This document shows positions 1 through 61,321 of a stretch of 61,321 nucleotides of DNA, one piece after another; the stretch's first letter is position 1, and the number at the start of each line of letters is the position of its first letter. Below the pieces are notes generated by a model. It had not been told where the DNA came from. It was given only the letters and a program-made list of their open reading frames with translations, and searched no databases. The translations under genes and the position numbers were made by a program. Source of the stretch: Verrucomicrobiia bacterium (lineage in GTDB: Bacteria; Verrucomicrobiota; Verrucomicrobiia; Limisphaerales; UBA11358); the NCBI GenBank assembly GCA_041482195.1, contig JBGPDH010000001.1, positions 1 to 61,321 on the forward strand, written 5' to 3'.

Positions 1-103
1 AACCCGCCGACACGAATGTCGGCGCTACGTAGCGCAGGCTTTCCAGCCTGCGGGTTCCGGGGACTTTCCAGTCCCCGGACAAGGACAGTGTCAAGATGCA
101 CCC
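1..103. repeat. REP-like composite hairpin element (family 1), truncated by the window edge
   Basis: Chain of short GC hairpins: GCCGACA-cgaa-TGTCGGC (6-23), palindromic junction GCGCTAC/GTAGCGC (22-35), GCAGGCT-ttcc-AGCCTGC (34-51), GGGGACT-ttcc-AGTCCCC (59-76). The tail AGTGTCAAGATGCACCC (87-103) recurs at 56295-56311. The same hairpin units recur at 7246-7347 and 30806-30883. Confidence 0.8.
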
Positions 104-142
104 GAATTGGGGCCACCGATTTGAAGCGGAAACGCGACCGCC

Positions 143-1990
143 TCAGATATTATAATCGATGACGTCTTTGGAAGCTACGGAACCGTTGTCGAGCGGACGT
201 TCGTAAAACAGCCGGACATCGGCCTTCTGCGGCAGTAATTCCCGGGCCCGCACCAGCGCCCGCTTTGTGGCAATCGTCGGATTGAGTTCAGCCGGAAAGA
301 TGTTTTCCTCGCCAATTTGCTTCAACAGACCGCTGTTGCGCAACACCCGGGTCACATCCGGGCTGCTGCCGCTGATGAGCAGGTAACGATCCGTCTTGCG
401 CAGATAATCGTGAAGCGATTCCAACGCCATGACGGTGGTGGCGTCCAGATGCCGGGCATTTTTCATGCGGAGGATAAAGACGCGGATGTTTTCGTCCTCG
501 GCCTGACGGCGAACCTGGTCCTGAAACAAATCCGCTGCGCCGAAAAACAGTTCGCCCTCAACGTGAATGATGGAAATTTGGGGATTGGGCCGCTGGTTCC
601 GGTCGCGCAGTTCAGCCAGTTGCCCGCTCTCATTGAAGGTATATTCGGCCAGGGACGGTGTACTGGTTTTTTGCAGAAATAATGCCAGCGCCACACCGAT
701 GCCCACATAAATGGCGGTATCGAGTCTGAGAAACAGCGCGGCTCCCAACGTTGCAAAAAACACGATCGCATCCGATCGAGTGGAGCGGGTTGACACGCGG
801 ATTTGCGACCGGTTGATTAATTTGTAGCCGACCCGCATGAGCTGGGCGGCCAGGGCCGGCACGGGAATATAGTTAAAGACCCAGGTCAGAAAAAACAGGA
901 TGAGCAGGACCGCGACGCTGCTCATCATGGACGAAAGCTGTGAGACCGCACCGCTCTGGTAGTTGACGGCCGAACGGGTGAACGAGGAGGATCCGGGTGT
1001 CAACCCGAACAATCCGGTCGCGAGGTTGCCTGCCCCCATGCCGATCAGTTCCTGATTAGGATCCAAACGCTGGCCGCTGCGGGCGGCCAGGGTTTTGGTG
1101 ATGGCCGTGGCTTCGAGCATTCCGATGATAGCGATGGCCACGGCGCTGTCCGCCAGTTGGCGCAGGATCGGCAATTGATCCTCAAGCGAAGGAAGATGTT
1201 TGAGCGTGGGCAACGCGCCCATCAAGGCACCCTCATCTTTGACCAGATGAAAGGGCACTTCCGGATGATAATAAGCAAAAATCCGTGCGGCGACGCCCAG
1301 AAAGGCCAGTCCTAACAGCGCTTCCGGCCAGCCCGGCCGCCAGCGTTTGATCCCTTCAAAGATCACGAGTGTCAGCAAAACAATGCCAATGGACCACCAG
1401 GAGAAATTACCCATGCCGATGGCCACGCCGACTCCCTTGAAGGTGGTCAGAAAATTTTCTCCAGCCGGGCTTTGAAACCCCATCCCGTTGTGCAGCTGAC
1501 TGAAAACCAGAAGCACGCCAATCGCTGTCGTGTAACCCACCACCACCGAACGCGAGATGAATTTCGTGACTTCGCCAAAATTGAATAGTCCGGCAATAAA
1601 TTGGACGACGCCGATCATCATCGCCAGATAAGCAGCCAGTTGGAGCGGATGCAGGCCCAGATCGGTGTTGGACGCCAGCGTGGCCGCCGTGATGAGGCAA
1701 ATCGAGGTCGTGGGTCCGAAGACATGGTGGTGTGATGAAAAAAACAGCGCGCTGACAAAACCGCCCACTACCACCGAAAGGATCACCGGCATCGGCGGCA
1801 GGCCGAGGATCAGCGCAAAACCAATCGCCTGCGGGATGGAAACCAACGTCAGCGTTGCGCCGGCGATCGAGTCATGGCGGAACTTGTCCCAGGAATAGCG
1901 TCGCAGTTCGTCAACAAAGGGAAATCGCACCCGCCGGGGAACCCATTGCCAGCCACCGAAGACGCTACCGGGTTGGGAAAAGAAGTTCAT
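143..1990 (-). CDS. SulP-family anion (sulfate) permease with C-terminal STAS domain
   Basis: Multi-TM protein with a SulP-like N-terminus (YSWDKFRHDSIAGATLTLVSIPQAIGFALILGLPP) and a STAS-like C-terminus (IIHVEGELFFGAADLF ... ILRMKNARHLDATTVMALESL). The start is placed at the ATG giving MNFFSQ; the ORF extends to 2059. Confidence 0.9.
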   Translation of the reverse strand: MNFFSQPGSVFGGWQWVPRRVRFPFVDELRRYSWDKFRHDSIAGATLTLVSIPQAIGFALILGLPPMPVILSVVVGGFVSALFFSSHHHVFGPTTSICLITAATLASNTDLGLHPLQLAAYLAMMIGVVQFIAGLFNFGEVTKFISRSVVVGYTTAIGVLLVFSQLHNGMGFQSPAGENFLTTFKGVGVAIGMGNFSWWSIGIVLLTLVIFEGIKRWRPGWPEALLGLAFLGVAARIFAYYHPEVPFHLVKDEGALMGALPTLKHLPSLEDQLPILRQLADSAVAIAIIGMLEATAITKTLAARSGQRLDPNQELIGMGAGNLATGLFGLTPGSSSFTRSAVNYQSGAVSQLSSMMSSVAVLLILFFLTWVFNYIPVPALAAQLMRVGYKLINRSQIRVSTRSTRSDAIVFFATLGAALFLRLDTAIYVGIGVALALFLQKTSTPSLAEYTFNESGQLAELRDRNQRPNPQISIIHVEGELFFGAADLFQDQVRRQAEDENIRVFILRMKNARHLDATTVMALESLHDYLRKTDRYLLISGSSPDVTRVLRNSGLLKQIGEENIFPAELNPTIATKRALVRARELLPQKADVRLFYERPLDNGSVASKDVIDYNI

Positions 1991-2166
1991 GGCAAACCAT
2001 CGCGGCAAAATTGGCAAAATACCTGCATATCCTCCGCCATAGAGCAGATTTGAAACCACTGCTCAAACTCGTTACTAGCTTAAATCGTGTCTTCGCGAAA
2101 GCAACGGGAACTTGCTGGCAGTAAGGTAACCAGGGAAGCACTTGCCACGCCGCCGGAAGCACCATC

Positions 2167-2745
2167 CTACCAGGTTACCGGCACGGTCATTTTTTTGCCG
2201 AATCGGTTGTTATAGTGTAGCTGCCGGTGTTTCAGGCCGTATTCGTGGACGAGCTTCGTCAGTTTCACATCATAGCAGCAGTACTCGGCGATTTCCGCGA
2301 GTTTGCCGTCCTTGAACCAACGAATGGCCTGCATGCCTTCCGCCGTTTTTTCCACGCCAAACGTCGCCGTCGCAATCGAATCCAGCGAGAGCCGGTGCTG
2401 CAATTTGTTTTGCAACTCCACCATCATGTCCAGCGTTGGCAACTGGCGCAGATCGAACGTCGTGTAGCCATGCAACACCTCATAATCAAACCGCAGGATG
2501 TTGAAACCCACCACCAGGTCCGCACGCTGCAAATCCGCAATCAGGTCGTTTACCTGTTTCTCACCGTAAATCGTGTAATCGCCGCGTGCCGTGCTGAACG
2601 TCACGCCGAGGCTCATGGCCATTTTGGAAATATGGTTCCAACCGCCCACCTCCTCGGCGGACTTTTGCGTTTCCAAATCGAAATAGACGATGTTCTTTGC
2701 CACGTTTTCAGACTTACAGTTTGTGCCTCGCGATTCGCAGCCCAT
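2167..2745 (-). CDS. DEDDy-type 3'-5' exonuclease (RNase H-like fold, PolB-exonuclease-like)
   Basis: Exo motifs VYFDLETQ (DxE), VVGFNILRFDYEVL (NxxFD) and EYCCYDVKL (Yx3D). The start codon is uncertain. Confidence 0.7.
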   Translation of the reverse strand: MGCESRGTNCKSENVAKNIVYFDLETQKSAEEVGGWNHISKMAMSLGVTFSTARGDYTIYGEKQVNDLIADLQRADLVVGFNILRFDYEVLHGYTTFDLRQLPTLDMMVELQNKLQHRLSLDSIATATFGVEKTAEGMQAIRWFKDGKLAEIAEYCCYDVKLTKLVHEYGLKHRQLHYNNRFGKKMTVPVTW

Positions 2746-2766
2746 CTTCGCAATTCACGCAGGTCG

Positions 2767-2826
2767 CGTAAATCGTAAATCGTAAACTAAAATGACTTTG
2801 GACTTTGAACTTTGGACCTGGGACTT
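2767..2826. repeat. Two adjacent heptanucleotide tandem arrays in a divergent promoter region
   Basis: CGTAAAT CGTAAAT CGTAAAC (2767-2787), then GACTTTG GACTTTG AACTTTG GACCTGG GACTT (2794-2826). Confidence 0.85.
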
Positions 2827-2837
2827 ATATTGCCCGC

Positions 2838-3413
2838 ATGGCACTGACCCCTTCAACCATGCTGCCGCTCGGCACGACAGCGCCCGATTTCAAGCTGCCG
2901 GATACCAATGGGAAAACGGTTTCGCTGGGTGATTTCAAGGACAAGTCCGCGTTGCTGGTCCTGTTCATCTGCAATCATTGTCCCTATGTAAAACACATCC
3001 GCGCCGGCCTCGCGCAACTGGCGCGTGATTATCTGCCAAAACACGTCGCTATCGTCGGTATCAATTCCAACGACGTGGACAACTACCCTGAAGACAGTCC
3101 GGCAAAAATGAAGGAGGAAGTGAAATCCGCGGGCTACACGTTCCCGTATCTCTACGACGAATCGCAGGCCGTTGCCAAAGCCTATCATGCCGCCTGCACG
3201 CCGGATATCTACCTGTTCGCCAAGAACCTCAAGCTCGTCTATCGCGGCCAGTTTGACGACAGCCGGCCCGGCAATGGAATCCCCGCGACCGGAAAGGATT
3301 TGCGCGCCGCGCTGGACACCGTGCTGGCCGGCAAGCCCGTTTCGCCAAACCAAAAAGCCAGCGTCGGCTGCAATATCAAATGGAAGTCAGGCAACGAACC
3401 GGACTACTTTTAA
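2838..3413 (+). CDS. Thioredoxin-fold protein (AhpC/TSA or redoxin-like thiol-disulfide oxidoreductase)
   Basis: PDFKLPDTNGKTVSL ... LVLFICNHCPYVKH places a CxxC in a redoxin context. The first in-frame ATG is used, because the TTG at 2805 lies inside the heptamer repeat. Confidence 0.8.
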   Translation: MALTPSTMLPLGTTAPDFKLPDTNGKTVSLGDFKDKSALLVLFICNHCPYVKHIRAGLAQLARDYLPKHVAIVGINSNDVDNYPEDSPAKMKEEVKSAGYTFPYLYDESQAVAKAYHAACTPDIYLFAKNLKLVYRGQFDDSRPGNGIPATGKDLRAALDTVLAGKPVSPNQKASVGCNIKWKSGNEPDYF

Positions 3414-3442
3414 GGCAGAAGGTAAAATGAAGAATGCAGAAG

Positions 3443-3799
3443 TCAGTCGCCGCGGGCACGCTTTGAAATCGTAACGAAAATGGCAACAAGTTCATTTGCC
3501 TCCTGAAGCAACGGGGACAAACGCGTTCGGAAGACTACCTTTTCATCCATCAAAAGTTCAAGCCAATAAACGGTTTCGTCGGTTTCTTTCAGACAATCGC
3601 CAATTTTTGAAACGAACTCGGCCTTTGAACGCGCACGATTGGCCTCGCGATAATTTGCCCCGACTGAAGTCCCGGAGCGTAACACCTGCTTACCAAGAAC
3701 CTGTGCAACGGTTTCTTTGGGCAGCGCACAGTAAAGCCGTATTATTCGACGGGCGAAATCCTTTGTGCGTGCAGCGAGGTCTTTTTCTTCATTCTGCAT
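3443..3799 (-). CDS. Four-helix-bundle protein (23S rRNA intervening-sequence protein family)
   Basis: MQNEEKDLAARTKDFARRIIRLYCALPK ... LRSGTSVGANYREANRARSKAEFVSKIGDCLKETDETVYWLELL is the typical family signature. The longer ORF to 4027 overlaps gmhA and was trimmed to the ATG at 3799. Confidence 0.85.
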   Translation of the reverse strand: MQNEEKDLAARTKDFARRIIRLYCALPKETVAQVLGKQVLRSGTSVGANYREANRARSKAEFVSKIGDCLKETDETVYWLELLMDEKVVFRTRLSPLLQEANELVAIFVTISKRARGD

Positions 3800-3809
3800 T
3801 CTTCCTTCT

Positions 3810-4376
3810 TCATTTCCTGGGAAGTTTTTCCTCCACCATTTCGCAGAGCACGTGCATGAGCAGCTTGTGGCCTTCCTGAATGCGCGCGGTCTTGTCGCCC
3901 GGCACCAGGAGATCCAGCGTCGCCACGCCTTTGGTAAAACTGCCGTCACGGCCCAGAAAACAGATGCTTTCAATGCCTTCGCGTTTGGCTTCTTCGAGCG
4001 CCTTGAGCACGTTCTTTGACTTGCCACTGGTCGTTAACGCAATGAGCACGTCGCCTTTTTCGGCCAGACCACGGATTTGGCGGGCGAACATTTCGTCGAC
4101 GCTGTAATCGTTGCAAACGGCAGTCAGGAACCCGCCGTCGGCGGTCAGGGAAATGGCCGGATACGGCCGGCGATCTTCCACGAAGCGGCAGAGAAACTCC
4201 GAGGCCAGATGCGTGGCGTCCGAGGCGCTGCCGCCATTGCCGCAGGTGAGCAACTTGTGACCCGAAGTCAGACAACGCAGAACCATCTGGGCAGCACGAT
4301 TCAGCGGCTCTTCCAAATCCGCCAGTCCGCGAATAGTTTTAACGGAATCATCAATCGCCCGTTGCAAGAGAGTCAT
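3810..4376 (-). CDS. gmhA: D-sedoheptulose-7-phosphate isomerase (SIS domain)
   Basis: LLTCGNGGSASDATHLASEF ... DVLIALTTSGKSKNVL ... GHKLLMHVLCE. Confidence 0.9.
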   Translation of the reverse strand: MTLLQRAIDDSVKTIRGLADLEEPLNRAAQMVLRCLTSGHKLLTCGNGGSASDATHLASEFLCRFVEDRRPYPAISLTADGGFLTAVCNDYSVDEMFARQIRGLAEKGDVLIALTTSGKSKNVLKALEEAKREGIESICFLGRDGSFTKGVATLDLLVPGDKTARIQEGHKLLMHVLCEMVEEKLPRK

Positions 4377-4417
4377 GCGTGCAAAGTTAACGGTTGGCCG
4401 TTGAAAGAAAAGGCGAA

Positions 4418-5257
4418 ATGAAGTATCGCTTGGGTATGCCTGACCAAAGCCATCATGACAGATTGGCGTTCACTTTGGTCGAACTTTTGGTCGTCATTGC
4501 CATCATCGCAATTCTGGCCGCGCTTCTGCTGGCTGCGGTCGTTCAGGCCAAAGAACGAGCACAACAAATTCATTGCGCCAACAACGTGCGGCAACTGGGA
4601 ATTGCGTTACAGGGTTTCGCGGTAGAAAATAATGTTTACCCTCTATATGTAAATCCGGTTTATTCAAATGGGACATTTCAAGGCTTTGCATCATCTTGGA
4701 GAAGTGACGTTCAAAACGGGCTATACGCTCGTTCCCTGATTCGTGTCGAGGGATCGTCCCCTGGATCATATCCGGCGGAAGGTATATGGCATTGCCCTTC
4801 TGCATATCGTCCCGCTAGTTTTCCAAATCAGCCATATGTGCTTGGATATGATGATTATGGTTACAATAGTTTTGGTATGAGCGAGCAAACAGATACGAAC
4901 GCACTTGGACTTGGTGGTCATTATGTTTGGAACGATTTATATTATCCGCCTCCGGCTGTAAACATATCGGAGGTTGTGGCTCCCAGTGAAATGATGGCGA
5001 TTGGTGATGGATTCATGGGCAATAATGGAATTATTCGAGATGGGGAGCAGATTTTGTGGCGGACTTACAACGTGACAAATTTTTTTGATAGTACAAAGAG
5101 AGCCTATGCACGCCATCAAGGCAAAGCCAATGTAGTGTTTTGCGACGGCCATGTTGAATCGCCGACGTTGCAATTTTTGTTTGAAGATACCAGCGACACC
5201 GCCCTGGTTCGTTGGAATCGCGACCATCTGCCGCACCGCGAAAAATTATCGCCCTGA
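4418..5257 (+). CDS. Prepilin-type N-terminal cleavage/methylation protein, DUF1559 (H-X9-DG) family
   Basis: [22 protein letters not shown] class-III signal, and C-terminal [15 protein letters not shown] (H-X9-DG). Confidence 0.9.
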
Positions 5258-5276
5258 ACCGGCAGATCTTGAATCA

Positions 5277-5330
5277 AGAAAGCAAGAAGGCAGGATTTGT
5301 CTTTTCCTGAATTCCTGCTTTCTTTATTGA
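5277..5330 (+). terminator. Putative intrinsic terminator hairpin after the DUF1559 gene
   Basis: AAGAAAGCA (5277-5285) pairs with TGCTTTCTT (5317-5325). There is an inner CAGGA/TCCTG stem and a T-rich 3' flank. Confidence 0.4.
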
Positions 5331-5375
5331 TGTCTCCGCGCTTGAGGCTTTCACCAAACCAGTTATTCTTCGGCT

Positions 5376-5600
5376 ATGCCGATTTACGAATTTCATTGCG
5401 AAAAATGCGAGCGCGACAGTGAAATCCTTGTCCGCTCCAGCGATTGGAAAGGCACTGCCTGCCCGCATTGCGGCTCAACCAAATTATCCAAGAAGCTTTC
5501 AGTCTTCGCTTCCGCCGGCGGAGATGGTGCTTCCACGCCCTCGCCGGACAGTGGAAATGGCGGCGGCCATTGTTGCGGCGGCGGGTGCAGTTGCCACTAA
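5376..5600 (+). CDS. FmdB-family zinc-ribbon protein (CxxC...CxxC)
   Basis: MPIYEFHCEKCERDSEILV ... CPHCGSTKLSKKLS, with a Gly/Cys-rich tail GGGHCCGGGCSCH. Confidence 0.85.
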   Translation: MPIYEFHCEKCERDSEILVRSSDWKGTACPHCGSTKLSKKLSVFASAGGDGASTPSPDSGNGGGHCCGGGCSCH

Positions 5601-5603
5601 TTT

Positions 5604-5657
5604 GGTAGGGACGCCGCGCCGCGGCGTCCGCGGACAGCGCAGCGCGCTGTCCCTACC
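5604..5657. repeat. Nested GC-rich double hairpin between convergent genes
   Basis: GGTAGGG [GGACGCCGCG-cc-CGCGGCGTCC] [GGACAGCGC-agc-GCGCTGTCC] CTACC. It overlaps the stop codon of the HAD gene. Confidence 0.8.
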
Positions 5658-6330
5658 TACAAACCTCCTCCGCAGTGACTCGCGTCAAATCCTCAACCAC
5701 CCAGTCCGGCTGATGCTTTTTTAGTTCGTCCAATTTGGCGCCGCCGGTGGCCACGGCCAGTATTTTCGCGCCAATGTGCCGCCCGCAACGGATGTCGTGC
5801 GGCGTATCGCCCACCACGACGATTTCCTCGCCGCGCAATGGCCGGCCCTGCACACGGCTACCGCGTTCAAGCGCTGCCACGGCGATCTGATTGCGATCTT
5901 CGTTATCGTCGGCAAAGCCGCCGATTTCAAAAACATCCCAAAGATCGTAGCGGCGCAATTTGATTTCCGCGCCCAGGCGGATGTTGCCGGTGAGCAAACC
6001 GAGCATCGGCGGATTCGGCAGGGCCAGTAGACTCTTAATGAACTCCAACACCCCACGGCAGGTGCCGCCTTGGCTTTGCGCAACGGTCTGGTCGAGCCAG
6101 AAAACGTAATTTTCAAAGAACCGCCGGAAATTCTCCGGCGTCGCCGCAATCCGGTGAATCCCGAAAAATTCGCGCACCAGATTTACATCCGTCCGCCCGG
6201 CAAAGCTGATTTTTTCGACCCCATCAAGCGCGTTGAACTCGGTGGTAAACGTCTTCGCAAACGCCTTAATGCCAGCACCGCCGGTATGAACCAGCGTGCC
6301 GTCAATGTCGAACAATACGAGTCGCACCAT
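5653..6330 (-). CDS. HAD-superfamily hydrolase (phosphoglycolate-phosphatase-like)
   Basis: LVLFDIDGTLV motif I, LLTGN motif II region, VVVGDTPHDIRCG motif IV. Confidence 0.85.
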   Translation of the reverse strand: MVRLVLFDIDGTLVHTGGAGIKAFAKTFTTEFNALDGVEKISFAGRTDVNLVREFFGIHRIAATPENFRRFFENYVFWLDQTVAQSQGGTCRGVLEFIKSLLALPNPPMLGLLTGNIRLGAEIKLRRYDLWDVFEIGGFADDNEDRNQIAVAALERGSRVQGRPLRGEEIVVVGDTPHDIRCGRHIGAKILAVATGGAKLDELKKHQPDWVVEDLTRVTAEEVCR

Positions 6331-6461
6331 CAGACGGGAAGGTAATCATTATTGAGGTGACAGGCAACGCGGCGTTGGAACAGTGAATAAGTTTTTATTG
6401 ACTAAGATTTGATTCATATTTTATACAACTAATCGTCTCAGAGGGACTGGATGGTCAGAAC

Positions 6462-7112
6462 ATGCCGCGAACCCGCGCGTTCACGCTTATCGAACTGTTG
6501 ATGGTCATGGCGATAATCGCCATCCTCGCCGCATTGTTGTTATCCGCCATCCGGCATGTCAAAGCCTCGGCGCACGCGGTTACCTGCAAGAACAATCTCA
6601 AACAATGGGGAACCGCGACACAACTTTTTGCGGCGGATCATGGTGATCGGCTTCCCAAAGATGGCGCCTTCGATGGCGGCTCCATCAAAGAAGGGTGGTA
6701 CATTGACTTGCCGCGCACATTGGGATTACCCACGTACAGAGAAATGGCGTGGCGTACAAACAAACACATTGAACCTGGTCGTTGCATTTGGATTTGTCCG
6801 GCAAATCCTCGCCGCAGTAACAGCAATGAATTGTTCCATTACTGCCTCAACAAAAACGTAAACGGCACCGGCACCGGCAATCAGATCAGGCTTGTCTCCA
6901 TTCCTCATCCTTCGGTCACGGTCTGGCTATTTGATAACGGCGGTATTGCCGCGGTGGCACAATGGAACAACGTTCATTCCAATTTGCATAGCCATGGTGC
7001 GCAATTTACTTTTCTCGATGGTCACGTTGCCTGGTTCAAAAACAAGGAGTATTGGAATTTCAAAACCAACAAAGGCCTGACCAACAATCCGAAATTGGTC
7101 TGGTTCCCCTGA
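6462..7112 (+). CDS. Prepilin-type N-terminal cleavage/methylation protein, DUF1559 (H-X9-DG) family
   Basis: [22 protein letters not shown] and [14 protein letters not shown]. Confidence 0.9.
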
Positions 7113-7136
7113 CAGGCCGTATAAAAAACATTCCTC

Positions 7137-7208
7137 GTACCTGCCGAGGTAACGAGGCTCTGATCTATTTCCGATTTCCGGTTAGAGCCTCCTTACGTCC
7201 GCTGCTAC
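7137..7208. repeat. Family-2 hairpin element (imperfect 24-nt inverted arms)
   Basis: GTACCTGCCGAGGTAACGAGGCTC (7137-7160) versus GAGCCTCCTTACGTCCGCTGCTAC (7185-7208) gives 19/24 complementary positions. The same arm sequence occurs at 10196-10273. Confidence 0.7.
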
Positions 7209-7245
7209 CAAATAAATGGACCGCTGAGGCGTCTCCAGTTATGAC

Positions 7246-7347
7246 GTAGCGCAGGCTTTCCGGCCTGCGAGTTTGGCGACTTTCCAGTCGCCCAAAGCAC
7301 GGGACAAGAATGTCCCGTCAACTCGCGGACAGGAATGTCCGCGCTAC
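7246..7347. repeat. REP-like composite hairpin element (family 1), complete copy
   Basis: Bounded by GTAGCGC (7246-7252) and GCGCTAC (7341-7347). Internal hairpins are GCAGGCT-ttcc-GGCCTGC, GGCGACT-ttcc-AGTCGCC, GGGACA-agaa-TGTCCC and GCGGACA-ggaa-TGTCCGC. Confidence 0.85.
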
Positions 7348-7376
7348 ATAAAACATGGAACCGCTTTAACGCGAAG

Positions 7377-9434
7377 TTACGGGGTGCGCTGGATACGGAA
7401 GAATTGAGGTGCATCCAGAGTATTGGTCCTGAAAGTGAAATGATCGCCGCTGGCCATCACATTGCTGGCCAGTGGCGTCCAGGTAGTCAGATTCGACGAA
7501 ACCTCGATATTGTACGAGCGGTTACTCTGTGATTCCCACGACAACGAGACCATGTCGTTCGTTATCCCCACGGATAGCAGGTGGAATGGCACTTCGAATG
7601 GATTGCCAAAAAGCATTATTACCGGCAGATGATCGGAGGCTGTTTTGTCGTCGCTGCCGTACAAACCGGCCGGCGGCGGATTCAGTAAATCGGTGCGGAA
7701 AACCTGACTGCCGACGACGTTGGAGGCGAGTAAAGCACAGGGCAGGATATAATCGTATCGTCGAGTGAGGCCATTGGTGTCCTGAATAGACCAGGTCTGT
7801 TCGCTGCCGGTGAACAGGTTGACTGGAGTGGCCAGTCGCAAACCGGTCGGGACATTGACCAATCGCGGCAGGGTGTGCAGGGTGCCGACCGGCGGCCGGA
7901 GAAGATCTTCATTGAAATCACCACTCAGCACGTATGGCTGTTGACCCTGGGCCGGAAGATATACGGTGGCAAAATAATTTGAAATGGCGCTCGCCTCTGC
8001 CGTCCGTTTCGCGGAGGCATCGGCGTCCTGACCCGATTTCAGGTGCACGGTAAACACATGCAGCGGCTGCGGAAAGCCGGGAACGGAAATTTCAGCCTCA
8101 AACAAATCGCGGGTGAAGCCCGAATTGGTGTAGCCGAAGGGTGAGAGATCGCAACCGTGCAACCAGCTGCGAGAGGCGACGATGGGAAAGCGGCTGAGAA
8201 TGACACTCCGGATAAACCCGTCATCCGTGGAATTAGTAACAAGGTGATAACCCGGCCGAAAGGCGGTGACAAAATCCGTCATCCGGGCCGTGCAATCGTT
8301 GGTCACCGGAATCTCCTGGAAGGTCAGAATATCGGGGTTAAGAAATTGCACCTGGCGGCCGATGGCCTGCACGTGCCACATGTTGGTACTCCAGTTCGTG
8401 AGGCCGTTGCCATGAAGATTGTAAGTAACCAAGGAAATTGCCGGGACCGAAGCGCGCCAGACGTCGAGGACCGCCGGGCTGCTACTGGCCGAACCGAGCG
8501 CGTTGCTGATCACGACGGAGTAGAGGCCGGCTTGCGCGAAGGTAACGCCCGTCAAAGTAAGATTGGTGCTCACCTGCCCGGGAAGATTGGTTGCGTCCAT
8601 TCCAACATTGGATGCGGGGGTGAATTGCCACTGATAAATCGGTGGCGGAAGCCCATCGGCGCTCACGCTGAAAGTGACGTTGGCGCCATTGGTCGCGACC
8701 TGATTTTTCGGTGGGGAAATAATGACGGGCCGCTCCAACGGCGGCGCATTGGTTACCACGTCACAAAACGTCGTGCCCACACGTACGTCATCAACATACA
8801 AACTGCCGATTGTCCCCGAAACACCGTCCTCCCGGAAACCATAGCAGGTAATTGTTTGAGCAGAGGTTCCATCGGTTGCGGTCACACCGGGGTCGGTTTC
8901 CGCGGATGGGTTGACCCAGAGAGTGGCCACAGAGTTGCTCACCACCAGGCGCACCACCAGGGTGTAATCAGTGTTGGTCTGTAAATCGGCGCCGAAAACA
9001 GCCGAAGGCAAACTGCCGCTGTTGGCAAGGCCAACCCGGAAAGCACCGGCTGCCGCATCCACGGTCTGCGCAAAAATCCGGGCGCGGAAATCCAAGCCAC
9101 CTCCCTTGAATTCGGCGAAATAACTGCCGCTGCTGGATGGCAGGCTGGCGTAATCGATTTTGAAGCTCACATACAGGACCGCGCCTGACGTGGAGACATA
9201 GGGTTGACCCGCCAGCGCTGCCTGTACGTCTTCGCTATTTGTCTTGCTCAAGAAAATCCGGTCGGAAATAACGTTCACCTGGCCACTGCTCCCGCTGTAA
9301 GTAGTCCACGGACTGTCCACCGCCGCAACGAGGGGACCGTTGGAATAATTGAAGTTATCGTCCAACAAAAGAATCGCGTCCGCCGAGGAAGCGGAAATCA
9401 AAAAAACCAACATACCAAAACTGGTCCTTCTCAC
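7377..9434 (-). CDS. Secreted multidomain endonuclease/exonuclease/phosphatase (EEP) family protein with an Ig-like domain
   Basis: Signal peptide, then an N-terminal beta-sandwich region. Ig I-set-like PVIISPPKNQVATNGANVTFSVSADGLPPPIYQWQF. EEP core LVTYNLHGNG ... ILTFQEIP ... ASDHLPVIMLF. C-terminal W...FFRI module. Confidence 0.8.
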   Translation of the reverse strand: MRRTSFGMLVFLISASSADAILLLDDNFNYSNGPLVAAVDSPWTTYSGSSGQVNVISDRIFLSKTNSEDVQAALAGQPYVSTSGAVLYVSFKIDYASLPSSSGSYFAEFKGGGLDFRARIFAQTVDAAAGAFRVGLANSGSLPSAVFGADLQTNTDYTLVVRLVVSNSVATLWVNPSAETDPGVTATDGTSAQTITCYGFREDGVSGTIGSLYVDDVRVGTTFCDVVTNAPPLERPVIISPPKNQVATNGANVTFSVSADGLPPPIYQWQFTPASNVGMDATNLPGQVSTNLTLTGVTFAQAGLYSVVISNALGSASSSPAVLDVWRASVPAISLVTYNLHGNGLTNWSTNMWHVQAIGRQVQFLNPDILTFQEIPVTNDCTARMTDFVTAFRPGYHLVTNSTDDGFIRSVILSRFPIVASRSWLHGCDLSPFGYTNSGFTRDLFEAEISVPGFPQPLHVFTVHLKSGQDADASAKRTAEASAISNYFATVYLPAQGQQPYVLSGDFNEDLLRPPVGTLHTLPRLVNVPTGLRLATPVNLFTGSEQTWSIQDTNGLTRRYDYILPCALLASNVVGSQVFRTDLLNPPPAGLYGSDDKTASDHLPVIMLFGNPFEVPFHLLSVGITNDMVSLSWESQSNRSYNIEVSSNLTTWTPLASNVMASGDHFTFRTNTLDAPQFFRIQRTP

Positions 9435-9479
9435 AAGGATTGCCGGACAGCATCTCAGGTTGCGGACAGGTGTAAAGAG

Positions 9480-10187
9480 TCACCGCTTAGTTATAAATTC
9501 CGGTTGCGAATACTTTTGTTCGGCTAATAACAGCGCCCGCGCCTGCAGCCGCGCATTCGGCTCAAAATCCGACCAGACCATCCCCGCGGCCGAACTTCCC
9601 GTGTCGCGCATGGCCTGTTCCCAATCGGCCCGAGCCGAAGAAATCGGCGACGGCTGTACCGAGCCCTGGATCAACAGACCCTGTCGATTTCGCCGTTGTG
9701 CCGCGCCTGCGATTTTTTTCCCTTTCCAGAGCAGATCCGACTTCACATAACCGACAAAACACGCACTGGGAAGTGACGAGTGACGCGCGCCGGGTGTCGA
9801 GTGCCGGAAAGAGGGCGCCAGTCCGGTTTCGATTTCTAATTGTGCAAATGCGGATTGAATCCACTCGTGGACGCGCCGGTAACTTTCTTCAGCCTTGAAA
9901 GAATACCATTCGTGATCGGGCGGAAAAACGAGGCTGTAGGTCCAATCCGCGTTGTGCGGCACGATGCCGCCACCGGTCGGACGCCGGATCAGCGGGCGTA
10001 GCGGGGTCGCGCTTTCCACATGGGTAAATTTTTGGAAATAACCAAACGTAGCGGCCGGTTCATTCCAGCCGTAAAATCGCAGCACCGGTCGACCCAAAAG
10101 CGCCGCCGCTTCCAGCAACGCCTCGTCCAACGCCATGTTGAAGGCCGGGTTGCACTTTCCGGAATTGAGGTGAAGCCACAAGCTCAC
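9480..10187 (-). CDS. Lipoate/biotin protein ligase (BPL/LPL catalytic domain) family protein
   Basis: NPAFNMALDEALLEAA ... RFYGWNEPAATFGYFQ ... WKGKKIAGAAQRR (catalytic Lys context). Confidence 0.8.
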   Translation of the reverse strand: MSLWLHLNSGKCNPAFNMALDEALLEAAALLGRPVLRFYGWNEPAATFGYFQKFTHVESATPLRPLIRRPTGGGIVPHNADWTYSLVFPPDHEWYSFKAEESYRRVHEWIQSAFAQLEIETGLAPSFRHSTPGARHSSLPSACFVGYVKSDLLWKGKKIAGAAQRRNRQGLLIQGSVQPSPISSARADWEQAMRDTGSSAAGMVWSDFEPNARLQARALLLAEQKYSQPEFITKR

Positions 10188-10195
10188 GAACCGAT

Positions 10196-10273
10196 TGTAG
10201 CGACGACGTGAGGAGTCTCAAACTCGATTCGCTGTCCTGTAAAAGGAAATGAGCCTCCTCACGTCGGCTCCTA
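10196..10273. repeat. Family-2 hairpin element
   Basis: GTAGCGACGACGTGAGGAGTCTC (10196-10218) and GAGCCTCCTCACGTCGGCTCCTAC (10250-10273) are inverted copies with about 20/24 matches and a 31-nt spacer. Confidence 0.75.
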
Positions 10274-10275
10274 CT

Positions 10276-10950
10276 TCACACCAATTGGGGACACAACTTT
10301 TTAATTTCGCAATGCGCACAATCGGGTTTGCGCGCGAAACAACGTCGGCGGCCATGCCAGATGAGCCAATGACTGAACAAGGTCCATTGCTTCTGCGGCA
10401 CCAGCGTCATCAATTCCTGCTCAATCTTTTCCGGCGTGTTTTGTTTCGTTAACCCGAGCCGATTAGACAACCGCGCGACATGGGTGTCTACGACAACACC
10501 GATGTTGATGTTAAACGCGTTGCCTAAAACGACGTTGGCTGTTTTTCGTCCGACGCCACCGAGCTGAATCAGTTCTTCCATCGTTTGCGGCACCTTCCCG
10601 CCGTGTTTTTCAACGATAGCCTGGCAGGCTGCCTTGATGTTGCGCGCCTTGTTGCGAAAGAAACCAGTGGTCTTGATCGCCTGTTCCAAATCGGCCAGCG
10701 GCGCATTCGCATAATCTGCTGCGGAGCGGTAGTGTTTGAACAAATCCTGCGTAACGATATTGACGCGCTTGTCGGTACATTGCGCCGAGAGAATTGTAGC
10801 GATGAGCAATTCCAGAGGATTGCGGTGATCCAGTTCACAATGCGCCTCGGGATAAGTACGGTCGAGCGCGGCGATGATTTTCTCCAGTCGCGTGATCCTG
10901 GCCTTGAGTGTTTCGCGATACACAACTTCCTTACAAATCCCGGTAAACAT
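10276..10950 (-). CDS. nth: Endonuclease III (DNA glycosylase/AP lyase)
   Basis: HhH-GPD signature LIQLGGVGRKTANVVL, catalytic D in VVDTHV, and the 4Fe-4S cluster loop CFARKPDCAHCEIKKLC. Confidence 0.93.
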   Translation of the reverse strand: MFTGICKEVVYRETLKARITRLEKIIAALDRTYPEAHCELDHRNPLELLIATILSAQCTDKRVNIVTQDLFKHYRSAADYANAPLADLEQAIKTTGFFRNKARNIKAACQAIVEKHGGKVPQTMEELIQLGGVGRKTANVVLGNAFNINIGVVVDTHVARLSNRLGLTKQNTPEKIEQELMTLVPQKQWTLFSHWLIWHGRRRCFARKPDCAHCEIKKLCPQLV

Positions 10951-11197
10951 CGCGCCGATGTCGGATTATCGCGATGTCGGCCGTTCGGGAAAAATCATTT
11001 ATCGAATAGACCACGCGATAGTCTCCGACGCGAAGTCGCCAGAGATTCTTACTTCCTTGAAGTCTAACCACGCCGGGCAATCGAGGATTTTCAGCCAATG
11101 CTTCGATTTTGCGCAAGATCCGGTTGGCGACAGTAGCAGGCAGATTTTCCAACTCCTTGCGCGCTGAACGCGCAAATGTGATGGCGTAATCAGCCAT
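10931..11197 (-). CDS. RelE/ParE-family type II toxin
   Basis: 88 aa: ITFARSARKELENLP ... LQGSKNLWRLRVGDYRVVYSI ... IIRHRRDVY. The start overlaps the upstream antitoxin by 8 nt (ATGGCTGA). Confidence 0.85.
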   Translation of the reverse strand: MADYAITFARSARKELENLPATVANRILRKIEALAENPRLPGVVRLQGSKNLWRLRVGDYRVVYSINDFSRTADIAIIRHRRDVYRDL

Positions 11198-11381
11198 TGC
11201 CCTTGCGTTTCAGTTTCAAACGACGTTTCACGGATTCGAGGCTCGCGCGCGGCTCACGCGCGCGTGATACAGCCACCAAGGTGTCGTAAAAATCCTCCCA
11301 CATGCGACCATGCCGTTGCAGGTCGATGACGGCAGCGGTTTTCCGTCCACGCTCATCCACCACGAAAGCAATTCCGCTCAT
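11190..11381 (-). CDS. Putative antitoxin of the RelE/ParE pair
   Basis: A 63-aa ORF immediately upstream of, and overlapping, the toxin gene, with a basic C-terminal tail. The assignment rests on position and size only. Confidence 0.6.
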   Translation of the reverse strand: MSGIAFVVDERGRKTAAVIDLQRHGRMWEDFYDTLVAVSRAREPRASLESVKRRLKLKRKGNG

Positions 11382-11475
11382 AGATACAATCTGACAGAAA
11401 AATGCCGGAAGTAAATTCCGAAGTCATTTCCTTTCGTTGCCCTTTATTGCGTGAAATCCAATTTCGCGTGGAGGC

Positions 11476-12318
11476 TTATACCCGCAGATAGACGTAAATG
11501 GCAAAAACGACGGCGGCGAGGCCGGCGGCGGCGGCCAACGTCCAGAGCAGATTTCGTTGCCGCGCGGCCATGGCGAAGGTGGAGACGATGATGCCGGCCT
11601 GCGCGGCGAGCATGCCAAAGAAAAATTTCTGGCTGCGACGGTGGTGTCGCTCCGCCGAGAGGTTCGCCTTGCGGACTTGTAGTTCCAGCAGATAGCCGAT
11701 GTTCTGGTTCAAGCCGGCTTCAGCATCGTAGCGCAGGCCGGAGAAGCGCATTTTAGCGGCGGCCAAATTCCGGGCGGCGGACTTATCACCGGCGGGCAGC
11801 GACTTTTCAAGCTGCGCAATGGCTTGATTGGCCGGGGCGAGCGCGGCATCAAAATCCCGCGTCTGATCGCGGGCGGCTTGCAGTGCCGCAGCGAGAGTTT
11901 GGTCATCCACCAGTTTCAAGTCCCCGGCGATTTCGGTTTCGGGCTTCTCTGTCTCAACCGCTGCGAGCGCGGTCTGCAGATTTGGGTCCAGCGTGAGCGG
12001 GGCAAGGGAAGGAATTTCTTCCAGCGCCGGATTTTCGATCGGGTGGACGTCCGTGGTGGCCTGGAGGAGTTCCAGCGAGTTGCGCTGCATGGCGCCGCGC
12101 AGTTTCTTGGCCTGGAAATAACCCCACTGGTCACCGGCCTTGGATTGAAGTTGCGCGCCAAAAGCGCGGTCGTATTGGGCGCGGGTCATCTCGCTGGAGG
12201 CGAGTCCGGCCAGCAACGTGGCGATGACTGTCATCACGATGGGCGTGGCCGAGAGAATTTTGCCCCACTTGGTTTGGGGGATATCCTTCTTCAATTCTTC
12301 AGGGATCGTGACTTTCAT
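11476..12318 (-). CDS. Membrane protein, DUF4337-like
   Basis: N-terminal TM segment, then KAGDQWGYFQAKKLRG, a long helical insert, and C-terminal HHRRSQKFFFGMLAAQAGIIVSTFAMAA plus a final TM. This is my recollection of the DUF4337 layout. Confidence 0.5.
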   Translation of the reverse strand: MKVTIPEELKKDIPQTKWGKILSATPIVMTVIATLLAGLASSEMTRAQYDRAFGAQLQSKAGDQWGYFQAKKLRGAMQRNSLELLQATTDVHPIENPALEEIPSLAPLTLDPNLQTALAAVETEKPETEIAGDLKLVDDQTLAAALQAARDQTRDFDAALAPANQAIAQLEKSLPAGDKSAARNLAAAKMRFSGLRYDAEAGLNQNIGYLLELQVRKANLSAERHHRRSQKFFFGMLAAQAGIIVSTFAMAARQRNLLWTLAAAAGLAAVVFAIYVYLRV

Positions 12319-12328
12319 GGGGCGATAA

Positions 12329-14650
12329 TTATTTTGCCGGGACAGCGTTGGACGCCGTGGAATCCGCGGGCGGTGCCGTAACGGCGGTGGTGGATGTGGT
12401 CACTGACACTGGACCGGGATTGGCCGGCTTGTCGGTTTTGCTCTGCGCCTTTTGGAGATCGAGCAGCTTTTGGACTTCCACCGACGGCTTGCCGCATTTG
12501 CCGTCCGTCCAACGGTAGAGCCGGCCCTGGCTGTCATTGAGAAAGGCCCAAATAAACCAGACGACAAACGCGACGAACAACAGTTTGGGCCAGACGGAGG
12601 GTTTCTCAGCATATTTGTCCGCCGCGCTAAAGGTGGATCCCGGCGGCAAAGCCGCCACACCCGTCAACGCACCACCGAACGGCACATTCATTTTCGCCTT
12701 GGCATTCACGGCCCAGCCGTTGGCATCGAGAATCGGGCCGAGATTGCGTTTGCGCAATTTCAACCAGGCGATGGCCATGGACGGAGCGGAAATAACCAGC
12801 AAGATACCGGTGATGACCAGCGGGATCTGCCACGGTTCAAATCCTTTAAGGAAACCCAGCAGGCCGGCAAACGCCGCCGCCAAAGTGCCCAAGGCCAGAC
12901 TGAGCAGGGCGATGACGCTTGGATCAAATGCCGGTTTTGCCGGTGCTGCCGGTGCCGCTGGTGCCGCCGGGTTGGCCGGGACGAGGGGTGCATTGGCAAC
13001 GGTTGTCAATTGCGCGTTGGCGCTGGCATCCGCGGCAGCCGCCTGCTTGGCGGCGCGCTCCTCAATCATGCGGACCAGCTTTTTATAGGGCGACCAGAAT
13101 GCCTGCCGGATGCTGATCGGGTTATCCACAATCCTGGTAATGGTGGCGTCCCAGTCGCGGCCTTTGCGATCATAGAAAATGCCGTTGCGACCCACGATGA
13201 GATTGTCCGAATCCCCGCCGGTGAACGCGGCGACAATGGACAATTTCTCGCCGCTGCCTTTGCGTGCGCAATCACAATACGCGAGGTAGGTGCCGGCCAT
13301 GCCTGCCATGGCAGCGTGCTTGCCGGCGTCATTCACAATGAGGCACAAGTCACAACTGCGCTGGTCGAGATAAAGCGTGCCCGCCTGGAAAATGGCCTTG
13401 TCTTTCCGGCCATAAAAATCGGCGAAGTTGACAAAGTTGCGGCAGAGCTTTGCGAGGTCGCGATGATAATGAATCAGCCGGTGCAGGCCGATGACCGCGA
13501 CGGAATTACCTTCCTCGTTCTTGTCCCTGGTGATGAGCGCGGTCAAAGTTTCCTTCGCCTTGCTGGCAAGAATTTCGCGGGCGCGCTTCAGCCCGATTTT
13601 TTCGACGGAACCGCCGGTCTTGCCTGCGTTCCAGGCATCGAAAGCAGCGAGTTTACCGACCAGCGCATTCCAATCCGCCTCGGTCAGCACCGACCTGGCG
13701 CCGAGCAGTGGCACGATGGCATTGGTTTGCAGCGCGGCAATGGCATTGGCCCACGCTGGATTGAGGCCTTGAGTCAACGGCAACGGCGTAGTGGCTCCGA
13801 CTTGCGCCAGCGGCAAGCTGGCAATGTCGGCGTGCGTGTTGCTCAGATCTTTGGCACTCAACGCGGCATAGTCCTTCTCGTCGCGGTTCAGCGCGTTGAT
13901 TGAGCGCGGATCGAAAGCAGCCAGCCGTCCGCGCGTAAAATAGTCGTCCACCTTCGCCTTGACGGCCCGGACGGCACCAGAAGCGGCTTCGGTGTTCACG
14001 CCCAACGGCAGCACAGCGGCGTCGCCTTCGGCCTTTTTCCACCAATCAGAATAAGCCGCGGCGTCAGAGAAAAACCGATCCACTTTGGCCTGGCTGACGC
14101 CGGGCTTGCCACTCACGTCGGCGTCCGCGTCGAGGCAGTTGATGATGTCGGCGATGACGGCTTTGGTCGCTTCATCGCTGGCGGAATCCGCCGGTATGAT
14201 GCCATCGCCATTGAATGGTTTGGCGGCGAAGGTCTGCGCGGCGGCGGCGGCTTCGTCAAAGGTGACCTCCCCTGTATCTGACTTGCCCAGAACCTGCCGG
14301 GCGAAATTGGCGATCAATTTGCCTTCCGGGGTGGCGTCATTGATGGCGGATGGCCGCAGGGTAGGGCTGCCGCTGAGCAGATCATCCGGGTTTTTCATCA
14401 GGCCGGCGGCCCACTTGGCAGCGGCAATGAGTTCCGGCACGCGGACGCGCCCGTCTTTGTCGGTGTCAATCAACGCGAGCGTGGTGTTGTCGAATTCGAC
14501 GCCCGTGGTGGGACACGCCAGCGCTACCCAAAGCTTCTGGTCGAGCTGGTCCAGGTTCAGGAGGTCGGCGCCGGAACCGATGATGACCTGATTAAAGCCG
14601 CCGGCGCGGAAAAACCGCCAGCGATGAGGGGTTGTCGTGGCATTTGGCAT
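12329..14650 (-). CDS. Large membrane-anchored protein with an N-terminal canonical EF-hand, function unknown
   Basis: EF-hand loop DTDKDGRVRVPE (nt 14432-14467), a soluble region of about 560 aa, a Pro/Ala linker, and three predicted TM segments near the C-terminus (VIALLSLALGTLAAAFAGLLGFL, IPLVITGILLVISAPSMAIAWL, LLFVAFVVWFIWAFL). Confidence 0.7.
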   Translation of the reverse strand: MPNATTTPHRWRFFRAGGFNQVIIGSGADLLNLDQLDQKLWVALACPTTGVEFDNTTLALIDTDKDGRVRVPELIAAAKWAAGLMKNPDDLLSGSPTLRPSAINDATPEGKLIANFARQVLGKSDTGEVTFDEAAAAAQTFAAKPFNGDGIIPADSASDEATKAVIADIINCLDADADVSGKPGVSQAKVDRFFSDAAAYSDWWKKAEGDAAVLPLGVNTEAASGAVRAVKAKVDDYFTRGRLAAFDPRSINALNRDEKDYAALSAKDLSNTHADIASLPLAQVGATTPLPLTQGLNPAWANAIAALQTNAIVPLLGARSVLTEADWNALVGKLAAFDAWNAGKTGGSVEKIGLKRAREILASKAKETLTALITRDKNEEGNSVAVIGLHRLIHYHRDLAKLCRNFVNFADFYGRKDKAIFQAGTLYLDQRSCDLCLIVNDAGKHAAMAGMAGTYLAYCDCARKGSGEKLSIVAAFTGGDSDNLIVGRNGIFYDRKGRDWDATITRIVDNPISIRQAFWSPYKKLVRMIEERAAKQAAAADASANAQLTTVANAPLVPANPAAPAAPAAPAKPAFDPSVIALLSLALGTLAAAFAGLLGFLKGFEPWQIPLVITGILLVISAPSMAIAWLKLRKRNLGPILDANGWAVNAKAKMNVPFGGALTGVAALPPGSTFSAADKYAEKPSVWPKLLFVAFVVWFIWAFLNDSQGRLYRWTDGKCGKPSVEVQKLLDLQKAQSKTDKPANPGPVSVTTSTTAVTAPPADSTASNAVPAK

Positions 14651-14781
14651 AGGAATCCTTTTTTGATGTTATTGGTTTAAGGCACAACCGGCATAAGTTC
14701 AAGGAGCAATAAAATTGAGCAGCTCAACCACGACCGGAACCAGCATGCCAGTCCGTCAGCCCACCTGCCGGGCCATCCCGG

Positions 14782-15552
14782 TTAGAACTTGTAACCGATA
14801 GCCACCACCAGTTTGAGGTCGTTGCATTTGAAGCCGGGCGCGGGAACGTTGTTATAGTTGTCATAGAAGAAAACACCCAGGGTTGCTTTCTTATCCGCGG
14901 TGATATCCGTGTCGACGCCGGCCAGGAAGTTGACGATGTAATTTTTGAGATAAGTCGCCTGGGGCAGCCATTCGGCCGTCTGGGTAAACCGGGCGCGGTC
15001 GGTCAACTTGTAGTGAAACTTTTCACCTACCCGCACCGCGGCGTAGTTGTCGATATTGCCACCCACGTTTTCCCAAATATAGGCGGGGCCGACTTCAAGA
15101 CTGAGATCCGTGTTCGTGTTGTTGACGAAGTAATAGCCAACACCAGGGCTCACGGTTGCGCGGTAATAAATGTCTGCGACGTCGTCAAACATTCCATCCA
15201 CTCGACCGTATCCATAAAAGCGCTCGGTGAACAGGCGATTGTATTGGGCGAATCCATGGGCCGAATTGGCGTTGACCGTATTCTGTCCATTCACGGTGGA
15301 TTCGCCGTAAGTGGCATCGGCACCAAAACTCAACTCATTTTCGGTCCACTTCTTGCGCGTGCCGGCGGTGAGCGTGGCCAGGAGGGTTTCACTATTGCCG
15401 CGGGTCAGCGTAAATCCCAACGCCGCGATGCTTTCCCACTGCGGTTTCTTCTCTACTGCGGGCGGGACATTGGTTTGAGTTTGGGCTTGAACCGAAAGCA
15501 CGCTGGTCACTGACAGTGCAACCAGCGTCCACAATCGGATGATTCTTTTCAT
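14782..15552 (-). CDS. Outer-membrane beta-barrel protein, DUF481-like
   Basis: Signal peptide ending SVQAQ, an alternating beta-strand pattern, GFTLTRGNSETL motif, and a terminal aromatic residue (GYKF). Confidence 0.6.
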   Translation of the reverse strand: MKRIIRLWTLVALSVTSVLSVQAQTQTNVPPAVEKKPQWESIAALGFTLTRGNSETLLATLTAGTRKKWTENELSFGADATYGESTVNGQNTVNANSAHGFAQYNRLFTERFYGYGRVDGMFDDVADIYYRATVSPGVGYYFVNNTNTDLSLEVGPAYIWENVGGNIDNYAAVRVGEKFHYKLTDRARFTQTAEWLPQATYLKNYIVNFLAGVDTDITADKKATLGVFFYDNYNNVPAPGFKCNDLKLVVAIGYKF

Positions 15553-15613
15553 AAGTTTCCCGATTGGCTGCCAGCCTGAACCATCTCAAGCGTTGGAATG
15601 GCCGGTTGGACGT

Positions 15614-16111
15614 TTACTTGCCCAACAGATTGCCAACACTGTTGACCGCGTTGGACACCGTCTGATTCGACATAAGGTTTTGGATTTGCGTCTTGAGATC
15701 GTCCACTGTTTTCTGTTGTTCTGGTGTCAGCTGGAAATTGCTCAATTGCTTCAAGGTGTCCAGCGCGTCCTGGTATTTCTTTTCCCCAACCAGATTCTTT
15801 GCCTGATCAATCAGATTTTGAACCTCGGTCGCAGCGGCTTCCGTCTGGGTTGAAGCCGTCGTAACTGCCTGCGTTACCGCTTGAGTCACTGGCGCAACCG
15901 CCTGCGATACCGCCTGGGTGGTTGCTGTGGCCGCAGTTTGTTCAGCCGTCGTCACTACGGGGGCGGCTTCCGAGGTATTGGTCACCGCACTTTCAACAGC
16001 TTTCGGCACTTCCGTCGTTGAAGGAGTCGAGGCTTCTTTATTTCCACAACCGCCGAGCAAGGCGGCAATCAGACACGAGACAAAACCAGCACCAATCATT
16101 TTAATTTTCAT
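15614..16111 (-). CDS. Lipoprotein, low-complexity Thr/Ala/Gln/Val-rich
   Basis: Lipobox LLGGC, a QAV(T/S) repeat region, and a helical C-terminal half. Confidence 0.7.
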
Positions 16112-16313
16112 ATGCAGTCCTCTCTATTTTTTACGCCACCGGATCCATCAACGACCACCGGCACATTTTATCATTTGAAACGTTGAAAATCGCTCTTAAA
16201 ATACTAAAGCGTCCTAATTATAAGAAGATACAAACTAAAGTAAACACAAATAAAGAAAAGGAATGCCTCTTCGGTGCTTACCGCTTCCCGGGGAAGCGAA
16301 GATGGCCTCGAGA

Positions 16314-17552
16314 TTAAACCAACTCTGGTTGTTTGATCTCTTTCGGCGGCGTGGACAGCGGCGTGCCATCCTCGGCTTCGGGATATTCGAAAACTCTGCC
16401 CTCGTAATTGCGGATGAGCACGCGGCCCGCGTTGCGGCACAGAACGTATTCAGGATTGATGGGCACCTTCCCACCGCCACCGGGCGCATCAATCACGTAT
16501 TGCGGCACGGCGTAGCCGGTCGTATGACCGCGCAACTGCTCCATAATTTCCAGGCCCTGACTGACGCTGGCCCGCAGATGCGCTGAACCGGAAATCAAAT
16601 CGCACTGATACAGGTAATAGGGTTTTACGCGGCACATGAGCAGTTTCTGAACCAGCGCTTTCATCACCACCGCATCGTCGTTGACGTGCTTGAGCAATAC
16701 GGACTGGTTGCCGAGCGGAATGCCGGCATCGGCCAGGCGCCCGACCGCGTCACGCACTTCGGTAGTCAATTCGCGCGGATGATTCGAATGAATGCTCAGG
16801 AAGAGGGGATGAAATCGTTTCAGCATGGCGCACAGCGCGGGCGTGATGCGCTGAGGCAGAAATGTCGGAATGCGCGAACCAATCCGTAAAAATTCGACGT
16901 GCGGAATCGCCCGCAGTCGGCTCAAAAGTTGTTCCAGCTTGTCATCGCTTAACAACAGCGGATCGCCGCCGCTCAACAGGACGTCGCGGATTTCAGAATG
17001 TTGCGCGATATATTCGATCTGCCGGTCGAATTCATGGTGAAAATCATAGCCGCTGGCATTGCTGACCAGCCGTGAACGCGTGCAGTAACGGCAATACGCT
17101 GCACACCGGTCGGTGACCAGGAACAGCACCCGATCCGGATAACGGTGTACCAGGCCGGGCACTGGCGAGTGCGAATCCTCACCACAGGGATCACTCATTT
17201 CCCACGGAGCGGTGTGTGTTTCCTCGACCCGGGGAATCACCTGTCGCCGGATGGGGCAATGTTCGTCCGTCGGGTCGATCAGGTTGAAAAAATAGGGTGT
17301 GATGGCCAGTGCGAGTTTGTGGTTGGCCAGTTTGGCGCCGGCGAATTCCTCCGGCGTGAGTGTGGGCATCAGGCGCTGTAATTGCTCGGGCGTCGTGATG
17401 CGGTGTTTGAGCTGCCAGCGCCAGTCGTTCCAGTCGGCATCCGAAATGTCATGCCAGAAACCACGGCCGGCGGATTGAAATTCCTTTAAACCTTGGAGTC
17501 GGGGCTCTGACGGCGGTTCCTCGCCGTTCGCCGCTAACTTGTCATCCTTCAT
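16314..17552 (-). CDS. kamA: KamA-family radical SAM enzyme (lysine 2,3-aminomutase-like)
   Basis: FLVTDRCAAYCRYCTRSR (CxxxCxxC), SGGDPL, and 412 aa, which is typical of true lysine 2,3-aminomutases. Confidence 0.85.
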   Translation of the reverse strand: MKDDKLAANGEEPPSEPRLQGLKEFQSAGRGFWHDISDADWNDWRWQLKHRITTPEQLQRLMPTLTPEEFAGAKLANHKLALAITPYFFNLIDPTDEHCPIRRQVIPRVEETHTAPWEMSDPCGEDSHSPVPGLVHRYPDRVLFLVTDRCAAYCRYCTRSRLVSNASGYDFHHEFDRQIEYIAQHSEIRDVLLSGGDPLLLSDDKLEQLLSRLRAIPHVEFLRIGSRIPTFLPQRITPALCAMLKRFHPLFLSIHSNHPRELTTEVRDAVGRLADAGIPLGNQSVLLKHVNDDAVVMKALVQKLLMCRVKPYYLYQCDLISGSAHLRASVSQGLEIMEQLRGHTTGYAVPQYVIDAPGGGGKVPINPEYVLCRNAGRVLIRNYEGRVFEYPEAEDGTPLSTPPKEIKQPELV

Positions 17553-17634
17553 TTTCTTAGTAGCGAACTATAGATTTGAATTGGGCGGTGTCAAGTTACT
17601 CATTTTTCAACCGTTTTTGTTCAGGCTGAGGCAG

Positions 17635-19014
17635 TTACGGTCGCCAGTTGTCCGGCTTGATCGACGATTCGACGGCGCGTCTCTGTGCATCCAGTTCGTC
17701 CAGTTTTGCCAAGGTCTCGCGGACATTGGCCTTGGACGGCCCGGAAGACGCATGTTTGCTGAAAGGCGTTACCGGCGCAGTCCGGCGGCTTTGGCCGAGA
17801 TAGTCGGCCAGTGCGGCGCGATAACCGGCGGCCAAAGGAGCCAGAGGCCGGGCCATGCGGAGTTCCGCCAGCTCAAGGTCGCGCAATTTGGTCTGTAGAA
17901 TGGTGGCCTGCCGGGCAGAATCAAAATTGCGGATCACGGCTTGCCAGGAAACTTCCGCATGGACCGGCAGGGCATTGGAGGCCGCGCGAAAGCCCACCGC
18001 CACACTTAGAATCTCATCCAGCTTTTCCCGGCTGGCCGCCGGTGTCCAAATCGGGCCGGGATCGTGGGCCACAAAACTGATGACCTGTAATGCCCACCAT
18101 TTTTCCACGTCCAACGGTTGCGCAAAGTCGGCATGAAAAGCGTTTTGAAAGGCGGTTTGCCAATTAAAGTAATTGGGCGATGTCTGCAACATGGCGCGCA
18201 CATTTTTCCGGCCATCTTTCAATTTCAACAAATCATTTACGAACAATTGTGCACTAACTCGGTAAACACCGCCATCGGAGCCGCTCACCTGGTCCTCGGT
18301 CGGCCAGCTTAACTGATCAAAGGTGAGTACCGGATGGTCGCGCAATATGTTCCGTGCATCGGCGAGCGGATCGATCCCGCGTCCGGTCGCGACCATCCGG
18401 CTTTCCGCCAGGCCGTTCACCGTCCGATTGGGAGAGGAGAGAACAATGTCGACCGTGCCTGTCGCCAGCAGTTGTTGCGACAATCCGTCGGTAAGCCAGG
18501 CCGGGATCTCCGCCGGCCGCACACCGCCGCCGCGATCGGCGAACTCCAGCAGCACCACACCGGTCATGGCACGCAGGAAACGGGTGCGGGGCAGAGCGTC
18601 CGGCAGGTCAACCCGATAATTCCAGCCGTCGGCAAAATGCCGGGAAAGGACAGTAACATTGTCATCCAGGGACCGGGCCGGGCGCAGGGTGAGATAAATT
18701 CTTCCCTGCCAGGGTGTCGTCAAAGTGATACCGAGCTCGCGCCAGAGTTGATGTTTGATTCGCTCAGCGGACACTGCCAGCAAGGCCGGTTCAAGCCGGA
18801 CGACATCCGCGTTCGTAGCCACTGCGGGTGTCGCAGCCAAAGACCAATCGGCAGGACTGGATTGGTCACCCGTAACAATGAACTGGCCGGAGACACTGCG
18901 CGCTAAATTTGCGCCTGGTAATGAAGGCTGGGCGGACGTGTGCGCGCAGAAAACGCAGACCATGGCAACGGCGCAACCAAAGTCAGACAGGTGGCGCTCA
19001 GGGAACATGATCAC
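17635..19014 (-). CDS. Secreted hypothetical protein
   Basis: N-terminal hydrophobic signal ending AHTSAQ; no recognisable motif. The GTG start overlaps the upstream stop codon by 4 nt; an ATG lies two codons downstream of the GTG, at 19008. Confidence 0.6.
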   Translation of the reverse strand: MIMFPERHLSDFGCAVAMVCVFCAHTSAQPSLPGANLARSVSGQFIVTGDQSSPADWSLAATPAVATNADVVRLEPALLAVSAERIKHQLWRELGITLTTPWQGRIYLTLRPARSLDDNVTVLSRHFADGWNYRVDLPDALPRTRFLRAMTGVVLLEFADRGGGVRPAEIPAWLTDGLSQQLLATGTVDIVLSSPNRTVNGLAESRMVATGRGIDPLADARNILRDHPVLTFDQLSWPTEDQVSGSDGGVYRVSAQLFVNDLLKLKDGRKNVRAMLQTSPNYFNWQTAFQNAFHADFAQPLDVEKWWALQVISFVAHDPGPIWTPAASREKLDEILSVAVGFRAASNALPVHAEVSWQAVIRNFDSARQATILQTKLRDLELAELRMARPLAPLAAGYRAALADYLGQSRRTAPVTPFSKHASSGPSKANVRETLAKLDELDAQRRAVESSIKPDNWRP

Positions 19015-19334
19015 TCTTTAGCCGAAGACGGCTGCCCCGGTTTGCTTTCCGTTTTGGCAGTGGTTTTGGCTTTGCTGTCAGCCGCCGGTGCTGGTGTCGA
19101 TTCAGTCCGGGCTGATTTCTTATACCCTTCGCTGCGGTAGTCAGTGGTATAAAATCCACTGCCTTTAAACAAGAGCCCGGCTCCGGCGCTGATCTTGCGT
19201 TTGACCCGGCCCCGGCCCCATTTTTTTTGAGGGCAGAGGTTCTCGGGGCAAACCCGCAAAGGGCCGGCGGAGATGGACTGGAACGTCTCAAACTCGCATC
19301 CGCACTTCTGGCAGAAGTATTCGTAGGTGGGCAT
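19011..19334 (-). CDS. FmdB-family zinc-ribbon protein with extended Lys/Ala-rich tail
   Basis: MPTYEYFCQKCGCEFE ... VCPENLCPQ ... GSGFYTTDYR. Confidence 0.8.
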   Translation of the reverse strand: MPTYEYFCQKCGCEFETFQSISAGPLRVCPENLCPQKKWGRGRVKRKISAGAGLLFKGSGFYTTDYRSEGYKKSARTESTPAPAADSKAKTTAKTESKPGQPSSAKE

Positions 19335-19364
19335 GAACAGTCAGCAAACGCCCGGCGAGGCGCA

Positions 19365-20165
19365 TCAGGGTGACGACGTACCGGTCGCTGCCGGCACGTT
19401 GGTCGTTGTTGGGATAACCTGTACGGAACCGTCGGAATTGACCTCGACATTCAAATCGTAATGCGCCGGTCCAACCGCCCGGTTGGTTGTCGGCGCCCGC
19501 GCCATAAGCAACTGGGCACCTTTATGTTGCTGAGTCGGGTCAGTCCCTGCGCGCATCCATTCCAACCGGCGGGCGATGAGCAAATCATTCCGCAATTTCC
19601 GCGTCTGGGCGCGGACAGCGGACAGGTCATTGAATTTGCGCTCCAGTTCAGCCTTCTCCGCCACTTGACGTTTTAATTCGTTTTCCAGAAAGCCATTGTT
19701 CGTTTCAGATTCAACCAGTTTCATCTGGGTTGCGGTAATCTGCGCGGACAAGTTTTCGATGGTATTGGTCATGTTCACCACCTGCTGGTCCAGGACCTGA
19801 TTTTGGGACTCGAGGTCGGCGATTTGGTCCTGGGCGGTTTTGAGCGCAGTCGTGGTATTCGAGAGCGAAGCGGACGTCGCGACATACTGATTGCTGAGCA
19901 CGGTCAACGTCTGCTGGGCGGCCACCAGATCGTTGGTCAGTATCAAATTCACCTGACGCAACCCATCGAGATTGAGATTGGCGGACGCCAGCTGATTGGA
20001 AAAATCGGAGATGGCGTAAGCGTTTTGTTTCTGTTGGTTATCCGCATGTTCCTTTTCCGCCAGAAAGGCAATTACCACCCCCACACAAATCACCACCAGA
20101 ATAACCACTCCTGTCCGCGCTTTCATAACACTTCCCAAAATGGGACGACCGAACTTATTTGGCAA
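19365..20165 (-). CDS. Membrane-anchored coiled-coil protein
   Basis: One N-terminal TM segment (VVILVVICVGVVIAFL), then a long Q/N/L-rich heptad-like region. Confidence 0.6.
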   Translation of the reverse strand: MPNKFGRPILGSVMKARTGVVILVVICVGVVIAFLAEKEHADNQQKQNAYAISDFSNQLASANLNLDGLRQVNLILTNDLVAAQQTLTVLSNQYVATSASLSNTTTALKTAQDQIADLESQNQVLDQQVVNMTNTIENLSAQITATQMKLVESETNNGFLENELKRQVAEKAELERKFNDLSAVRAQTRKLRNDLLIARRLEWMRAGTDPTQQHKGAQLLMARAPTTNRAVGPAHYDLNVEVNSDGSVQVIPTTTNVPAATGTSSP

Positions 20166-20177
20166 GACAACATCCAG

Positions 20178-21308
20178 CTACTTCCCATCAGCGGCGGCCG
20201 GCGCTTTCATGCCTGTGTCAGACTGGCTTTCGAGTTGCAACGCCTTTAAATCGGGGTCAAGAATTTCCACTCCTGCGCCTTTTTTCAGGGTGGCCAGATA
20301 GGCCGGGGCCAGCTTGGCTGATTTTTGTTGAATGAGCGCCTGTTTTAAATCACTGGCCACGGTGGCATAATCCAGCTTTTTCGCCGGCGTCTTTGCCAGA
20401 ATTTTGATCAGGTGATAGCCGCTGGAGGTGGTCACCACATCGCTGATCTGATTCGTGTTCAACGAAAACGCTGCGGCTTCAAACTCCGGCAGTGTCTGGC
20501 CACGGGCAATCGTATAGACGCCACCTTTATTCTTCGAACCAATATCTTCCGAATACTGTTCCACCAGATTGCTGAAGTTCTCGCCCGCCCGGGCGCGCTT
20601 TAACATATCCTGCATTTCCTTCTTCTTGGCCGCCATTTCCGTGTCGGTTAACTGCGCTCCGGTGACCGGATCATGCGTGCTCAGGAAAATCTGGGCGATC
20701 CGTACCGTTTCAGGCTGCTCAAACTCCGCCGGATGATCGTCATAGAATTTCTTTGCCTCGTCATCGGTCACCGTCACTTTCAACTCGCGCACCAGCGTCG
20801 CCTGCGCGGTCCCTTCCTGTTCCAGACGCGTGCGCAGCTGGGACATGGACATGCCCAGGGCGGTAAACTGGCGGTTGAGCGCCTCCTGCGAGCCGGCCCG
20901 TTCCAACAGCGTCTTCATCTGCAAATCCGCTGTTTTTTTCCCGGCAGCCTTGTCGGCATCCGTGGCTATCTGCAGCAACAGCTGGACTTGAATGAGCCGA
21001 TCCAGCATTTCACCTTCGATCGTTTTCAACTGCGCGGGGGGAATGACTTGATTGCGCATGGCCGCGGCGGCCTTAATCCCGGTCATGGCCTCGTCCAAAT
21101 CGCTCTGCTTGACTTCAAAACCCTTGCCTTTGGCAATGACCGGATTGCCAAACAGCGCCGTCATCGTGGCGTTCAGATTCACGTTGGTGTTCTTGCCGGA
21201 GGGCGGAGGGTTGGCGGTTGAGCTGGCCGTGGCGGCCCGCGCGGACAGGAACGACATGATGAACACACCCAGCACAAGGGACAAAATCACTCTGGTTTTT
21301 ATTTTCAT
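20178..21308 (-). CDS. Periplasmic parvulin-type peptidyl-prolyl isomerase (SurA/PrsA-like)
   Basis: Signal peptide, a SurA-like chaperone region, and a rotamase domain GGVYTIARGQTLPEFEAAAFSL ... SGYHLIKIL. Confidence 0.85.
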   Translation of the reverse strand: MKIKTRVILSLVLGVFIMSFLSARAATASSTANPPPSGKNTNVNLNATMTALFGNPVIAKGKGFEVKQSDLDEAMTGIKAAAAMRNQVIPPAQLKTIEGEMLDRLIQVQLLLQIATDADKAAGKKTADLQMKTLLERAGSQEALNRQFTALGMSMSQLRTRLEQEGTAQATLVRELKVTVTDDEAKKFYDDHPAEFEQPETVRIAQIFLSTHDPVTGAQLTDTEMAAKKKEMQDMLKRARAGENFSNLVEQYSEDIGSKNKGGVYTIARGQTLPEFEAAAFSLNTNQISDVVTTSSGYHLIKILAKTPAKKLDYATVASDLKQALIQQKSAKLAPAYLATLKKGAGVEILDPDLKALQLESQSDTGMKAPAAADGK

Positions 21309-21334
21309 AATCTGCTTGTTCTTCCTAATAACGA

Positions 21335-22933
21335 CTATAACTGTACCACTTTCACGTTGCTGATGTCAGCGTCTTTCTGGAGCTCCTCCAGCATTGCTGC
21401 CGGCGGCGCGCTATCGAGATTAAATACGGTCAGCGCCAGCCCTCCCGCAGTGTCGCGAGTCAGGCTCATATTGGCAATGTTCACTTTGTGTTTGCCCAAC
21501 AAGGTGCCGAGATGGCCGACCATGCCCGGCCGGTCTTTGTTGTTGAGCAGCAATAAGGTACCGCTGGTCGGAATCTCCACTGGCGTGCTGTACAACCGTA
21601 CAATCCGGGGATTATTGGGAGAACCAAAAAAAGTGCCTCCGGCTGAGATCAGCTTCCGGCCATTGTTGAAAACCTGCACATGCAGCCACTCATTAAACGT
21701 GACCGGCTCGTCGGATTTCTTTTCCTCGACCGTGATGCCGACGCTGGCGGCGGCGGCACGGACATTGACGTTGTTGACGTCCTTGACCGCGCTGCCGGTT
21801 AGAAATCCCTGCAGGACCGCACGCGTCACCGGATCGATGTTCGGCAATTCCCGCGCGCGTCCGCCGTAGGTGACGTAAATCCGATCGGCGCCGGCGGGCG
21901 AAAGCTGGGCCAGCAATTTACCCAGGGCCGCGCCCAGAGGCAGGTAAGGCTTTACCTGCTCGTAGGTCTTGGCATCGAGATAGGGCAGGTTCACCGCGTT
22001 ACGCACTTCGCCGGTAAGCAGGTAAGCGGTGATGACTTCGGCGACTTCGATGCCGCATTTCTCCTGCGCTTCCTGCGTACTCGCCCCGAGGTGCGGCGTT
22101 AAAATGATGTTCGGCTGTTTGCGATACGGATGCTCGGCGGGCAATGGTTCGACTGCAAACACATCTAGCGCGGCCCCGGCGACCTTGCCGGATTCGAGCG
22201 CCGCCACCAGGTCGGTTTCCGAAATAATTTCGCCGCGCGCACAATTGACGATCCGCACGCCGGGTTTCATTTTGGCGAAGGCGGCGGCATTGAGCATCCC
22301 CTTGGTTTCCGGCGTGACCGGCATGTGCACCGAGATGAAATCCGCGACGCGATAAATATCGTCCACTTCCGCGGCAAATTCAGCGCCGATGGCTTTGGCG
22401 CGGTCCTCGGTCAGGTACGGATCGTAAGCGATGACGCGCATCTCAAAGGCCCTGGCACGTTTGGCCACTTCCGAACCGATGCGGCCCATGCCCAGAATGC
22501 CGAGGGTTTTGTCGAGGAGTTCGATGCCTTGAAACAGTTTGCGATCCCATTTGCCGGCGGCCATGGACGAGTGGGCCTGCGGCACTTTGCGCGCCAGCGC
22601 CAGCAACATGGCAAAACTCAGCTCTGCCGTGGTTACGGTGTTGCCACCGGGCGTATTCATCACCACGACACCACGTTGCGTCGCCGCCGCCACGTCCACA
22701 TTGTCCACGCCAACGCCCGCGCGACCGACGGCGCGTAATTTCGGAGCGGCTTCAATCACCTTGCGGGTGACCTTGGTCTCGGAACGCACCAGCAGCGCGG
22801 TGGCATCCGCCACCACCGGCAGTAATTCCGCTTCAGGCAGGCGTTTGGGCAGAACAACCACTTCAAATTCAGGCCGCTGCTGGAGTAGCGCTATGCCTTT
22901 GGGTGAAATCGGGTCGCAAACGACAATTTTCAT
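21335..22933 (-). CDS. serA: D-3-phosphoglycerate dehydrogenase, long form with ACT domain
   Basis: GILGMGRIGSEVA NAD-binding motif, a 2-hydroxyacid dehydrogenase core, and a C-terminal ACT-like region (LLLLNNKDRPGMVGHLGTLLG). Confidence 0.93.
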   Translation of the reverse strand: MKIVVCDPISPKGIALLQQRPEFEVVVLPKRLPEAELLPVVADATALLVRSETKVTRKVIEAAPKLRAVGRAGVGVDNVDVAAATQRGVVVMNTPGGNTVTTAELSFAMLLALARKVPQAHSSMAAGKWDRKLFQGIELLDKTLGILGMGRIGSEVAKRARAFEMRVIAYDPYLTEDRAKAIGAEFAAEVDDIYRVADFISVHMPVTPETKGMLNAAAFAKMKPGVRIVNCARGEIISETDLVAALESGKVAGAALDVFAVEPLPAEHPYRKQPNIILTPHLGASTQEAQEKCGIEVAEVITAYLLTGEVRNAVNLPYLDAKTYEQVKPYLPLGAALGKLLAQLSPAGADRIYVTYGGRARELPNIDPVTRAVLQGFLTGSAVKDVNNVNVRAAAASVGITVEEKKSDEPVTFNEWLHVQVFNNGRKLISAGGTFFGSPNNPRIVRLYSTPVEIPTSGTLLLLNNKDRPGMVGHLGTLLGKHKVNIANMSLTRDTAGGLALTVFNLDSAPPAAMLEELQKDADISNVKVVQL

Positions 22934-23057
22934 TTCAAAAAGGACGGTTAGTCTAGTTTATCCCCGGAGCGAGGTCAAACAATGAAATCAGGTGAGCACC
23001 CCAGGCAAGATACGCTCGACCTTAAATCAAAGATTATGCTATATCTGCGGCTGGCTT

Positions 23058-24695
23058 ATGAAGTCTTTGACCAGAACATGCTCGGGAGCGGTTTTGGGAG
23101 CACTCCTGGTGAGTGGAATTTTGTGTCCGCCTCCCACGCGTGGCGCCGGGGTGACCATCATCACCCACGGGTATAACAGCGACGTAAACGGCTGGGTCAC
23201 GGGCCTGGCTGACGCCATTCCGAATTACCGCTCCTTTCCGGGCACGAATTTCACCACCTATACAATGACCGTCACTTCCAACAATGGTTTTAACTTCGCC
23301 ATCACGCGGACCAACGGCAGTCCCCCTTCGGTGACCGATTCAGGTGAGATTATTGTCAAACTGGACTGGAGCCAGATGGCCGGCGGCTCTGCACCTTACA
23401 ATTTCAGCACCTTCAACGTGGCTTGGGCGGTAAGCCAGGTGCTCATGCTCACCAATGCCATTTCCGAACTCAATGGACATTCGCTGGTAGAATTTCCCAT
23501 TCACCTGATCGGCCACAGCCGGGGCGGTTCCTTGATGAACCAACTGAGCCTCCTCCTCGGAACCAACGGTATCTGGGTGGATCACCTCACCACCCTGGAT
23601 CCGCATCCGCTCAACAAGGATGGTTTTAATGACGCCATAATCACCGGCGTGGTGGATGCGTCCGCCAGCAATACCTGGGTGAATGTATTGTTTGCCGATA
23701 ATTATTGGGAAGATTTGGGGAGCACCAGTTTTCCTACTTCTGAGCTTGATCCCAATGGTGAACCGGTGGCCGGCGCCTATCGGCGACAACTAACGCAATT
23801 AAGCGGCGGTTATCCTCCTGTTTTTTTGTCTGGCGATCCCTACGAGTATCATTCCAACGTGCATCTTTGGTATCACGGCACGATTAATACCAACACGCCA
23901 GTGAGTGATACCGAAGCGTCCATCACCAGTTCGGAACGGACGACCTGGTATGTCCCTTACGAATCCCAGGGTGTCATTGCGGGATTTGATTACAGTCTGA
24001 TTGGCGGCGGGGACCGCACCAGCCTGGCCCGTCCGCTCGGACTCCCCAGTGATCCGGCGATTCGCGACGGTTACAACCAGTTGTGGGACCTGGGCGCAGG
24101 GACGAACGTGAATCGGACCACACTTTCAGTCAACAATGGGACGTGGCCAAATCTCATCACATTTGATGTCACGGGGACCAACACCGTCGTGGCCGGCAAT
24201 TTAATCAACACGACGTTTTATTACCAATATGCCGGAATCTCCAATGTGACCGTCTCGATCTATTACGACCAGGATTTCAATCCGTATAACACGAACAGCA
24301 CACTCGCTCTCCAGGGGCAGGTGACGAACACCGGACCAGGTTCAGTTTATTATTACTCGAATCTGGGTTTGACCACCACCAACGTGCCGCCGGGCGTTTA
24401 TGCGATTTACGGGAAAATCTCGGACGGCTCGCACACCCGATACCTGTACGCGCCACAATTGGTTGACATTATTTCCAGCCAGCAACCGCCGGTTTTGGAC
24501 ATTGTGCAATTAAACGCCACCCAATTTCGCATCGGCGTAAACGGCATTACCGGCCAAACCGTCGCGCTCCAGGCCTCCGCTGACCTGCACAACTGGCTGC
24601 CCGTTATAACGAACGTTCTGACTTCCAGCCGTTGGACTTACACCAATAGCCTGCCGGCCGGCCAGATGTTTTATCGCGCGGTACTCAATCCATAA
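23058..24695 (+). CDS. Secreted alpha/beta-hydrolase-like protein (lipase/esterase-type nucleophile elbow)
   Basis: Signal peptide, GxSxG elbow [11 protein letters not shown], and a C-terminal W...FYRA module. The start is taken at the ATG giving MKSLTR; the ORF opens at a GTG at 22992. Confidence 0.65.
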
Positions 24696-24757
24696 ACTCA
24701 TCCGCCCGCAAAATTGGCTGTTCGTCCGTTCCAAATCGAGTATGTTGCACGGCGAAA

Positions 24758-26203
24758 ATGAGCAGGTTGTTGCTGATTGATGACGAGGAGGACGTGCGGT
24801 ATTCGTTCCAGCGAATCTTTGATTCGCCGGAAGTTGAACTGGCCGCTGCGTCCAGCGGCGAGGAAGGTTTAAAAACCATTCCCAAATTCAAACCCGACCT
24901 CGTGCTCATGGACGTGCGCATGGGTGGCATGAATGGGCTCGAAACCCTTCGCCGTATCCGGGAGAGCAACCCGAAGCTGTTGGTCATCCTGATGACTGCC
25001 TACGGTACGACCCAGACCGCCATCGAAGCGATGAAGCTCGGTGCCTACGATTACCTGCTAAAACCGTTTGATGTGCCGAAGCTCAAGGAGATTGTCGCCA
25101 ACGCCCTCAAGGCCGCGCGCGACATGAAGCAGGTGGTCTCCTACGAACCGTTGTTGCAATCCGAGGATTATGAACTCGGCATCGTGGGGCGCAGCGAGGC
25201 GATGCAGCAGGTCTTTAAACTTATCGGCCAGGTCGCCGCGACCGACGCTACCGCACTGATCACCGGCGAGAGCGGCACCGGCAAGGAACTGGTCGCGCGA
25301 GCCATTTATCATCACAGCGACCGGAGCCAGCAGTCGTTCCTCGCCGTCAATTGCGCGGCGATCCCGGAGCAACTGCTTGAAAGCGAACTGTTCGGCCACG
25401 AACGCGGCGCCTTTACCGGCGCCACCCTGCAGCGCATCGGCAAATTCGAGCAATGCAACAAAGGCACGATTTTCCTCGATGAAATTGGCGACATGACACC
25501 GGCCACCCAAACGAAAATCCTGCGCGTGCTGCAATCCGGCACGTTCGAGCGCGTGGGCGGCAACCAGCCGATTCAGGTGGATGTGCGCGTCATCGCCGCG
25601 ACGAACAAGCCGCTGGAAGCCGCCGTCGCGGCAAAACAATTCCGCGAGGACCTTTTTTATCGGCTGAACGTCGTGCGCATCCACATTGCACCGCTGCGGG
25701 ACCGCCGCGAGGACATTCCGTTGCTGGTGAACTATTTTCTGGAGAAAATTGCGCGGGAACAGCAGCGCCGGCCGAAATCCGTCGCCACCAGCGTCATCCG
25801 GACGCTCGAAAAATATCATTGGCCGGGCAATGTCCGCGAGCTGGAGAACGTCATCCGCCGCGCTTATGTCATGGCCAAAGGCGATGCCATTCTCCAAAGC
25901 GACCTGCCGCCGGAGGTTTCCGGCCTGAGTTCCAGCGGTGCTCCCCTGCCACCGGCCCTGGGAGTGGCCAGCGACGATGCCGTGACCGACGCCGCCGCCA
26001 TGGCACGGCAACTGTTCCAGTGGGCCAAGCGCGATCCGAAATTAAAGGTCATTCCCGCCGTGGAACGCGAACTCGTCATCCAAGCGCTCAAGGAAACGAA
26101 CAACAATCAGGTGCACGCCGCCAAGCTGCTCGGCATTACCCGCGCGACGCTTCGTAAGCGCATCGAAAAATTCGGGATCCAACGCGAGTTGAATGTGAAG
26201 TAA
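24758..26203 (+). CDS. Sigma-54-dependent response regulator (NtrC family: REC, AAA+, Fis-type HTH)
   Basis: REC with LVLMDVRM phospho-acceptor context, Walker A GESGTGKE, GAFTGA loop, and HTH AAKLLGITRATLRKRIEKFG. Confidence 0.93.
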   Translation: MSRLLLIDDEEDVRYSFQRIFDSPEVELAAASSGEEGLKTIPKFKPDLVLMDVRMGGMNGLETLRRIRESNPKLLVILMTAYGTTQTAIEAMKLGAYDYLLKPFDVPKLKEIVANALKAARDMKQVVSYEPLLQSEDYELGIVGRSEAMQQVFKLIGQVAATDATALITGESGTGKELVARAIYHHSDRSQQSFLAVNCAAIPEQLLESELFGHERGAFTGATLQRIGKFEQCNKGTIFLDEIGDMTPATQTKILRVLQSGTFERVGGNQPIQVDVRVIAATNKPLEAAVAAKQFREDLFYRLNVVRIHIAPLRDRREDIPLLVNYFLEKIAREQQRRPKSVATSVIRTLEKYHWPGNVRELENVIRRAYVMAKGDAILQSDLPPEVSGLSSSGAPLPPALGVASDDAVTDAAAMARQLFQWAKRDPKLKVIPAVERELVIQALKETNNNQVHAAKLLGITRATLRKRIEKFGIQRELNVK

Positions 26204-26228
26204 TCACACCGATGGCGATTGTCAGCCG

Positions 26229-27725
26229 TCACCGTCTGCGAGAAGGAGACGCTGGCAGCGAGTTGGCCACGCGTCGGAAGTGGTAGCCAAGGATGGCGAG
26301 TTCGATGGCATGCGGGAACTGACGTGGATGCCGGATAAGTGTGCCCCAGAACAGCCGCCAATAGCTCACGCGCCCCCGGTGCCACACGCCCAGCACCCAG
26401 AAGGATTTCAGAAAAGCAATGATATCGGCGCGGGACAAGCGCAGGCGCGGCCCGGTCGGACGATGGCTCTTCAGAAACGTACGAATGCGCTGGTAGTAAT
26501 TGCGCGGCTCGTAAAGCTTCCTCACGAGATCGCGATAACCGGATTGTAAAAATTCACGGTTCAATTTGGGTTTGAAGTTCAGGGCGGCGTCGGTGTTGTT
26601 GCCGGTGCTTTCGGTTTCCAGGCGGCCCTCAAGCTTCAATCGCTGCCATAATCGCGTTTGTGGCAACGCGTTCAGCAAGCCCACCATCGCCGTCGCCACG
26701 CCGGAACGCTGGATGAACTCGAACTGCCGCTTAAAGATGTCGCTCTTGTCGCTGTCAAACCCGACGATGAACCCGGCCATGACCTCCAGCCCGGCGCGTT
26801 GCAGCGTCTGCACCGAGGCAACGAGGTCGCGGTTCCGGTTCTGGAGCTTGTGACATTCCTCCAGCGACTCGACCGATGGCGTTTCGATGCCGACAAAAAC
26901 CTTTTTGAAGCCGGCCTCCACCATCAGCGCGCACAATTCCGCATCATCGGCGAGGTTCATGGACGCCTCCGTGAGAAATCCGATCCGGGTCCGCGTGCGC
27001 CGCCGCCATTCAATCAATTCGCGCAACAGCGCCTTCGTCCGCGGTTTATTGCCGATGAAATTGTCGTCCACCACGAAGACCATGTCTTTCCAACCGCGCC
27101 GGCATAGTCCGTCCAATTCGGCAATCAATTGCGCCGGCGTTTTCATCCGGGGCACGCGTCCATTCATGACGATGATGTCGCAAAATTCGCAATCAAACGG
27201 GCAGCCGCGTGAGAATTGCACCGACATCGTCACGTAATGCCGCAGATTGATGAGGTCCCAGCGCGGCGCGGGGGTGCGGGTAATGTCCGGTCGGCTGGTG
27301 GCGCGATAAACGGGTTGCAACCGGCCGCTCTGCATGTCCGCCACCACCCGGGGCATCACTTCCTCGGCTTCGCCCAGGACAAAATGCTGAATTTCCGGGA
27401 ATGCCTCGTGTCCGGTGGTGAACAGCGGCCCGCCGGCGATGACCGTTTTTTTCAACGTCGCGCACCGCGCAATTACTTCATGGACGGATTCTTTTTGCAC
27501 GATCATCGCGCCCACCATTACGTAATCCGCCCAACGCAGGTCTTCATCCTTGAGACGTTTCACATTAAGGTCCACCAGCCTGAGTTCCCATTCCGGCGGG
27601 AGCATGGCTGCCACCGTCATCAGTCCCAGCGGCGCCATGGCGGCTTTTCGAGAGACAAACTGCAAGGCGTGCTTGAAGCTCCAGAACGTATCGGGCGTTT
27701 TCGGGCTGACGAGAAGTATTTTCAT
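26229..27725 (-). CDS. B12-binding-domain radical SAM protein (DUF4070-type C-terminus)
   Basis: N-terminal cobalamin-binding-like fold (MKILLVSP ... MVGAMI) and radical SAM cluster SRGCPFDCEFCD. Confidence 0.85.
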   Translation of the reverse strand: MKILLVSPKTPDTFWSFKHALQFVSRKAAMAPLGLMTVAAMLPPEWELRLVDLNVKRLKDEDLRWADYVMVGAMIVQKESVHEVIARCATLKKTVIAGGPLFTTGHEAFPEIQHFVLGEAEEVMPRVVADMQSGRLQPVYRATSRPDITRTPAPRWDLINLRHYVTMSVQFSRGCPFDCEFCDIIVMNGRVPRMKTPAQLIAELDGLCRRGWKDMVFVVDDNFIGNKPRTKALLRELIEWRRRTRTRIGFLTEASMNLADDAELCALMVEAGFKKVFVGIETPSVESLEECHKLQNRNRDLVASVQTLQRAGLEVMAGFIVGFDSDKSDIFKRQFEFIQRSGVATAMVGLLNALPQTRLWQRLKLEGRLETESTGNNTDAALNFKPKLNREFLQSGYRDLVRKLYEPRNYYQRIRTFLKSHRPTGPRLRLSRADIIAFLKSFWVLGVWHRGRVSYWRLFWGTLIRHPRQFPHAIELAILGYHFRRVANSLPASPSRRR

Positions 27726-27797
27726 TAGAACTATCTATATTCAGCAGGGTAACTGTAAGTCCGATTTAACGCAGTGACGAGCTAAATTACATATATT

Positions 27798-28553
27798 TTA
27801 TTCACCGATTTCGATGCCAACGGGACAGTGATCGGAACCTGGCACGTCCGGCCGGATGAAAGCCCGTTGAAGGCGCGGGCGCAGTGATTTGGAAACGAGA
27901 AAATAGTCAATGCGCCAGCCGACATTGCGGGAACGCGCACCACCCATCTGGCTCCACCAGGAGTAATGCCCCCCGGCCTTTTCAAATTCACGGAAGGTAT
28001 CAAGGAAACCGGACTGGACAAAGGCGCTGAAGCCGGCGCGTTCCTCCGGCGTGAAACCGTGGTTGTGGACATTGGCCTTCGGATTGGCCAGGTCAATTTC
28101 GGTGTGCGCCACGTTGAGGTCACCGCAAAAAATCACCGGTTTTTGTTGCTCCAGTTTTTTCAGATAGCGCAAAAAATCACGATCCCATTTCTGGCGGTAG
28201 GTTAACCGTGACAAATCCCGTTTGGCATTGGGCACATAGACGTTCACCAGAAAGAAATCGGCGAACTCGGCGGCCAACACGCGACCTTCCTGGTCGTGTT
28301 CAGCAATGTCGATGTGCGGCACCACCTTGACCGGACGTGTCCGGGTGAAAATCACCGTGCCGGAATAACCCTTCTTTTCGGCGCTGTTCCAGTAGGTGGT
28401 ATACCCTGCCGGCCAGAGCTGTTCGACATCGTTCGGACCGCACCTGGTTTCCTGCAGGCAAAGCACGTCGGGTTTCTCAGCTTCCAGATAGTCGAGGAAA
28501 TTTTTCTTCAGCACGGCGCGCAGGCCATTGACGTTCCAGGAAATTAATTTCAC
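27798..28553 (-). CDS. xth: Exodeoxyribonuclease III
   Basis: VKLISWNVNGLRA ... LCLQETR ... CGDLNVAH ... GSDHCPV. A GTG start is chosen because the longer ORF to 29231 translates intergenic repeats and runs antisense through the IscA-family gene. Confidence 0.88.
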   Translation of the reverse strand: MKLISWNVNGLRAVLKKNFLDYLEAEKPDVLCLQETRCGPNDVEQLWPAGYTTYWNSAEKKGYSGTVIFTRTRPVKVVPHIDIAEHDQEGRVLAAEFADFFLVNVYVPNAKRDLSRLTYRQKWDRDFLRYLKKLEQQKPVIFCGDLNVAHTEIDLANPKANVHNHGFTPEERAGFSAFVQSGFLDTFREFEKAGGHYSWWSQMGGARSRNVGWRIDYFLVSKSLRPRLQRAFIRPDVPGSDHCPVGIEIGE

Positions 28554-28568
28554 GCGCGGAGAATAAAC

Positions 28569-28680
28569 CACGGATGAACACGGATAAACACGGATTTGCC
28601 AATTCCTCTGAATCTTAATCTTTCTCTTAATGATAATCCACGGAAGGATTAAGAGTATGATTAAGAGCAAGATTAAGCGG
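28569..28680. repeat. Phased low-complexity repeat block (10-nt CACGGAT units plus GATTAAG units)
   Basis: CACGGATGAA CACGGATAAA CACGGATTTG (28569-28598), then CTTAATC/GATTAAGAG copies in inverted and direct orientation up to 28680. Confidence 0.8.
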
Positions 28681-28730
28681 TAAGGCGCGTTGACGCTAAC
28701 GCGTTGAGCGACTAACTTGCTGCATAACAA

Positions 28731-29114
28731 ATGATCGCACGCACTGCCCAGCCACAAAGCACTCAGCCGGCTTTCCGCGTCGGTGACGAGCGTCTGGTCA
28801 AACTCACGCCGAGTGCGGCCCAAAAGGTCACCGCCTTGCTGACCAAACAGGGCCGGCCCGGCGGCGTCCTGCGGGTGGCGGTGGTAGGCGGCGGATGCTC
28901 GGGTTTGCAGTACAAAATGGATTTGCAGGACGCGCCGGCCAACCGGGATATTCTCGTCGAATCCAGCGGGGTGCGGGTGGTCGTGGATCCCAAAAGTGCG
29001 CTTTACGTGACCGGCAGTGAGCTGGATTACCTCGACACACTGGATGGCGGGTTCAAGGTAAAAAATCCAAACGCCGCGACGTCCTGTTCCTGCGGTGAGA
29101 GCTTTAGCGCTTGA
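28731..29114 (+). CDS. HesB/IscA/ErpA-family iron-sulfur cluster insertion protein
   Basis: GGGCSGLQYKM and C-terminal SCSCGESF cysteine triad. Confidence 0.88.
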   Translation: MIARTAQPQSTQPAFRVGDERLVKLTPSAAQKVTALLTKQGRPGGVLRVAVVGGGCSGLQYKMDLQDAPANRDILVESSGVRVVVDPKSALYVTGSELDYLDTLDGGFKVKNPNAATSCSCGESFSA

Positions 29115-29119
29115 ATTCG

Positions 29120-29216
29120 AAAACATCGAACATTCAACATCCAACGCCCAACTTCCAAGAAATAGCACGCCGGCATTATCGGATGTTCGAGCTTGAATGT
29201 TGAATGTTGGGAGTTC
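29120..29216. repeat. Heptad-phased inverted repeat between the IscA-family and J-domain genes
   Basis: Left arm GAACATT CAACATC CAACGCC CAACTTC (29126-29157). Right arm GGATGTT CGAGCTT GAATGTT GAATGTT GGGAGTT (29181-29216). AACATTCAACAT pairs with ATGTTGAATGTT. Confidence 0.8.
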
Positions 29217-29229
29217 CCACCATCTCCAC

Positions 29230-29832
29230 ATGATGGACTATTTCGCCTTGTTGAAAGAACCGCGCCGACCGTGGCTGGAACCGGGAGCGCTCAAAGCGAA
29301 ATTTCTGGCGCTGGCGGCGGAAGCGCATCCGGACAAACAGCAAACCGAAAGTGAAGCCGAAAAACTCGCGGCCAGCCAGCACTATGCGGAGCTGAATGCC
29401 GCCTATCATTGTCTCGCCGAACCCAAATCCCGATTGTTCCACCTGCTGGACCTGGAACAAGGCGCGAAACCCGCAGAGATCCAGCGAATTCCCGACGCGC
29501 TGGCCGATGTATTCGCGGGAGTGGCGACAACCTGCCGGAACACCGATAATTTTCTGAATGAGAAAAAAAAACTGACTTCCCCATTGTTACAGGTTCAACA
29601 GTTTGAGCGGTCCCAGGAATGGGTGGAACAGTTGCGTAACCTGCAAGCCAGACTCGCCGGGCTGCACAACAAACTGGTTGAGGAATTGAAGCAGCTCGAT
29701 GCCTCATGGAGGTCCCAAACCAGCGACCGAACCGTCTTGTTGAATCGACTGGAGGAACTTTATCGTCTGTTCGGCTATTTCAACCGCTGGAACAGCCAGA
29801 TTCAGGAACGGATTGTCCTGCTATCGCTATGA
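29230..29832 (+). CDS. J-domain co-chaperone, HscB-like
   Basis: MMDYFALL ... KFLALAAEAHPDK (HPD motif) with a helical C-terminal domain, directly downstream of the IscA-family gene. The start is moved out of the repeat. Confidence 0.7.
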   Translation: MMDYFALLKEPRRPWLEPGALKAKFLALAAEAHPDKQQTESEAEKLAASQHYAELNAAYHCLAEPKSRLFHLLDLEQGAKPAEIQRIPDALADVFAGVATTCRNTDNFLNEKKKLTSPLLQVQQFERSQEWVEQLRNLQARLAGLHNKLVEELKQLDASWRSQTSDRTVLLNRLEELYRLFGYFNRWNSQIQERIVLLSL

Positions 29833-30659
29833 AATGCCCGCAAAATCTGTGGCAAACAGCATCCCGGAGCGCAGACAGCCATGTCCGCGACCACACCGGC
29901 GGCAACTATTTGCGGACAAAGCTATCCGTGCTCCCATTTCAGAGGGATGGCACGACAAAAGTTGCAATTCGCCTACTTATTTGCGTGTGGCTATTTGCCA
30001 CAGGTTCGACCGGTTGGACACAAGAGACCTGGCAAGAGGCGTTAAGCCGGATGCCGTTGGGGACCAACACAACGGAGTTGAACCGGACGAATTGTGTAAC
30101 GCTGATGCTCGACACCTTTCAATCCAACGCCGTCGTGAAAGCGCTTGTTTTGATGCCGGGTGCCACGGACGAACTCTATTTCTACCGCAGGGTTCATGCG
30201 GCGTTGACCAACGCCCATCCGTCTTTGCTGGACGCGGTCGTGGCATTGACCAACCAGACTTACCTCCGGGCTACGTTTCAGTCCCCCTTGCTGTTGCTGC
30301 ACACGAGCGAAGACGCGCTCGAGGTCATCACGACGGTAAAAAACAAATCGACGGCAGCCAAACTCCGCAAAAAGCTGATTTCCGACCGGCTGGAATTTAA
30401 TGACGCCGGCTGGGACGAGCTGCGGGCGGTCTTGAATAAGAAAATGGGTGTTGGCCTGCGACCTTTTTCAAACTCACCGGAATCCGGGCATTTTTACCGC
30501 CACAATTTCGTGGCGTGTGGCGCGACGGAATGGGAAACGTTGGAAGCGATTGCCCTGACCGACAAAACCACATTCACGGTACACTGGTTGACCGTGCATT
30601 TTCAAATTGACGGGCGCAGCGGCATAGTGCCGGGAATCAAGAATCTCCAGGCGCCTTAA
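29829..30659 (+). CDS. Hypothetical protein, probably secreted
   Basis: Long ORF with a hydrophobic segment AIRLLICVWLFATGSTGW. The start is very uncertain, because the first ~45 codons overlap repeat-like DNA. Confidence 0.45.
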   Translation: MKCPQNLWQTASRSADSHVRDHTGGNYLRTKLSVLPFQRDGTTKVAIRLLICVWLFATGSTGWTQETWQEALSRMPLGTNTTELNRTNCVTLMLDTFQSNAVVKALVLMPGATDELYFYRRVHAALTNAHPSLLDAVVALTNQTYLRATFQSPLLLLHTSEDALEVITTVKNKSTAAKLRKKLISDRLEFNDAGWDELRAVLNKKMGVGLRPFSNSPESGHFYRHNFVACGATEWETLEAIALTDKTTFTVHWLTVHFQIDGRSGIVPGIKNLQAP

Positions 30660-30805
30660 CCACCCGTTAAAAAGGTAGCCGCCGATGTGAATCGGCGGAG
30701 TAACACCTTATTTCGAGCGATTCCGCGGATTGATCCCGCAACGCGGGACGGCTACAAGCAAGTGATGGTTCTTTAACGGGCTGCTAGAGCGATTCCATCT
30801 TTCAC

Positions 30806-30883
30806 GTAGCGCAGACATTCTTGTCCCGTGTTTGCGGCGACGGGAAAGTCGCCGAAACCCGCAGGCTGGAAAGCCTGCGCTAC
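30806..30883. repeat. REP-like composite hairpin element (family 1), inverted orientation
   Basis: GTAGCGC (30806-30812) ... GCGCTAC (30877-30883). Its reverse complement aligns with 7246-7347 (GCAGGCT-ttcc-AGCCTGC, GGCGACT-ttcc-CGTCGCC, GGGACA-agaa-TGTC). Confidence 0.85.
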
Positions 30884-30901
30884 ATCATAACGGAAAACAC
30901 T

Positions 30902-33100
30902 CTAAGTTTCCGGCTGAAAAACCAAAACGCTTAAGGGAGGCAGACACAATTCTGCCGAACAAGGCTGGCTGTGGCACGGGTGGTTTTCAGTCGTGACCAC
31001 CCCGAGATTTCCCTGGTTACTGCCGCCGTAAATGGCCGCATCGCTATTCAACAACTCGCGCCAGCGTCCGGCACGCGGCAACCCAATGCGATATCTTTCC
31101 CGCAAAACCGGCGTCAGGTTCAGGATCACCGCCAACGGGTTGGACCCGTCCGCGGACTGACGGACGAACGACAAGACACTGTTGTCGCGGTCCGTGCAAT
31201 CGATCCAGTAAAAACCGGCATGGTCGTAATCCGCCTGCCAGAGTCCGGGCGCGGCAACGTAGAACCGGTTTAAATCCTCGATAAATTTTTGCAGGCCGCG
31301 ATGGTAGAGCCCAGCCTCGAGGAGCCACCAGTCCAGCTGGCCGTTTTCGTTCCATTCGGCGCGCTGGCCGAATTCGCCGCCCATGAACAGGAGTTTCTTG
31401 CCGGGAAACAACCATTGATAGGCGAGCAACGTGCGCAGGTTGGCAAATTTCTGCCAGTCATCACCCGGCATCCGGCCAATCAACGACCCCTTGCCGTGAA
31501 CGACCTCATCGTGAGAAAGCGGCAGGATAAAATTCTCGTGATGGTGATACAGCATCGCGAAGGTGAGATCATTCTGATGATATTTCCGATGAACCGGTTC
31601 GCGGCTGAAATAGCCGAGCGTGTCGTGCATCCAGCCCATGTTCCATTTGAAGGAAAAGCCCAGTCCACCCAGATACGGCGGCCGGGTCACGAGCGGCCAG
31701 GCAGTCGACTCTTCGGCAATCGTCATCACCCCGGGGAATTCCGTGTAGGTGATGTGATTGAACTTTTTCAAGAACTCAATCGCTTCGATGTTTTCGCGCC
31801 CGCCGAACCGGTTCGGAATCCATTCGCCTTCTTTGCGCGAGTAATCGAGGTAAAGCATCGAGGCCACGGCGTCCACGCGCAAACCGTCCACGTGAAAGCG
31901 GTCGCACCAGAACAACGCGTTGGCGACCAGAAAATTGTTAACCTCGTGACGGCCATAATTGAAAATGAGCGTACCCCAATCCTGATGCGCGCCTTTGCGC
32001 GGGTCCTCGTGTTCGTAGAGCGCTGTGCCGTCGAAACGCGCGAGCGCCCAGTCGTCACGGGGAAAATGCGCCGGCACCCAGTCAATAATAATGCCGATGC
32101 CGGCCGCGTGCAGCGTATTGACCAGAAACTGGAAATCATCGGGCGTGCCGTAGCGGCTGGTCGGGGCGTAAAAACCGGTTACCTGATAACCCCATGAAGG
32201 ATAAAAGGCGTGTTCGGCCGGGGGCATCAATTCAACATGGGTGAACCCCATGCGCTTGACGTATTCCGCGAGCGGAGCGGCGAGTTCGCGATAACTCAAT
32301 GATTCGGTCGGGGATTTCTTCCGCCAGGAACCGGGGTGCACTTCGTAAATACTGACCGGTGAACGGAGCGGCGCTTGCTCCCGGCGGTGTTTCAGCCAGG
32401 CGTCGTCCGTCCACTTGAACTTCTTGTTGTTCCAAACGATGGCGGCATTCTTCGGCGCCACCTCAAAGAAGAAACCGAATGGATCCGTGTTTAATTTGAT
32501 GTTCCCGTGCACGTCCCGGATTTCAAACTTGTAATGGGCCCCCTCGCCGACGCCGGGAATGAAAATTTCCCAGACCCCGGATGCGCCGAGCAGACGCATG
32601 GGATGAAAACGGCCGTCCCAACGATTGAAATCACCGACGACACTGACGCGCTGCGCGTTCGGTGCCCAGACGGCAAAACTGACGCCGTGGACGCCGTCAA
32701 TCACCCGCAACTGCGCGCCCAGTTTTTCGTAGATTTTCCGCTCGTCGCCCTTGCCAAACAGGAACAAATCCGATTCGCCGAGCGTGGGCAGAAACGAAAA
32801 GGCGTCGCGCGTCCGACGCGCCTCGCCCTGATGGGTGGTGACGACCAAATCGTAGGCGTAAACCTTGTTCGCCGACCGGGTGATGCCCTCAAAAACATCC
32901 GTTCCGGGAAGCCGCTGAAGCGCAAAATGCGGTTTGTTTTTTTCGTGGACGGGCTGGATTTCAACCCGGTCGGCGTCGGGCAGCAAAGCGCGGACGACGA
33001 GGCCCGAACCGTCGCCGAGCGGCTGCATGCCCAGCAATGAGTGAGGCGATTGATGTATCAACTCAACCAGGCTGTGCAATTCGTCGGGTGTGAGAATCAT
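30902..33100 (-). CDS. glgB: 1,4-alpha-glucan branching enzyme
   Basis: 732 aa. GH13 blocks GIGIIIDWVPAHF, VDGLRVDAVASMLY and MTIAEEST, plus an N-terminal CBM48-like region. Confidence 0.95.
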   Translation of the reverse strand: MILTPDELHSLVELIHQSPHSLLGMQPLGDGSGLVVRALLPDADRVEIQPVHEKNKPHFALQRLPGTDVFEGITRSANKVYAYDLVVTTHQGEARRTRDAFSFLPTLGESDLFLFGKGDERKIYEKLGAQLRVIDGVHGVSFAVWAPNAQRVSVVGDFNRWDGRFHPMRLLGASGVWEIFIPGVGEGAHYKFEIRDVHGNIKLNTDPFGFFFEVAPKNAAIVWNNKKFKWTDDAWLKHRREQAPLRSPVSIYEVHPGSWRKKSPTESLSYRELAAPLAEYVKRMGFTHVELMPPAEHAFYPSWGYQVTGFYAPTSRYGTPDDFQFLVNTLHAAGIGIIIDWVPAHFPRDDWALARFDGTALYEHEDPRKGAHQDWGTLIFNYGRHEVNNFLVANALFWCDRFHVDGLRVDAVASMLYLDYSRKEGEWIPNRFGGRENIEAIEFLKKFNHITYTEFPGVMTIAEESTAWPLVTRPPYLGGLGFSFKWNMGWMHDTLGYFSREPVHRKYHQNDLTFAMLYHHHENFILPLSHDEVVHGKGSLIGRMPGDDWQKFANLRTLLAYQWLFPGKKLLFMGGEFGQRAEWNENGQLDWWLLEAGLYHRGLQKFIEDLNRFYVAAPGLWQADYDHAGFYWIDCTDRDNSVLSFVRQSADGSNPLAVILNLTPVLRERYRIGLPRAGRWRELLNSDAAIYGGSNQGNLGVVTTENHPCHSQPCSAELCLPPLSVLVFQPET

Positions 33101-33157
33101 GCCGACCCAACCTAACAGAAGGATCTGTTAAAAGGAAATGTTCTTCCCGGGGAACGG

Positions 33158-33745
33158 CTACCATTGCGCGAGGATTCGTTCAATCTGTTCTGCATGGGCC
33201 TCCGGTGAACCATCGGTCCAGACGACAAAATTGGAGCGCGCGATTTTCTGTGCAACGGGCCATTGGGCGGCGAGGCGTTGTTGGATTTGTTCCGGTGTCC
33301 AATCCCGTTCCAATAGCCGTTGGCGCTGGTTTACCGGAGAGCAGGCGACGCAAACGGTTTTGTCAAAATACGATTCGGCCCGGGTTTCGAAAAGCAACGG
33401 GATGACCACCACAGCCAATGATTGATTTTCCCGGCGCCAGGTTTCGAGCTCCGAGAGCCAGCCTTCGCGTATACGCGGGTGAAGAATGTTTTCAAGCTGC
33501 TGGCGGGCGACGGAATCGGCGAAAACGATTTGAGCCAATGCCTCACGGCGCAGGTGGCCGTCACTGGAAACAATGTCGTCGCCAAAAAGCGATCGGATTT
33601 CTCCCAAAGCCGGCTGACCGGGTTCGACGAGCCGATGCGCCAGTTCGTCGGTATCCACGACCTGCGCACCGTGCTGGCGGAGAAATTGCGCGGCAGTGGA
33701 TTTGCCCATCCCGATGCCACCGGTCAGTCCCAACAGCTTCATCAA
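33158..33745 (-). CDS. coaE: Dephospho-CoA kinase
   Basis: LLGLTGGIGMGKST P-loop, 195 aa. Confidence 0.92.
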   Translation of the reverse strand: MMKLLGLTGGIGMGKSTAAQFLRQHGAQVVDTDELAHRLVEPGQPALGEIRSLFGDDIVSSDGHLRREALAQIVFADSVARQQLENILHPRIREGWLSELETWRRENQSLAVVVIPLLFETRAESYFDKTVCVACSPVNQRQRLLERDWTPEQIQQRLAAQWPVAQKIARSNFVVWTDGSPEAHAEQIERILAQW

Positions 33746-33897
33746 GACGATGATAAAGCCTGGATTTATTTGCGCGACGAGAAATTACAGTAAAGCACCT
33801 GTCATTGGCATGTCTGACTCGAAACCCCTACCATGAAACAACTGGCGCAGCATCCGGTGGAAGATCCGCCGTTAGTTTGAGAGGGACCTGAGTCAGG

Positions 33898-36801
33898 TTA
33901 CGGGCTCTTGATACGGTAGAATGCCGGGGTCGCGATGGCAGTTGTATCCGTGTAAGAAAGCGAGCCGCCGGCGGCTCCGCCGGTCGGGTAACCGGTTACT
34001 ATCGCCGGCCAATTGGCCGAGGGACTCCCCATGACATTGGTCTTAAGCACAGAATAGGTCGCACCCGATGTTGAATTCCATGTCAGTATAAAGGAATGTC
34101 CGTTGGAAATGTAAACGGGGCTCGAAATGGTAATGCTGGGAAGAATGATATTCGTGGACGCGGCGACAATCTGGCCCGGGAACTGTGCCTGGAGGAAATT
34201 CAAGGGCGTCTGGCCTCCCGGCGGAGTAAAGCCGAGGACGGCCTGGGAAACATAAATCTTCATGCCCGGATTGATTTGGATCATGTTTGCCAGATTCGCC
34301 GAAATGGTGGTCAGTTGAGACAAGTCGAGCGTCAAAACGTACAAGGCGTTGCTTCCAGTGGTGCCGGAGAACACGAAAAGCGGTGTGAATTGAGGCAGAT
34401 AATTTTGAGCCGACAAGGCCAACGTACCGAGGGCTACGTTGTTGATAAAGCCAATCCCGCTTGGTCCGCGGTCCTCGCCGGCCCAAGTGGAATCAACCAC
34501 CGCGTTGTTTCCGGATGCCACGGAAAACAGAGTGGAACCCAACAAATCCCCGAATTGCGGTTTTATCGACAGATTAAAGCCATTAAAACAGATAAAAGAA
34601 CTCGCCCCGCCACCATCAGACAGCGAGTTGGTCACGTTGAAATTCAAACTGCCGCCGGCCAGGAGCGCAGACTGGCTTAAGTGCAGTGTGTTGGCGCTAA
34701 AGCTGGTATCCGCCCCTGAATAAATTGAATAATAATATGGCTGCTGGTTGATTTGGAAATTCTTGGCGCCACTGATTTCGATGGACCCGGCGGTAGCGGA
34801 GAAACTGCCATAGGTAAAGTTTAACGCATTACTGATCTGGATGTCTTGACTGGCAATGGTTTGACTGGCCGAAACGATGAATCCGCCATCGCTTTGGCCT
34901 GTCCCATTATTGACGAATTCGATATACGGTGCGGCGGTGTCATCACCAAAATGCGCGTTATTCGGAACGATCAGAGCTCCGTTATTGGTGAAATAACGAA
35001 GGTTGGGTGCTTGCGCAGCGGTCCAATCCTGGAGGATGTTGGAGAGGGACAATTGCCCCAACAAGGTGAGTCCCTGCCCATCGAGCAGCATGGTCTGAGC
35101 CACGGTCAGAGAATCGCTGATGGTGTTATTGGTGCTGTGCATCACCAGGTTCTGAACCGTGACCGGCACCACCGTGGAAAGCTGGCTGGCATCCACAACG
35201 AAGATCGAAAATCCTATGGCATTGGTGGTTATATTGGTGCCCTGCATCACCGGCTGCAGGTTCGTCCATACAGCGCTCCACAGGTTTACCGGGCCGCGCA
35301 GCCGGGAAACCACTTTTTTGGCCATATTGGTCAGATTCAAAAAGCCGTTGGTGGCACCCAGATAAAAACTCAAATTCTGGCAATCCACAATGGCGCCGGA
35401 GCTGCTCACCAGGTTGCTGGTCTGGATAAGAATACCTCCCTGAGCACCCAGCCAAGTCCGGGTAAGGTCCAGGTTGTCGGCGCTAATTTGAATCACTCCG
35501 GGCAGGTTGGTCACTATCGCCGCTGCCGGTTCTGTCGCCAAATTATCAACAAAAACGCCGTAGGCACTATAGGTATTGGACACCGTGGTAAAAGCGTAAG
35601 GCGGGGACGGCGGGCCCTTATAAAAGGATGCGTCCGGCTTCCCGGCACCCACCGTACCGGCACTAAACGCCGGCAAGCCGGTCTGAGAAACAATGGGTTC
35701 AGTACGGGATACGATGTAATTGGCGGGCTGGTAGACCTTGCCGCTGCAAAGGGAGAAGGAGCTGACATTGGTGTCCACAAATAATCCCCGGTTGGTTTCC
35801 GAGCCCAAAGTATCCACCAGATAAACCGTGTTGGTAAAGAGGGCGAGGGTAAATGGATTGGTCAACGTGGCCGACAGTTTTACCGCCGCCGTTTGAAAAC
35901 CGTTTGACACCATAGAACTGGGAGTAAACCTGATCTGCGCGGTAATGCCACCGCTGGCAGTTTTGACAAAAACCGCCTGGCGCACTTCATTCGTGGGGAT
36001 TGTGGTGTTATCGAGCGAGTCAGACACGGTCGGCTGAAAGAACAGCGATGGACCGAAAGCATAGTTGGTCGAACAGTTGTTCTGCACCCCGTAAGAGGGT
36101 GCGATTACGATGCTTCCATCCCACAGCGTCACGGTATTCAGCAAGGGAATGTGTATCCCCGGCGGCAAGTCAGCCGGCGCATTGGTTTGGACCCAGTTTG
36201 TGGCAAAAAGCCCCTGGTCGAGGGCAAAATTTGTTCCGCTGATAAAACCGCTGGCGAGCAGAGAGCCGTTGATCAACAATTGGCTGCGGGACAGGTTGAC
36301 CATGCCGCCAGTTAACACGATTTGACCGTTGGGGTCGGCCTCGAGCAGCCCTTTATTCACGATATTCGTCGCCGACACCCAGAGATAACTCGCCGTGGAT
36401 AAATTCTGGGAACCGGGCGGATTGCGAACGGTGCCATCAATTGCCCGAATGGTCGCGCTGGCACTGTTATTATTAAAATTGGCCGACCAACCACGCCCCC
36501 CGATCAGGGGAAGCGGTCCGTAGTCGAATTCCCAGCCGACCGAACTCAACATCGTGCCGGTGTTGGTGTAGTTGAGTGTGTGGGAGGTCTTGTAAGGAAG
36601 CACCACACCGATAGCCCAGGTTCCGGAATTTAAAAAGTTCGTGGCGTCAACATTGGGAATGTTGTTGTTATCGATCGACCCGGTGTTGTTGTAGGTCGAA
36701 TCCGTGGCCATCCCGGTCATCGGAGTCAAAAACACACCCGCCAGCAGCAACAGGACATGCCTCCCCAGTCGCCCGACAGTTTTGGAAAAGTTCAATTTCA
36801 T
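33898..36801 (-). CDS. Giant secreted protein 3 of 3 (967 aa), N/T/S/G-rich beta-strand repeat protein, unknown function
   Basis: Signal peptide (LLLLAGVFLTPMTGMA), no catalytic motif seen, and a C-terminal W...FYRI module. Starts 15 nt after the upstream gene. Confidence 0.75.
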   Translation of the reverse strand: MKLNFSKTVGRLGRHVLLLLAGVFLTPMTGMATDSTYNNTGSIDNNNIPNVDATNFLNSGTWAIGVVLPYKTSHTLNYTNTGTMLSSVGWEFDYGPLPLIGGRGWSANFNNNSASATIRAIDGTVRNPPGSQNLSTASYLWVSATNIVNKGLLEADPNGQIVLTGGMVNLSRSQLLINGSLLASGFISGTNFALDQGLFATNWVQTNAPADLPPGIHIPLLNTVTLWDGSIVIAPSYGVQNNCSTNYAFGPSLFFQPTVSDSLDNTTIPTNEVRQAVFVKTASGGITAQIRFTPSSMVSNGFQTAAVKLSATLTNPFTLALFTNTVYLVDTLGSETNRGLFVDTNVSSFSLCSGKVYQPANYIVSRTEPIVSQTGLPAFSAGTVGAGKPDASFYKGPPSPPYAFTTVSNTYSAYGVFVDNLATEPAAAIVTNLPGVIQISADNLDLTRTWLGAQGGILIQTSNLVSSSGAIVDCQNLSFYLGATNGFLNLTNMAKKVVSRLRGPVNLWSAVWTNLQPVMQGTNITTNAIGFSIFVVDASQLSTVVPVTVQNLVMHSTNNTISDSLTVAQTMLLDGQGLTLLGQLSLSNILQDWTAAQAPNLRYFTNNGALIVPNNAHFGDDTAAPYIEFVNNGTGQSDGGFIVSASQTIASQDIQISNALNFTYGSFSATAGSIEISGAKNFQINQQPYYYSIYSGADTSFSANTLHLSQSALLAGGSLNFNVTNSLSDGGGASSFICFNGFNLSIKPQFGDLLGSTLFSVASGNNAVVDSTWAGEDRGPSGIGFINNVALGTLALSAQNYLPQFTPLFVFSGTTGSNALYVLTLDLSQLTTISANLANMIQINPGMKIYVSQAVLGFTPPGGQTPLNFLQAQFPGQIVAASTNIILPSITISSPVYISNGHSFILTWNSTSGATYSVLKTNVMGSPSANWPAIVTGYPTGGAAGGSLSYTDTTAIATPAFYRIKSP

Positions 36802-36815
36802 CTGACCTTCATCGG

Positions 36816-39143
36816 CTAATTAATCGTAATGGAATATCCCAGATTCACGGCACGTGCGATCGGAACTGTGGAATCCGTCAATTGAATAACAATATTGTCA
36901 AAGGTTCCGCTTTGCGTCGGCGTGCCGGAAATAACGCCGTTCGGGGACAAATTCAGTCCCGGGGGCAGGCCGGCCGAACCGGACGTCAGCATCCAATTAT
37001 AAGGTGCCTGCCCGCCTGCGACCACCGTGAGCGCATTGGTATAAGCTACTCCATTTGTACCCGTTGGCAAATTTGGCGGCGGTGGAGCAATCTGGATGAG
37101 GGCCTCGGCCGCCAGATTGGCCACCTGGCCGTTCGGATAAACGATGGGGGTATTGGTGCTGCCGTCGAACGAACCCCAGATAAACCAGCGATCGACGGCA
37201 TTCGGTCCAAACAGATCAAACAGAGCCTGATTCACATAATCCGGCCCGACCTCGTTAAAAGTAATCGTGGTGGCAGGATCAATCGTTCCCGGTCCGGCAT
37301 GCCCGGCCAATTCAGTGGCCTGATTTAAATTGATGTTTCGCGTGAAAGTCGGACCGTGAGTAGGACCGCCGGCAGGGCCGAGTTCGAGGTCTTGCGCTCT
37401 AAAAATAAAGTCGGGGGCGGTCAGCACACGCTGGAAATTCTCGGTTACGTACTGGCCGTTGGTGAACACCACCATGGCGTACTGGTTCGTTATCAGCTGG
37501 GTAAAGAAACCGCTTAGATAATCGTAATCCGGCACCCGCACGAACTGCATTTTGCCAATGCCCCGGTAGTTGGCGATGGCATTGATCACCTGCGTGCAGG
37601 GCTGCGTGACAAAGACATAATTGGTGAAGTAGGAAATCAGGTTTTGCACGAAGCTCTGGCCGTTAATGTTGGTAACCCCGACGAGGGCATTGGTCACAAT
37701 GTTTACATTAGTCTGAAGCGTCTGGATAATATTGGGATTACAGAAGCCGTTGCTGATAATGAAATAATCTCCCGAGGGCACATTGGATTGAAAGAACGAG
37801 TAGGAAATATTGGTGACAAAAGGCGTGCCCACCGGCTGGCCGATGACGGGCCCCACGGAAATGGTTTGAATGGCAAAGGTCGTATTGGTGTAGATCCGGT
37901 GCAACGGGTCGGTCACTACATTGCCGAAAGTGTTCTGGTAAAACTGCACGATGTTGGTCACCAGATTGGTCACCACCACTGCCGTGGCCGGCGCGTCGGC
38001 CGGCTGACCGACAAAATTGGTGAAAAAGGCGATGACATTGGGCGAGACCACGTTGCTGAAATAAGTGAACACCGGCGTGGCCCCGACGACCAACCCTGGA
38101 AACAACGCCTGCAACGCAGCCGGGCTATTGGTCAATGAGGCTGAAACCAGGGCATTGTAGTTGGAGGTGAACAACAATTGCGGCGTCGTCAGATTGATGC
38201 TGTTCAACACGCTCCCGGCTGCGGGGGATTCCAGATGAGCCGCGCTTGGCGTGTCATAATTGTTGGTGCTGTAGAGCCAGCGCAGTCCCGCGGCGTCATC
38301 CCGCGTCAACCCGGTGTAAAAAATACCGGTACGTAACGCACCCAGACCGATGCCCGAGGCCACCGGAGGATTGTTCACAGTCGGGTTAACCGGAATTTCA
38401 TAGGCATCGGCATCGGGAGTGACAGGAATACCACAGTCTTCCAGGATTTGATATCCGAACAATTCGCCATTCACATAAGGAGAATATTGACCCCAATCGG
38501 GTGGAACATAACCCAGAGGAGTGAGGTAATAGTCATAATTCCGCATCACGACGAGATATTCCAAACAATCCGGGCAGGGAGCGGTACAACCCGGGATGAC
38601 GACGCGATTGTGCAACGTCCACGTGTAACGGATGGCGTCCACCAATCCCAATTGCTCCATCATCAAACTCAGGGTTTCTGATTTGACATCCAGCAATCCC
38701 AGGCTGCTCGCCGTGAAATTCTGTCCCTGTGAATTCAACGGAAATTCCGACAGCACGGGACTGTAACCGTCGATCGCCCCCGACGGATTGTTGGTAAAGG
38801 AATTATTCAGCAGGTCGAACGCCTGTTGCACGGCGCCTTCCCCCTCGGAATGGAACCAATCCGTAAAGCTGGGATCAAAGGCATAATACATCACCGGCGA
38901 ATTGCGGCGATAGCCCTCCCCAATGTTTTTAGGACCCACTGCCAATCCGTCGACGAGAAAGGGCGGCACCACGTCACTGGGAATCGGATTGTAACCGATG
39001 TCAATGACCTGCCACAGATCGCCCTGGGGCGCGGTCGTAAAAGTGGCCGACGGTCCCAGGAGGGAATAAGCCGATGCCGATTGCAGGCCGGATGCCAACA
39101 AACCAATCCACAAAAATTTATTAATCAATGGCCTCATACACAT
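36816..39143 (-). CDS. Giant secreted protein 2 of 3 (775 aa) with a C-terminal He_PIG-type Ig domain
   Basis: Signal peptide (FLWIGLLASGLQSASA), a Cys cluster PGCTAPCPDCLEY, and C-terminal LPTGTNGVAYTNALTVVAGGQAPYNW ... LPPGLNLSPNGVISGTPTQSGTF (He_PIG, PF05345-like). Starts 1 nt after the upstream stop. Confidence 0.75.
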   Translation of the reverse strand: MCMRPLINKFLWIGLLASGLQSASAYSLLGPSATFTTAPQGDLWQVIDIGYNPIPSDVVPPFLVDGLAVGPKNIGEGYRRNSPVMYYAFDPSFTDWFHSEGEGAVQQAFDLLNNSFTNNPSGAIDGYSPVLSEFPLNSQGQNFTASSLGLLDVKSETLSLMMEQLGLVDAIRYTWTLHNRVVIPGCTAPCPDCLEYLVVMRNYDYYLTPLGYVPPDWGQYSPYVNGELFGYQILEDCGIPVTPDADAYEIPVNPTVNNPPVASGIGLGALRTGIFYTGLTRDDAAGLRWLYSTNNYDTPSAAHLESPAAGSVLNSINLTTPQLLFTSNYNALVSASLTNSPAALQALFPGLVVGATPVFTYFSNVVSPNVIAFFTNFVGQPADAPATAVVVTNLVTNIVQFYQNTFGNVVTDPLHRIYTNTTFAIQTISVGPVIGQPVGTPFVTNISYSFFQSNVPSGDYFIISNGFCNPNIIQTLQTNVNIVTNALVGVTNINGQSFVQNLISYFTNYVFVTQPCTQVINAIANYRGIGKMQFVRVPDYDYLSGFFTQLITNQYAMVVFTNGQYVTENFQRVLTAPDFIFRAQDLELGPAGGPTHGPTFTRNINLNQATELAGHAGPGTIDPATTITFNEVGPDYVNQALFDLFGPNAVDRWFIWGSFDGSTNTPIVYPNGQVANLAAEALIQIAPPPPNLPTGTNGVAYTNALTVVAGGQAPYNWMLTSGSAGLPPGLNLSPNGVISGTPTQSGTFDNIVIQLTDSTVPIARAVNLGYSITIN

Positions 39144-39144
39144 T

Positions 39145-41148
39145 TCACTGGCGCAGGAGCATCACGCGGTAATAGCCCGCGGAACTCTTGCCGATAAAAA
39201 TCGAATCACTGGTGCCCGCCGAGAACCTGGGCGACCCCAGATTGCTCCACGCCCCGAGGTTCGTCGCCGCCTGCACCTGATAGGTCAATCCCGGCTGGGT
39301 GTTCCAACTGAGGAACAAGCCCTGGGGCGTGTTGCTGAGGGTCGTTCGCAGCCAGGTGCCGGGATCCAGCGGATTGCCGCCACTCAGGAACACCTGCAAC
39401 AGGGTCGGCCCGCCTGGAGCCAGCACCGTGTTTGCCCCCGGCCACTTGCTGATGTCGCTGCCGTAATATTGCGTCATCCATTCAAACGGAATCCCGCCCC
39501 AGTTATACCCCTGCCACGTCGTGCCGCTGGCGGACGGCGACAGCGGTGACTTCCGGCCATCCTGCGTCAGGTAATCCACGCGGAACGAATGGGTGCTGCT
39601 GGCCGTCAGACCATTTGCGGACGTCATCGTCCATACGTTGCTGGAGGTGGTTGCCGTTGGATTGGGTGAACCATCCACATATATTTCGTAGTTGGAAATC
39701 GAAAGTCCGGTCACGGGCGTCCACGATACGACCAATTGCGGCTGATACGCGTTGCTGACGATGACAAACGGCGCATAGACAAAGGGTGCCGGAAGCGGTT
39801 CCAGCGGTTGCAGGGTATTGATATAACGTTGCGCGAACAGATCGAATCCGTACGTCAGGCCGGTGAAACTGCTCCATAGCGACAGAAACTGACTGACCCC
39901 ATCCGAAACGACCACTGGCTGGATCTGCGAGCCGGCCGTGGTGGTATTGACGCGGAATTCGGTGCTGACCACTGAACCATTACCGCGGAGAAATTGTCCA
40001 TAGGCCCCTTCCCGCGAGCCGTCCTGCGCCAGACTCGTCCAGACAATCAAATAATCCGTTCCCAGCGCGGCAATGCGCGGAGTGAATTGGTCGCCGAACC
40101 GGTATGAATTGACCCGCATTACCGTGCCACCGATATCGGCACTTGAAAACCCACGGGCGTAAACGTCCATGCTGTTGGTAAAGGTGCTGGTCAGATCACG
40201 TGCGTCCCAGGCGATCACGAAACCGCCATCCGAACCGGCAGCCACGGCGGGGTCATCACATGGATTTGAATCCACATCTACGAGAAACTCATTTCCCTGA
40301 GCCGTCCCACTGCCGTTGTAAGACCTGGCATAAATATCCACGCTGGGAAAGGTGACGGCCGTGCTGGGGGTTCCACCGGCCGGATTGGCAATATTGACCT
40401 GTGTGCGCTCCTGTTCGGACACCCAGGTGGCGATAAATCCGCCGTTGACCAATGCTACCACCGCCGGGGCACGCTGGTTGAAGGCGTAATTGGGATTGTT
40501 GGCCGGGTCAAACTGATTGATTAAAAATTCACCGGTGACGGGTGTCCCCGCCGGCGAAAAGATCCGGCCATAAACATCCTGCATGCTTCCGGGGGCGGCT
40601 TCACTGAAACTGGCCCAGACTACGATGACATTTCCGTGGGGGAGAGTGGCCACCGCGGGGGTAATTTGGAAATAATTGGTAGAAGTGTTGACCATCACAT
40701 CACCGGTAAGCCAGGTGTTGCTGGAAGATAAAAATCGTGCGTAGATATGCTGGAACCCTTTGGGTCCGCCTTGCCAGACAAACGCCGCGCCGCCGCTTCG
40801 CAGCAAGGTCACCCTCGGATTTTCCTGATCCCCGGCACCTTGGACGTTAACGCGGAAGGAACTGCCGGAACCGGAAAGCGTCCCGTTCAACTGCATCGTA
40901 CTCACTCCCCAGCCGTCACCGTCGGTGATGTTGTCCTGCCAGACTGTAAAACCGCCGCCGGGCGTTACGGCCACGTCCGGATGAACCTGATCACCCGCCT
41001 GCGGTCCGACCATGGCATATTCCGTCCCGTTCGTCGCGTAATAGTTCGTCTGGCCCCCAACCACGACCGGAAGCGCAAGTATCCACCCCCAGCAAAGGCC
41101 AACAACAACCTGGCGGCTGAATAATCCCGATTGGATGGCGGTACTCAT
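39145..41148 (-). CDS. Giant secreted protein 1 of 3 (667 aa): seven-repeat propeller-like region, FN3, C-terminal module
   Basis: Signal peptide, seven ~55-aa repeats (GDQxxPxVA ... GGFxVxW ... D[VI]YxR), an FN3-like segment (LVVSWTPVTGLSISNYEIYVDG), IPFEWMTQYYG, and W...YYRV at the end. Confidence 0.75.
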   Translation of the reverse strand: MSTAIQSGLFSRQVVVGLCWGWILALPVVVGGQTNYYATNGTEYAMVGPQAGDQVHPDVAVTPGGGFTVWQDNITDGDGWGVSTMQLNGTLSGSGSSFRVNVQGAGDQENPRVTLLRSGGAAFVWQGGPKGFQHIYARFLSSSNTWLTGDVMVNTSTNYFQITPAVATLPHGNVIVVWASFSEAAPGSMQDVYGRIFSPAGTPVTGEFLINQFDPANNPNYAFNQRAPAVVALVNGGFIATWVSEQERTQVNIANPAGGTPSTAVTFPSVDIYARSYNGSGTAQGNEFLVDVDSNPCDDPAVAAGSDGGFVIAWDARDLTSTFTNSMDVYARGFSSADIGGTVMRVNSYRFGDQFTPRIAALGTDYLIVWTSLAQDGSREGAYGQFLRGNGSVVSTEFRVNTTTAGSQIQPVVVSDGVSQFLSLWSSFTGLTYGFDLFAQRYINTLQPLEPLPAPFVYAPFVIVSNAYQPQLVVSWTPVTGLSISNYEIYVDGSPNPTATTSSNVWTMTSANGLTASSTHSFRVDYLTQDGRKSPLSPSASGTTWQGYNWGGIPFEWMTQYYGSDISKWPGANTVLAPGGPTLLQVFLSGGNPLDPGTWLRTTLSNTPQGLFLSWNTQPGLTYQVQAATNLGAWSNLGSPRFSAGTSDSIFIGKSSAGYYRVMLLRQ

Positions 41149-41208
41149 GGTATGAATCTAGGTCGAGCCGGTAGCGTTTGTCTGTCAGTTGGAATACAAC
41201 TATTACTA

Positions 41209-41223
41209 TAGTGTTTGACACTA
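41209..41223. promoter_or_regulatory. Perfect palindrome TAGTGT-TTG-ACACTA upstream of the giant-protein operon
   Basis: Read directly. It lies 61-75 nt upstream of the ATG at 41148 and abuts a TATAGT hexamer on the coding (minus) strand. Confidence 0.3.
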
Positions 41224-41388
41224 CAAAGGAGAGTCTGGCGACTGAACGGCCATTGCATAATCGATTCTGCCGATTCTAGATATCCGCAGTGGTTTTGTCC
41301 AAAAATTACTTCGACAAATCCTCTGCGGTGCAGTCCGAATTGGGTCACCGAAAACCAATTTTCAAATTTGTGTCGCAAGTTCATTTTC

Positions 41389-42273
41389 CTAAATCAAAAT
41401 CGCCTGGCATACCTGGGTTTCTTCCCCCAGCGCCGCCAGCAGCGTCTTAAACCCCCACCGCCGGTACAATTCACGCAGTCGGCCGGTGTCCGCCGGCCTT
41501 TCCACCAGCTCAACCGGTGAAAAGGCAGCCGGCAAATCATCGCGTAAACGCACCAGCGCCTGGTTGCGCCGGACCGTCGCCTCGGTTGCGCTGAGGTTCG
41601 TACGGAGTTTTTCCGATTTCACTTCGCTCAGCTTTTCATACAGCGCATTCACGGACCCAAACCGGTTCAGCAACTCCGCGGCGGTCTTGGGCCCCACCCC
41701 GGACACACCCGGAATGTTGTCCACGCTGTCTCCGGTCAGGCTCAACCAATCCACCATTTGCGACGGTTTCACGCCGGCTTTCTCCCGGACCTGTTCGTCC
41801 GTCCAAATCGTTTCGGTCTTGTCATTCGGGTTCAACAACCCGATCTGCCCGGACACCAATTGCATAAAATCTTTGTCGGCGCTGGCAATGACCACAGACA
41901 TACCGGCCGCCGCCGCCCGTTGCGCCAGGCCCGCGATGTAATCATCTGCCTCGACGCCTTCCCGGCAAATCGAGGTAATTTGCGCTGCCTGCAAATAAGC
42001 GACGATTTCGTCAAGTTGTGGCTTGAGGTCCGCCGGCATTTCCGGCCGTTGCGCCTTGTACTCGGGCAGCGCCGCGACGCGTTCGGCGTTCAGTCCGCCG
42101 TCCCAAACCACAATCAAATGCGTTGGCCCCACCGTCGCCCGCATCTTCGCCAGCATTTTGACAAAACCATAAATCGCATTCGTTGGCTGGCCGGTCGGTG
42201 AGCGCAACTCGCGAATCGCGTGAAACGCGCGATAGGCATAAGCGTGTCCGTCAACAATCAGCAACCGGCCCAT
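41389..42273 (-). CDS. Stand-alone 5'-3' exonuclease / flap endonuclease (Pol I N-terminal-domain-like)
   Basis: MGRLLIVDGHAYAYRAFHAI, SADKDFMQLV, and H3TH LTGDSVDNIPGVSGVGPKTAAELL. At 294 aa there is no polymerase domain. Confidence 0.9.
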   Translation of the reverse strand: MGRLLIVDGHAYAYRAFHAIRELRSPTGQPTNAIYGFVKMLAKMRATVGPTHLIVVWDGGLNAERVAALPEYKAQRPEMPADLKPQLDEIVAYLQAAQITSICREGVEADDYIAGLAQRAAAAGMSVVIASADKDFMQLVSGQIGLLNPNDKTETIWTDEQVREKAGVKPSQMVDWLSLTGDSVDNIPGVSGVGPKTAAELLNRFGSVNALYEKLSEVKSEKLRTNLSATEATVRRNQALVRLRDDLPAAFSPVELVERPADTGRLRELYRRWGFKTLLAALGEETQVCQAILI

Positions 42274-42347
42274 AAATTCACCCGGGTTTCAAAGGTTCAC
42301 CCCTTGTATTCGATTGCATGCTCAACCGTTGGCGGGCGTTGAAGCCG

Positions 42348-42995
42348 CTATTGCGGAGGCAACGTCACCATTTTGTCGGTTTCCTTTGCCTGCCCGGCCC
42401 CCGGCGGTTGCGGCGGAATCGCATTTTGTGCAAACGGCAGTTCGTCGTCCGAATGAAGCCGGTTGCCGGCGGGATCCACAATCGTCGCGGTGACAAAAAT
42501 CATCAGATTCTTTTTGACCGCAATCTTGTTCTGGCTTTGAAAGAGACGGCCGACAATCGGCAAATCGCCCACCACTGGCACCTTGTCTTTCTCGGTCTGG
42601 GTCGAGGTGAGGATCATTCCGCCCAGAATGACTGTCTGGCCATCCCAAATGTTCACCGTGGTGAGGACCTGTCGAATACTAAAGCTCGGTAAAATGACCG
42701 GCAATTGGACCACATTCAGGCCACCCGTCACATTGGCGATATCGGGTGGCGTTTGGTAGCCGGCGAATTCGGTCACCGAGGGGATCAGGGTCAGGTTGAT
42801 CGTGTATCCGTCGGAAAGAACATAGGGCACGACGTCCAGCAACGGACCGGTTTCGATCGCCTGGGTGGTCGGCGTAATGGCCGAGACACCGGGGACAAAG
42901 GTGTTGTTTTGTGCCTGGGTCATTCTGGTGGCGCCCAACGCAACCGACAGGCCCAGCATCAGTTTGAAAATTTTATTTGTGGTATGTATTTTCAT
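42348..42995 (-). CDS. Secretin C-terminal half encoded as a separate ORF with its own signal peptide
   Basis: MKIHTTNKIFKLMLGLSVALGATRMTQAQ, then secretin blocks LLDVVPYVLSDGYTINLTLIPSV, VNIWDGQTVILGGM, KVPVVGDLPIVGRLF and NLMIFVTATIV. Confidence 0.75.
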   Translation of the reverse strand: MKIHTTNKIFKLMLGLSVALGATRMTQAQNNTFVPGVSAITPTTQAIETGPLLDVVPYVLSDGYTINLTLIPSVTEFAGYQTPPDIANVTGGLNVVQLPVILPSFSIRQVLTTVNIWDGQTVILGGMILTSTQTEKDKVPVVGDLPIVGRLFQSQNKIAVKKNLMIFVTATIVDPAGNRLHSDDELPFAQNAIPPQPPGAGQAKETDKMVTLPPQ

Positions 42996-43015
42996 CTTTG
43001 GTGGCGAGAAATATT

Positions 43016-45313
43016 TTAAGGAGTGGTGCCCGTGGTGGTCGCAGCCTGCCCTTGCTGGAAGCTGAAGCCCGTGATTACCGTTATGACCAGCGTGGCCCGC
43101 ATTTCGGTTTGCCGACCGCTGGTGGTGGTCACCTCCGGTTCCGCGAGTTCTTCAAAGCCGCTGCGCTGCTCCAGGGCGTGAAGCACGACGCGGAAATTGG
43201 GATTGGTTAAAATGCCGGTGATGGTGGCCAGGGTGGGAAGAGTCGCGTTCGCCGGCGCATTGGGGGTCGTCCCATTAGGCCCAAATATCTGCTGGTCCGA
43301 CGCTGAAGAGGGAATCTGATTGGCACCCGTCGGCCCGGGGAACGGGACCGTCGAGCCTCCGGGGCCGGGAACATTAAGTGACGGCGCACTGCCGCCCTGG
43401 GCGGCAACCGAATGCCCGATATTGAACTGTCCCAGATACCAATCGAACCCCAAACCCGCATTGTCATCCTGTTCAACCTGAATGAACCGGGACTTGATAT
43501 GAACCTGCGGGGCCACCTGGTTTAATGCCTGAATCGCACTTTCAATGGTGTCCAAATCCTGCATGGTCGCTCGAACAAACAACAACCCCAACCGATCATT
43601 GAAGAAAATATTTTTGGGCGGGAACAAATTTACACCCAACGTTGAGAAAAAGTCCCGGGCGGCTATGCTGACATCCACCATACTGTTGGTAAGAGTCACA
43701 TAATTCAATCCGCCGTTGCCGTTTTGACCACCCCCGCCACCCCCACCCCCGCCACCTCCGCCACCCCCGCCGCTGGAGCGATTGCCTGAACCTGGCGCCG
43801 CGTTGACAACTGCCAACAGGCCCACCGACGTGCTATTATTGCCACCACTGCTACCGCCGCCGCCACCTCCACCGCCGCCACCTCCACCGCCGCCACTACT
43901 GCCACTTCCACCGCTGCCGCTACTGTTAACAAATTGGAGTGACCCGACACTTGCCAGGCCCTGCACGAATGTATTGGCATCTATTTTGAAAGTCCGCGCG
44001 AAAAGCTGGGGAGAACGGGGTCCTTTGGCCGAGAAAACAACGGCATATTCATTAATGGAATATTCAATGGGATGATCCGCAACCTCTACAATCGCATCCA
44101 GCGCATCCGCCATCCGCACATCGTTAAGCGCCGGGTTGATCCGGACAATGACCGAATTGATATCCACGGACTCGGATCCGGTTGACGATGCCGAGGCGAT
44201 CGGCAGGCCGGTCGCCGGGTCAATTGCGCCGCCGCCGCCGCCGGCTCCGGCAGGGGCCCCTCCGGGGCCGCCAAATGGGGAACCCGCCCCGCCGGTGGGT
44301 GTGGTCGTGGTTACGGATGCGGAATTGTCCGTGTTGGGATTAATCAGAAAGTTGATGCCGATCTTGTCAGGGTCGCGCAGTTTGGCCTGTTCGCTCAAGT
44401 TGCGAACGACTTCGCTCAACGGAAGGCCGTCGTAAATCACCGTGTCGAGCCGTATGCGGTTCAGTTTGCTCATGATCACTTCCCGACCTGGCCCCGTATG
44501 GATGAGGTTGGTGGTGGCATACGAATTGGGCGTGGGCAAAGCTCCACTTTTTCTCAAACCGGAATCCGCCCATGCCTTGGTCACCTCTGTAATGCGACCC
44601 TGGTTGTCGTAGTCCTTGATGCGCTCCTGCCTCGCGTAAATGCCTTGTTTGCACAGGCTCAGATAATAAAAAGCGCCTTGATTGACCGGGTCCAGCTTCA
44701 CCGCCTGTTGCAATTTGGCTTCGGCTTCTTCAAATTTGCCCATCTCGTAAAGCAGTTTGCCATCCCGAACCAGTGTGTCTGCGTCGGTCTTCTGATTGGC
44801 AATGGCCTGCGCCTGTTGAACCGTCGCGTCGTCCGGCACTTTCCCGCGCATCGCGGCAATCTTCTCGTCATTCTCCTTCTTGAAAGCGATGGCCGCGGGA
44901 TTCTGTGGGTCTACCTTCAAAACGCGATTGACCTGCGTGTCGGCCTCCCGCAAATCGTCGCGCTGCTGCGCTTCCCGGGCCAGTTCCATTCTCACCGCTA
45001 CCAGCCCGGAAATGGTTTCCGCGGATTCGTCCGAAATTCCGGAACCAATCGATTGCACCAGACTGTAGGCATCCTCGTAAAGCCGGGCGGCGACCGCCAG
45101 GTCACCACGGGCGGCAGCGTCCTTGGCTTGCACCAGCTTCTGACGCAGGACCACGGTGTTGGCCTGTCGTAACACCGCCTCGCTGACGGCCGTGTCAGCG
45201 ACACTGTTTGTCTGGGCGGGCGACAAGAGGGTGCCGGCCGCTATGAAGAGGATCCCGAGTGAAACAGAAACTACTTTTGTCATGGATGAATTCGGGTTAG
45301 TCGGTGTCAGCAT
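43016..45313 (-). CDS. Secretin N-terminal part: signal peptide, TPR-like region, N-domains, poly-Gly tracts, first half of the secretin domain
   Basis: N0/N1-like RIRLDTVIYDGLPLSEVVRNL and LLFVRATMQDLDTIESAIQALN. Secretin-domain onset QVHIKSRFIQVEQDDNAGLGFDW. It ends after LAEPEVTTTSGRQTEMRATLV with TAA at 43016. Confidence 0.8.
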   Translation of the reverse strand: MLTPTNPNSSMTKVVSVSLGILFIAAGTLLSPAQTNSVADTAVSEAVLRQANTVVLRQKLVQAKDAAARGDLAVAARLYEDAYSLVQSIGSGISDESAETISGLVAVRMELAREAQQRDDLREADTQVNRVLKVDPQNPAAIAFKKENDEKIAAMRGKVPDDATVQQAQAIANQKTDADTLVRDGKLLYEMGKFEEAEAKLQQAVKLDPVNQGAFYYLSLCKQGIYARQERIKDYDNQGRITEVTKAWADSGLRKSGALPTPNSYATTNLIHTGPGREVIMSKLNRIRLDTVIYDGLPLSEVVRNLSEQAKLRDPDKIGINFLINPNTDNSASVTTTTPTGGAGSPFGGPGGAPAGAGGGGGAIDPATGLPIASASSTGSESVDINSVIVRINPALNDVRMADALDAIVEVADHPIEYSINEYAVVFSAKGPRSPQLFARTFKIDANTFVQGLASVGSLQFVNSSGSGGSGSSGGGGGGGGGGGGGGSSGGNNSTSVGLLAVVNAAPGSGNRSSGGGGGGGGGGGGGGGQNGNGGLNYVTLTNSMVDVSIAARDFFSTLGVNLFPPKNIFFNDRLGLLFVRATMQDLDTIESAIQALNQVAPQVHIKSRFIQVEQDDNAGLGFDWYLGQFNIGHSVAAQGGSAPSLNVPGPGGSTVPFPGPTGANQIPSSASDQQIFGPNGTTPNAPANATLPTLATITGILTNPNFRVVLHALEQRSGFEELAEPEVTTTSGRQTEMRATLVITVITGFSFQQGQAATTTGTTP

Positions 45314-45344
45314 CTCTCGACGCTGGGATGGGTACTGGCCGCTT

Positions 45345-46139
45345 TCATTTGGAATTGTACGGTCGCGTTATCTTTTTCTGGTTCGATTTGGCGGATAGTA
45401 CCACCTCGTTCTGGTTTATGGCAACGATAATGTAATCATCGCCCGCAAATTTTAGATCATCCCCCACACGCTGTCCTTCCCAGTTCCTTCCCTCGGGACT
45501 GTATTTCAAATCCGCCAGGTAGGCGTCCGCACGCCGGAAGGGTTTGTTCCTGGATAAGCTCACCGTCTCACCGGAATCCGTCAGCTGCAAAACCAATTGG
45601 GTCGGGTCCGCGGGCGGCCCCTGCACCGCGGTGATGGTGAAGGCGTCATTTTTTTCGCCGATGGAGGCGTAATGTTGCCGTTTCGCCCGCCGCCACGCCA
45701 CCGGCTCGGCCTGGCGCTCCACGCCCACAATGTAGCGCGCGCCGAATTGATTGGTCTGCACCGAATCCAGTGTCAGGATGAAGTACAAGGGCGCAACCCG
45801 GGTCACGGCCACGGCATCGGGGCCGATCTCGTTGCCACTCTCAATCTTGATCAGGCTTCCGTCCACTGCTTTTTGCCACTCGACCGGATTGAAGAGCCGG
45901 TTGGTCGTCTCCAAATCGAGCCGGTAAGACAGTTGCAACCGCTGCATGGTGTTGCTCTCCGTCGTCAAATCCAACACCGGAAGCGGTTTGACCGGATGCC
46001 TGATGATGCCAGTGCGGGTTTCTTCCAGTTGGTTGCGGTCATGCAAAATCATGAACGGCAAAAACACCATGGCCCCCACCAAACCGAACAACACTACGCC
46101 CAGGAGAATTTTTTCGTAATGTTTTTTAAGGAAATCCAT
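45345..46139 (-). CDS. TM-anchored beta-rich protein in the PilP position (Amuc_1099-like by position)
   Basis: One N-terminal TM segment (ILLGVVLFGLVGAMVFLPFMIL). It sits between the Amuc_1100-like gene and the secretin. The assignment is positional only. Confidence 0.45.
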   Translation of the reverse strand: MDFLKKHYEKILLGVVLFGLVGAMVFLPFMILHDRNQLEETRTGIIRHPVKPLPVLDLTTESNTMQRLQLSYRLDLETTNRLFNPVEWQKAVDGSLIKIESGNEIGPDAVAVTRVAPLYFILTLDSVQTNQFGARYIVGVERQAEPVAWRRAKRQHYASIGEKNDAFTITAVQGPPADPTQLVLQLTDSGETVSLSRNKPFRRADAYLADLKYSPEGRNWEGQRVGDDLKFAGDDYIIVAINQNEVVLSAKSNQKKITRPYNSK

Positions 46140-46143
46140 GCGC

Positions 46144-47085
46144 TTAGTTTCCCGACGTCAATTTCACTATTTCAACCTGCAAGGTGACGCTCAAAAGCTG
46201 CTCGTCGAGCACCGTCTGCAGGCCGCCCCTGCCCGGAGGTGCCGCAGGCCGACTGGCAGGCGCTGCCGGCCGTGCATAAGCAGGCACCTCAGGCTCGCCG
46301 AATGTAGGTGAGCCGGGAGACGGCGAAGTGGTGGTGGCGCCGGCCGCCGGTTGCACATTTATGGCTTTGACGATGAACCCATGCGGCGAGATCGCAAAGC
46401 TCGACAACACCTTCGCCAGGTCCTGACTGAAACAACGAAAGGTAACTTCATAAGGGGTAATAACGGCAAGCTCATTGGTTATTGTCGGGTGATCAGTATA
46501 ATCGGCTTGCGGTCCGACCGCGTCATCATCCGAAGCCCGTACACGTCGAATCCCATCCAGCGCATTAATCCTCGCCGCATAAAGAAGTTCACAAATCATT
46601 TTTACCTCGCCCAGCTGTTGCGACAACGCGGTCAGGGTGCCAGGGGCGAATTTTACCGAGGTTCGTTCCGCTTCAAATGAGAAGCCATACTGGGGCGGCA
46701 AAGTGACACTGGCATTGTTCGCTTCCGCCTGCAACTGGCTGAGGATGTGATCGCGCGCGGCGGCAAATCTGGCATCGGTGATCGCGCCTTTCGCGGGATC
46801 CGGTATGGGTGGAATGGGCTGAAAATATTGCCCGGCTTGCTGGATCCATTGCTGCAACTGTTGTTGCTGCACTCGGGCGGCCTGGATGTTGTCAATCGTG
46901 TCATTGCCCGGCGATGGATTTTGGGCGCTCAACCTTTTCAACGTCTCATACGTTTGATTCAGCGCATCCAGTGCCGTGTTATTGCGTTGCCAGTTCTGGT
47001 AATCATAAACCCCCGCCGCCGCCAGCAAGCCCGCGGCAATGACAGCACCGACGACAAAAAACAAATTTCGTTTAATCCAGGCCAT
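46144..47085 (-). CDS. Amuc_1100-family pilus-like protein (PilO position)
   Basis: N-terminal TM segment, helical region, mixed alpha/beta core (GEVKMICELLYAARINALDGIRRV ... YEVTFRCFSQDLAKVLSSF), Pro/Ala-rich linker, and terminal strand LSVTLQVEIVKLT. This matches the architecture I recall for Akkermansia Amuc_1100. Confidence 0.6.
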   Translation of the reverse strand: MAWIKRNLFFVVGAVIAAGLLAAAGVYDYQNWQRNNTALDALNQTYETLKRLSAQNPSPGNDTIDNIQAARVQQQQLQQWIQQAGQYFQPIPPIPDPAKGAITDARFAAARDHILSQLQAEANNASVTLPPQYGFSFEAERTSVKFAPGTLTALSQQLGEVKMICELLYAARINALDGIRRVRASDDDAVGPQADYTDHPTITNELAVITPYEVTFRCFSQDLAKVLSSFAISPHGFIVKAINVQPAAGATTTSPSPGSPTFGEPEVPAYARPAAPASRPAAPPGRGGLQTVLDEQLLSVTLQVEIVKLTSGN

Positions 47086-47086
47086 G

Positions 47087-48904
47087 CTACAAATTCAAAG
47101 GGTTGCGCAGCACCGCTGAAACTCCAAAGGTGAACGTGCCGGAGGCATCTTCCGGATTGATCTGACCGGTCAGTTGTGTCGTTTTGGGATCAAAAAGGGA
47201 ACTCGTCTGCAATTCGTTCTCCAGCGTGTACGCGATGTCACTGTTCGCCGCCGGATCGACCTTGGACAAACTCACCGCCCGGCAAACCACGGAGATGGCG
47301 CCCGGCCTGGTGGATGAAGATTGGTTTTGCGCCGGGTTCATCGCTCCGCCGGCCAACTCGTTGTCCGACGGCACTCCGACCGGCATCCCCGGCCTGCCCG
47401 GGACGTTGGGCGCGGAGAGGGTTGTCCGCATGGTAATGAATTGTTCGATCCAAATTCCCGCCTGCACCCCCCCCCGCTGCGCAGACATTTTCTTTTGAAC
47501 ATCATTCTCAGCACGGATGAGCACCCGTCGCAAGTCCGCCAGGATATCACTCCAGTAATACCGATCGTTCATCCAGGCACTGATTTGTTCGGCTTGCTGC
47601 CGGGTGGCACCGACTTGCCCGTAAACCTTGTTGAACTGGTCGGCCTTGGTTTGCAGTTTTTGAACCTCCGGCTTGAGGCGTTCCAGCTCGTCCTCTTTCG
47701 ATATGGCCAGTTTTTCGAAGAGGAACCCGACCGCAAACGCCACCGCCACCAGACTGAACACCGTTGCCGTGAAATACGGTTTCTTTTCGTTGAAAGTGCG
47801 CCAGCGCAGCGTGCTCTCCGGCATCAGGTTCATTTCCACCGGACAGTTCGCCAGATTGCGCAGGCCCAGGCCGACAACTTCCCCCAGAGAATGGGCGACG
47901 CGCGCCAGTTCCTCCAGGTTCACCGCCGGATCGATCTGCACATTACGGAAGGGATTGAAGTATTCGACCGGCGCGTTCAGTTTCTCAGCAAAAAATTGCG
48001 CCGTATACGGCATGATGGAAGCCCCGCCGGCCAGGAAGAGCCGTTGCGGTGCCGCTCCGCCCATCTGGCCGCGATAAAACTGAATCGTCTGGTTGACCTG
48101 AATGTGCAGCTTGGTCATGAACTGCCGGGCAATCTTGGAAATCGCCGCCTGATTGGGATTCTCCGGTTCTTCGTAGGCACCGCCCAGACTGACGAAACCT
48201 TCAGCCACTTTGATTTGCTCGGCGACTTCAAATCTCAGCTTCGCCTCGTTCGCAAAATCCTGGGTGATGGAATTGGCACCCAGGTTGATGCTGCGGGCAA
48301 ACACTTTGCCTTTTTCGAAGAAGAGCAGGTTGCTGGTCTTGGCGCCGATGTCCAGCAACAGCGTGCAATCCTCCAGGTCCCCATAGTTGTAGCGAAATGC
48401 GTTGCAGAGCGCCGCCGGTGACACGTCGCACAATTGCAACCGCAACTTCGCCTCCTCGGCAATCCGGAACAATCCCTCCACAATCTCCGACTTGATGGCC
48501 ACCAACAACACTTCCAGTTCCCCCGTCGGACTCGAACCCAGAATTTGGTAGTCCCACACCACTTCCGCCAGCGGGAACGGCACATTCTGTTGCGCCTCGT
48601 ACTGGATGATTTGCGTCACCTTGCCCGCGTCCACCGGCGGGAGTTTGACGAATTTGGAAAACACCTGAAAACCGGGTGCGCAGACATTGATGTTCCGTGC
48701 TGCGCCGCCGGTTTCCGCCAGCGTTTCCCGCAGCACCTTGAGCAAGGCCGTTTCGCGCGAGGCGTCCGACGCCCCCTCCGGTCCCAATGACTTCAACTTG
48801 AAATTCTTCAGGCAGAGGATGCCGGCTTCGTTGATTTCAAAGATTGCCAGTTTGAGACTGCCGGCCCCGAAATCCACTGCCAAAAATGACTTTAAGTTAA
48901 GCAT
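47087..48904 (-). CDS. pilM: PilM-like actin-fold ATPase fused to a PilN-like TM/coiled-coil region (Amuc_1101-like)
   Basis: LAVDFGAGSLKLAIFE, LLLDIGAKTSNLLFF, LFLAGGASIMP, then a TM segment (YFTATVFSLVAVAFAVGFLF) and a coiled coil. An ATG start is chosen; a TTG at 48934 is also possible. Confidence 0.8.
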   Translation of the reverse strand: MLNLKSFLAVDFGAGSLKLAIFEINEAGILCLKNFKLKSLGPEGASDASRETALLKVLRETLAETGGAARNINVCAPGFQVFSKFVKLPPVDAGKVTQIIQYEAQQNVPFPLAEVVWDYQILGSSPTGELEVLLVAIKSEIVEGLFRIAEEAKLRLQLCDVSPAALCNAFRYNYGDLEDCTLLLDIGAKTSNLLFFEKGKVFARSINLGANSITQDFANEAKLRFEVAEQIKVAEGFVSLGGAYEEPENPNQAAISKIARQFMTKLHIQVNQTIQFYRGQMGGAAPQRLFLAGGASIMPYTAQFFAEKLNAPVEYFNPFRNVQIDPAVNLEELARVAHSLGEVVGLGLRNLANCPVEMNLMPESTLRWRTFNEKKPYFTATVFSLVAVAFAVGFLFEKLAISKEDELERLKPEVQKLQTKADQFNKVYGQVGATRQQAEQISAWMNDRYYWSDILADLRRVLIRAENDVQKKMSAQRGGVQAGIWIEQFITMRTTLSAPNVPGRPGMPVGVPSDNELAGGAMNPAQNQSSSTRPGAISVVCRAVSLSKVDPAANSDIAYTLENELQTSSLFDPKTTQLTGQINPEDASGTFTFGVSAVLRNPLNL

Positions 48905-49022
48905 TGCTGTGTTTGCGCCGTGCACTGCCGACAAAAGGGCGCTTGAACTTTTACCGTCTATAAGTACAGCCCGTGTTCAGTACTGTAAATTTTCTGGACG
49001 GTCAAACACAAAACTTGGAAAA

Positions 49023-49050
49023 TTGACTGTAGTAATTCTTGCAATAAAAT
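49023..49050 (+). promoter_or_regulatory. Sigma-70-like promoter candidate for the acylphosphatase/phosphoesterase genes
   Basis: TTGACT - 16 nt - TAAAAT, about 70 nt upstream of the ATG at 49119. Confidence 0.35.
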
Positions 49051-49118
49051 ATTGCGCCCCGGCGCAAGCTTTGGCTTTATCCCATCGTGTCGGGACAATC
49101 GCCGGTCGGCTGCCAAGC

Positions 49119-49397
49119 ATGAAGCGATGCCGCATGTGTATTTTTTACTCAGGCCACGTGCAGGGTGTCGGTTTTCGTTATACGGCGAAAACGGTGGCTG
49201 CCGGATTTGAAGTGACCGGCACGGTGCGCAATCTGCCGGATGGCCTGGTGGAGTTGACCGCCGAAGGTGCACGCGCTGAGCTCGAAGCCTTCCGTACGGC
49301 CATTCGGGATGCGGGGCTGGCCGGGTTGATCCGGGACGAGGCCATCACCTGGAGTGACGCGCAAAATGTAATGCATGGATTTGAGATCGTTCGATAG
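49119..49397 (+). CDS. acyP: Acylphosphatase
   Basis: GHVQGVGFRYTA ... GTVRNLPDGLVEL ... 92 aa. Confidence 0.9.
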   Translation: MKRCRMCIFYSGHVQGVGFRYTAKTVAAGFEVTGTVRNLPDGLVELTAEGARAELEAFRTAIRDAGLAGLIRDEAITWSDAQNVMHGFEIVR

Positions 49398-49403
49398 ACG
49401 CAA

Positions 49404-50126
49404 ATGAAATTCGCCATTATCGCCGACATTCACGGCAATCTGGAAGCGTTCCGGACCGTCCTGGCGGACGCCGAGCAACAGAAGCCCACCCATTACGTCT
49501 GCCTGGGGGACGTCGTGGGTTACAACGCCAACCCCAAGGAGTGCCTCGAAATCGTCCGCAGCATGGATATCCCCTGCGTGAAGGGAAACCATGACGAATA
49601 CTGCTCCACGGACGACCACCTGGAGGGATTCAATCCCAACGCCGCCGAAGCCGTGCGCTGGACGCGGGCGCAACTGTCCGACGAGGAACGCCAGTGGCTG
49701 CGCGACTTGAAATACACCAAACTGGTCAACAACTTTACCATCGTCCACGCCACGCTCGATGCGCCTCAGCGCTGGGGTTACGTCTTTGACAAACTGGCGG
49801 CCGCGGCCAGTTTTCCCTATCAAAACACCCAGCTCTGCTTCTTCGGCCACACGCATGTGCCGGTCGCCTTCATGCGCGACACCGTGGTGCGCGGCGGCAC
49901 CTATTCCAAATTCAAAATTGACCCGGCCAAAAAATATTTCATCAACGTCGGCGCCGTCGGCCAGCCGCGCGACAACAATCCCAAGGCCGCCTATGTCATT
50001 TACGACGCGGACGCCGGCACCATCGAACTGCGCCGCCTGGAATACGATATCGCCACCGCGCAGAAAAAAATCCGGGCCGCCGGTTTACCCGAACGCCTCG
50101 CCGAAAGGCTCGAAGTGGGAAGGTGA
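49404..50126 (+). CDS. Metallophosphoesterase (calcineurin-like, YfcE/MJ0936-type)
   Basis: IADIHGN, LGDVVGYN, GNHD, GHTH motifs. Confidence 0.88.
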   Translation: MKFAIIADIHGNLEAFRTVLADAEQQKPTHYVCLGDVVGYNANPKECLEIVRSMDIPCVKGNHDEYCSTDDHLEGFNPNAAEAVRWTRAQLSDEERQWLRDLKYTKLVNNFTIVHATLDAPQRWGYVFDKLAAAASFPYQNTQLCFFGHTHVPVAFMRDTVVRGGTYSKFKIDPAKKYFINVGAVGQPRDNNPKAAYVIYDADAGTIELRRLEYDIATAQKKIRAAGLPERLAERLEVGR

Positions 50127-50138
50127 TTTTTCAATCAG

Positions 50139-50216
50139 GGCCACAGATAAACACAGATTCGCACAGATGATTTCGTTTTAGTTTTTATCTGTTTTGATCG
50201 GTGTCAATCTGTGGCT
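50139..50216. repeat. Phased 10-nt CACAGAT repeat hairpin
   Basis: CACAGATAAA CACAGATTCG CACAGATGAT (50142-50171), then inverted ATCTGT (50187-50192) and ATCTGTGG (50207-50214). The outer stem is GCCACAGAT/ATCTGTGGC. Confidence 0.8.
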
Positions 50217-50224
50217 GCTAAAAA

Positions 50225-51241
50225 TTGAAAATTCTCATCCTCAAACCCAGTTCGCTGGGCGATGTCGTCCAGGCACTGCCGGTTCTGCGGCTCCTCAAAC
50301 ACCATTTGCCCGCCAGTGAAATTTTTTGGTGGATTGATTCCAGTCTTGCTCCCCTGCTCGAGGAGGATTCCGACCTGACCGGGATCGTCCGCTTTGAACG
50401 CCAACGCTGGGCTGCGCCCCGGCATTGGCCGGAGATGCTTTACAGTGTCCACTGGATGCGGGAACAGCATTTCGACTGGGTGATTGACCTCCAATGTCTG
50501 GCGCGCAGCGGGGCGTTCGCCTGGCTGGCCAACGGGAAATTCCTCATCGGCCTCGACGAAGTGCGCGAAGGGGCGCGCGGTTTTTACGACGTGGCCGTTC
50601 GCCGCGCCTCGTTCCACACGCACGCCGTGGACTGGTATCTGGCGGTGCTGCCCCGACTCGGGGTGCCCGTTCACAACCATTTTACCTGGTTGCCGGAAAG
50701 CCCTGCCGTAGCTGAGGCCGTCAAATCCAGGTGGCGAACAGATGGCGGCCGTTGGATCGCGATTCAACCCGGGGCTCGGTGGCCCAACAAACGTTGGCCG
50801 GCGGAATATTTTTCCGGGCTCGTCCGGCAATTGGCCCTCAAATTTCCCGATGCCCGTTTTGCCATACTGGGCGACCGGAACGACAAACCATCGGGTGGCG
50901 TCATTGCTCAGGCTGAACCGGAACGTTGTATCAATTTGTGCGGCCAGACCTCGCTTCGGGAAATGGTCGAATGGATCCGGTTATGCACTCTGGTGATCAC
51001 CAATGACACGGGTCCGATGCACGTCGCAGCGGCGTTGAGCAAACCATTGGTCGCCCTCTTTGGCCCGACCGAACCGCGCCGCACCGGTCCCTATGGACAA
51101 CTTCACAATGTGCTGCGAATTGATTTGCCCTGCTCGCCTTGTCTCAAATCCTATTGCACCTACGCGAAGCCGAACGAGTGCCTGAAAGCCCTGGCGCCGG
51201 CGGAGGTTTTTAAGTTCGCGTCCAGAAAACTTGCGGGCTGA
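50225..51241 (+). CDS. Glycosyltransferase family 9 (LPS heptosyltransferase-like)
   Basis: MKILILKPSSLGDVVQALPVL, and C-terminal ITNDTGPMHVAAAL. TTG start. Confidence 0.88.
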   Translation: MKILILKPSSLGDVVQALPVLRLLKHHLPASEIFWWIDSSLAPLLEEDSDLTGIVRFERQRWAAPRHWPEMLYSVHWMREQHFDWVIDLQCLARSGAFAWLANGKFLIGLDEVREGARGFYDVAVRRASFHTHAVDWYLAVLPRLGVPVHNHFTWLPESPAVAEAVKSRWRTDGGRWIAIQPGARWPNKRWPAEYFSGLVRQLALKFPDARFAILGDRNDKPSGGVIAQAEPERCINLCGQTSLREMVEWIRLCTLVITNDTGPMHVAAALSKPLVALFGPTEPRRTGPYGQLHNVLRIDLPCSPCLKSYCTYAKPNECLKALAPAEVFKFASRKLAG

Positions 51242-51247
51242 GCGGAC

Positions 51248-52054
51248 TTGCGCTTTGGCGGGTTCGCATTACGCTCGCCGCCGGTGAGTACTTCCTCCTC
51301 AGCGACACCACCCGGAACCACTTCACCCGGGGACCCGCCTCCCGCACAGTCGGTGTTCGTCACCACCCATTGGTCGGTGGTGTTGACGGCAGCCCGCAGC
51401 GACACCACCCGGGCCCGCGCCGCCCTCGAAAATCTTTGCCAGACTTATTGGCCTCCGCTTTATGCTTACGTGCGCCGACGCGGTTATTCGCCGGAGGACG
51501 CCCAGGACCTCACCCAGGAATTTTTTGCACGATTGCTGGAGCGCAACGCCGTGGCCACGGTCGCGCCGGAAAAAGGGCGGTTCCGTTCCTTCCTGCTCGC
51601 GAGCCTGAATCATTTCCTGGCCGACGAGTGGGACAAGGCGCGTGCGCAAAAACGGGGCGGCGGAAAGGTGATTTCATTGGACCTCCAAAGCGCCGAAACG
51701 CGGCTGGGAGAAGCGCCGGTGGAAAAGTTCACGCCGGAGAAAGCCTTTGAACATCGCTGGGCCATCACCCTGCTCGAACAGGTCTACCGGCGCCTGGGAG
51801 AGGAATATCGACAACAGGACAAAGCGACGTTGTTCGATACGCTGCGAGTCACGCTGGCTGGAAAGAGTGAAGCGGCTCCTTACGCGGAACTGGCACGGCA
51901 ATTGAAAATGAACGAAGGCGCCATAAAGGTGGCCGTGCACCGGCTGCGCCAGCGTTACCGGACCCTGCTGCGCGAGACCATCGCCGATACTGTGTCAGGT
52001 CCGGATGAAGTCGAAGATGAACTGCGTTATCTGTTCCGGACGCTGGCAGGGTAA
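51248..52054 (+). CDS. ECF-type sigma-70 family sigma factor, kinase-associated type, long N-terminal extension
   Basis: FVTTHWSVV, region 2 DAQDLTQEFFARLLE, region 4 YAELARQLKMNEGAIKVAVHRLRQRY. About 70% identical to 60512-61321. TTG start is conserved in both copies. Confidence 0.85.
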   Translation: MRFGGFALRSPPVSTSSSATPPGTTSPGDPPPAQSVFVTTHWSVVLTAARSDTTRARAALENLCQTYWPPLYAYVRRRGYSPEDAQDLTQEFFARLLERNAVATVAPEKGRFRSFLLASLNHFLADEWDKARAQKRGGGKVISLDLQSAETRLGEAPVEKFTPEKAFEHRWAITLLEQVYRRLGEEYRQQDKATLFDTLRVTLAGKSEAAPYAELARQLKMNEGAIKVAVHRLRQRYRTLLRETIADTVSGPDEVEDELRYLFRTLAG

Positions 52055-52061
52055 AAGCGTT

Positions 52062-52142
52062 CAATTCGTTAAACCGTTAAATCGGCTACCTTCAAGAGTG
52101 AGCTTCAGTTTAACGATTCAACCATTTAACGATTTAACGGAA
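52062..52142. repeat. Phased TTAAACG/CGTTAAA inverted repeat between the sigma and kinase genes
   Basis: CCGTTAAATCG (52074-52084) is perfectly complementary to CGATTTAACGG (52130-52140). Additional CGTTAAA/TTTAACG pairs flank it. Confidence 0.8.
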
Positions 52143-52192
52143 ACCTGTAACCTTTGGCCAATTCTTCCGTTGTATGGGGTGAAAGCAGAATT

Positions 52193-55100
52193 ATGGCCGA
52201 CAACAAAACATGTCCACATTGCGGAAAACCGGTTCCCCCCACGGCCCTGGGAGATCTTTGCCCCGAATGCATGCTCAAGGCCGGTCTGGCCACCCAGACC
52301 GAGGGACCGGGCGCAGCGGGTGAAGCCGCCGGCCCGCGATTCGTCCCGCCGCCGGTCGGAGAAATCGCCCGGCTCTTTCCGCAACTGGAAATTCTCCGCC
52401 TCATCGGCCAGGGCGGAATGGGGGCCGTTTACAAGGCGCGGCAACCGGCCCTCGACCGTTTTGTCGCACTGAAGGTGTTGCCGCCGTCAACGGCCGGTGA
52501 TCCGGGTTTTGCCGAGCGATTCAATCGGGAAGCGCGCGCCCTGGCCCGACTGAATCATCCCAACATTGTGGCGGTGCACGACTTCGGCAAAGCAGGCACA
52601 CTGCATTACCTGGTCATGGAGTTTGTAGATGGCGCAAACCTGCGCGAGGTGGAACGGCTCGGAGAATTAACGCCGGAACAGGCCCTGGCCATCGTGCCGC
52701 AAATCTGCGAGGCGCTCCAATTTGCCCACAACGAAGGAATCGTCCACCGCGACATCAAGCCGGAAAATCTTCTATTGGACAAAAAAGGCCGGGTGAAAAT
52801 CACCGACTTCGGCATCGCCAAGATGGTTGGCGTCGGCGCGAGCCCGCAGAATCTCACGGGGGCGAAGGACGTGGTGGGCACGCCGCATTACATGGCACCG
52901 GAGCAGATTGAAAAACCGCTGTCAGTGGACCATCGCGCGGACATCTATTCGCTCGGCGTCGTGTTCTACGAAATGCTCACCGGCGAACTGCCGCTGGGAA
53001 AATTCCAACCACCATCAAAGAAAGTTCAGATTGATGTGCGGCTGGATGAAGTGGTCCTGCACGCGCTGGAAAAGGAGCCGAATCGTCGTTACCAGCAGGC
53101 CAGCCAGGTCAAGACCGCCGTGGAGACGATCGTGACGACTCCAACCGGGGCAGGTCCCGTGTACCAAACGGAAGCAGTCACAACGGCGGCGCAGATCGAA
53201 GCGGTTCGCCAGCGCCTGAAAATTCCGGCACGCGGTTTGATTGCGGCCGGTGTGCTGCAAGTGCTTTTTGCCTTGGGGTTGCTGGTTGTCGCGATGCCGG
53301 CCATAGCCAGTGAGGGGGGCGGATTGGCCGGGTATGGCGCGGTCGGTTTCGGAGCCGCTTTGCTTGTGGTCGTGGCCTCGATCGTCTTCCTGGGCGCCAA
53401 CTCCATGAAGAAGTTGCGGAATTATCCGTTCAGCGTAGCCACGGGGATTGTGGCAGCCGTCACCGGACCGGCCGCAATTCTTGGCCTGCCTTTTGGCATT
53501 TGGGCGTTGGTGATTTTATTCCGTCGCGATGTGCGCGCGGCATTCGAGGCGAATCGTCTAGCAGGAAATAAAGTAACCCTGCTATCCGATGAAAATCAGG
53601 GCCGGTTCATGTCGTCTGCCGTATCACCATTTCGTCGCGGGGTATTGGCCGGTCTTTGGGTTTTCGTTCTGAGTGTCTTGGCGACCTCAATAATCACTTT
53701 TCTTCTGCCAAAAGCTTACGTCGGCGATGCACGGGTAAAAATAATCTCCGCTCCACCTTTACAAGATTACAACCCTTACCTCGTCCAGAATGAAATCCAA
53801 TTAATCCGTTCTATCGTGGTTCCCAAGGTTGCTGATGCTTTGAACCTATCCGAGCGATGGGGGAGGAGATTCGCGAACAGCCGAACCCTGACGCGCGACG
53901 AAACGTGGGGTTTGATGGAGCACAGCCTGGATATTGCGCCGGTCGGGAACACGATTTTGGTTGATGTGCGCTTTTACAGCCAATTCCCAAGGGAAGCGGC
54001 CGAGATCGCCAACAAAATTGCTGAAATTTACTGTACGCTTCCGCCGGGACATCGCGGAGAGATCGTGAGGCTGGCGGAACCCCCTTCCCGCCCCGTCAGA
54101 CCGAATGTTCCGCTGAACATTTTAATCGGTGTCGTAACGGGCGGCGTCATCGGCATTTTCACCGGCATAGCAACCGGATTGGTGTCTTTCTGGCGGAGAC
54201 GTCAGTTACCACCACCGGTTCACCAGCCCGATCGTTTCTGGCGGCGATTTGCCGTAACGGTGCTGGTCTTAATAATTTTAATTCCGGTTGCAATTACAGC
54301 CCTCCTCATCGTGCTTCAAATCGCCGCACAGTCTGTCATTAACCGATCAGCCGACAAACATAAACAGTCGATGAATGAACCGATCCGTTCCGACTACATC
54401 GGCCAAACCTGGTTTCCCCAGGGCGATTCGATTGAAATCACTTCGGTGGATCGAACGCCGGAAAAGATGGTGGTCAAAGGCCGTTACAACCTCGTCAGCC
54501 ACGATAACGCCTTGCTGGCACTCTATATCACTACTTCAACCAATAAGCCTGTTCCTGAAGACGCAAGCCAGCGGATGCAAATTTCGAAAGGACAGGGTGA
54601 TTTCGAATTGATTCATCCTTACCTTAAGAAAGCACTTCCGGGTTTGCCGCACGTTTCGATGTATGCCGACGGCCATCCCTTCGCCAGCCTCTATTTCGGC
54701 AACCAAGCCGAAGCACTGGAAGAAAGCAAGGCCGGTTGGGTCACAAATACGTCATCTGCTTCCACCCTCCAGTTTCGGCTTGTGCTTCCAACTGATTCAA
54801 CCGAACCGGCAGACTCGTTACCGTTGGCTTCCGGGCACGAGCGGCTTCAAATCTCGCGCGAGGTCCTGCTCGATGACTTCGCCATTGCTCAGGCTGGCGT
54901 GGATTTCAGCCCGGACGGAACGCGGAAGATCGAAATCTGTTTCACCGACACCGGCGCAAAAGAGTTTGAAGCCATTACGGCGACCAACATTGGACACCAA
55001 TTGGCGATTATCTTTCACGGCCGGGTACTGTCCGCCCCGGTGATTCAGTCGGTCATCACGGGAGGCCAATGTCAGGTAGATGGCTCAATGAATGCCAGCG

Positions 55101-55825
55101 AGATCGATCAAATCGTCGATTGCCTGAACCGGATTGCGACACCAACGGCCGAACCTCGGAATTTTTGTCCGGTTCACGAACAAATTCTCCCGTTCAATCC
55201 CCAACCGAAGGCCATGGTCAGCTGGCTGGATTTGGATTCGGGAGGGGTTTTTTTAACCAACCCAACGCTGGATTGGCAGAGCCGCTCCGGCCACGACTGG
55301 ATCCAAGCCCGTGGCCTGGATGTCGTCACGACCGAATCCGCCAAACATTTCCCGACCTTGTTGGGCATTGACCTGATCATCGCACCTGTGCCGACCAATG
55401 GATGGGATATTACAACTCCCGCCGATGTGATTCACAACTGGACACTGCTGCGGGAGGAGCCTCGGCAAATGCAGGTCTTTAGCGCCATGCCGGGGCAATT
55501 CGATACGTTTTTGTTTCAAACCCGGGAAGGCGGAAAAGGCATTCTGCAAATTCTCGGTTCTGCCGACAACCCGCCTGGCGTGAAGGTCCGCTATAAGCTG
55601 GTGCAGGCAACTAAATCCCGTGAAGCCATCGATCCGGCGACCGGCTTGCCTGTTCTTCTGCACAACCCGCGGACCGATCCCAGCACCGGACTCCCACTTC
55701 CTGCGGGCGCAACCAACATCGCCATCGATTCCGCCACCGGTCTGCCCCTGTCTCCCGGCGAAACCGGAGCCATTGACCCTGTTATTGGACTCCCCGTAGC
55801 TCCTGCCGCAACGAAGGGGCAATAA
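52193..55825 (+). CDS. Multidomain Hanks-type Ser/Thr kinase: zinc ribbon, kinase, polytopic TM, Wzz/PCP-like module, SecD-head-like domain, GLP-repeat tail
   Basis: CPHCGKPV ... CPECM. Kinase motifs GQGGMGAVY, VALK, HRDIKPENLL, DFG, YMAPE. PCP-like LPKAYVGDARVKI ... AAEIANKIAEIY ... PPSRPVRPNVPLNILIGVVTGGVIG. SecD-P1-like GHQLAIIFHGRVLSAPVIQSVITGGQCQVDG. Four D(P/S)xxGLP repeats at the C-terminus. Confidence 0.85.
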   Translation: MADNKTCPHCGKPVPPTALGDLCPECMLKAGLATQTEGPGAAGEAAGPRFVPPPVGEIARLFPQLEILRLIGQGGMGAVYKARQPALDRFVALKVLPPSTAGDPGFAERFNREARALARLNHPNIVAVHDFGKAGTLHYLVMEFVDGANLREVERLGELTPEQALAIVPQICEALQFAHNEGIVHRDIKPENLLLDKKGRVKITDFGIAKMVGVGASPQNLTGAKDVVGTPHYMAPEQIEKPLSVDHRADIYSLGVVFYEMLTGELPLGKFQPPSKKVQIDVRLDEVVLHALEKEPNRRYQQASQVKTAVETIVTTPTGAGPVYQTEAVTTAAQIEAVRQRLKIPARGLIAAGVLQVLFALGLLVVAMPAIASEGGGLAGYGAVGFGAALLVVVASIVFLGANSMKKLRNYPFSVATGIVAAVTGPAAILGLPFGIWALVILFRRDVRAAFEANRLAGNKVTLLSDENQGRFMSSAVSPFRRGVLAGLWVFVLSVLATSIITFLLPKAYVGDARVKIISAPPLQDYNPYLVQNEIQLIRSIVVPKVADALNLSERWGRRFANSRTLTRDETWGLMEHSLDIAPVGNTILVDVRFYSQFPREAAEIANKIAEIYCTLPPGHRGEIVRLAEPPSRPVRPNVPLNILIGVVTGGVIGIFTGIATGLVSFWRRRQLPPPVHQPDRFWRRFAVTVLVLIILIPVAITALLIVLQIAAQSVINRSADKHKQSMNEPIRSDYIGQTWFPQGDSIEITSVDRTPEKMVVKGRYNLVSHDNALLALYITTSTNKPVPEDASQRMQISKGQGDFELIHPYLKKALPGLPHVSMYADGHPFASLYFGNQAEALEESKAGWVTNTSSASTLQFRLVLPTDSTEPADSLPLASGHERLQISREVLLDDFAIAQAGVDFSPDGTRKIEICFTDTGAKEFEAITATNIGHQLAIIFHGRVLSAPVIQSVITGGQCQVDGSMNASEIDQIVDCLNRIATPTAEPRNFCPVHEQILPFNPQPKAMVSWLDLDSGGVFLTNPTLDWQSRSGHDWIQARGLDVVTTESAKHFPTLLGIDLIIAPVPTNGWDITTPADVIHNWTLLREEPRQMQVFSAMPGQFDTFLFQTREGGKGILQILGSADNPPGVKVRYKLVQATKSREAIDPATGLPVLLHNPRTDPSTGLPLPAGATNIAIDSATGLPLSPGETGAIDPVIGLPVAPAATKGQ

Positions 55826-55952
55826 ACACCTTCATCGCAGAAAAGTGGCCGGCAATGACTGTCTACGGCGATGGAAATAGATGGTCATTGGCGCGCAGCG
55901 GAGTATTACATCAAATGATTCAGTCAACTTAAATATAAACCAAAGAACGAGT

Positions 55953-56186
55953 ATGAAAGGTCCACTGCTGATTGCGTTTGTCACCGTCATCATCCTTCTG
56001 GCGGTCTGGGATGGCGTCTGGAAACTGATTGCCCTGTGGAAAAGCGCGCGCCACGACCAGTTGGCGTGGTTCATCTGCCTGGCCATCTTCAACACCGCCG
56101 GTATTTTGCCCATTCTTTACATTTTATTCTTTCAAAAAAATGGAACGCTATCACCGCCAATCCAGTATTCGAAGGGCGCAGCTTGA
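55953..56186 (+). CDS. Small two-TM membrane protein (DUF5652-like)
   Basis: MKGPLLIAFVTVIILLAVWDGVWKLIALWKSARHDQLAWFICLAIFNTAGILPILYILFF. The family name is from memory. Its stop codon lies inside the repeat at 56178-56190. Confidence 0.5.
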   Translation: MKGPLLIAFVTVIILLAVWDGVWKLIALWKSARHDQLAWFICLAIFNTAGILPILYILFFQKNGTLSPPIQYSKGAA

Positions 56187-56307
56187 CACTGCCCCCGATT
56201 CGGCCGCTGTAGTGGAGGAGCGCCGATCTACGATCCGGCGCCTTTCCGGGCAGTTTTTACCACCTGCCGGGTTGGAGACCGGCGCTCCAAGGCTAGTGTC
56301 AAGATGC
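56178..56307. mobile_element. MITE-like 130-nt element with 13-bp terminal inverted repeats
   Basis: GCAGCTTGACACT (56178-56190) versus AGTGTCAAGATGC (56295-56307) gives 12/13 complementary positions. The interior is made of GC hairpins. The right end matches 87-99 at the window start. No transposase is present. Confidence 0.55.
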
Positions 56308-56338
56308 GCCCATATTCGCAGAGAATGTAATTAAAAAG

Positions 56339-56367
56339 TTGACAGTTCGGCGTTATTTTGATAAAAA
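56339..56367 (+). promoter_or_regulatory. Sigma-70-like promoter candidate for the PEP-CTERM gene
   Basis: TTGACA - 17 nt - TAAAAA, about 70 nt upstream of the ATG at 56438. Confidence 0.35.
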
Positions 56368-56437
56368 ACGTCACGTCGGTTCGAAAGAACATCAATAATC
56401 GGGCAGATCGGATCTGCATAAAAACAAAGGGTTTACC

Positions 56438-57079
56438 ATGAAAGTAACCATAAAGACTATCGCTGGTTTGACGGGTCTTGCGGGACTCTTAATCGGATAT
56501 TCCGTATCAGCGGCCAACTTGATTCTCAATCCCGGATTCGAAACCGGTGATACGACCAGTTGGTCGGTGTTGGGTGCAAGCGATGGGTCTGCTTACGTTA
56601 ACGTGCAGTCGCCCAACAACGGCCCGTCAGCGCCTGGAACGTACGACGCGTATATGTACAATGTGATCCCGGCCGCCAATCTTGCGCTCCAACAGAGTAC
56701 AGCGCTGGGCGATGCCTCCCCAGGGTTGGTGAACTACTCATTTGATCTGAAGGTTGACAGTTCACTTAACGGTGGAGTGGTCTTCATTCATCTCTGGGAC
56801 ATCAATTCCACCGGCGGGGTGATCGATCAGGGACCGGGTCTGCTGGGCCCTTACTTCAATACCGGTTGGCAGACATATTCCGGTTCGTGGACCGCGCCGG
56901 CCAATGTAAATCACTTTGAAATCGAGTTTGATTGCACGACCGGCGCCGCCAGTGGCAGTGCCGAAGCCATTGAAGTTGACAATGTATCGCTGAGTCAGGT
57001 TCCCGAGCCGACGACCCTTGCTTTGGCGGCAATGGGGTTGCTTGGGGTCTGGACCTTTCGTCGCAGCCGGAAAGCCTGA
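56438..57079 (+). CDS. PEP-CTERM-anchored protein with a CBM4/9-like sugar-binding module
   Basis: Signal peptide, NLILNPGFETGDTTSWSV (CBM_4_9, PF02018-like opening), and C-terminal VPEPTTLALAAMGLLGVWTFRRSRKA (PEP motif, TM, basic tail). Confidence 0.88.
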   Translation: MKVTIKTIAGLTGLAGLLIGYSVSAANLILNPGFETGDTTSWSVLGASDGSAYVNVQSPNNGPSAPGTYDAYMYNVIPAANLALQQSTALGDASPGLVNYSFDLKVDSSLNGGVVFIHLWDINSTGGVIDQGPGLLGPYFNTGWQTYSGSWTAPANVNHFEIEFDCTTGAASGSAEAIEVDNVSLSQVPEPTTLALAAMGLLGVWTFRRSRKA

Positions 57080-57111
57080 GGCGCTTTGAAACCACTTAAC
57101 AGATGGCAACC

Positions 57112-57143
57112 AGAGCCTGTCATTACAGGCTCTTTGCTTTTTT
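57112..57143 (+). terminator. Rho-independent terminator
   Basis: AGAGCCTGT-catt-ACAGGCTCT followed by TTGCTTTTTT, 33 nt after the PEP-CTERM gene's stop codon. Confidence 0.75.
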
Positions 57144-57182
57144 CCCGACTACCCGTCGGGTGCAGTTGAGGTAACAACCACT

Positions 57183-60100
57183 ATGTATCCAATCGTTCGT
57201 GCAGCGCTCTGTCGGCGAGTCTTGGCGGGTGTCATGATGTTTATTCTTGGTACGGGCGTGGTCAACGCCCAGGTTCAGCTCCGGGTTCAGCCCGGAGTGC
57301 AGTTGAGCTGGCTCACGAACACGAAAGACACCTACCACCTGCAATGGTCGTCCAATCCCGTTGGTCTGTGGACGGATCTCATCGCGGTAACAGGCAATGG
57401 CACGACGAACACGGTTTTTGATCCCATCCCCGGCGGGACACGACTCTACCGGGTTTTGGACATTATTCCGGGTACCCCCGCAGTTCCTGGTAACCTGGTC
57501 ACGAATGGAGGGTTTGAAAACGGAAGCGGGGCCAACGCGAGTAATTGGTCCGTGGATACGGCTGTTGGCGGTCCGGTGTATGGAGTTCGCACGAACAACA
57601 ATCCGCACAGCGGTTCGTTTGACTTCCAGGTTTATCTGGCCAGCACCGGGGCCGGTCCAGTGGTTCAGTTTAACCAGTCCGGTATTCCCGTTACCGGGGG
57701 AACCACCTACCCGTTCACCTTCTACGCCAATGCCCTGACCGGCAGCGCGGGATATAACGCACAGTGGCGAATTCTGTGGAACGCCGGGGGAGACACCGGC
57801 TACCAAACTTTCAATCCTACAAACAACGCTTACGGCATGATCAGCAACTCCGTTACCACTCCCGCCGCCGCGACATCGGCGACGATCTACTTCCATTTTG
57901 CGGGCGCGGCGAGTCCGGGGGTGACATCCACGATTGACCTGGATGACGTCACACTCGGCAGCGGGAGTTCCAGTCCCGGAACCCCCGCAGTAACCAACAT
58001 TTTACAGCCAGCCACATTGCCGGTCGCACAAATCATTTGGCCGAGCATGTCGGGCATTTCGTATTATCCTGAATCGACCACCAACCTTGCCGCGGGGACC
58101 TGGACGACCAACTTCCCCATGGTCATGGGAGATGGCAGTACCAAGTCGTTCCTGACTCCGATGATTCAGAGCGTAACTTTTTTCCGTTTGCGAATCCCAC
58201 CGGTCGTTGTCCTGCCCCCGTCCAATCTGCAACAGGTTCCGTCGGGAACCACGAATGCCATCGGCCTGACCTGGAACGCCAGCACCTCGCCGGGTGTGAC
58301 CGGCTACAAAATCTTCTACGTTGAGACTAACAGCACGACGACTAATTCGGTCAACGTCGGCCTGGTCACCAGTACCGTGATCCCGGGATTGACTCCTGGC
58401 GATACGTATTCGGTATGGATTATTACCCTGAGCTCCAATGGTCCGAGTAATCCGTCCACCGCCATCCAGGTTCAGGTGACCAACAACAGCGGTGGCGTCG
58501 TGTGGTCAGACGAGTTCAACGGCTCTGCGGTCGATTCCGGCACATGGACTTATGACGTTGGCAATCAGGGTTGGGGCAATGGCCAATTGGAGTATGACAC
58601 CGCGCAACACGAGAATACTTACACGACGAATGGAAATCTGGTGATTGAGGCCGACCGCACGAATTATTGGGGGAACTCATTCACGTCCGCGCGCATTCGC
58701 ACCCAGGGACGATTCGCATTCAAGTACGGCACAATTGAAGCCCGCATCAAGATGCCGAATACAGCCAACGGCTTATGGCCGGCGTTTTGGATGATGGGCA
58801 ATAACGCCGGGGCCATCACCTGGCCAGGCTGTGGAGAAGTCGACATCGTCGAGTTGGGCTCCGCCGCCGGTATCGCTGCGGGGACTCAACAGAAACTGAT
58901 CGACTCAGCCGTGCATTACTCGAATGCCGCCGGGACCTATAGCAACTATGTTACCTGGGTGACGGCACCGGTTGACCTGAGCCTCGATTATCACCTTTAT
59001 AAGATGTCCTGGACGCCGACGACCATCACGTTTTATCTCGATGGTGCCGCCATCGGATCACTCGACATCACGGCGGATTATCTCAGCGAGTTTCATCAGC
59101 CGATGTTTCCGATCCTCAACATTGCCATCGGCGGCTATGACCCCTCGTACACCGGGGTGTACAGCCCCGGCGCCGTGACGGCGACGTTTCCGGCGAGGAT
59201 GTCTGTGGATTACATCCGGGTTACGGACAATGGGTATACGCAACTTTATTTCGGAGATAATTACGCGGAAAACGGCAGCTTTGGGGTTCTTACCGAAACC
59301 ACGCCAGTCAACGACTCCCTGACCTACAGAACCGGTTTGGAACCAAACTTTGCCTACGGAACCAATGCGGCCCTGTACATCTGGAACAACATGACCCCGA
59401 GCGCCAATCCGCCAGCTCCTTCCGAGGGAACCAACTCCTGGTCGTTCGATATCGCCGCCGGTAATTGGTTTGGCATGGGAGTTTTTCTGCCGAATTATCG
59501 CAATATGAAGAACTACTCCGACGGGTACCTTCACTTTGACATTCGCACCACCGCGGGGGACGCGACGCCCCTGCAAGTGGGAATCCAAAGTTGTGTGAGC
59601 GGACAATTGGCCGGTGATGCCGCCAACTTCTGGCTGCCGTTGGGAGCGGACCCGACATCGGAGTTCGGGTTTGCCCATGATGGCCAATGGCATTCGTTGA
59701 AAATCCCCTTAAACCGGTTCGCCAACGTCGATTTCCGCACAGTGAATCAGTTGTTCCAGATTTCAAGTGTCGTTAACCCGGCTTCGGCATTGAACCTGTC
59801 CATCGACAATGTCTGGTGGGAACCCAGCGCCACCCGGGTGAACCCTCAGAATGGAGATTTCGGGGTCTTCACCGAGACGCCGTCACACCAGAGCGCGGGT
59901 GCATTCGCCCTGGGTGTTCAAGGCAACTTTTTCGTCTGGGCGAACACAATGGTGCCCGCCACCCGACAGCCTTATGAGGGCACCAACGATATCAGTCTTG
60001 CCTCAGCCGGGGCCGGTTGGACGGGAATGGCCTTCACGCCGAACATTAAATACAATCTGACCGCCTTTAGTTACCCCGGCTGCAATCTGGAATTTACCAT

Positions 60101-60389
60101 GAAGACCACCTCCGGTACCCCGTTCATGATCGGCATGAAGAGCGGCAACCTCGATGGGGTTGGACAGAAATGGATCACATTTCCGGGACCGGGCAGCGAC
60201 CCATACGGATTCGTTCGGAACGGCCAGTGGCATGTGGTGGACATTCCAATGTCCGATTTCGGCCCGGAAGTTGATCTCTCCGCAGTCAGCCAGTTCTTTG
60301 AGATTTTGAGTCAGTCGGCGGCAATCTCTAATATCGAGCTGGACGATATCCACTTCACGAACGGCGGAGAGGCGTCACCACCCGACTGA
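57183..60389 (+). CDS. Secreted multidomain GH16 beta-glucanase (laminarinase-like)
   Basis: Signal peptide, two W...(Y/F)(Y/F)R modules, CBM4/9-like NLVTNGGFENGSGANASNWSV, and FN3. GH16 core VWSDEFNG ... LWPAFWMMG ... GEVDIVE (ExDxxE, nt 58833-58853). Then two tandem ~190-aa C-terminal modules. Confidence 0.88.
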   Translation: MYPIVRAALCRRVLAGVMMFILGTGVVNAQVQLRVQPGVQLSWLTNTKDTYHLQWSSNPVGLWTDLIAVTGNGTTNTVFDPIPGGTRLYRVLDIIPGTPAVPGNLVTNGGFENGSGANASNWSVDTAVGGPVYGVRTNNNPHSGSFDFQVYLASTGAGPVVQFNQSGIPVTGGTTYPFTFYANALTGSAGYNAQWRILWNAGGDTGYQTFNPTNNAYGMISNSVTTPAAATSATIYFHFAGAASPGVTSTIDLDDVTLGSGSSSPGTPAVTNILQPATLPVAQIIWPSMSGISYYPESTTNLAAGTWTTNFPMVMGDGSTKSFLTPMIQSVTFFRLRIPPVVVLPPSNLQQVPSGTTNAIGLTWNASTSPGVTGYKIFYVETNSTTTNSVNVGLVTSTVIPGLTPGDTYSVWIITLSSNGPSNPSTAIQVQVTNNSGGVVWSDEFNGSAVDSGTWTYDVGNQGWGNGQLEYDTAQHENTYTTNGNLVIEADRTNYWGNSFTSARIRTQGRFAFKYGTIEARIKMPNTANGLWPAFWMMGNNAGAITWPGCGEVDIVELGSAAGIAAGTQQKLIDSAVHYSNAAGTYSNYVTWVTAPVDLSLDYHLYKMSWTPTTITFYLDGAAIGSLDITADYLSEFHQPMFPILNIAIGGYDPSYTGVYSPGAVTATFPARMSVDYIRVTDNGYTQLYFGDNYAENGSFGVLTETTPVNDSLTYRTGLEPNFAYGTNAALYIWNNMTPSANPPAPSEGTNSWSFDIAAGNWFGMGVFLPNYRNMKNYSDGYLHFDIRTTAGDATPLQVGIQSCVSGQLAGDAANFWLPLGADPTSEFGFAHDGQWHSLKIPLNRFANVDFRTVNQLFQISSVVNPASALNLSIDNVWWEPSATRVNPQNGDFGVFTETPSHQSAGAFALGVQGNFFVWANTMVPATRQPYEGTNDISLASAGAGWTGMAFTPNIKYNLTAFSYPGCNLEFTMKTTSGTPFMIGMKSGNLDGVGQKWITFPGPGSDPYGFVRNGQWHVVDIPMSDFGPEVDLSAVSQFFEILSQSAAISNIELDDIHFTNGGEASPPD

Positions 60390-60511
60390 TAAATGGCGTC
60401 GCCCCCGCGGGACGATGACCGTCGGCATTTTGCCCATTCCTTATACCCTGCGCTTCCAAAAAGACGACGCGCCGACACCTGCGCCATAATCGTGAGGCGC
60501 CTGTCTCTCGC

Positions 60512-61321
60512 TTGCGCTTTTCCCCGGTTGAGCTACGCTCGCCGTCGGTGAGCACTTCAACCCCAGCGACGCCGTCGGAATCCACTCCACCCGAAAACGT
60601 TGCGTCCCGGCAGCCGGTGTTCGTCACCACCCACTGGTCGGTCGTACTGACCGCCGGACGAACGGACACCACCCGCGCCCGGGCCGCGCTGGAACGGCTT
60701 TGCCAGACCTACTGGTATCCCCTTTACGCCTACGTGCGGCGGCGGGGAAATTCACCGGAGGATGCCCAGGACCTGACGCAGGAATTTTTCGCGCGCCTCC
60801 TGGAAAAGAATTGGATCGGCCGGGCCGACCAGCAACGGGGGCGGTTCCGTTCTTTCCTGTTGTCCGCCATGAACCATTTTCTGTCCGACGAATGGGACAA
60901 GGCCCGGGCGCAAAAACGCGGCGGGAATTTCGCCCACGTACCACTCGAGTTTGAAGTGGCGGAGACCCGTTACAGCCACGAACCGGTCGACCCCATCACG
61001 CCGGAACAGAATTACGAACGCCGCTGGGCCCTGACCCTGCTAGACGAAGTCCTGCGGCGGTTGCGTTCGGAGTTCGAACAGGACGGTCGGGGCGAGCTCT
61101 TTGCCACCTTACACCCTTGCCTCGTGGGCGACCGGAGTTCCCAGCCCTACGCTGAACTGGCCGTGAAACTGGGCATCAGCGAAGGCACCGTGAAGTCCGC
61201 CGTCCATCGTCTCCGCCAGCGTTATCGCCAGTTGTTGCGTGATGAAATTGCGCAAACCGTGGCCGTCCCCGGCGAAGTGGATGAGGAATTGCGGCATCTG
61301 TTCGTCGTGCTGGCAAGATAG
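60512..61321 (+). CDS. ECF-type sigma-70 family sigma factor, paralog of 51248-52054
   Basis: It has the same motif set (FVTTHWSVV, DAQDLTQEFFARLLE, AVHRLRQRY). The TAG stop is the last codon of the window. Confidence 0.85.
   Translation: MRFSPVELRSPSVSTSTPATPSESTPPENVASRQPVFVTTHWSVVLTAGRTDTTRARAALERLCQTYWYPLYAYVRRRGNSPEDAQDLTQEFFARLLEKNWIGRADQQRGRFRSFLLSAMNHFLSDEWDKARAQKRGGNFAHVPLEFEVAETRYSHEPVDPITPEQNYERRWALTLLDEVLRRLRSEFEQDGRGELFATLHPCLVGDRSSQPYAELAVKLGISEGTVKSAVHRLRQRYRQLLRDEIAQTVAVPGEVDEELRHLFVVLAR

Follow-up and report, generated by a model that had tools for sequence, protein, structure and literature searches.

The window considered here, i.e. the whole stretch of DNA that was analysed, comprises 61,321 nt of a Verrucomicrobiia bacterium (GCA_041482195.1, contig JBGPDH010000001.1, positions 1-61,321 of the forward strand). 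It comes from a metagenome bin, all sequence data used are metagenome assemblies, and the host of the kinase gene is an uncultured Verrucomicrobium. The locus consists of a gene for an ECF-type sigma factor (sigma1) and a gene for a receptor Ser/Thr kinase; next to it is a gene for a small membrane protein, DUF5652, which comes after the kinase in the orthologous loci as well (Table 1). A GT9 (heptosyltransferase-family) gene lies immediately upstream of the sigma-kinase locus and PEP-CTERM and GH16 genes are located downstream; all three, already listed as neighbours in the original prediction, were found by Pfam. A paralogous sigma factor gene (sigma2) ends at the contig end and is followed in relatives by a SHOCT protein and then by a second kinase (TM2 plus Malectin).

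The kinase ORF spans 52154-55825 (+) and, with its ATG at 52193, encodes 1210 aa. The same protein was called, identical, on a second contig (JGI/IMG), while the NCBI gene model begins at M27, by which the CxxC ribbon is truncated. From N to C terminus the protein is built of a CxxC...CxxC ribbon, a PknB-like Hanks kinase, a multi-span TM module, a two-TM cassette resembling polysaccharide co-polymerases (PCP), a third TM helix and a predicted periplasmic region, in which the beta-sandwich module D, a SecDF P1-head domain, module F and DPxTGLP repeats follow one another. The coordinates originally given for these parts were right to within a few codons, and the three homologies proposed then (Hanks kinase, PCP and SecD head) proved genuine by Pfam, family profiles and predicted fold.

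Table 1 Features of the sigma-kinase locus and of the contig end
Feature	Position (nt)	Strand	Evidence
ECF-type sigma factor sigma1	51284..52054 (ORF opens TTG 51248)	+	Pfam Sigma70_r2, NCBIfam TIGR02937
Imperfect inverted repeat / hairpin, sigma-kinase spacer	52063..52135	+	Arms 22 nt, 82% complementary
Promoter-like block TGTAACC-N15-CGTTGTA..., directly 5' of kinase ATG	52146..52192	+	Alignment of orthologous loci
Receptor Ser/Thr kinase gene, 1210 aa	52193..55825	+	ORF list, Pfam, hydropathy, second assembly
CxxC...CxxC zinc-ribbon-like motif, aa 7-27	52211..52273	+	Read in sequence; kept in 72/97 kinase-bearing relatives
Hanks-type kinase catalytic domain, aa 66-300	52388..53092	+	PF00069, motifs, PDB match
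Multi-span TM module, aa 335-462, motif GP-x4-GLP-x-G-x-W	53195..53578	+	Hydropathy, copy-number variation
Base-only PCP (Wzz/Wzc)-like cassette, aa 475-672	53615..54208	+	NCBIfam, family profile, AF2, Foldseek
Third TM helix, aa 684-712	54242..54328	+	Hydropathy; predicted model
Module D, all-beta Ig-like sandwich, aa 728-860	54374..54772	+	Relatives, predicted fold
SecDF P1-head-like domain, aa 883-974	54839..55114	+	PF22599, 3AQO profile, Foldseek
Module F, aa 990-1142	55160..55618	+	Comparison with relatives
Four D-[PS]-x-[TI]-G-L-P-[LV] repeats, Pro/Gly-rich C-terminal tail, aa 1147-1202	55631..55798	+	Read in sequence
DUF5652 small membrane protein	55881..56186	+	PF18893 E 5e-26
Paralogous sigma2, ends at contig end	60548..61321	+	ORF list, Pfam, alignment, relatives

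The N-terminal ribbon and full Ser/Thr kinase were as predicted. The ribbon cysteines are arranged as C7-x2-C10...C24-x2-C27, and the catalytic domain reaches 184.7 bits with PF00069 (E 2.7e-54, cut-off 31.7), with the G-loop GQGGMGAV, VALK, HRDIKPEN, DFG and APE motifs all intact. Its top PDB match is PknB (E 8e-58), and NCBIfam NF033483 matches the kinase part only (E 6e-92). Receptor kinases of the PknB/StkP type thus possess the closest catalytic domain and follow the same receptor-kinase logic; unlike them, the present protein carries no PASTA repeats, is polytopic in its membrane part and has a putatively dedicated sigma partner.

Hydropathy points to TM segments at aa 346-370, 378-402, 412-445, 484-505, 640-666 and 684-712. 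The multi-span TM module, for which no Pfam family was found, occurs between kinase and cassette in 0, 1 or 2 copies among relatives, so the number of its spans must be even. The third TM helix is preceded by a conserved basic loop, K-P-D-R-F-W-R-R, and two loops rich in R/K (aa 444-482 and 667-683) are consistent with the positive-inside rule. We infer a topology in which ribbon and kinase would be cytoplasmic, the even-span module would bring the chain back to the cytoplasm, the cassette would make one loop into the periplasm, and the short basic loop with the third helix would place the C-terminal sensor region of ~500 aa in the periplasm.

The cassette is composed of TM1, a ~130-aa alpha/beta periplasmic domain, a proline-rich P-x-R-P-x-R-P-N motif and a glycine-rich TM2. 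In the 1210-aa protein itself PF02706 (Wzz) gave no Pfam match at E<=0.1 and GNVR (PF13807) stayed under its cut-off (E 0.024), while NCBIfam returned two sub-threshold matches, one to the EpsF chain-length determinant (E 1e-7) and one to CpsC-type MPA1 (TIGR01006, E 2e-4). Wzz profile matches, on which the original prediction was to stand or fall, are found at the family level, although not with the protein itself: among 16 homologous cassette segments, Wzz was matched by 14 (best 1e-6) and GNVR by 11 (best 6.5e-8). When a profile of the cassette segments was compared with the PDB, the sole find was Wzc (E 9e-10; the next, unrelated match had E 0.5), with which the segments align in the same order both around TM1 and around pre-TM2/TM2 (colinear). 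The AF2 model (pLDDT 82.9) has the order beta-alpha3-beta2-alpha-beta between two long helices, and its top Foldseek matches were Wzc, KpsE and WzzE, each with probability 1.0. Profiles and predicted fold together support homology of the cassette, predicted at nt ~53627-54199, to the polysaccharide co-polymerase superfamily, its own sequence being below the curated threshold.

It is with their helical hairpin that PCP/Wzc proteins reach Wza, and chain-length control is connected with this part. This periplasmic element (~230 aa) is absent here, as only ~130 aa lie between the two TMs and the model has no long helices in between. Canonical PCP-2a proteins of ~730 aa from the same phylum possess the hairpin, and the cassette matches them in two pieces ~230 aa apart. 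After TM2, where Wzc carries its kinase, there is an 18-aa basic loop and then the third TM; Pfam found no AAA_31, CbiA or ParA in the 1210-aa protein, and matches of these types are present in proteins of loci L013, L016 and L029. The cassette is also known on its own, its hairpin then measuring between 0 and ~200 aa, and it is fused to kinases in 56 of the 143 top representative clusters. Besides the sigma-kinase locus, the Pfam scan covered 20 genes of the window, namely DUF5652 and 19 of the remaining 24 non-overlapping ORFs >=200 aa, which with the locus make up ~52 of 61 kb; five long ORFs (about 29.2-30.7 and 48.7-50.1 kb) and shorter ORFs lay outside it. In none of these 20 genes did the scan detect Wza, Wzx, Wzy, an exosortase or a BY-kinase. 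Since the hairpin is absent, no export or polymerase genes occur among the genes scanned, and the cassette is found also alone or fused to kinases, the most likely candidate role of the cassette is that of a scaffold embedded in the membrane, which would serve oligomerisation and anchoring and derive from proteins of the Wzc type, and not of a chain-length regulator.

Wzc (PCP-2a; E. coli K30, PDB 7NHR), which is both the best profile match and the best fold match, shares with the cassette TM1, the alpha/beta base next to the membrane, the proline-rich motif before TM2 and the glycine-rich TM2, as well as the attachment of a kinase to a PCP. The cassette lacks, besides the hairpin, the P-loop BY-kinase and the tyrosine cluster of Wzc, and the kinase is of Hanks type and N-terminal to TM1. 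PCP-2b proteins are two-TM proteins with a short extracytoplasmic loop, of a size similar to the cassette, and exist as separate polypeptides activating a BY-kinase via their C-terminal tail. The weak TIGR01006 match is to this group (CapA/CpsC type), unlike which the cassette forms an inner part of a Hanks kinase protein, with a further TM helix behind it.

In the C-terminal region the SecD-head identity of aa 883-974 is unambiguous, as judged by profile and fold comparison, and agrees with the P1-head-like segment proposed for nt ~54764-55138. PF22599 scores 65.6 bits (cut-off 27), profile comparison with T. thermophilus SecDF P1 (3AQO) gives E 1e-18, and Foldseek returned 3AQO and 5YHF at 37-39% identity, the latter with an rmsd of 2.4 A over 87 residues; taken together, identity to the SecDF P1 head (3AQO / 3AQP) amounts to 37-45% over ~87-100 residues. 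The Pfam family SecD_SecF (RND-like 6+6 TM body) gave no match on the protein, and the SecD/SecDF models of NCBIfam match the head region only, with scores far under the equivalog cut-offs. Unlike SecDF, the protein has no P1 base, 12-TM body or proton pathway; the head stands alone within the sensor region. P1 heads are known as separate proteins, too, of 150-240 aa. No Pfam family was found for module D, which is shared more widely in the family than any other module (100 copies among 120 listed relatives, some proteins having two), or for module F, of which one relative has up to three copies. The Pro/Gly-rich tail is common to other paralogues. The AF2 model of the C-terminal region is poor (pLDDT 46.7), which leaves modules D and F ill-defined and makes any ligand conjectural.

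Sigma1 exceeds the cut-offs of TIGR02937 (52.9 vs 42.9 bits) and Sigma70_r2 (33.8 vs 24); for Sigma r4_2, sigma2 passes the threshold and sigma1 gives a weak match. GTG 51284 is its likely start, because conservation is codon-wise, with synonymous changes, from this GTG on and frame-breaking indels occur upstream. In an alignment of 18 family sigmas the S/T/P-rich N-terminal tail is conserved and the F-x-T-T-H-W motif invariant, and the sigma-2.2 position reads DAQD in sigma1 and DAQD, DAED, NAQD or SAKD/SARD across the family. No anti-sigma domain was recognisable in the locus by Pfam. The proposed pairing with an ECF sigma held in the survey: in all 15 kinase-PCP loci with both flanks available an ECF-type sigma of the same family adjoins the kinase, upstream in nine and downstream in six, and the genomic contexts are of at least two kinds. 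Directly in front of the kinase, the promoter-like block aligns in all six orthologous loci, the remaining spacer being unalignable; in the loci its pattern is found at that site only, and it has one exact occurrence in the window. It may represent an ECF-type -35/-10 promoter.

We consider the protein to be a Hanks Ser/Thr kinase of receptor type whose dedicated partner is the adjoining ECF-type sigma, the two being one pair out of a large family of paralogous Verrucomicrobial pairs, and give this reading, which draws on sequence, predicted models and analogy, a probability of roughly 0.6. The C-terminal modules would bind a periplasmic cue, which the P1-head homology suggests to be an exposed or unfolded polypeptide rather than a glycan; the P1 head subdomain of SecDF contacts the translocating polypeptide. 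The cue could alter how the membrane part packs or oligomerises and lead to trans-autophosphorylation of the kinase, which would then phosphorylate sigma1, candidate acceptors being its conserved N-terminal tail, rich in S/T, and its invariant TTHW motif. Sigma1 would then bind RNA polymerase and transcribe its targets, probably including the kinase gene, from the promoter-like block.

The original prediction was that of a functional Wzc analogue, in which a Hanks kinase replaces the BY-kinase and would report polysaccharide polymerisation or export, or PEP-CTERM cargo status, to the sigma factor. Of it the PCP homology and the sigma pairing stand; the cassette is recognisably akin to the phylum's own PCP-2a proteins, and the position of GT9 immediately upstream, with PEP-CTERM and GH16 downstream, would suit such a function. 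Nevertheless, we regard it as unlikely, for the kinase comes before TM1 of the cassette and not, as expected for a Wzc analogue, after TM2, the hairpin is missing, the export and polymerisation genes do not occur among those scanned, and the cassette is interchangeable, being exchanged between near-identical loci. The suggested coupling to PEP-CTERM or polysaccharide also loses ground outside the window, as PEP-CTERM and GH16 are relocated or missing in related loci, and the more distant of the kinase-PCP loci have unrelated neighbours, e.g. UbiA, a flavoprotein or an amidase.

It is likewise doubtful that the adjacency reflects co-regulation only, sigma1 driving the kinase gene or sharing an operon with it, with other substrates for the kinase and another control for the sigma. 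The ECF-like promoter block upstream of the kinase, the conserved DUF5652 gene downstream and the acidic sigma-2.2 motif, with which sigma1 may be intrinsically active, can be read in this way, but the adjacency survives gene-order flips and changes of context, as is typical of interacting partners, no anti-sigma domain is recognisable in the locus, and a one-sigma-one-kinase pairing recurs for the second pair in relatives. It seems highly improbable that the architecture arose by chimeric assembly or belongs to a pseudogene in decay. The source is a metagenome bin, the highly repetitive family does invite mis-assembly, and the L001 orthologue has frame breaks in its kinase part; yet the 1210-aa ORF is unbroken with catalytic motifs intact, the identical protein occurs on a second contig from another source, and colinear full-length relatives with conserved flanking synteny are known from many independent samples.

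The receptor kinase-sigma reading has its nearest precedents in PknT/EcfP of Vibrio parahaemolyticus and PknS/EcfK of Xanthomonas citri, where a TM Hanks kinase gene likewise adjoins an ECF-type sigma without recognisable anti-sigma and the kinase phosphorylates the sigma factor directly (PMC8999054, PMC13147305). In their group, ECF43, the acidic DAED of sigma-2.2 is missing and a phosphorylatable S/T is found instead (PMC8999054). Sigma1 lacks this feature of ECF43, the group named as an example in the original prediction, as it retains the acidic DAQD, and the ECF43 mechanism, with phosphate supplying the missing negative charge, need not apply. The present pair further differs in the S/T/P-rich N-terminal tail and TTHW motif of the sigma and in the far larger multi-module sensor of the kinase, and its phosphorylation step is a candidate one. 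Similarity is seen also to ECF59-62 and ECF217 of Planctomycetes and relatives, from the PVC superphylum, for which kinase pairing is predicted from synteny (Casas-Pastor 2021, PMC7826278); these STK-associated groups often keep the acidic sigma-2.2 motif (PMC8999054). Direct phosphorylation of the sigma by the adjoining kinase is predicted for several Planctomycete-type ECF groups (PMC7826278). The group descriptions consulted make no mention of PCP-like or SecD-head kinases.

The mosaic make-up of the family, like the domain map and the sigma adjacency, is an observed feature. In the closely related locus L006 the DNA is 95.6% identical in the upstream flank and 88.8% through sigma, kinase and TM module, is not alignable in the cassette, which is replaced outright, and resumes at 78% identity after the cassette and 90% downstream; moreover, the nearest relative differs from module to module of the kinase. 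Based on these identity breaks and differing relatives, the sensor repertoire appears to diversify by whole-module exchange among paralogues. The best reading of the kinase is that of an uncharacterised variant of the known Hanks kinase-sigma signalling scheme, from an expanded, cassette-shuffling Verrucomicrobial family.

The inverted repeat of the sigma-kinase spacer folds as RNA with a z of -2.6 and has no U-tail. Orthologous loci have a hairpin of other sequence in the same place, with z from -1.8 to -3.7, the value for the closest locus, L006, being only -0.9.

The 1210-aa protein is best explained as a receptor Hanks kinase dedicated to the neighbouring ECF-type sigma factor, whose gene lies directly upstream. 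Its protein kinase domain is complete (aa 66-300, Pfam E 2.7e-54), the full set of Hanks catalytic motifs is intact and PknB is the nearest solved kinase, all of which bears out the Ser/Thr kinase assignment of the original prediction. The proposed pairing with an ECF sigma also held: among 18 kinase-PCP loci surveyed, every one of the 15 with both flanks present carries an adjoining sigma gene, nine upstream and six downstream of the kinase, and the three loci without sigma each run into a contig end on one flank. The pairing persists across genomic contexts, at least two of which are unrelated. Direct phosphorylation of a sigma factor by the adjacent Hanks kinase is known for the PknT/EcfP and PknS/EcfK pairs (PMC8999054, PMC13147305) and has been predicted for several other ECF groups (PMC7826278).

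The window is an entire contig of 61,321 nt from a metagenome bin, and all its relatives likewise are Verrucomicrobial bins; the identical 1210-aa sequence was called on a second contig of different source (JGI). The NCBI gene model begins at M27 and thereby cuts the conserved CxxC...CxxC ribbon (window 52193-52270), which the JGI model of the same gene retains and 72 of 97 kinase-bearing relatives share. At the orthologous locus L001 (7484-8001) the kinase domain is broken across three frames, so that this copy is a pseudogene or else misassembled.

Comparison of four sigma paralogues and orthologues revealed codon-wise conservation with synonymous changes from the GTG at 51284 and frame-breaking indels upstream of it, so the protein probably begins MSTSSSATPPGTTSPG... 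with an S/T/P-rich tail. Both sigma paralogues of the window probably start at a GTG located 36 nt within the listed ORF (51284-51352 and 60548-60616). Such a tail, together with an invariant F-x-T-T-H/Q-W motif, occurs in 18/18 family sigmas, and both provide candidate phospho-acceptor sites. The sigma-2.2 motif of these 18 proteins reads DAQD, DAED, NAQD or SAKD/SARD, thus its acidic character is largely retained, in contrast to ECF43 sigmas, where the acidic motif is missing (PMC8999054). The best PDB match of the sigma reached only E 0.007.

The coordinates of the features and the identities of the individual segments to related loci are collected in the table.

Features of the sigma-kinase locus; positions refer to the window unless a related locus (L001-L007) is named. 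L006 is the closest orthologous locus; amino-acid identities were determined against the window for the orthologous locus in seven species.
Feature	Position	Strand	Property
Kinase ORF	52154-55825	+	ATG at 52193, 1210 aa
Four D-[PS]-x-[TI]-G-L-P-[LV] repeats (DPxTGLP)	55631-55798		C-terminal tail
Imperfect hairpin	52063-52135		directly after sigma stop codon; no U-tail
~47-nt block TGTAACC-N15-CGTTGTA...	52146-52192		directly upstream of kinase ATG
TGTAACC-N15-C[GT]TT block	L001 7479-7504		
TGTAACC-N15-C[GT]TT block	L002 4230-4255		
TGTAACC-N15-C[GT]TT block	L003 4015-4040		
TGTAACC-N15-C[GT]TT block	L004 4898-4923		
TGTAACC-N15-C[GT]TT block	L006 4556-4581		
TGTAACC-N15-C[GT]TT block	L007 4898-4923		
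Upstream flank	47625-51231		95.6% DNA identity to L006
Sigma, kinase, TM module	51350-53606		88.8% DNA identity to L006
Cassette	53607-54380		unalignable with L006 DNA
Post-cassette	54381-55830		78% DNA identity to L006
Downstream	55872-59626		90.2% DNA identity to L006
Metallophosphatase			94-100% amino-acid identity
Sigma			~90% amino-acid identity in 6/7 species; 59% in L005
Kinase domain			59-98% amino-acid identity
PCP cassette			45-72% amino-acid identity
Modules D, SecD head, F			present or absent

Behind the kinase domain and a TM module (aa 335-462) lies a two-TM cassette (aa ~475-672), which had been proposed to be a Wzz/PCP-like module. The full-length kinase protein gave no match to the Pfam Wzz model at E<=0.1, and its NCBIfam chain-length determinant matches were sub-threshold (EpsF 1e-7, CpsC-type 2e-4). 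A family alignment of 16 members, consisting of aa 460-700 and 15 homologous segments, was informative at the family level: Wzz is matched by 14 of its members and GNVR by 11, and its profile hits solely Wzc chains in the PDB (E 9e-10), the next matches being unrelated (E 0.5). The Wzc match is colinear, with TM1 and the first strand corresponding to Wzc 35-117 and the pre-TM2 motif with TM2 to Wzc 408-449. The AF2 model of the region (pLDDT 82.9) comprises TM1, a compact beta-alpha-alpha-alpha-beta-beta-alpha-beta domain, TM2 and TM3, and its top structural matches are Wzc, KpsE and WzzE with probability 1.0. Since scans across the family, profile and fold all agree, the homology of the cassette to PCP proteins is genuine.

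The original prediction went further and regarded the protein as a Wzc analogue, in which a eukaryotic-like kinase takes the place of the BY-kinase. As the PCP homology on which it was built is genuine, this model retains a low probability, but it is weakened on several grounds. The order of domains is reversed. Canonical PCP-2a proteins of the same phylum (~730 aa, with Wzz, GNVR and P-loop kinase) align to the cassette over about residues 35-175 and again over 405-445, and the ~230-aa helical hairpin that separates these two stretches has no counterpart in the cassette, which is thus the PCP base only. Polysaccharide assembly genes were not found nearby: of the 24 further non-overlapping window ORFs of at least 200 aa, 19 were scanned along with DUF5652, and domains of Wza, Wzx, Wzy, an exosortase or a BY-kinase were found in none of these; five long ORFs (29197-30659, 48687-50126) and all shorter ones lay outside the scan. 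The neighbouring genes are also variable, with PEP-CTERM and GH16 genes changing position or missing in related loci, and the cassette itself is interchangeable, as detailed below. The locus accordingly corrects the appealing but unsupported notion of a Wzc with a eukaryotic-like kinase, and the dedicated receptor kinase remains the better-supported reading.

The C-terminal part contributes a second domain of envelope machinery. The predicted SecD P1 head was confirmed at aa 883-974 (Pfam, 65.6 bits at a cut-off of 27), and the profile of aa 716-1145 matches P1 of T. thermophilus SecDF at E 1e-18, with ~45% identity over 87 residues, in agreement with the fold search. Homologue search with the SecD-head profile returned short proteins only; stand-alone P1-head proteins of 150-240 aa occur in several phyla, which argues that the P1 head is a mobile domain. 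The AF2 model of aa 716-1145, built with 13 closely related sequences, was of low quality (pLDDT 46.7), and the only matches that Foldseek drew from it were the SecD head and, for module D (aa 728-860), a generic Ig-like one; module D is predicted with moderate model confidence to be an all-beta Ig-like sandwich. Modules D, F (aa 990-1142) and the TM module match no Pfam family. For the end of module F, a weak profile match to TRAP/MtrB (E 1e-4) found no support in other evidence and was dropped. The DPxTGLP-repeat tail matches no known family either and is common to paralogues of otherwise different architecture.

Hydropathy places TM segments at aa 346-370, 378-402, 412-445, 484-505, 640-666 and 684-712. 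Relatives carry zero, one or two copies of the TM module between kinase and cassette, from which it follows that the module has an even number of membrane spans. Taken together with the Arg/Lys-rich loops at aa 444-482 and 667-683, this would make the kinase cytoplasmic and both the PCP loop and the C-terminal ~500 aa periplasmic.

The modules occur in many combinations across the kinase relatives. Module F is present three times within one kinase gene (L004 4903-10047), and the TM module twice in L001 (7791-11675) and in several other relatives. At the orthologous locus, amino-acid identity to the window differs sharply between genes and modules. The cassette with TM3 (53607-54380 vs L006 6017-7312) is the sole part unalignable at the DNA level, the flanks being 78-96% identical; as point mutation cannot yield such a pattern between genomes this close, the cassette must have been replaced, and the comparison suggests recombination with a divergent paralogue as the route. 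Searching 1.84 billion representatives with the cassette profile gave 22,734 proteins at E<=1e-3, while the stricter E<=1e-30 left 586 representative clusters, the best 143 of which include 56 kinase fusions and 69 short stand-alone PCP-like proteins with a hairpin ranging from none to ~200 aa. Many stand-alone PCP-like proteins of 205-450 aa, seen among P0200-P0325, show the same hairpin range, from zero to about 200 aa, and some bear an N-terminal prefix (HREEYG...QLFRDQ) resembling the 'permease prefix' domains of other phyla.

In the proposed mechanism the PCP-like cassette would act as a membrane scaffold inherited from Wzc-type proteins, and the ligand would be bound by the C-terminal modules, among them the P1-head-like domain. 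A bolder version, which we consider unlikely though worth stating, is that the hairpin-less cassette assembles Hanks kinases into a Wzc-like membrane ring with ring-controlled trans-phosphorylation, and that the whole family is a combinatorial receptor repertoire, whose sensor cassettes (PCP base, TM module, Ig-like D, SecD head, module F) swap between paralogues through recombination at loci that are otherwise conserved. If true, it would represent a bacterial route to fast diversification of receptor kinase/sigma pairs. The locus itself does show replacement of a cassette between near-identical loci, and this would account for diversification of such receptor families. The signalling scheme is already known, while the sensor architecture and cassette exchange are not: in the literature searched, of incomplete coverage, we found no paper describing a Hanks kinase whose sensor is PCP-like or a SecD head, and neither domain is listed in the searched supplementary text of a PVC kinase survey. 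Signalling from Hanks kinase to ECF sigma has so far been demonstrated for only a few ECF43 pairs, with poorly understood sensors, and the locus adds a large candidate Verrucomicrobial branch to it. Recruitment of two envelope-machinery domains, PCP base and SecD P1 head, into a receptor allows hypotheses on the cue sensed and on receptor assembly.

The TGTAACC block is conserved in six of six orthologous loci, the remaining spacer being unalignable, and its exact pattern has no further occurrence in the window or in the other loci. It may be an ECF-type promoter, in which case the sigma would drive expression of the kinase. As a mark of a wider regulon the pattern gave two one-mismatch sites elsewhere in the window, within chance expectation, and a generic scan for sigma-70 promoters and terminators remained at chance level. 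The hairpin after the sigma gene is found at the same position in L002, L003, L004, L006 and L007, in two sequence groups (TTAACG-type and CACG-type); the stem-loop is kept in most loci with z of -1.8 to -3.7, and only -0.9 in L006.

Close relatives share the gene order PilM, acylphosphatase, metallophosphatase, GT9, sigma, kinase, DUF5652, second sigma, SHOCT protein and second kinase, the last carrying TM2 and Malectin domains. The gene after the kinase encodes the DUF5652 small membrane protein (window 55881-56186), as it does in four (L001, L002, L004, L006) out of seven GTDB orthologous loci examined and on two more contigs from JGI. Elsewhere in the window, three consecutive large ORFs without Pfam family (33898-41148, minus strand; 967, 775 and 667 aa) lie ~1-6 kb from a type IV pilus-like cluster that comprises a secretin fragment, a TPR protein and a PilM-like fusion; a 5'-3' exonuclease gene separates the two.
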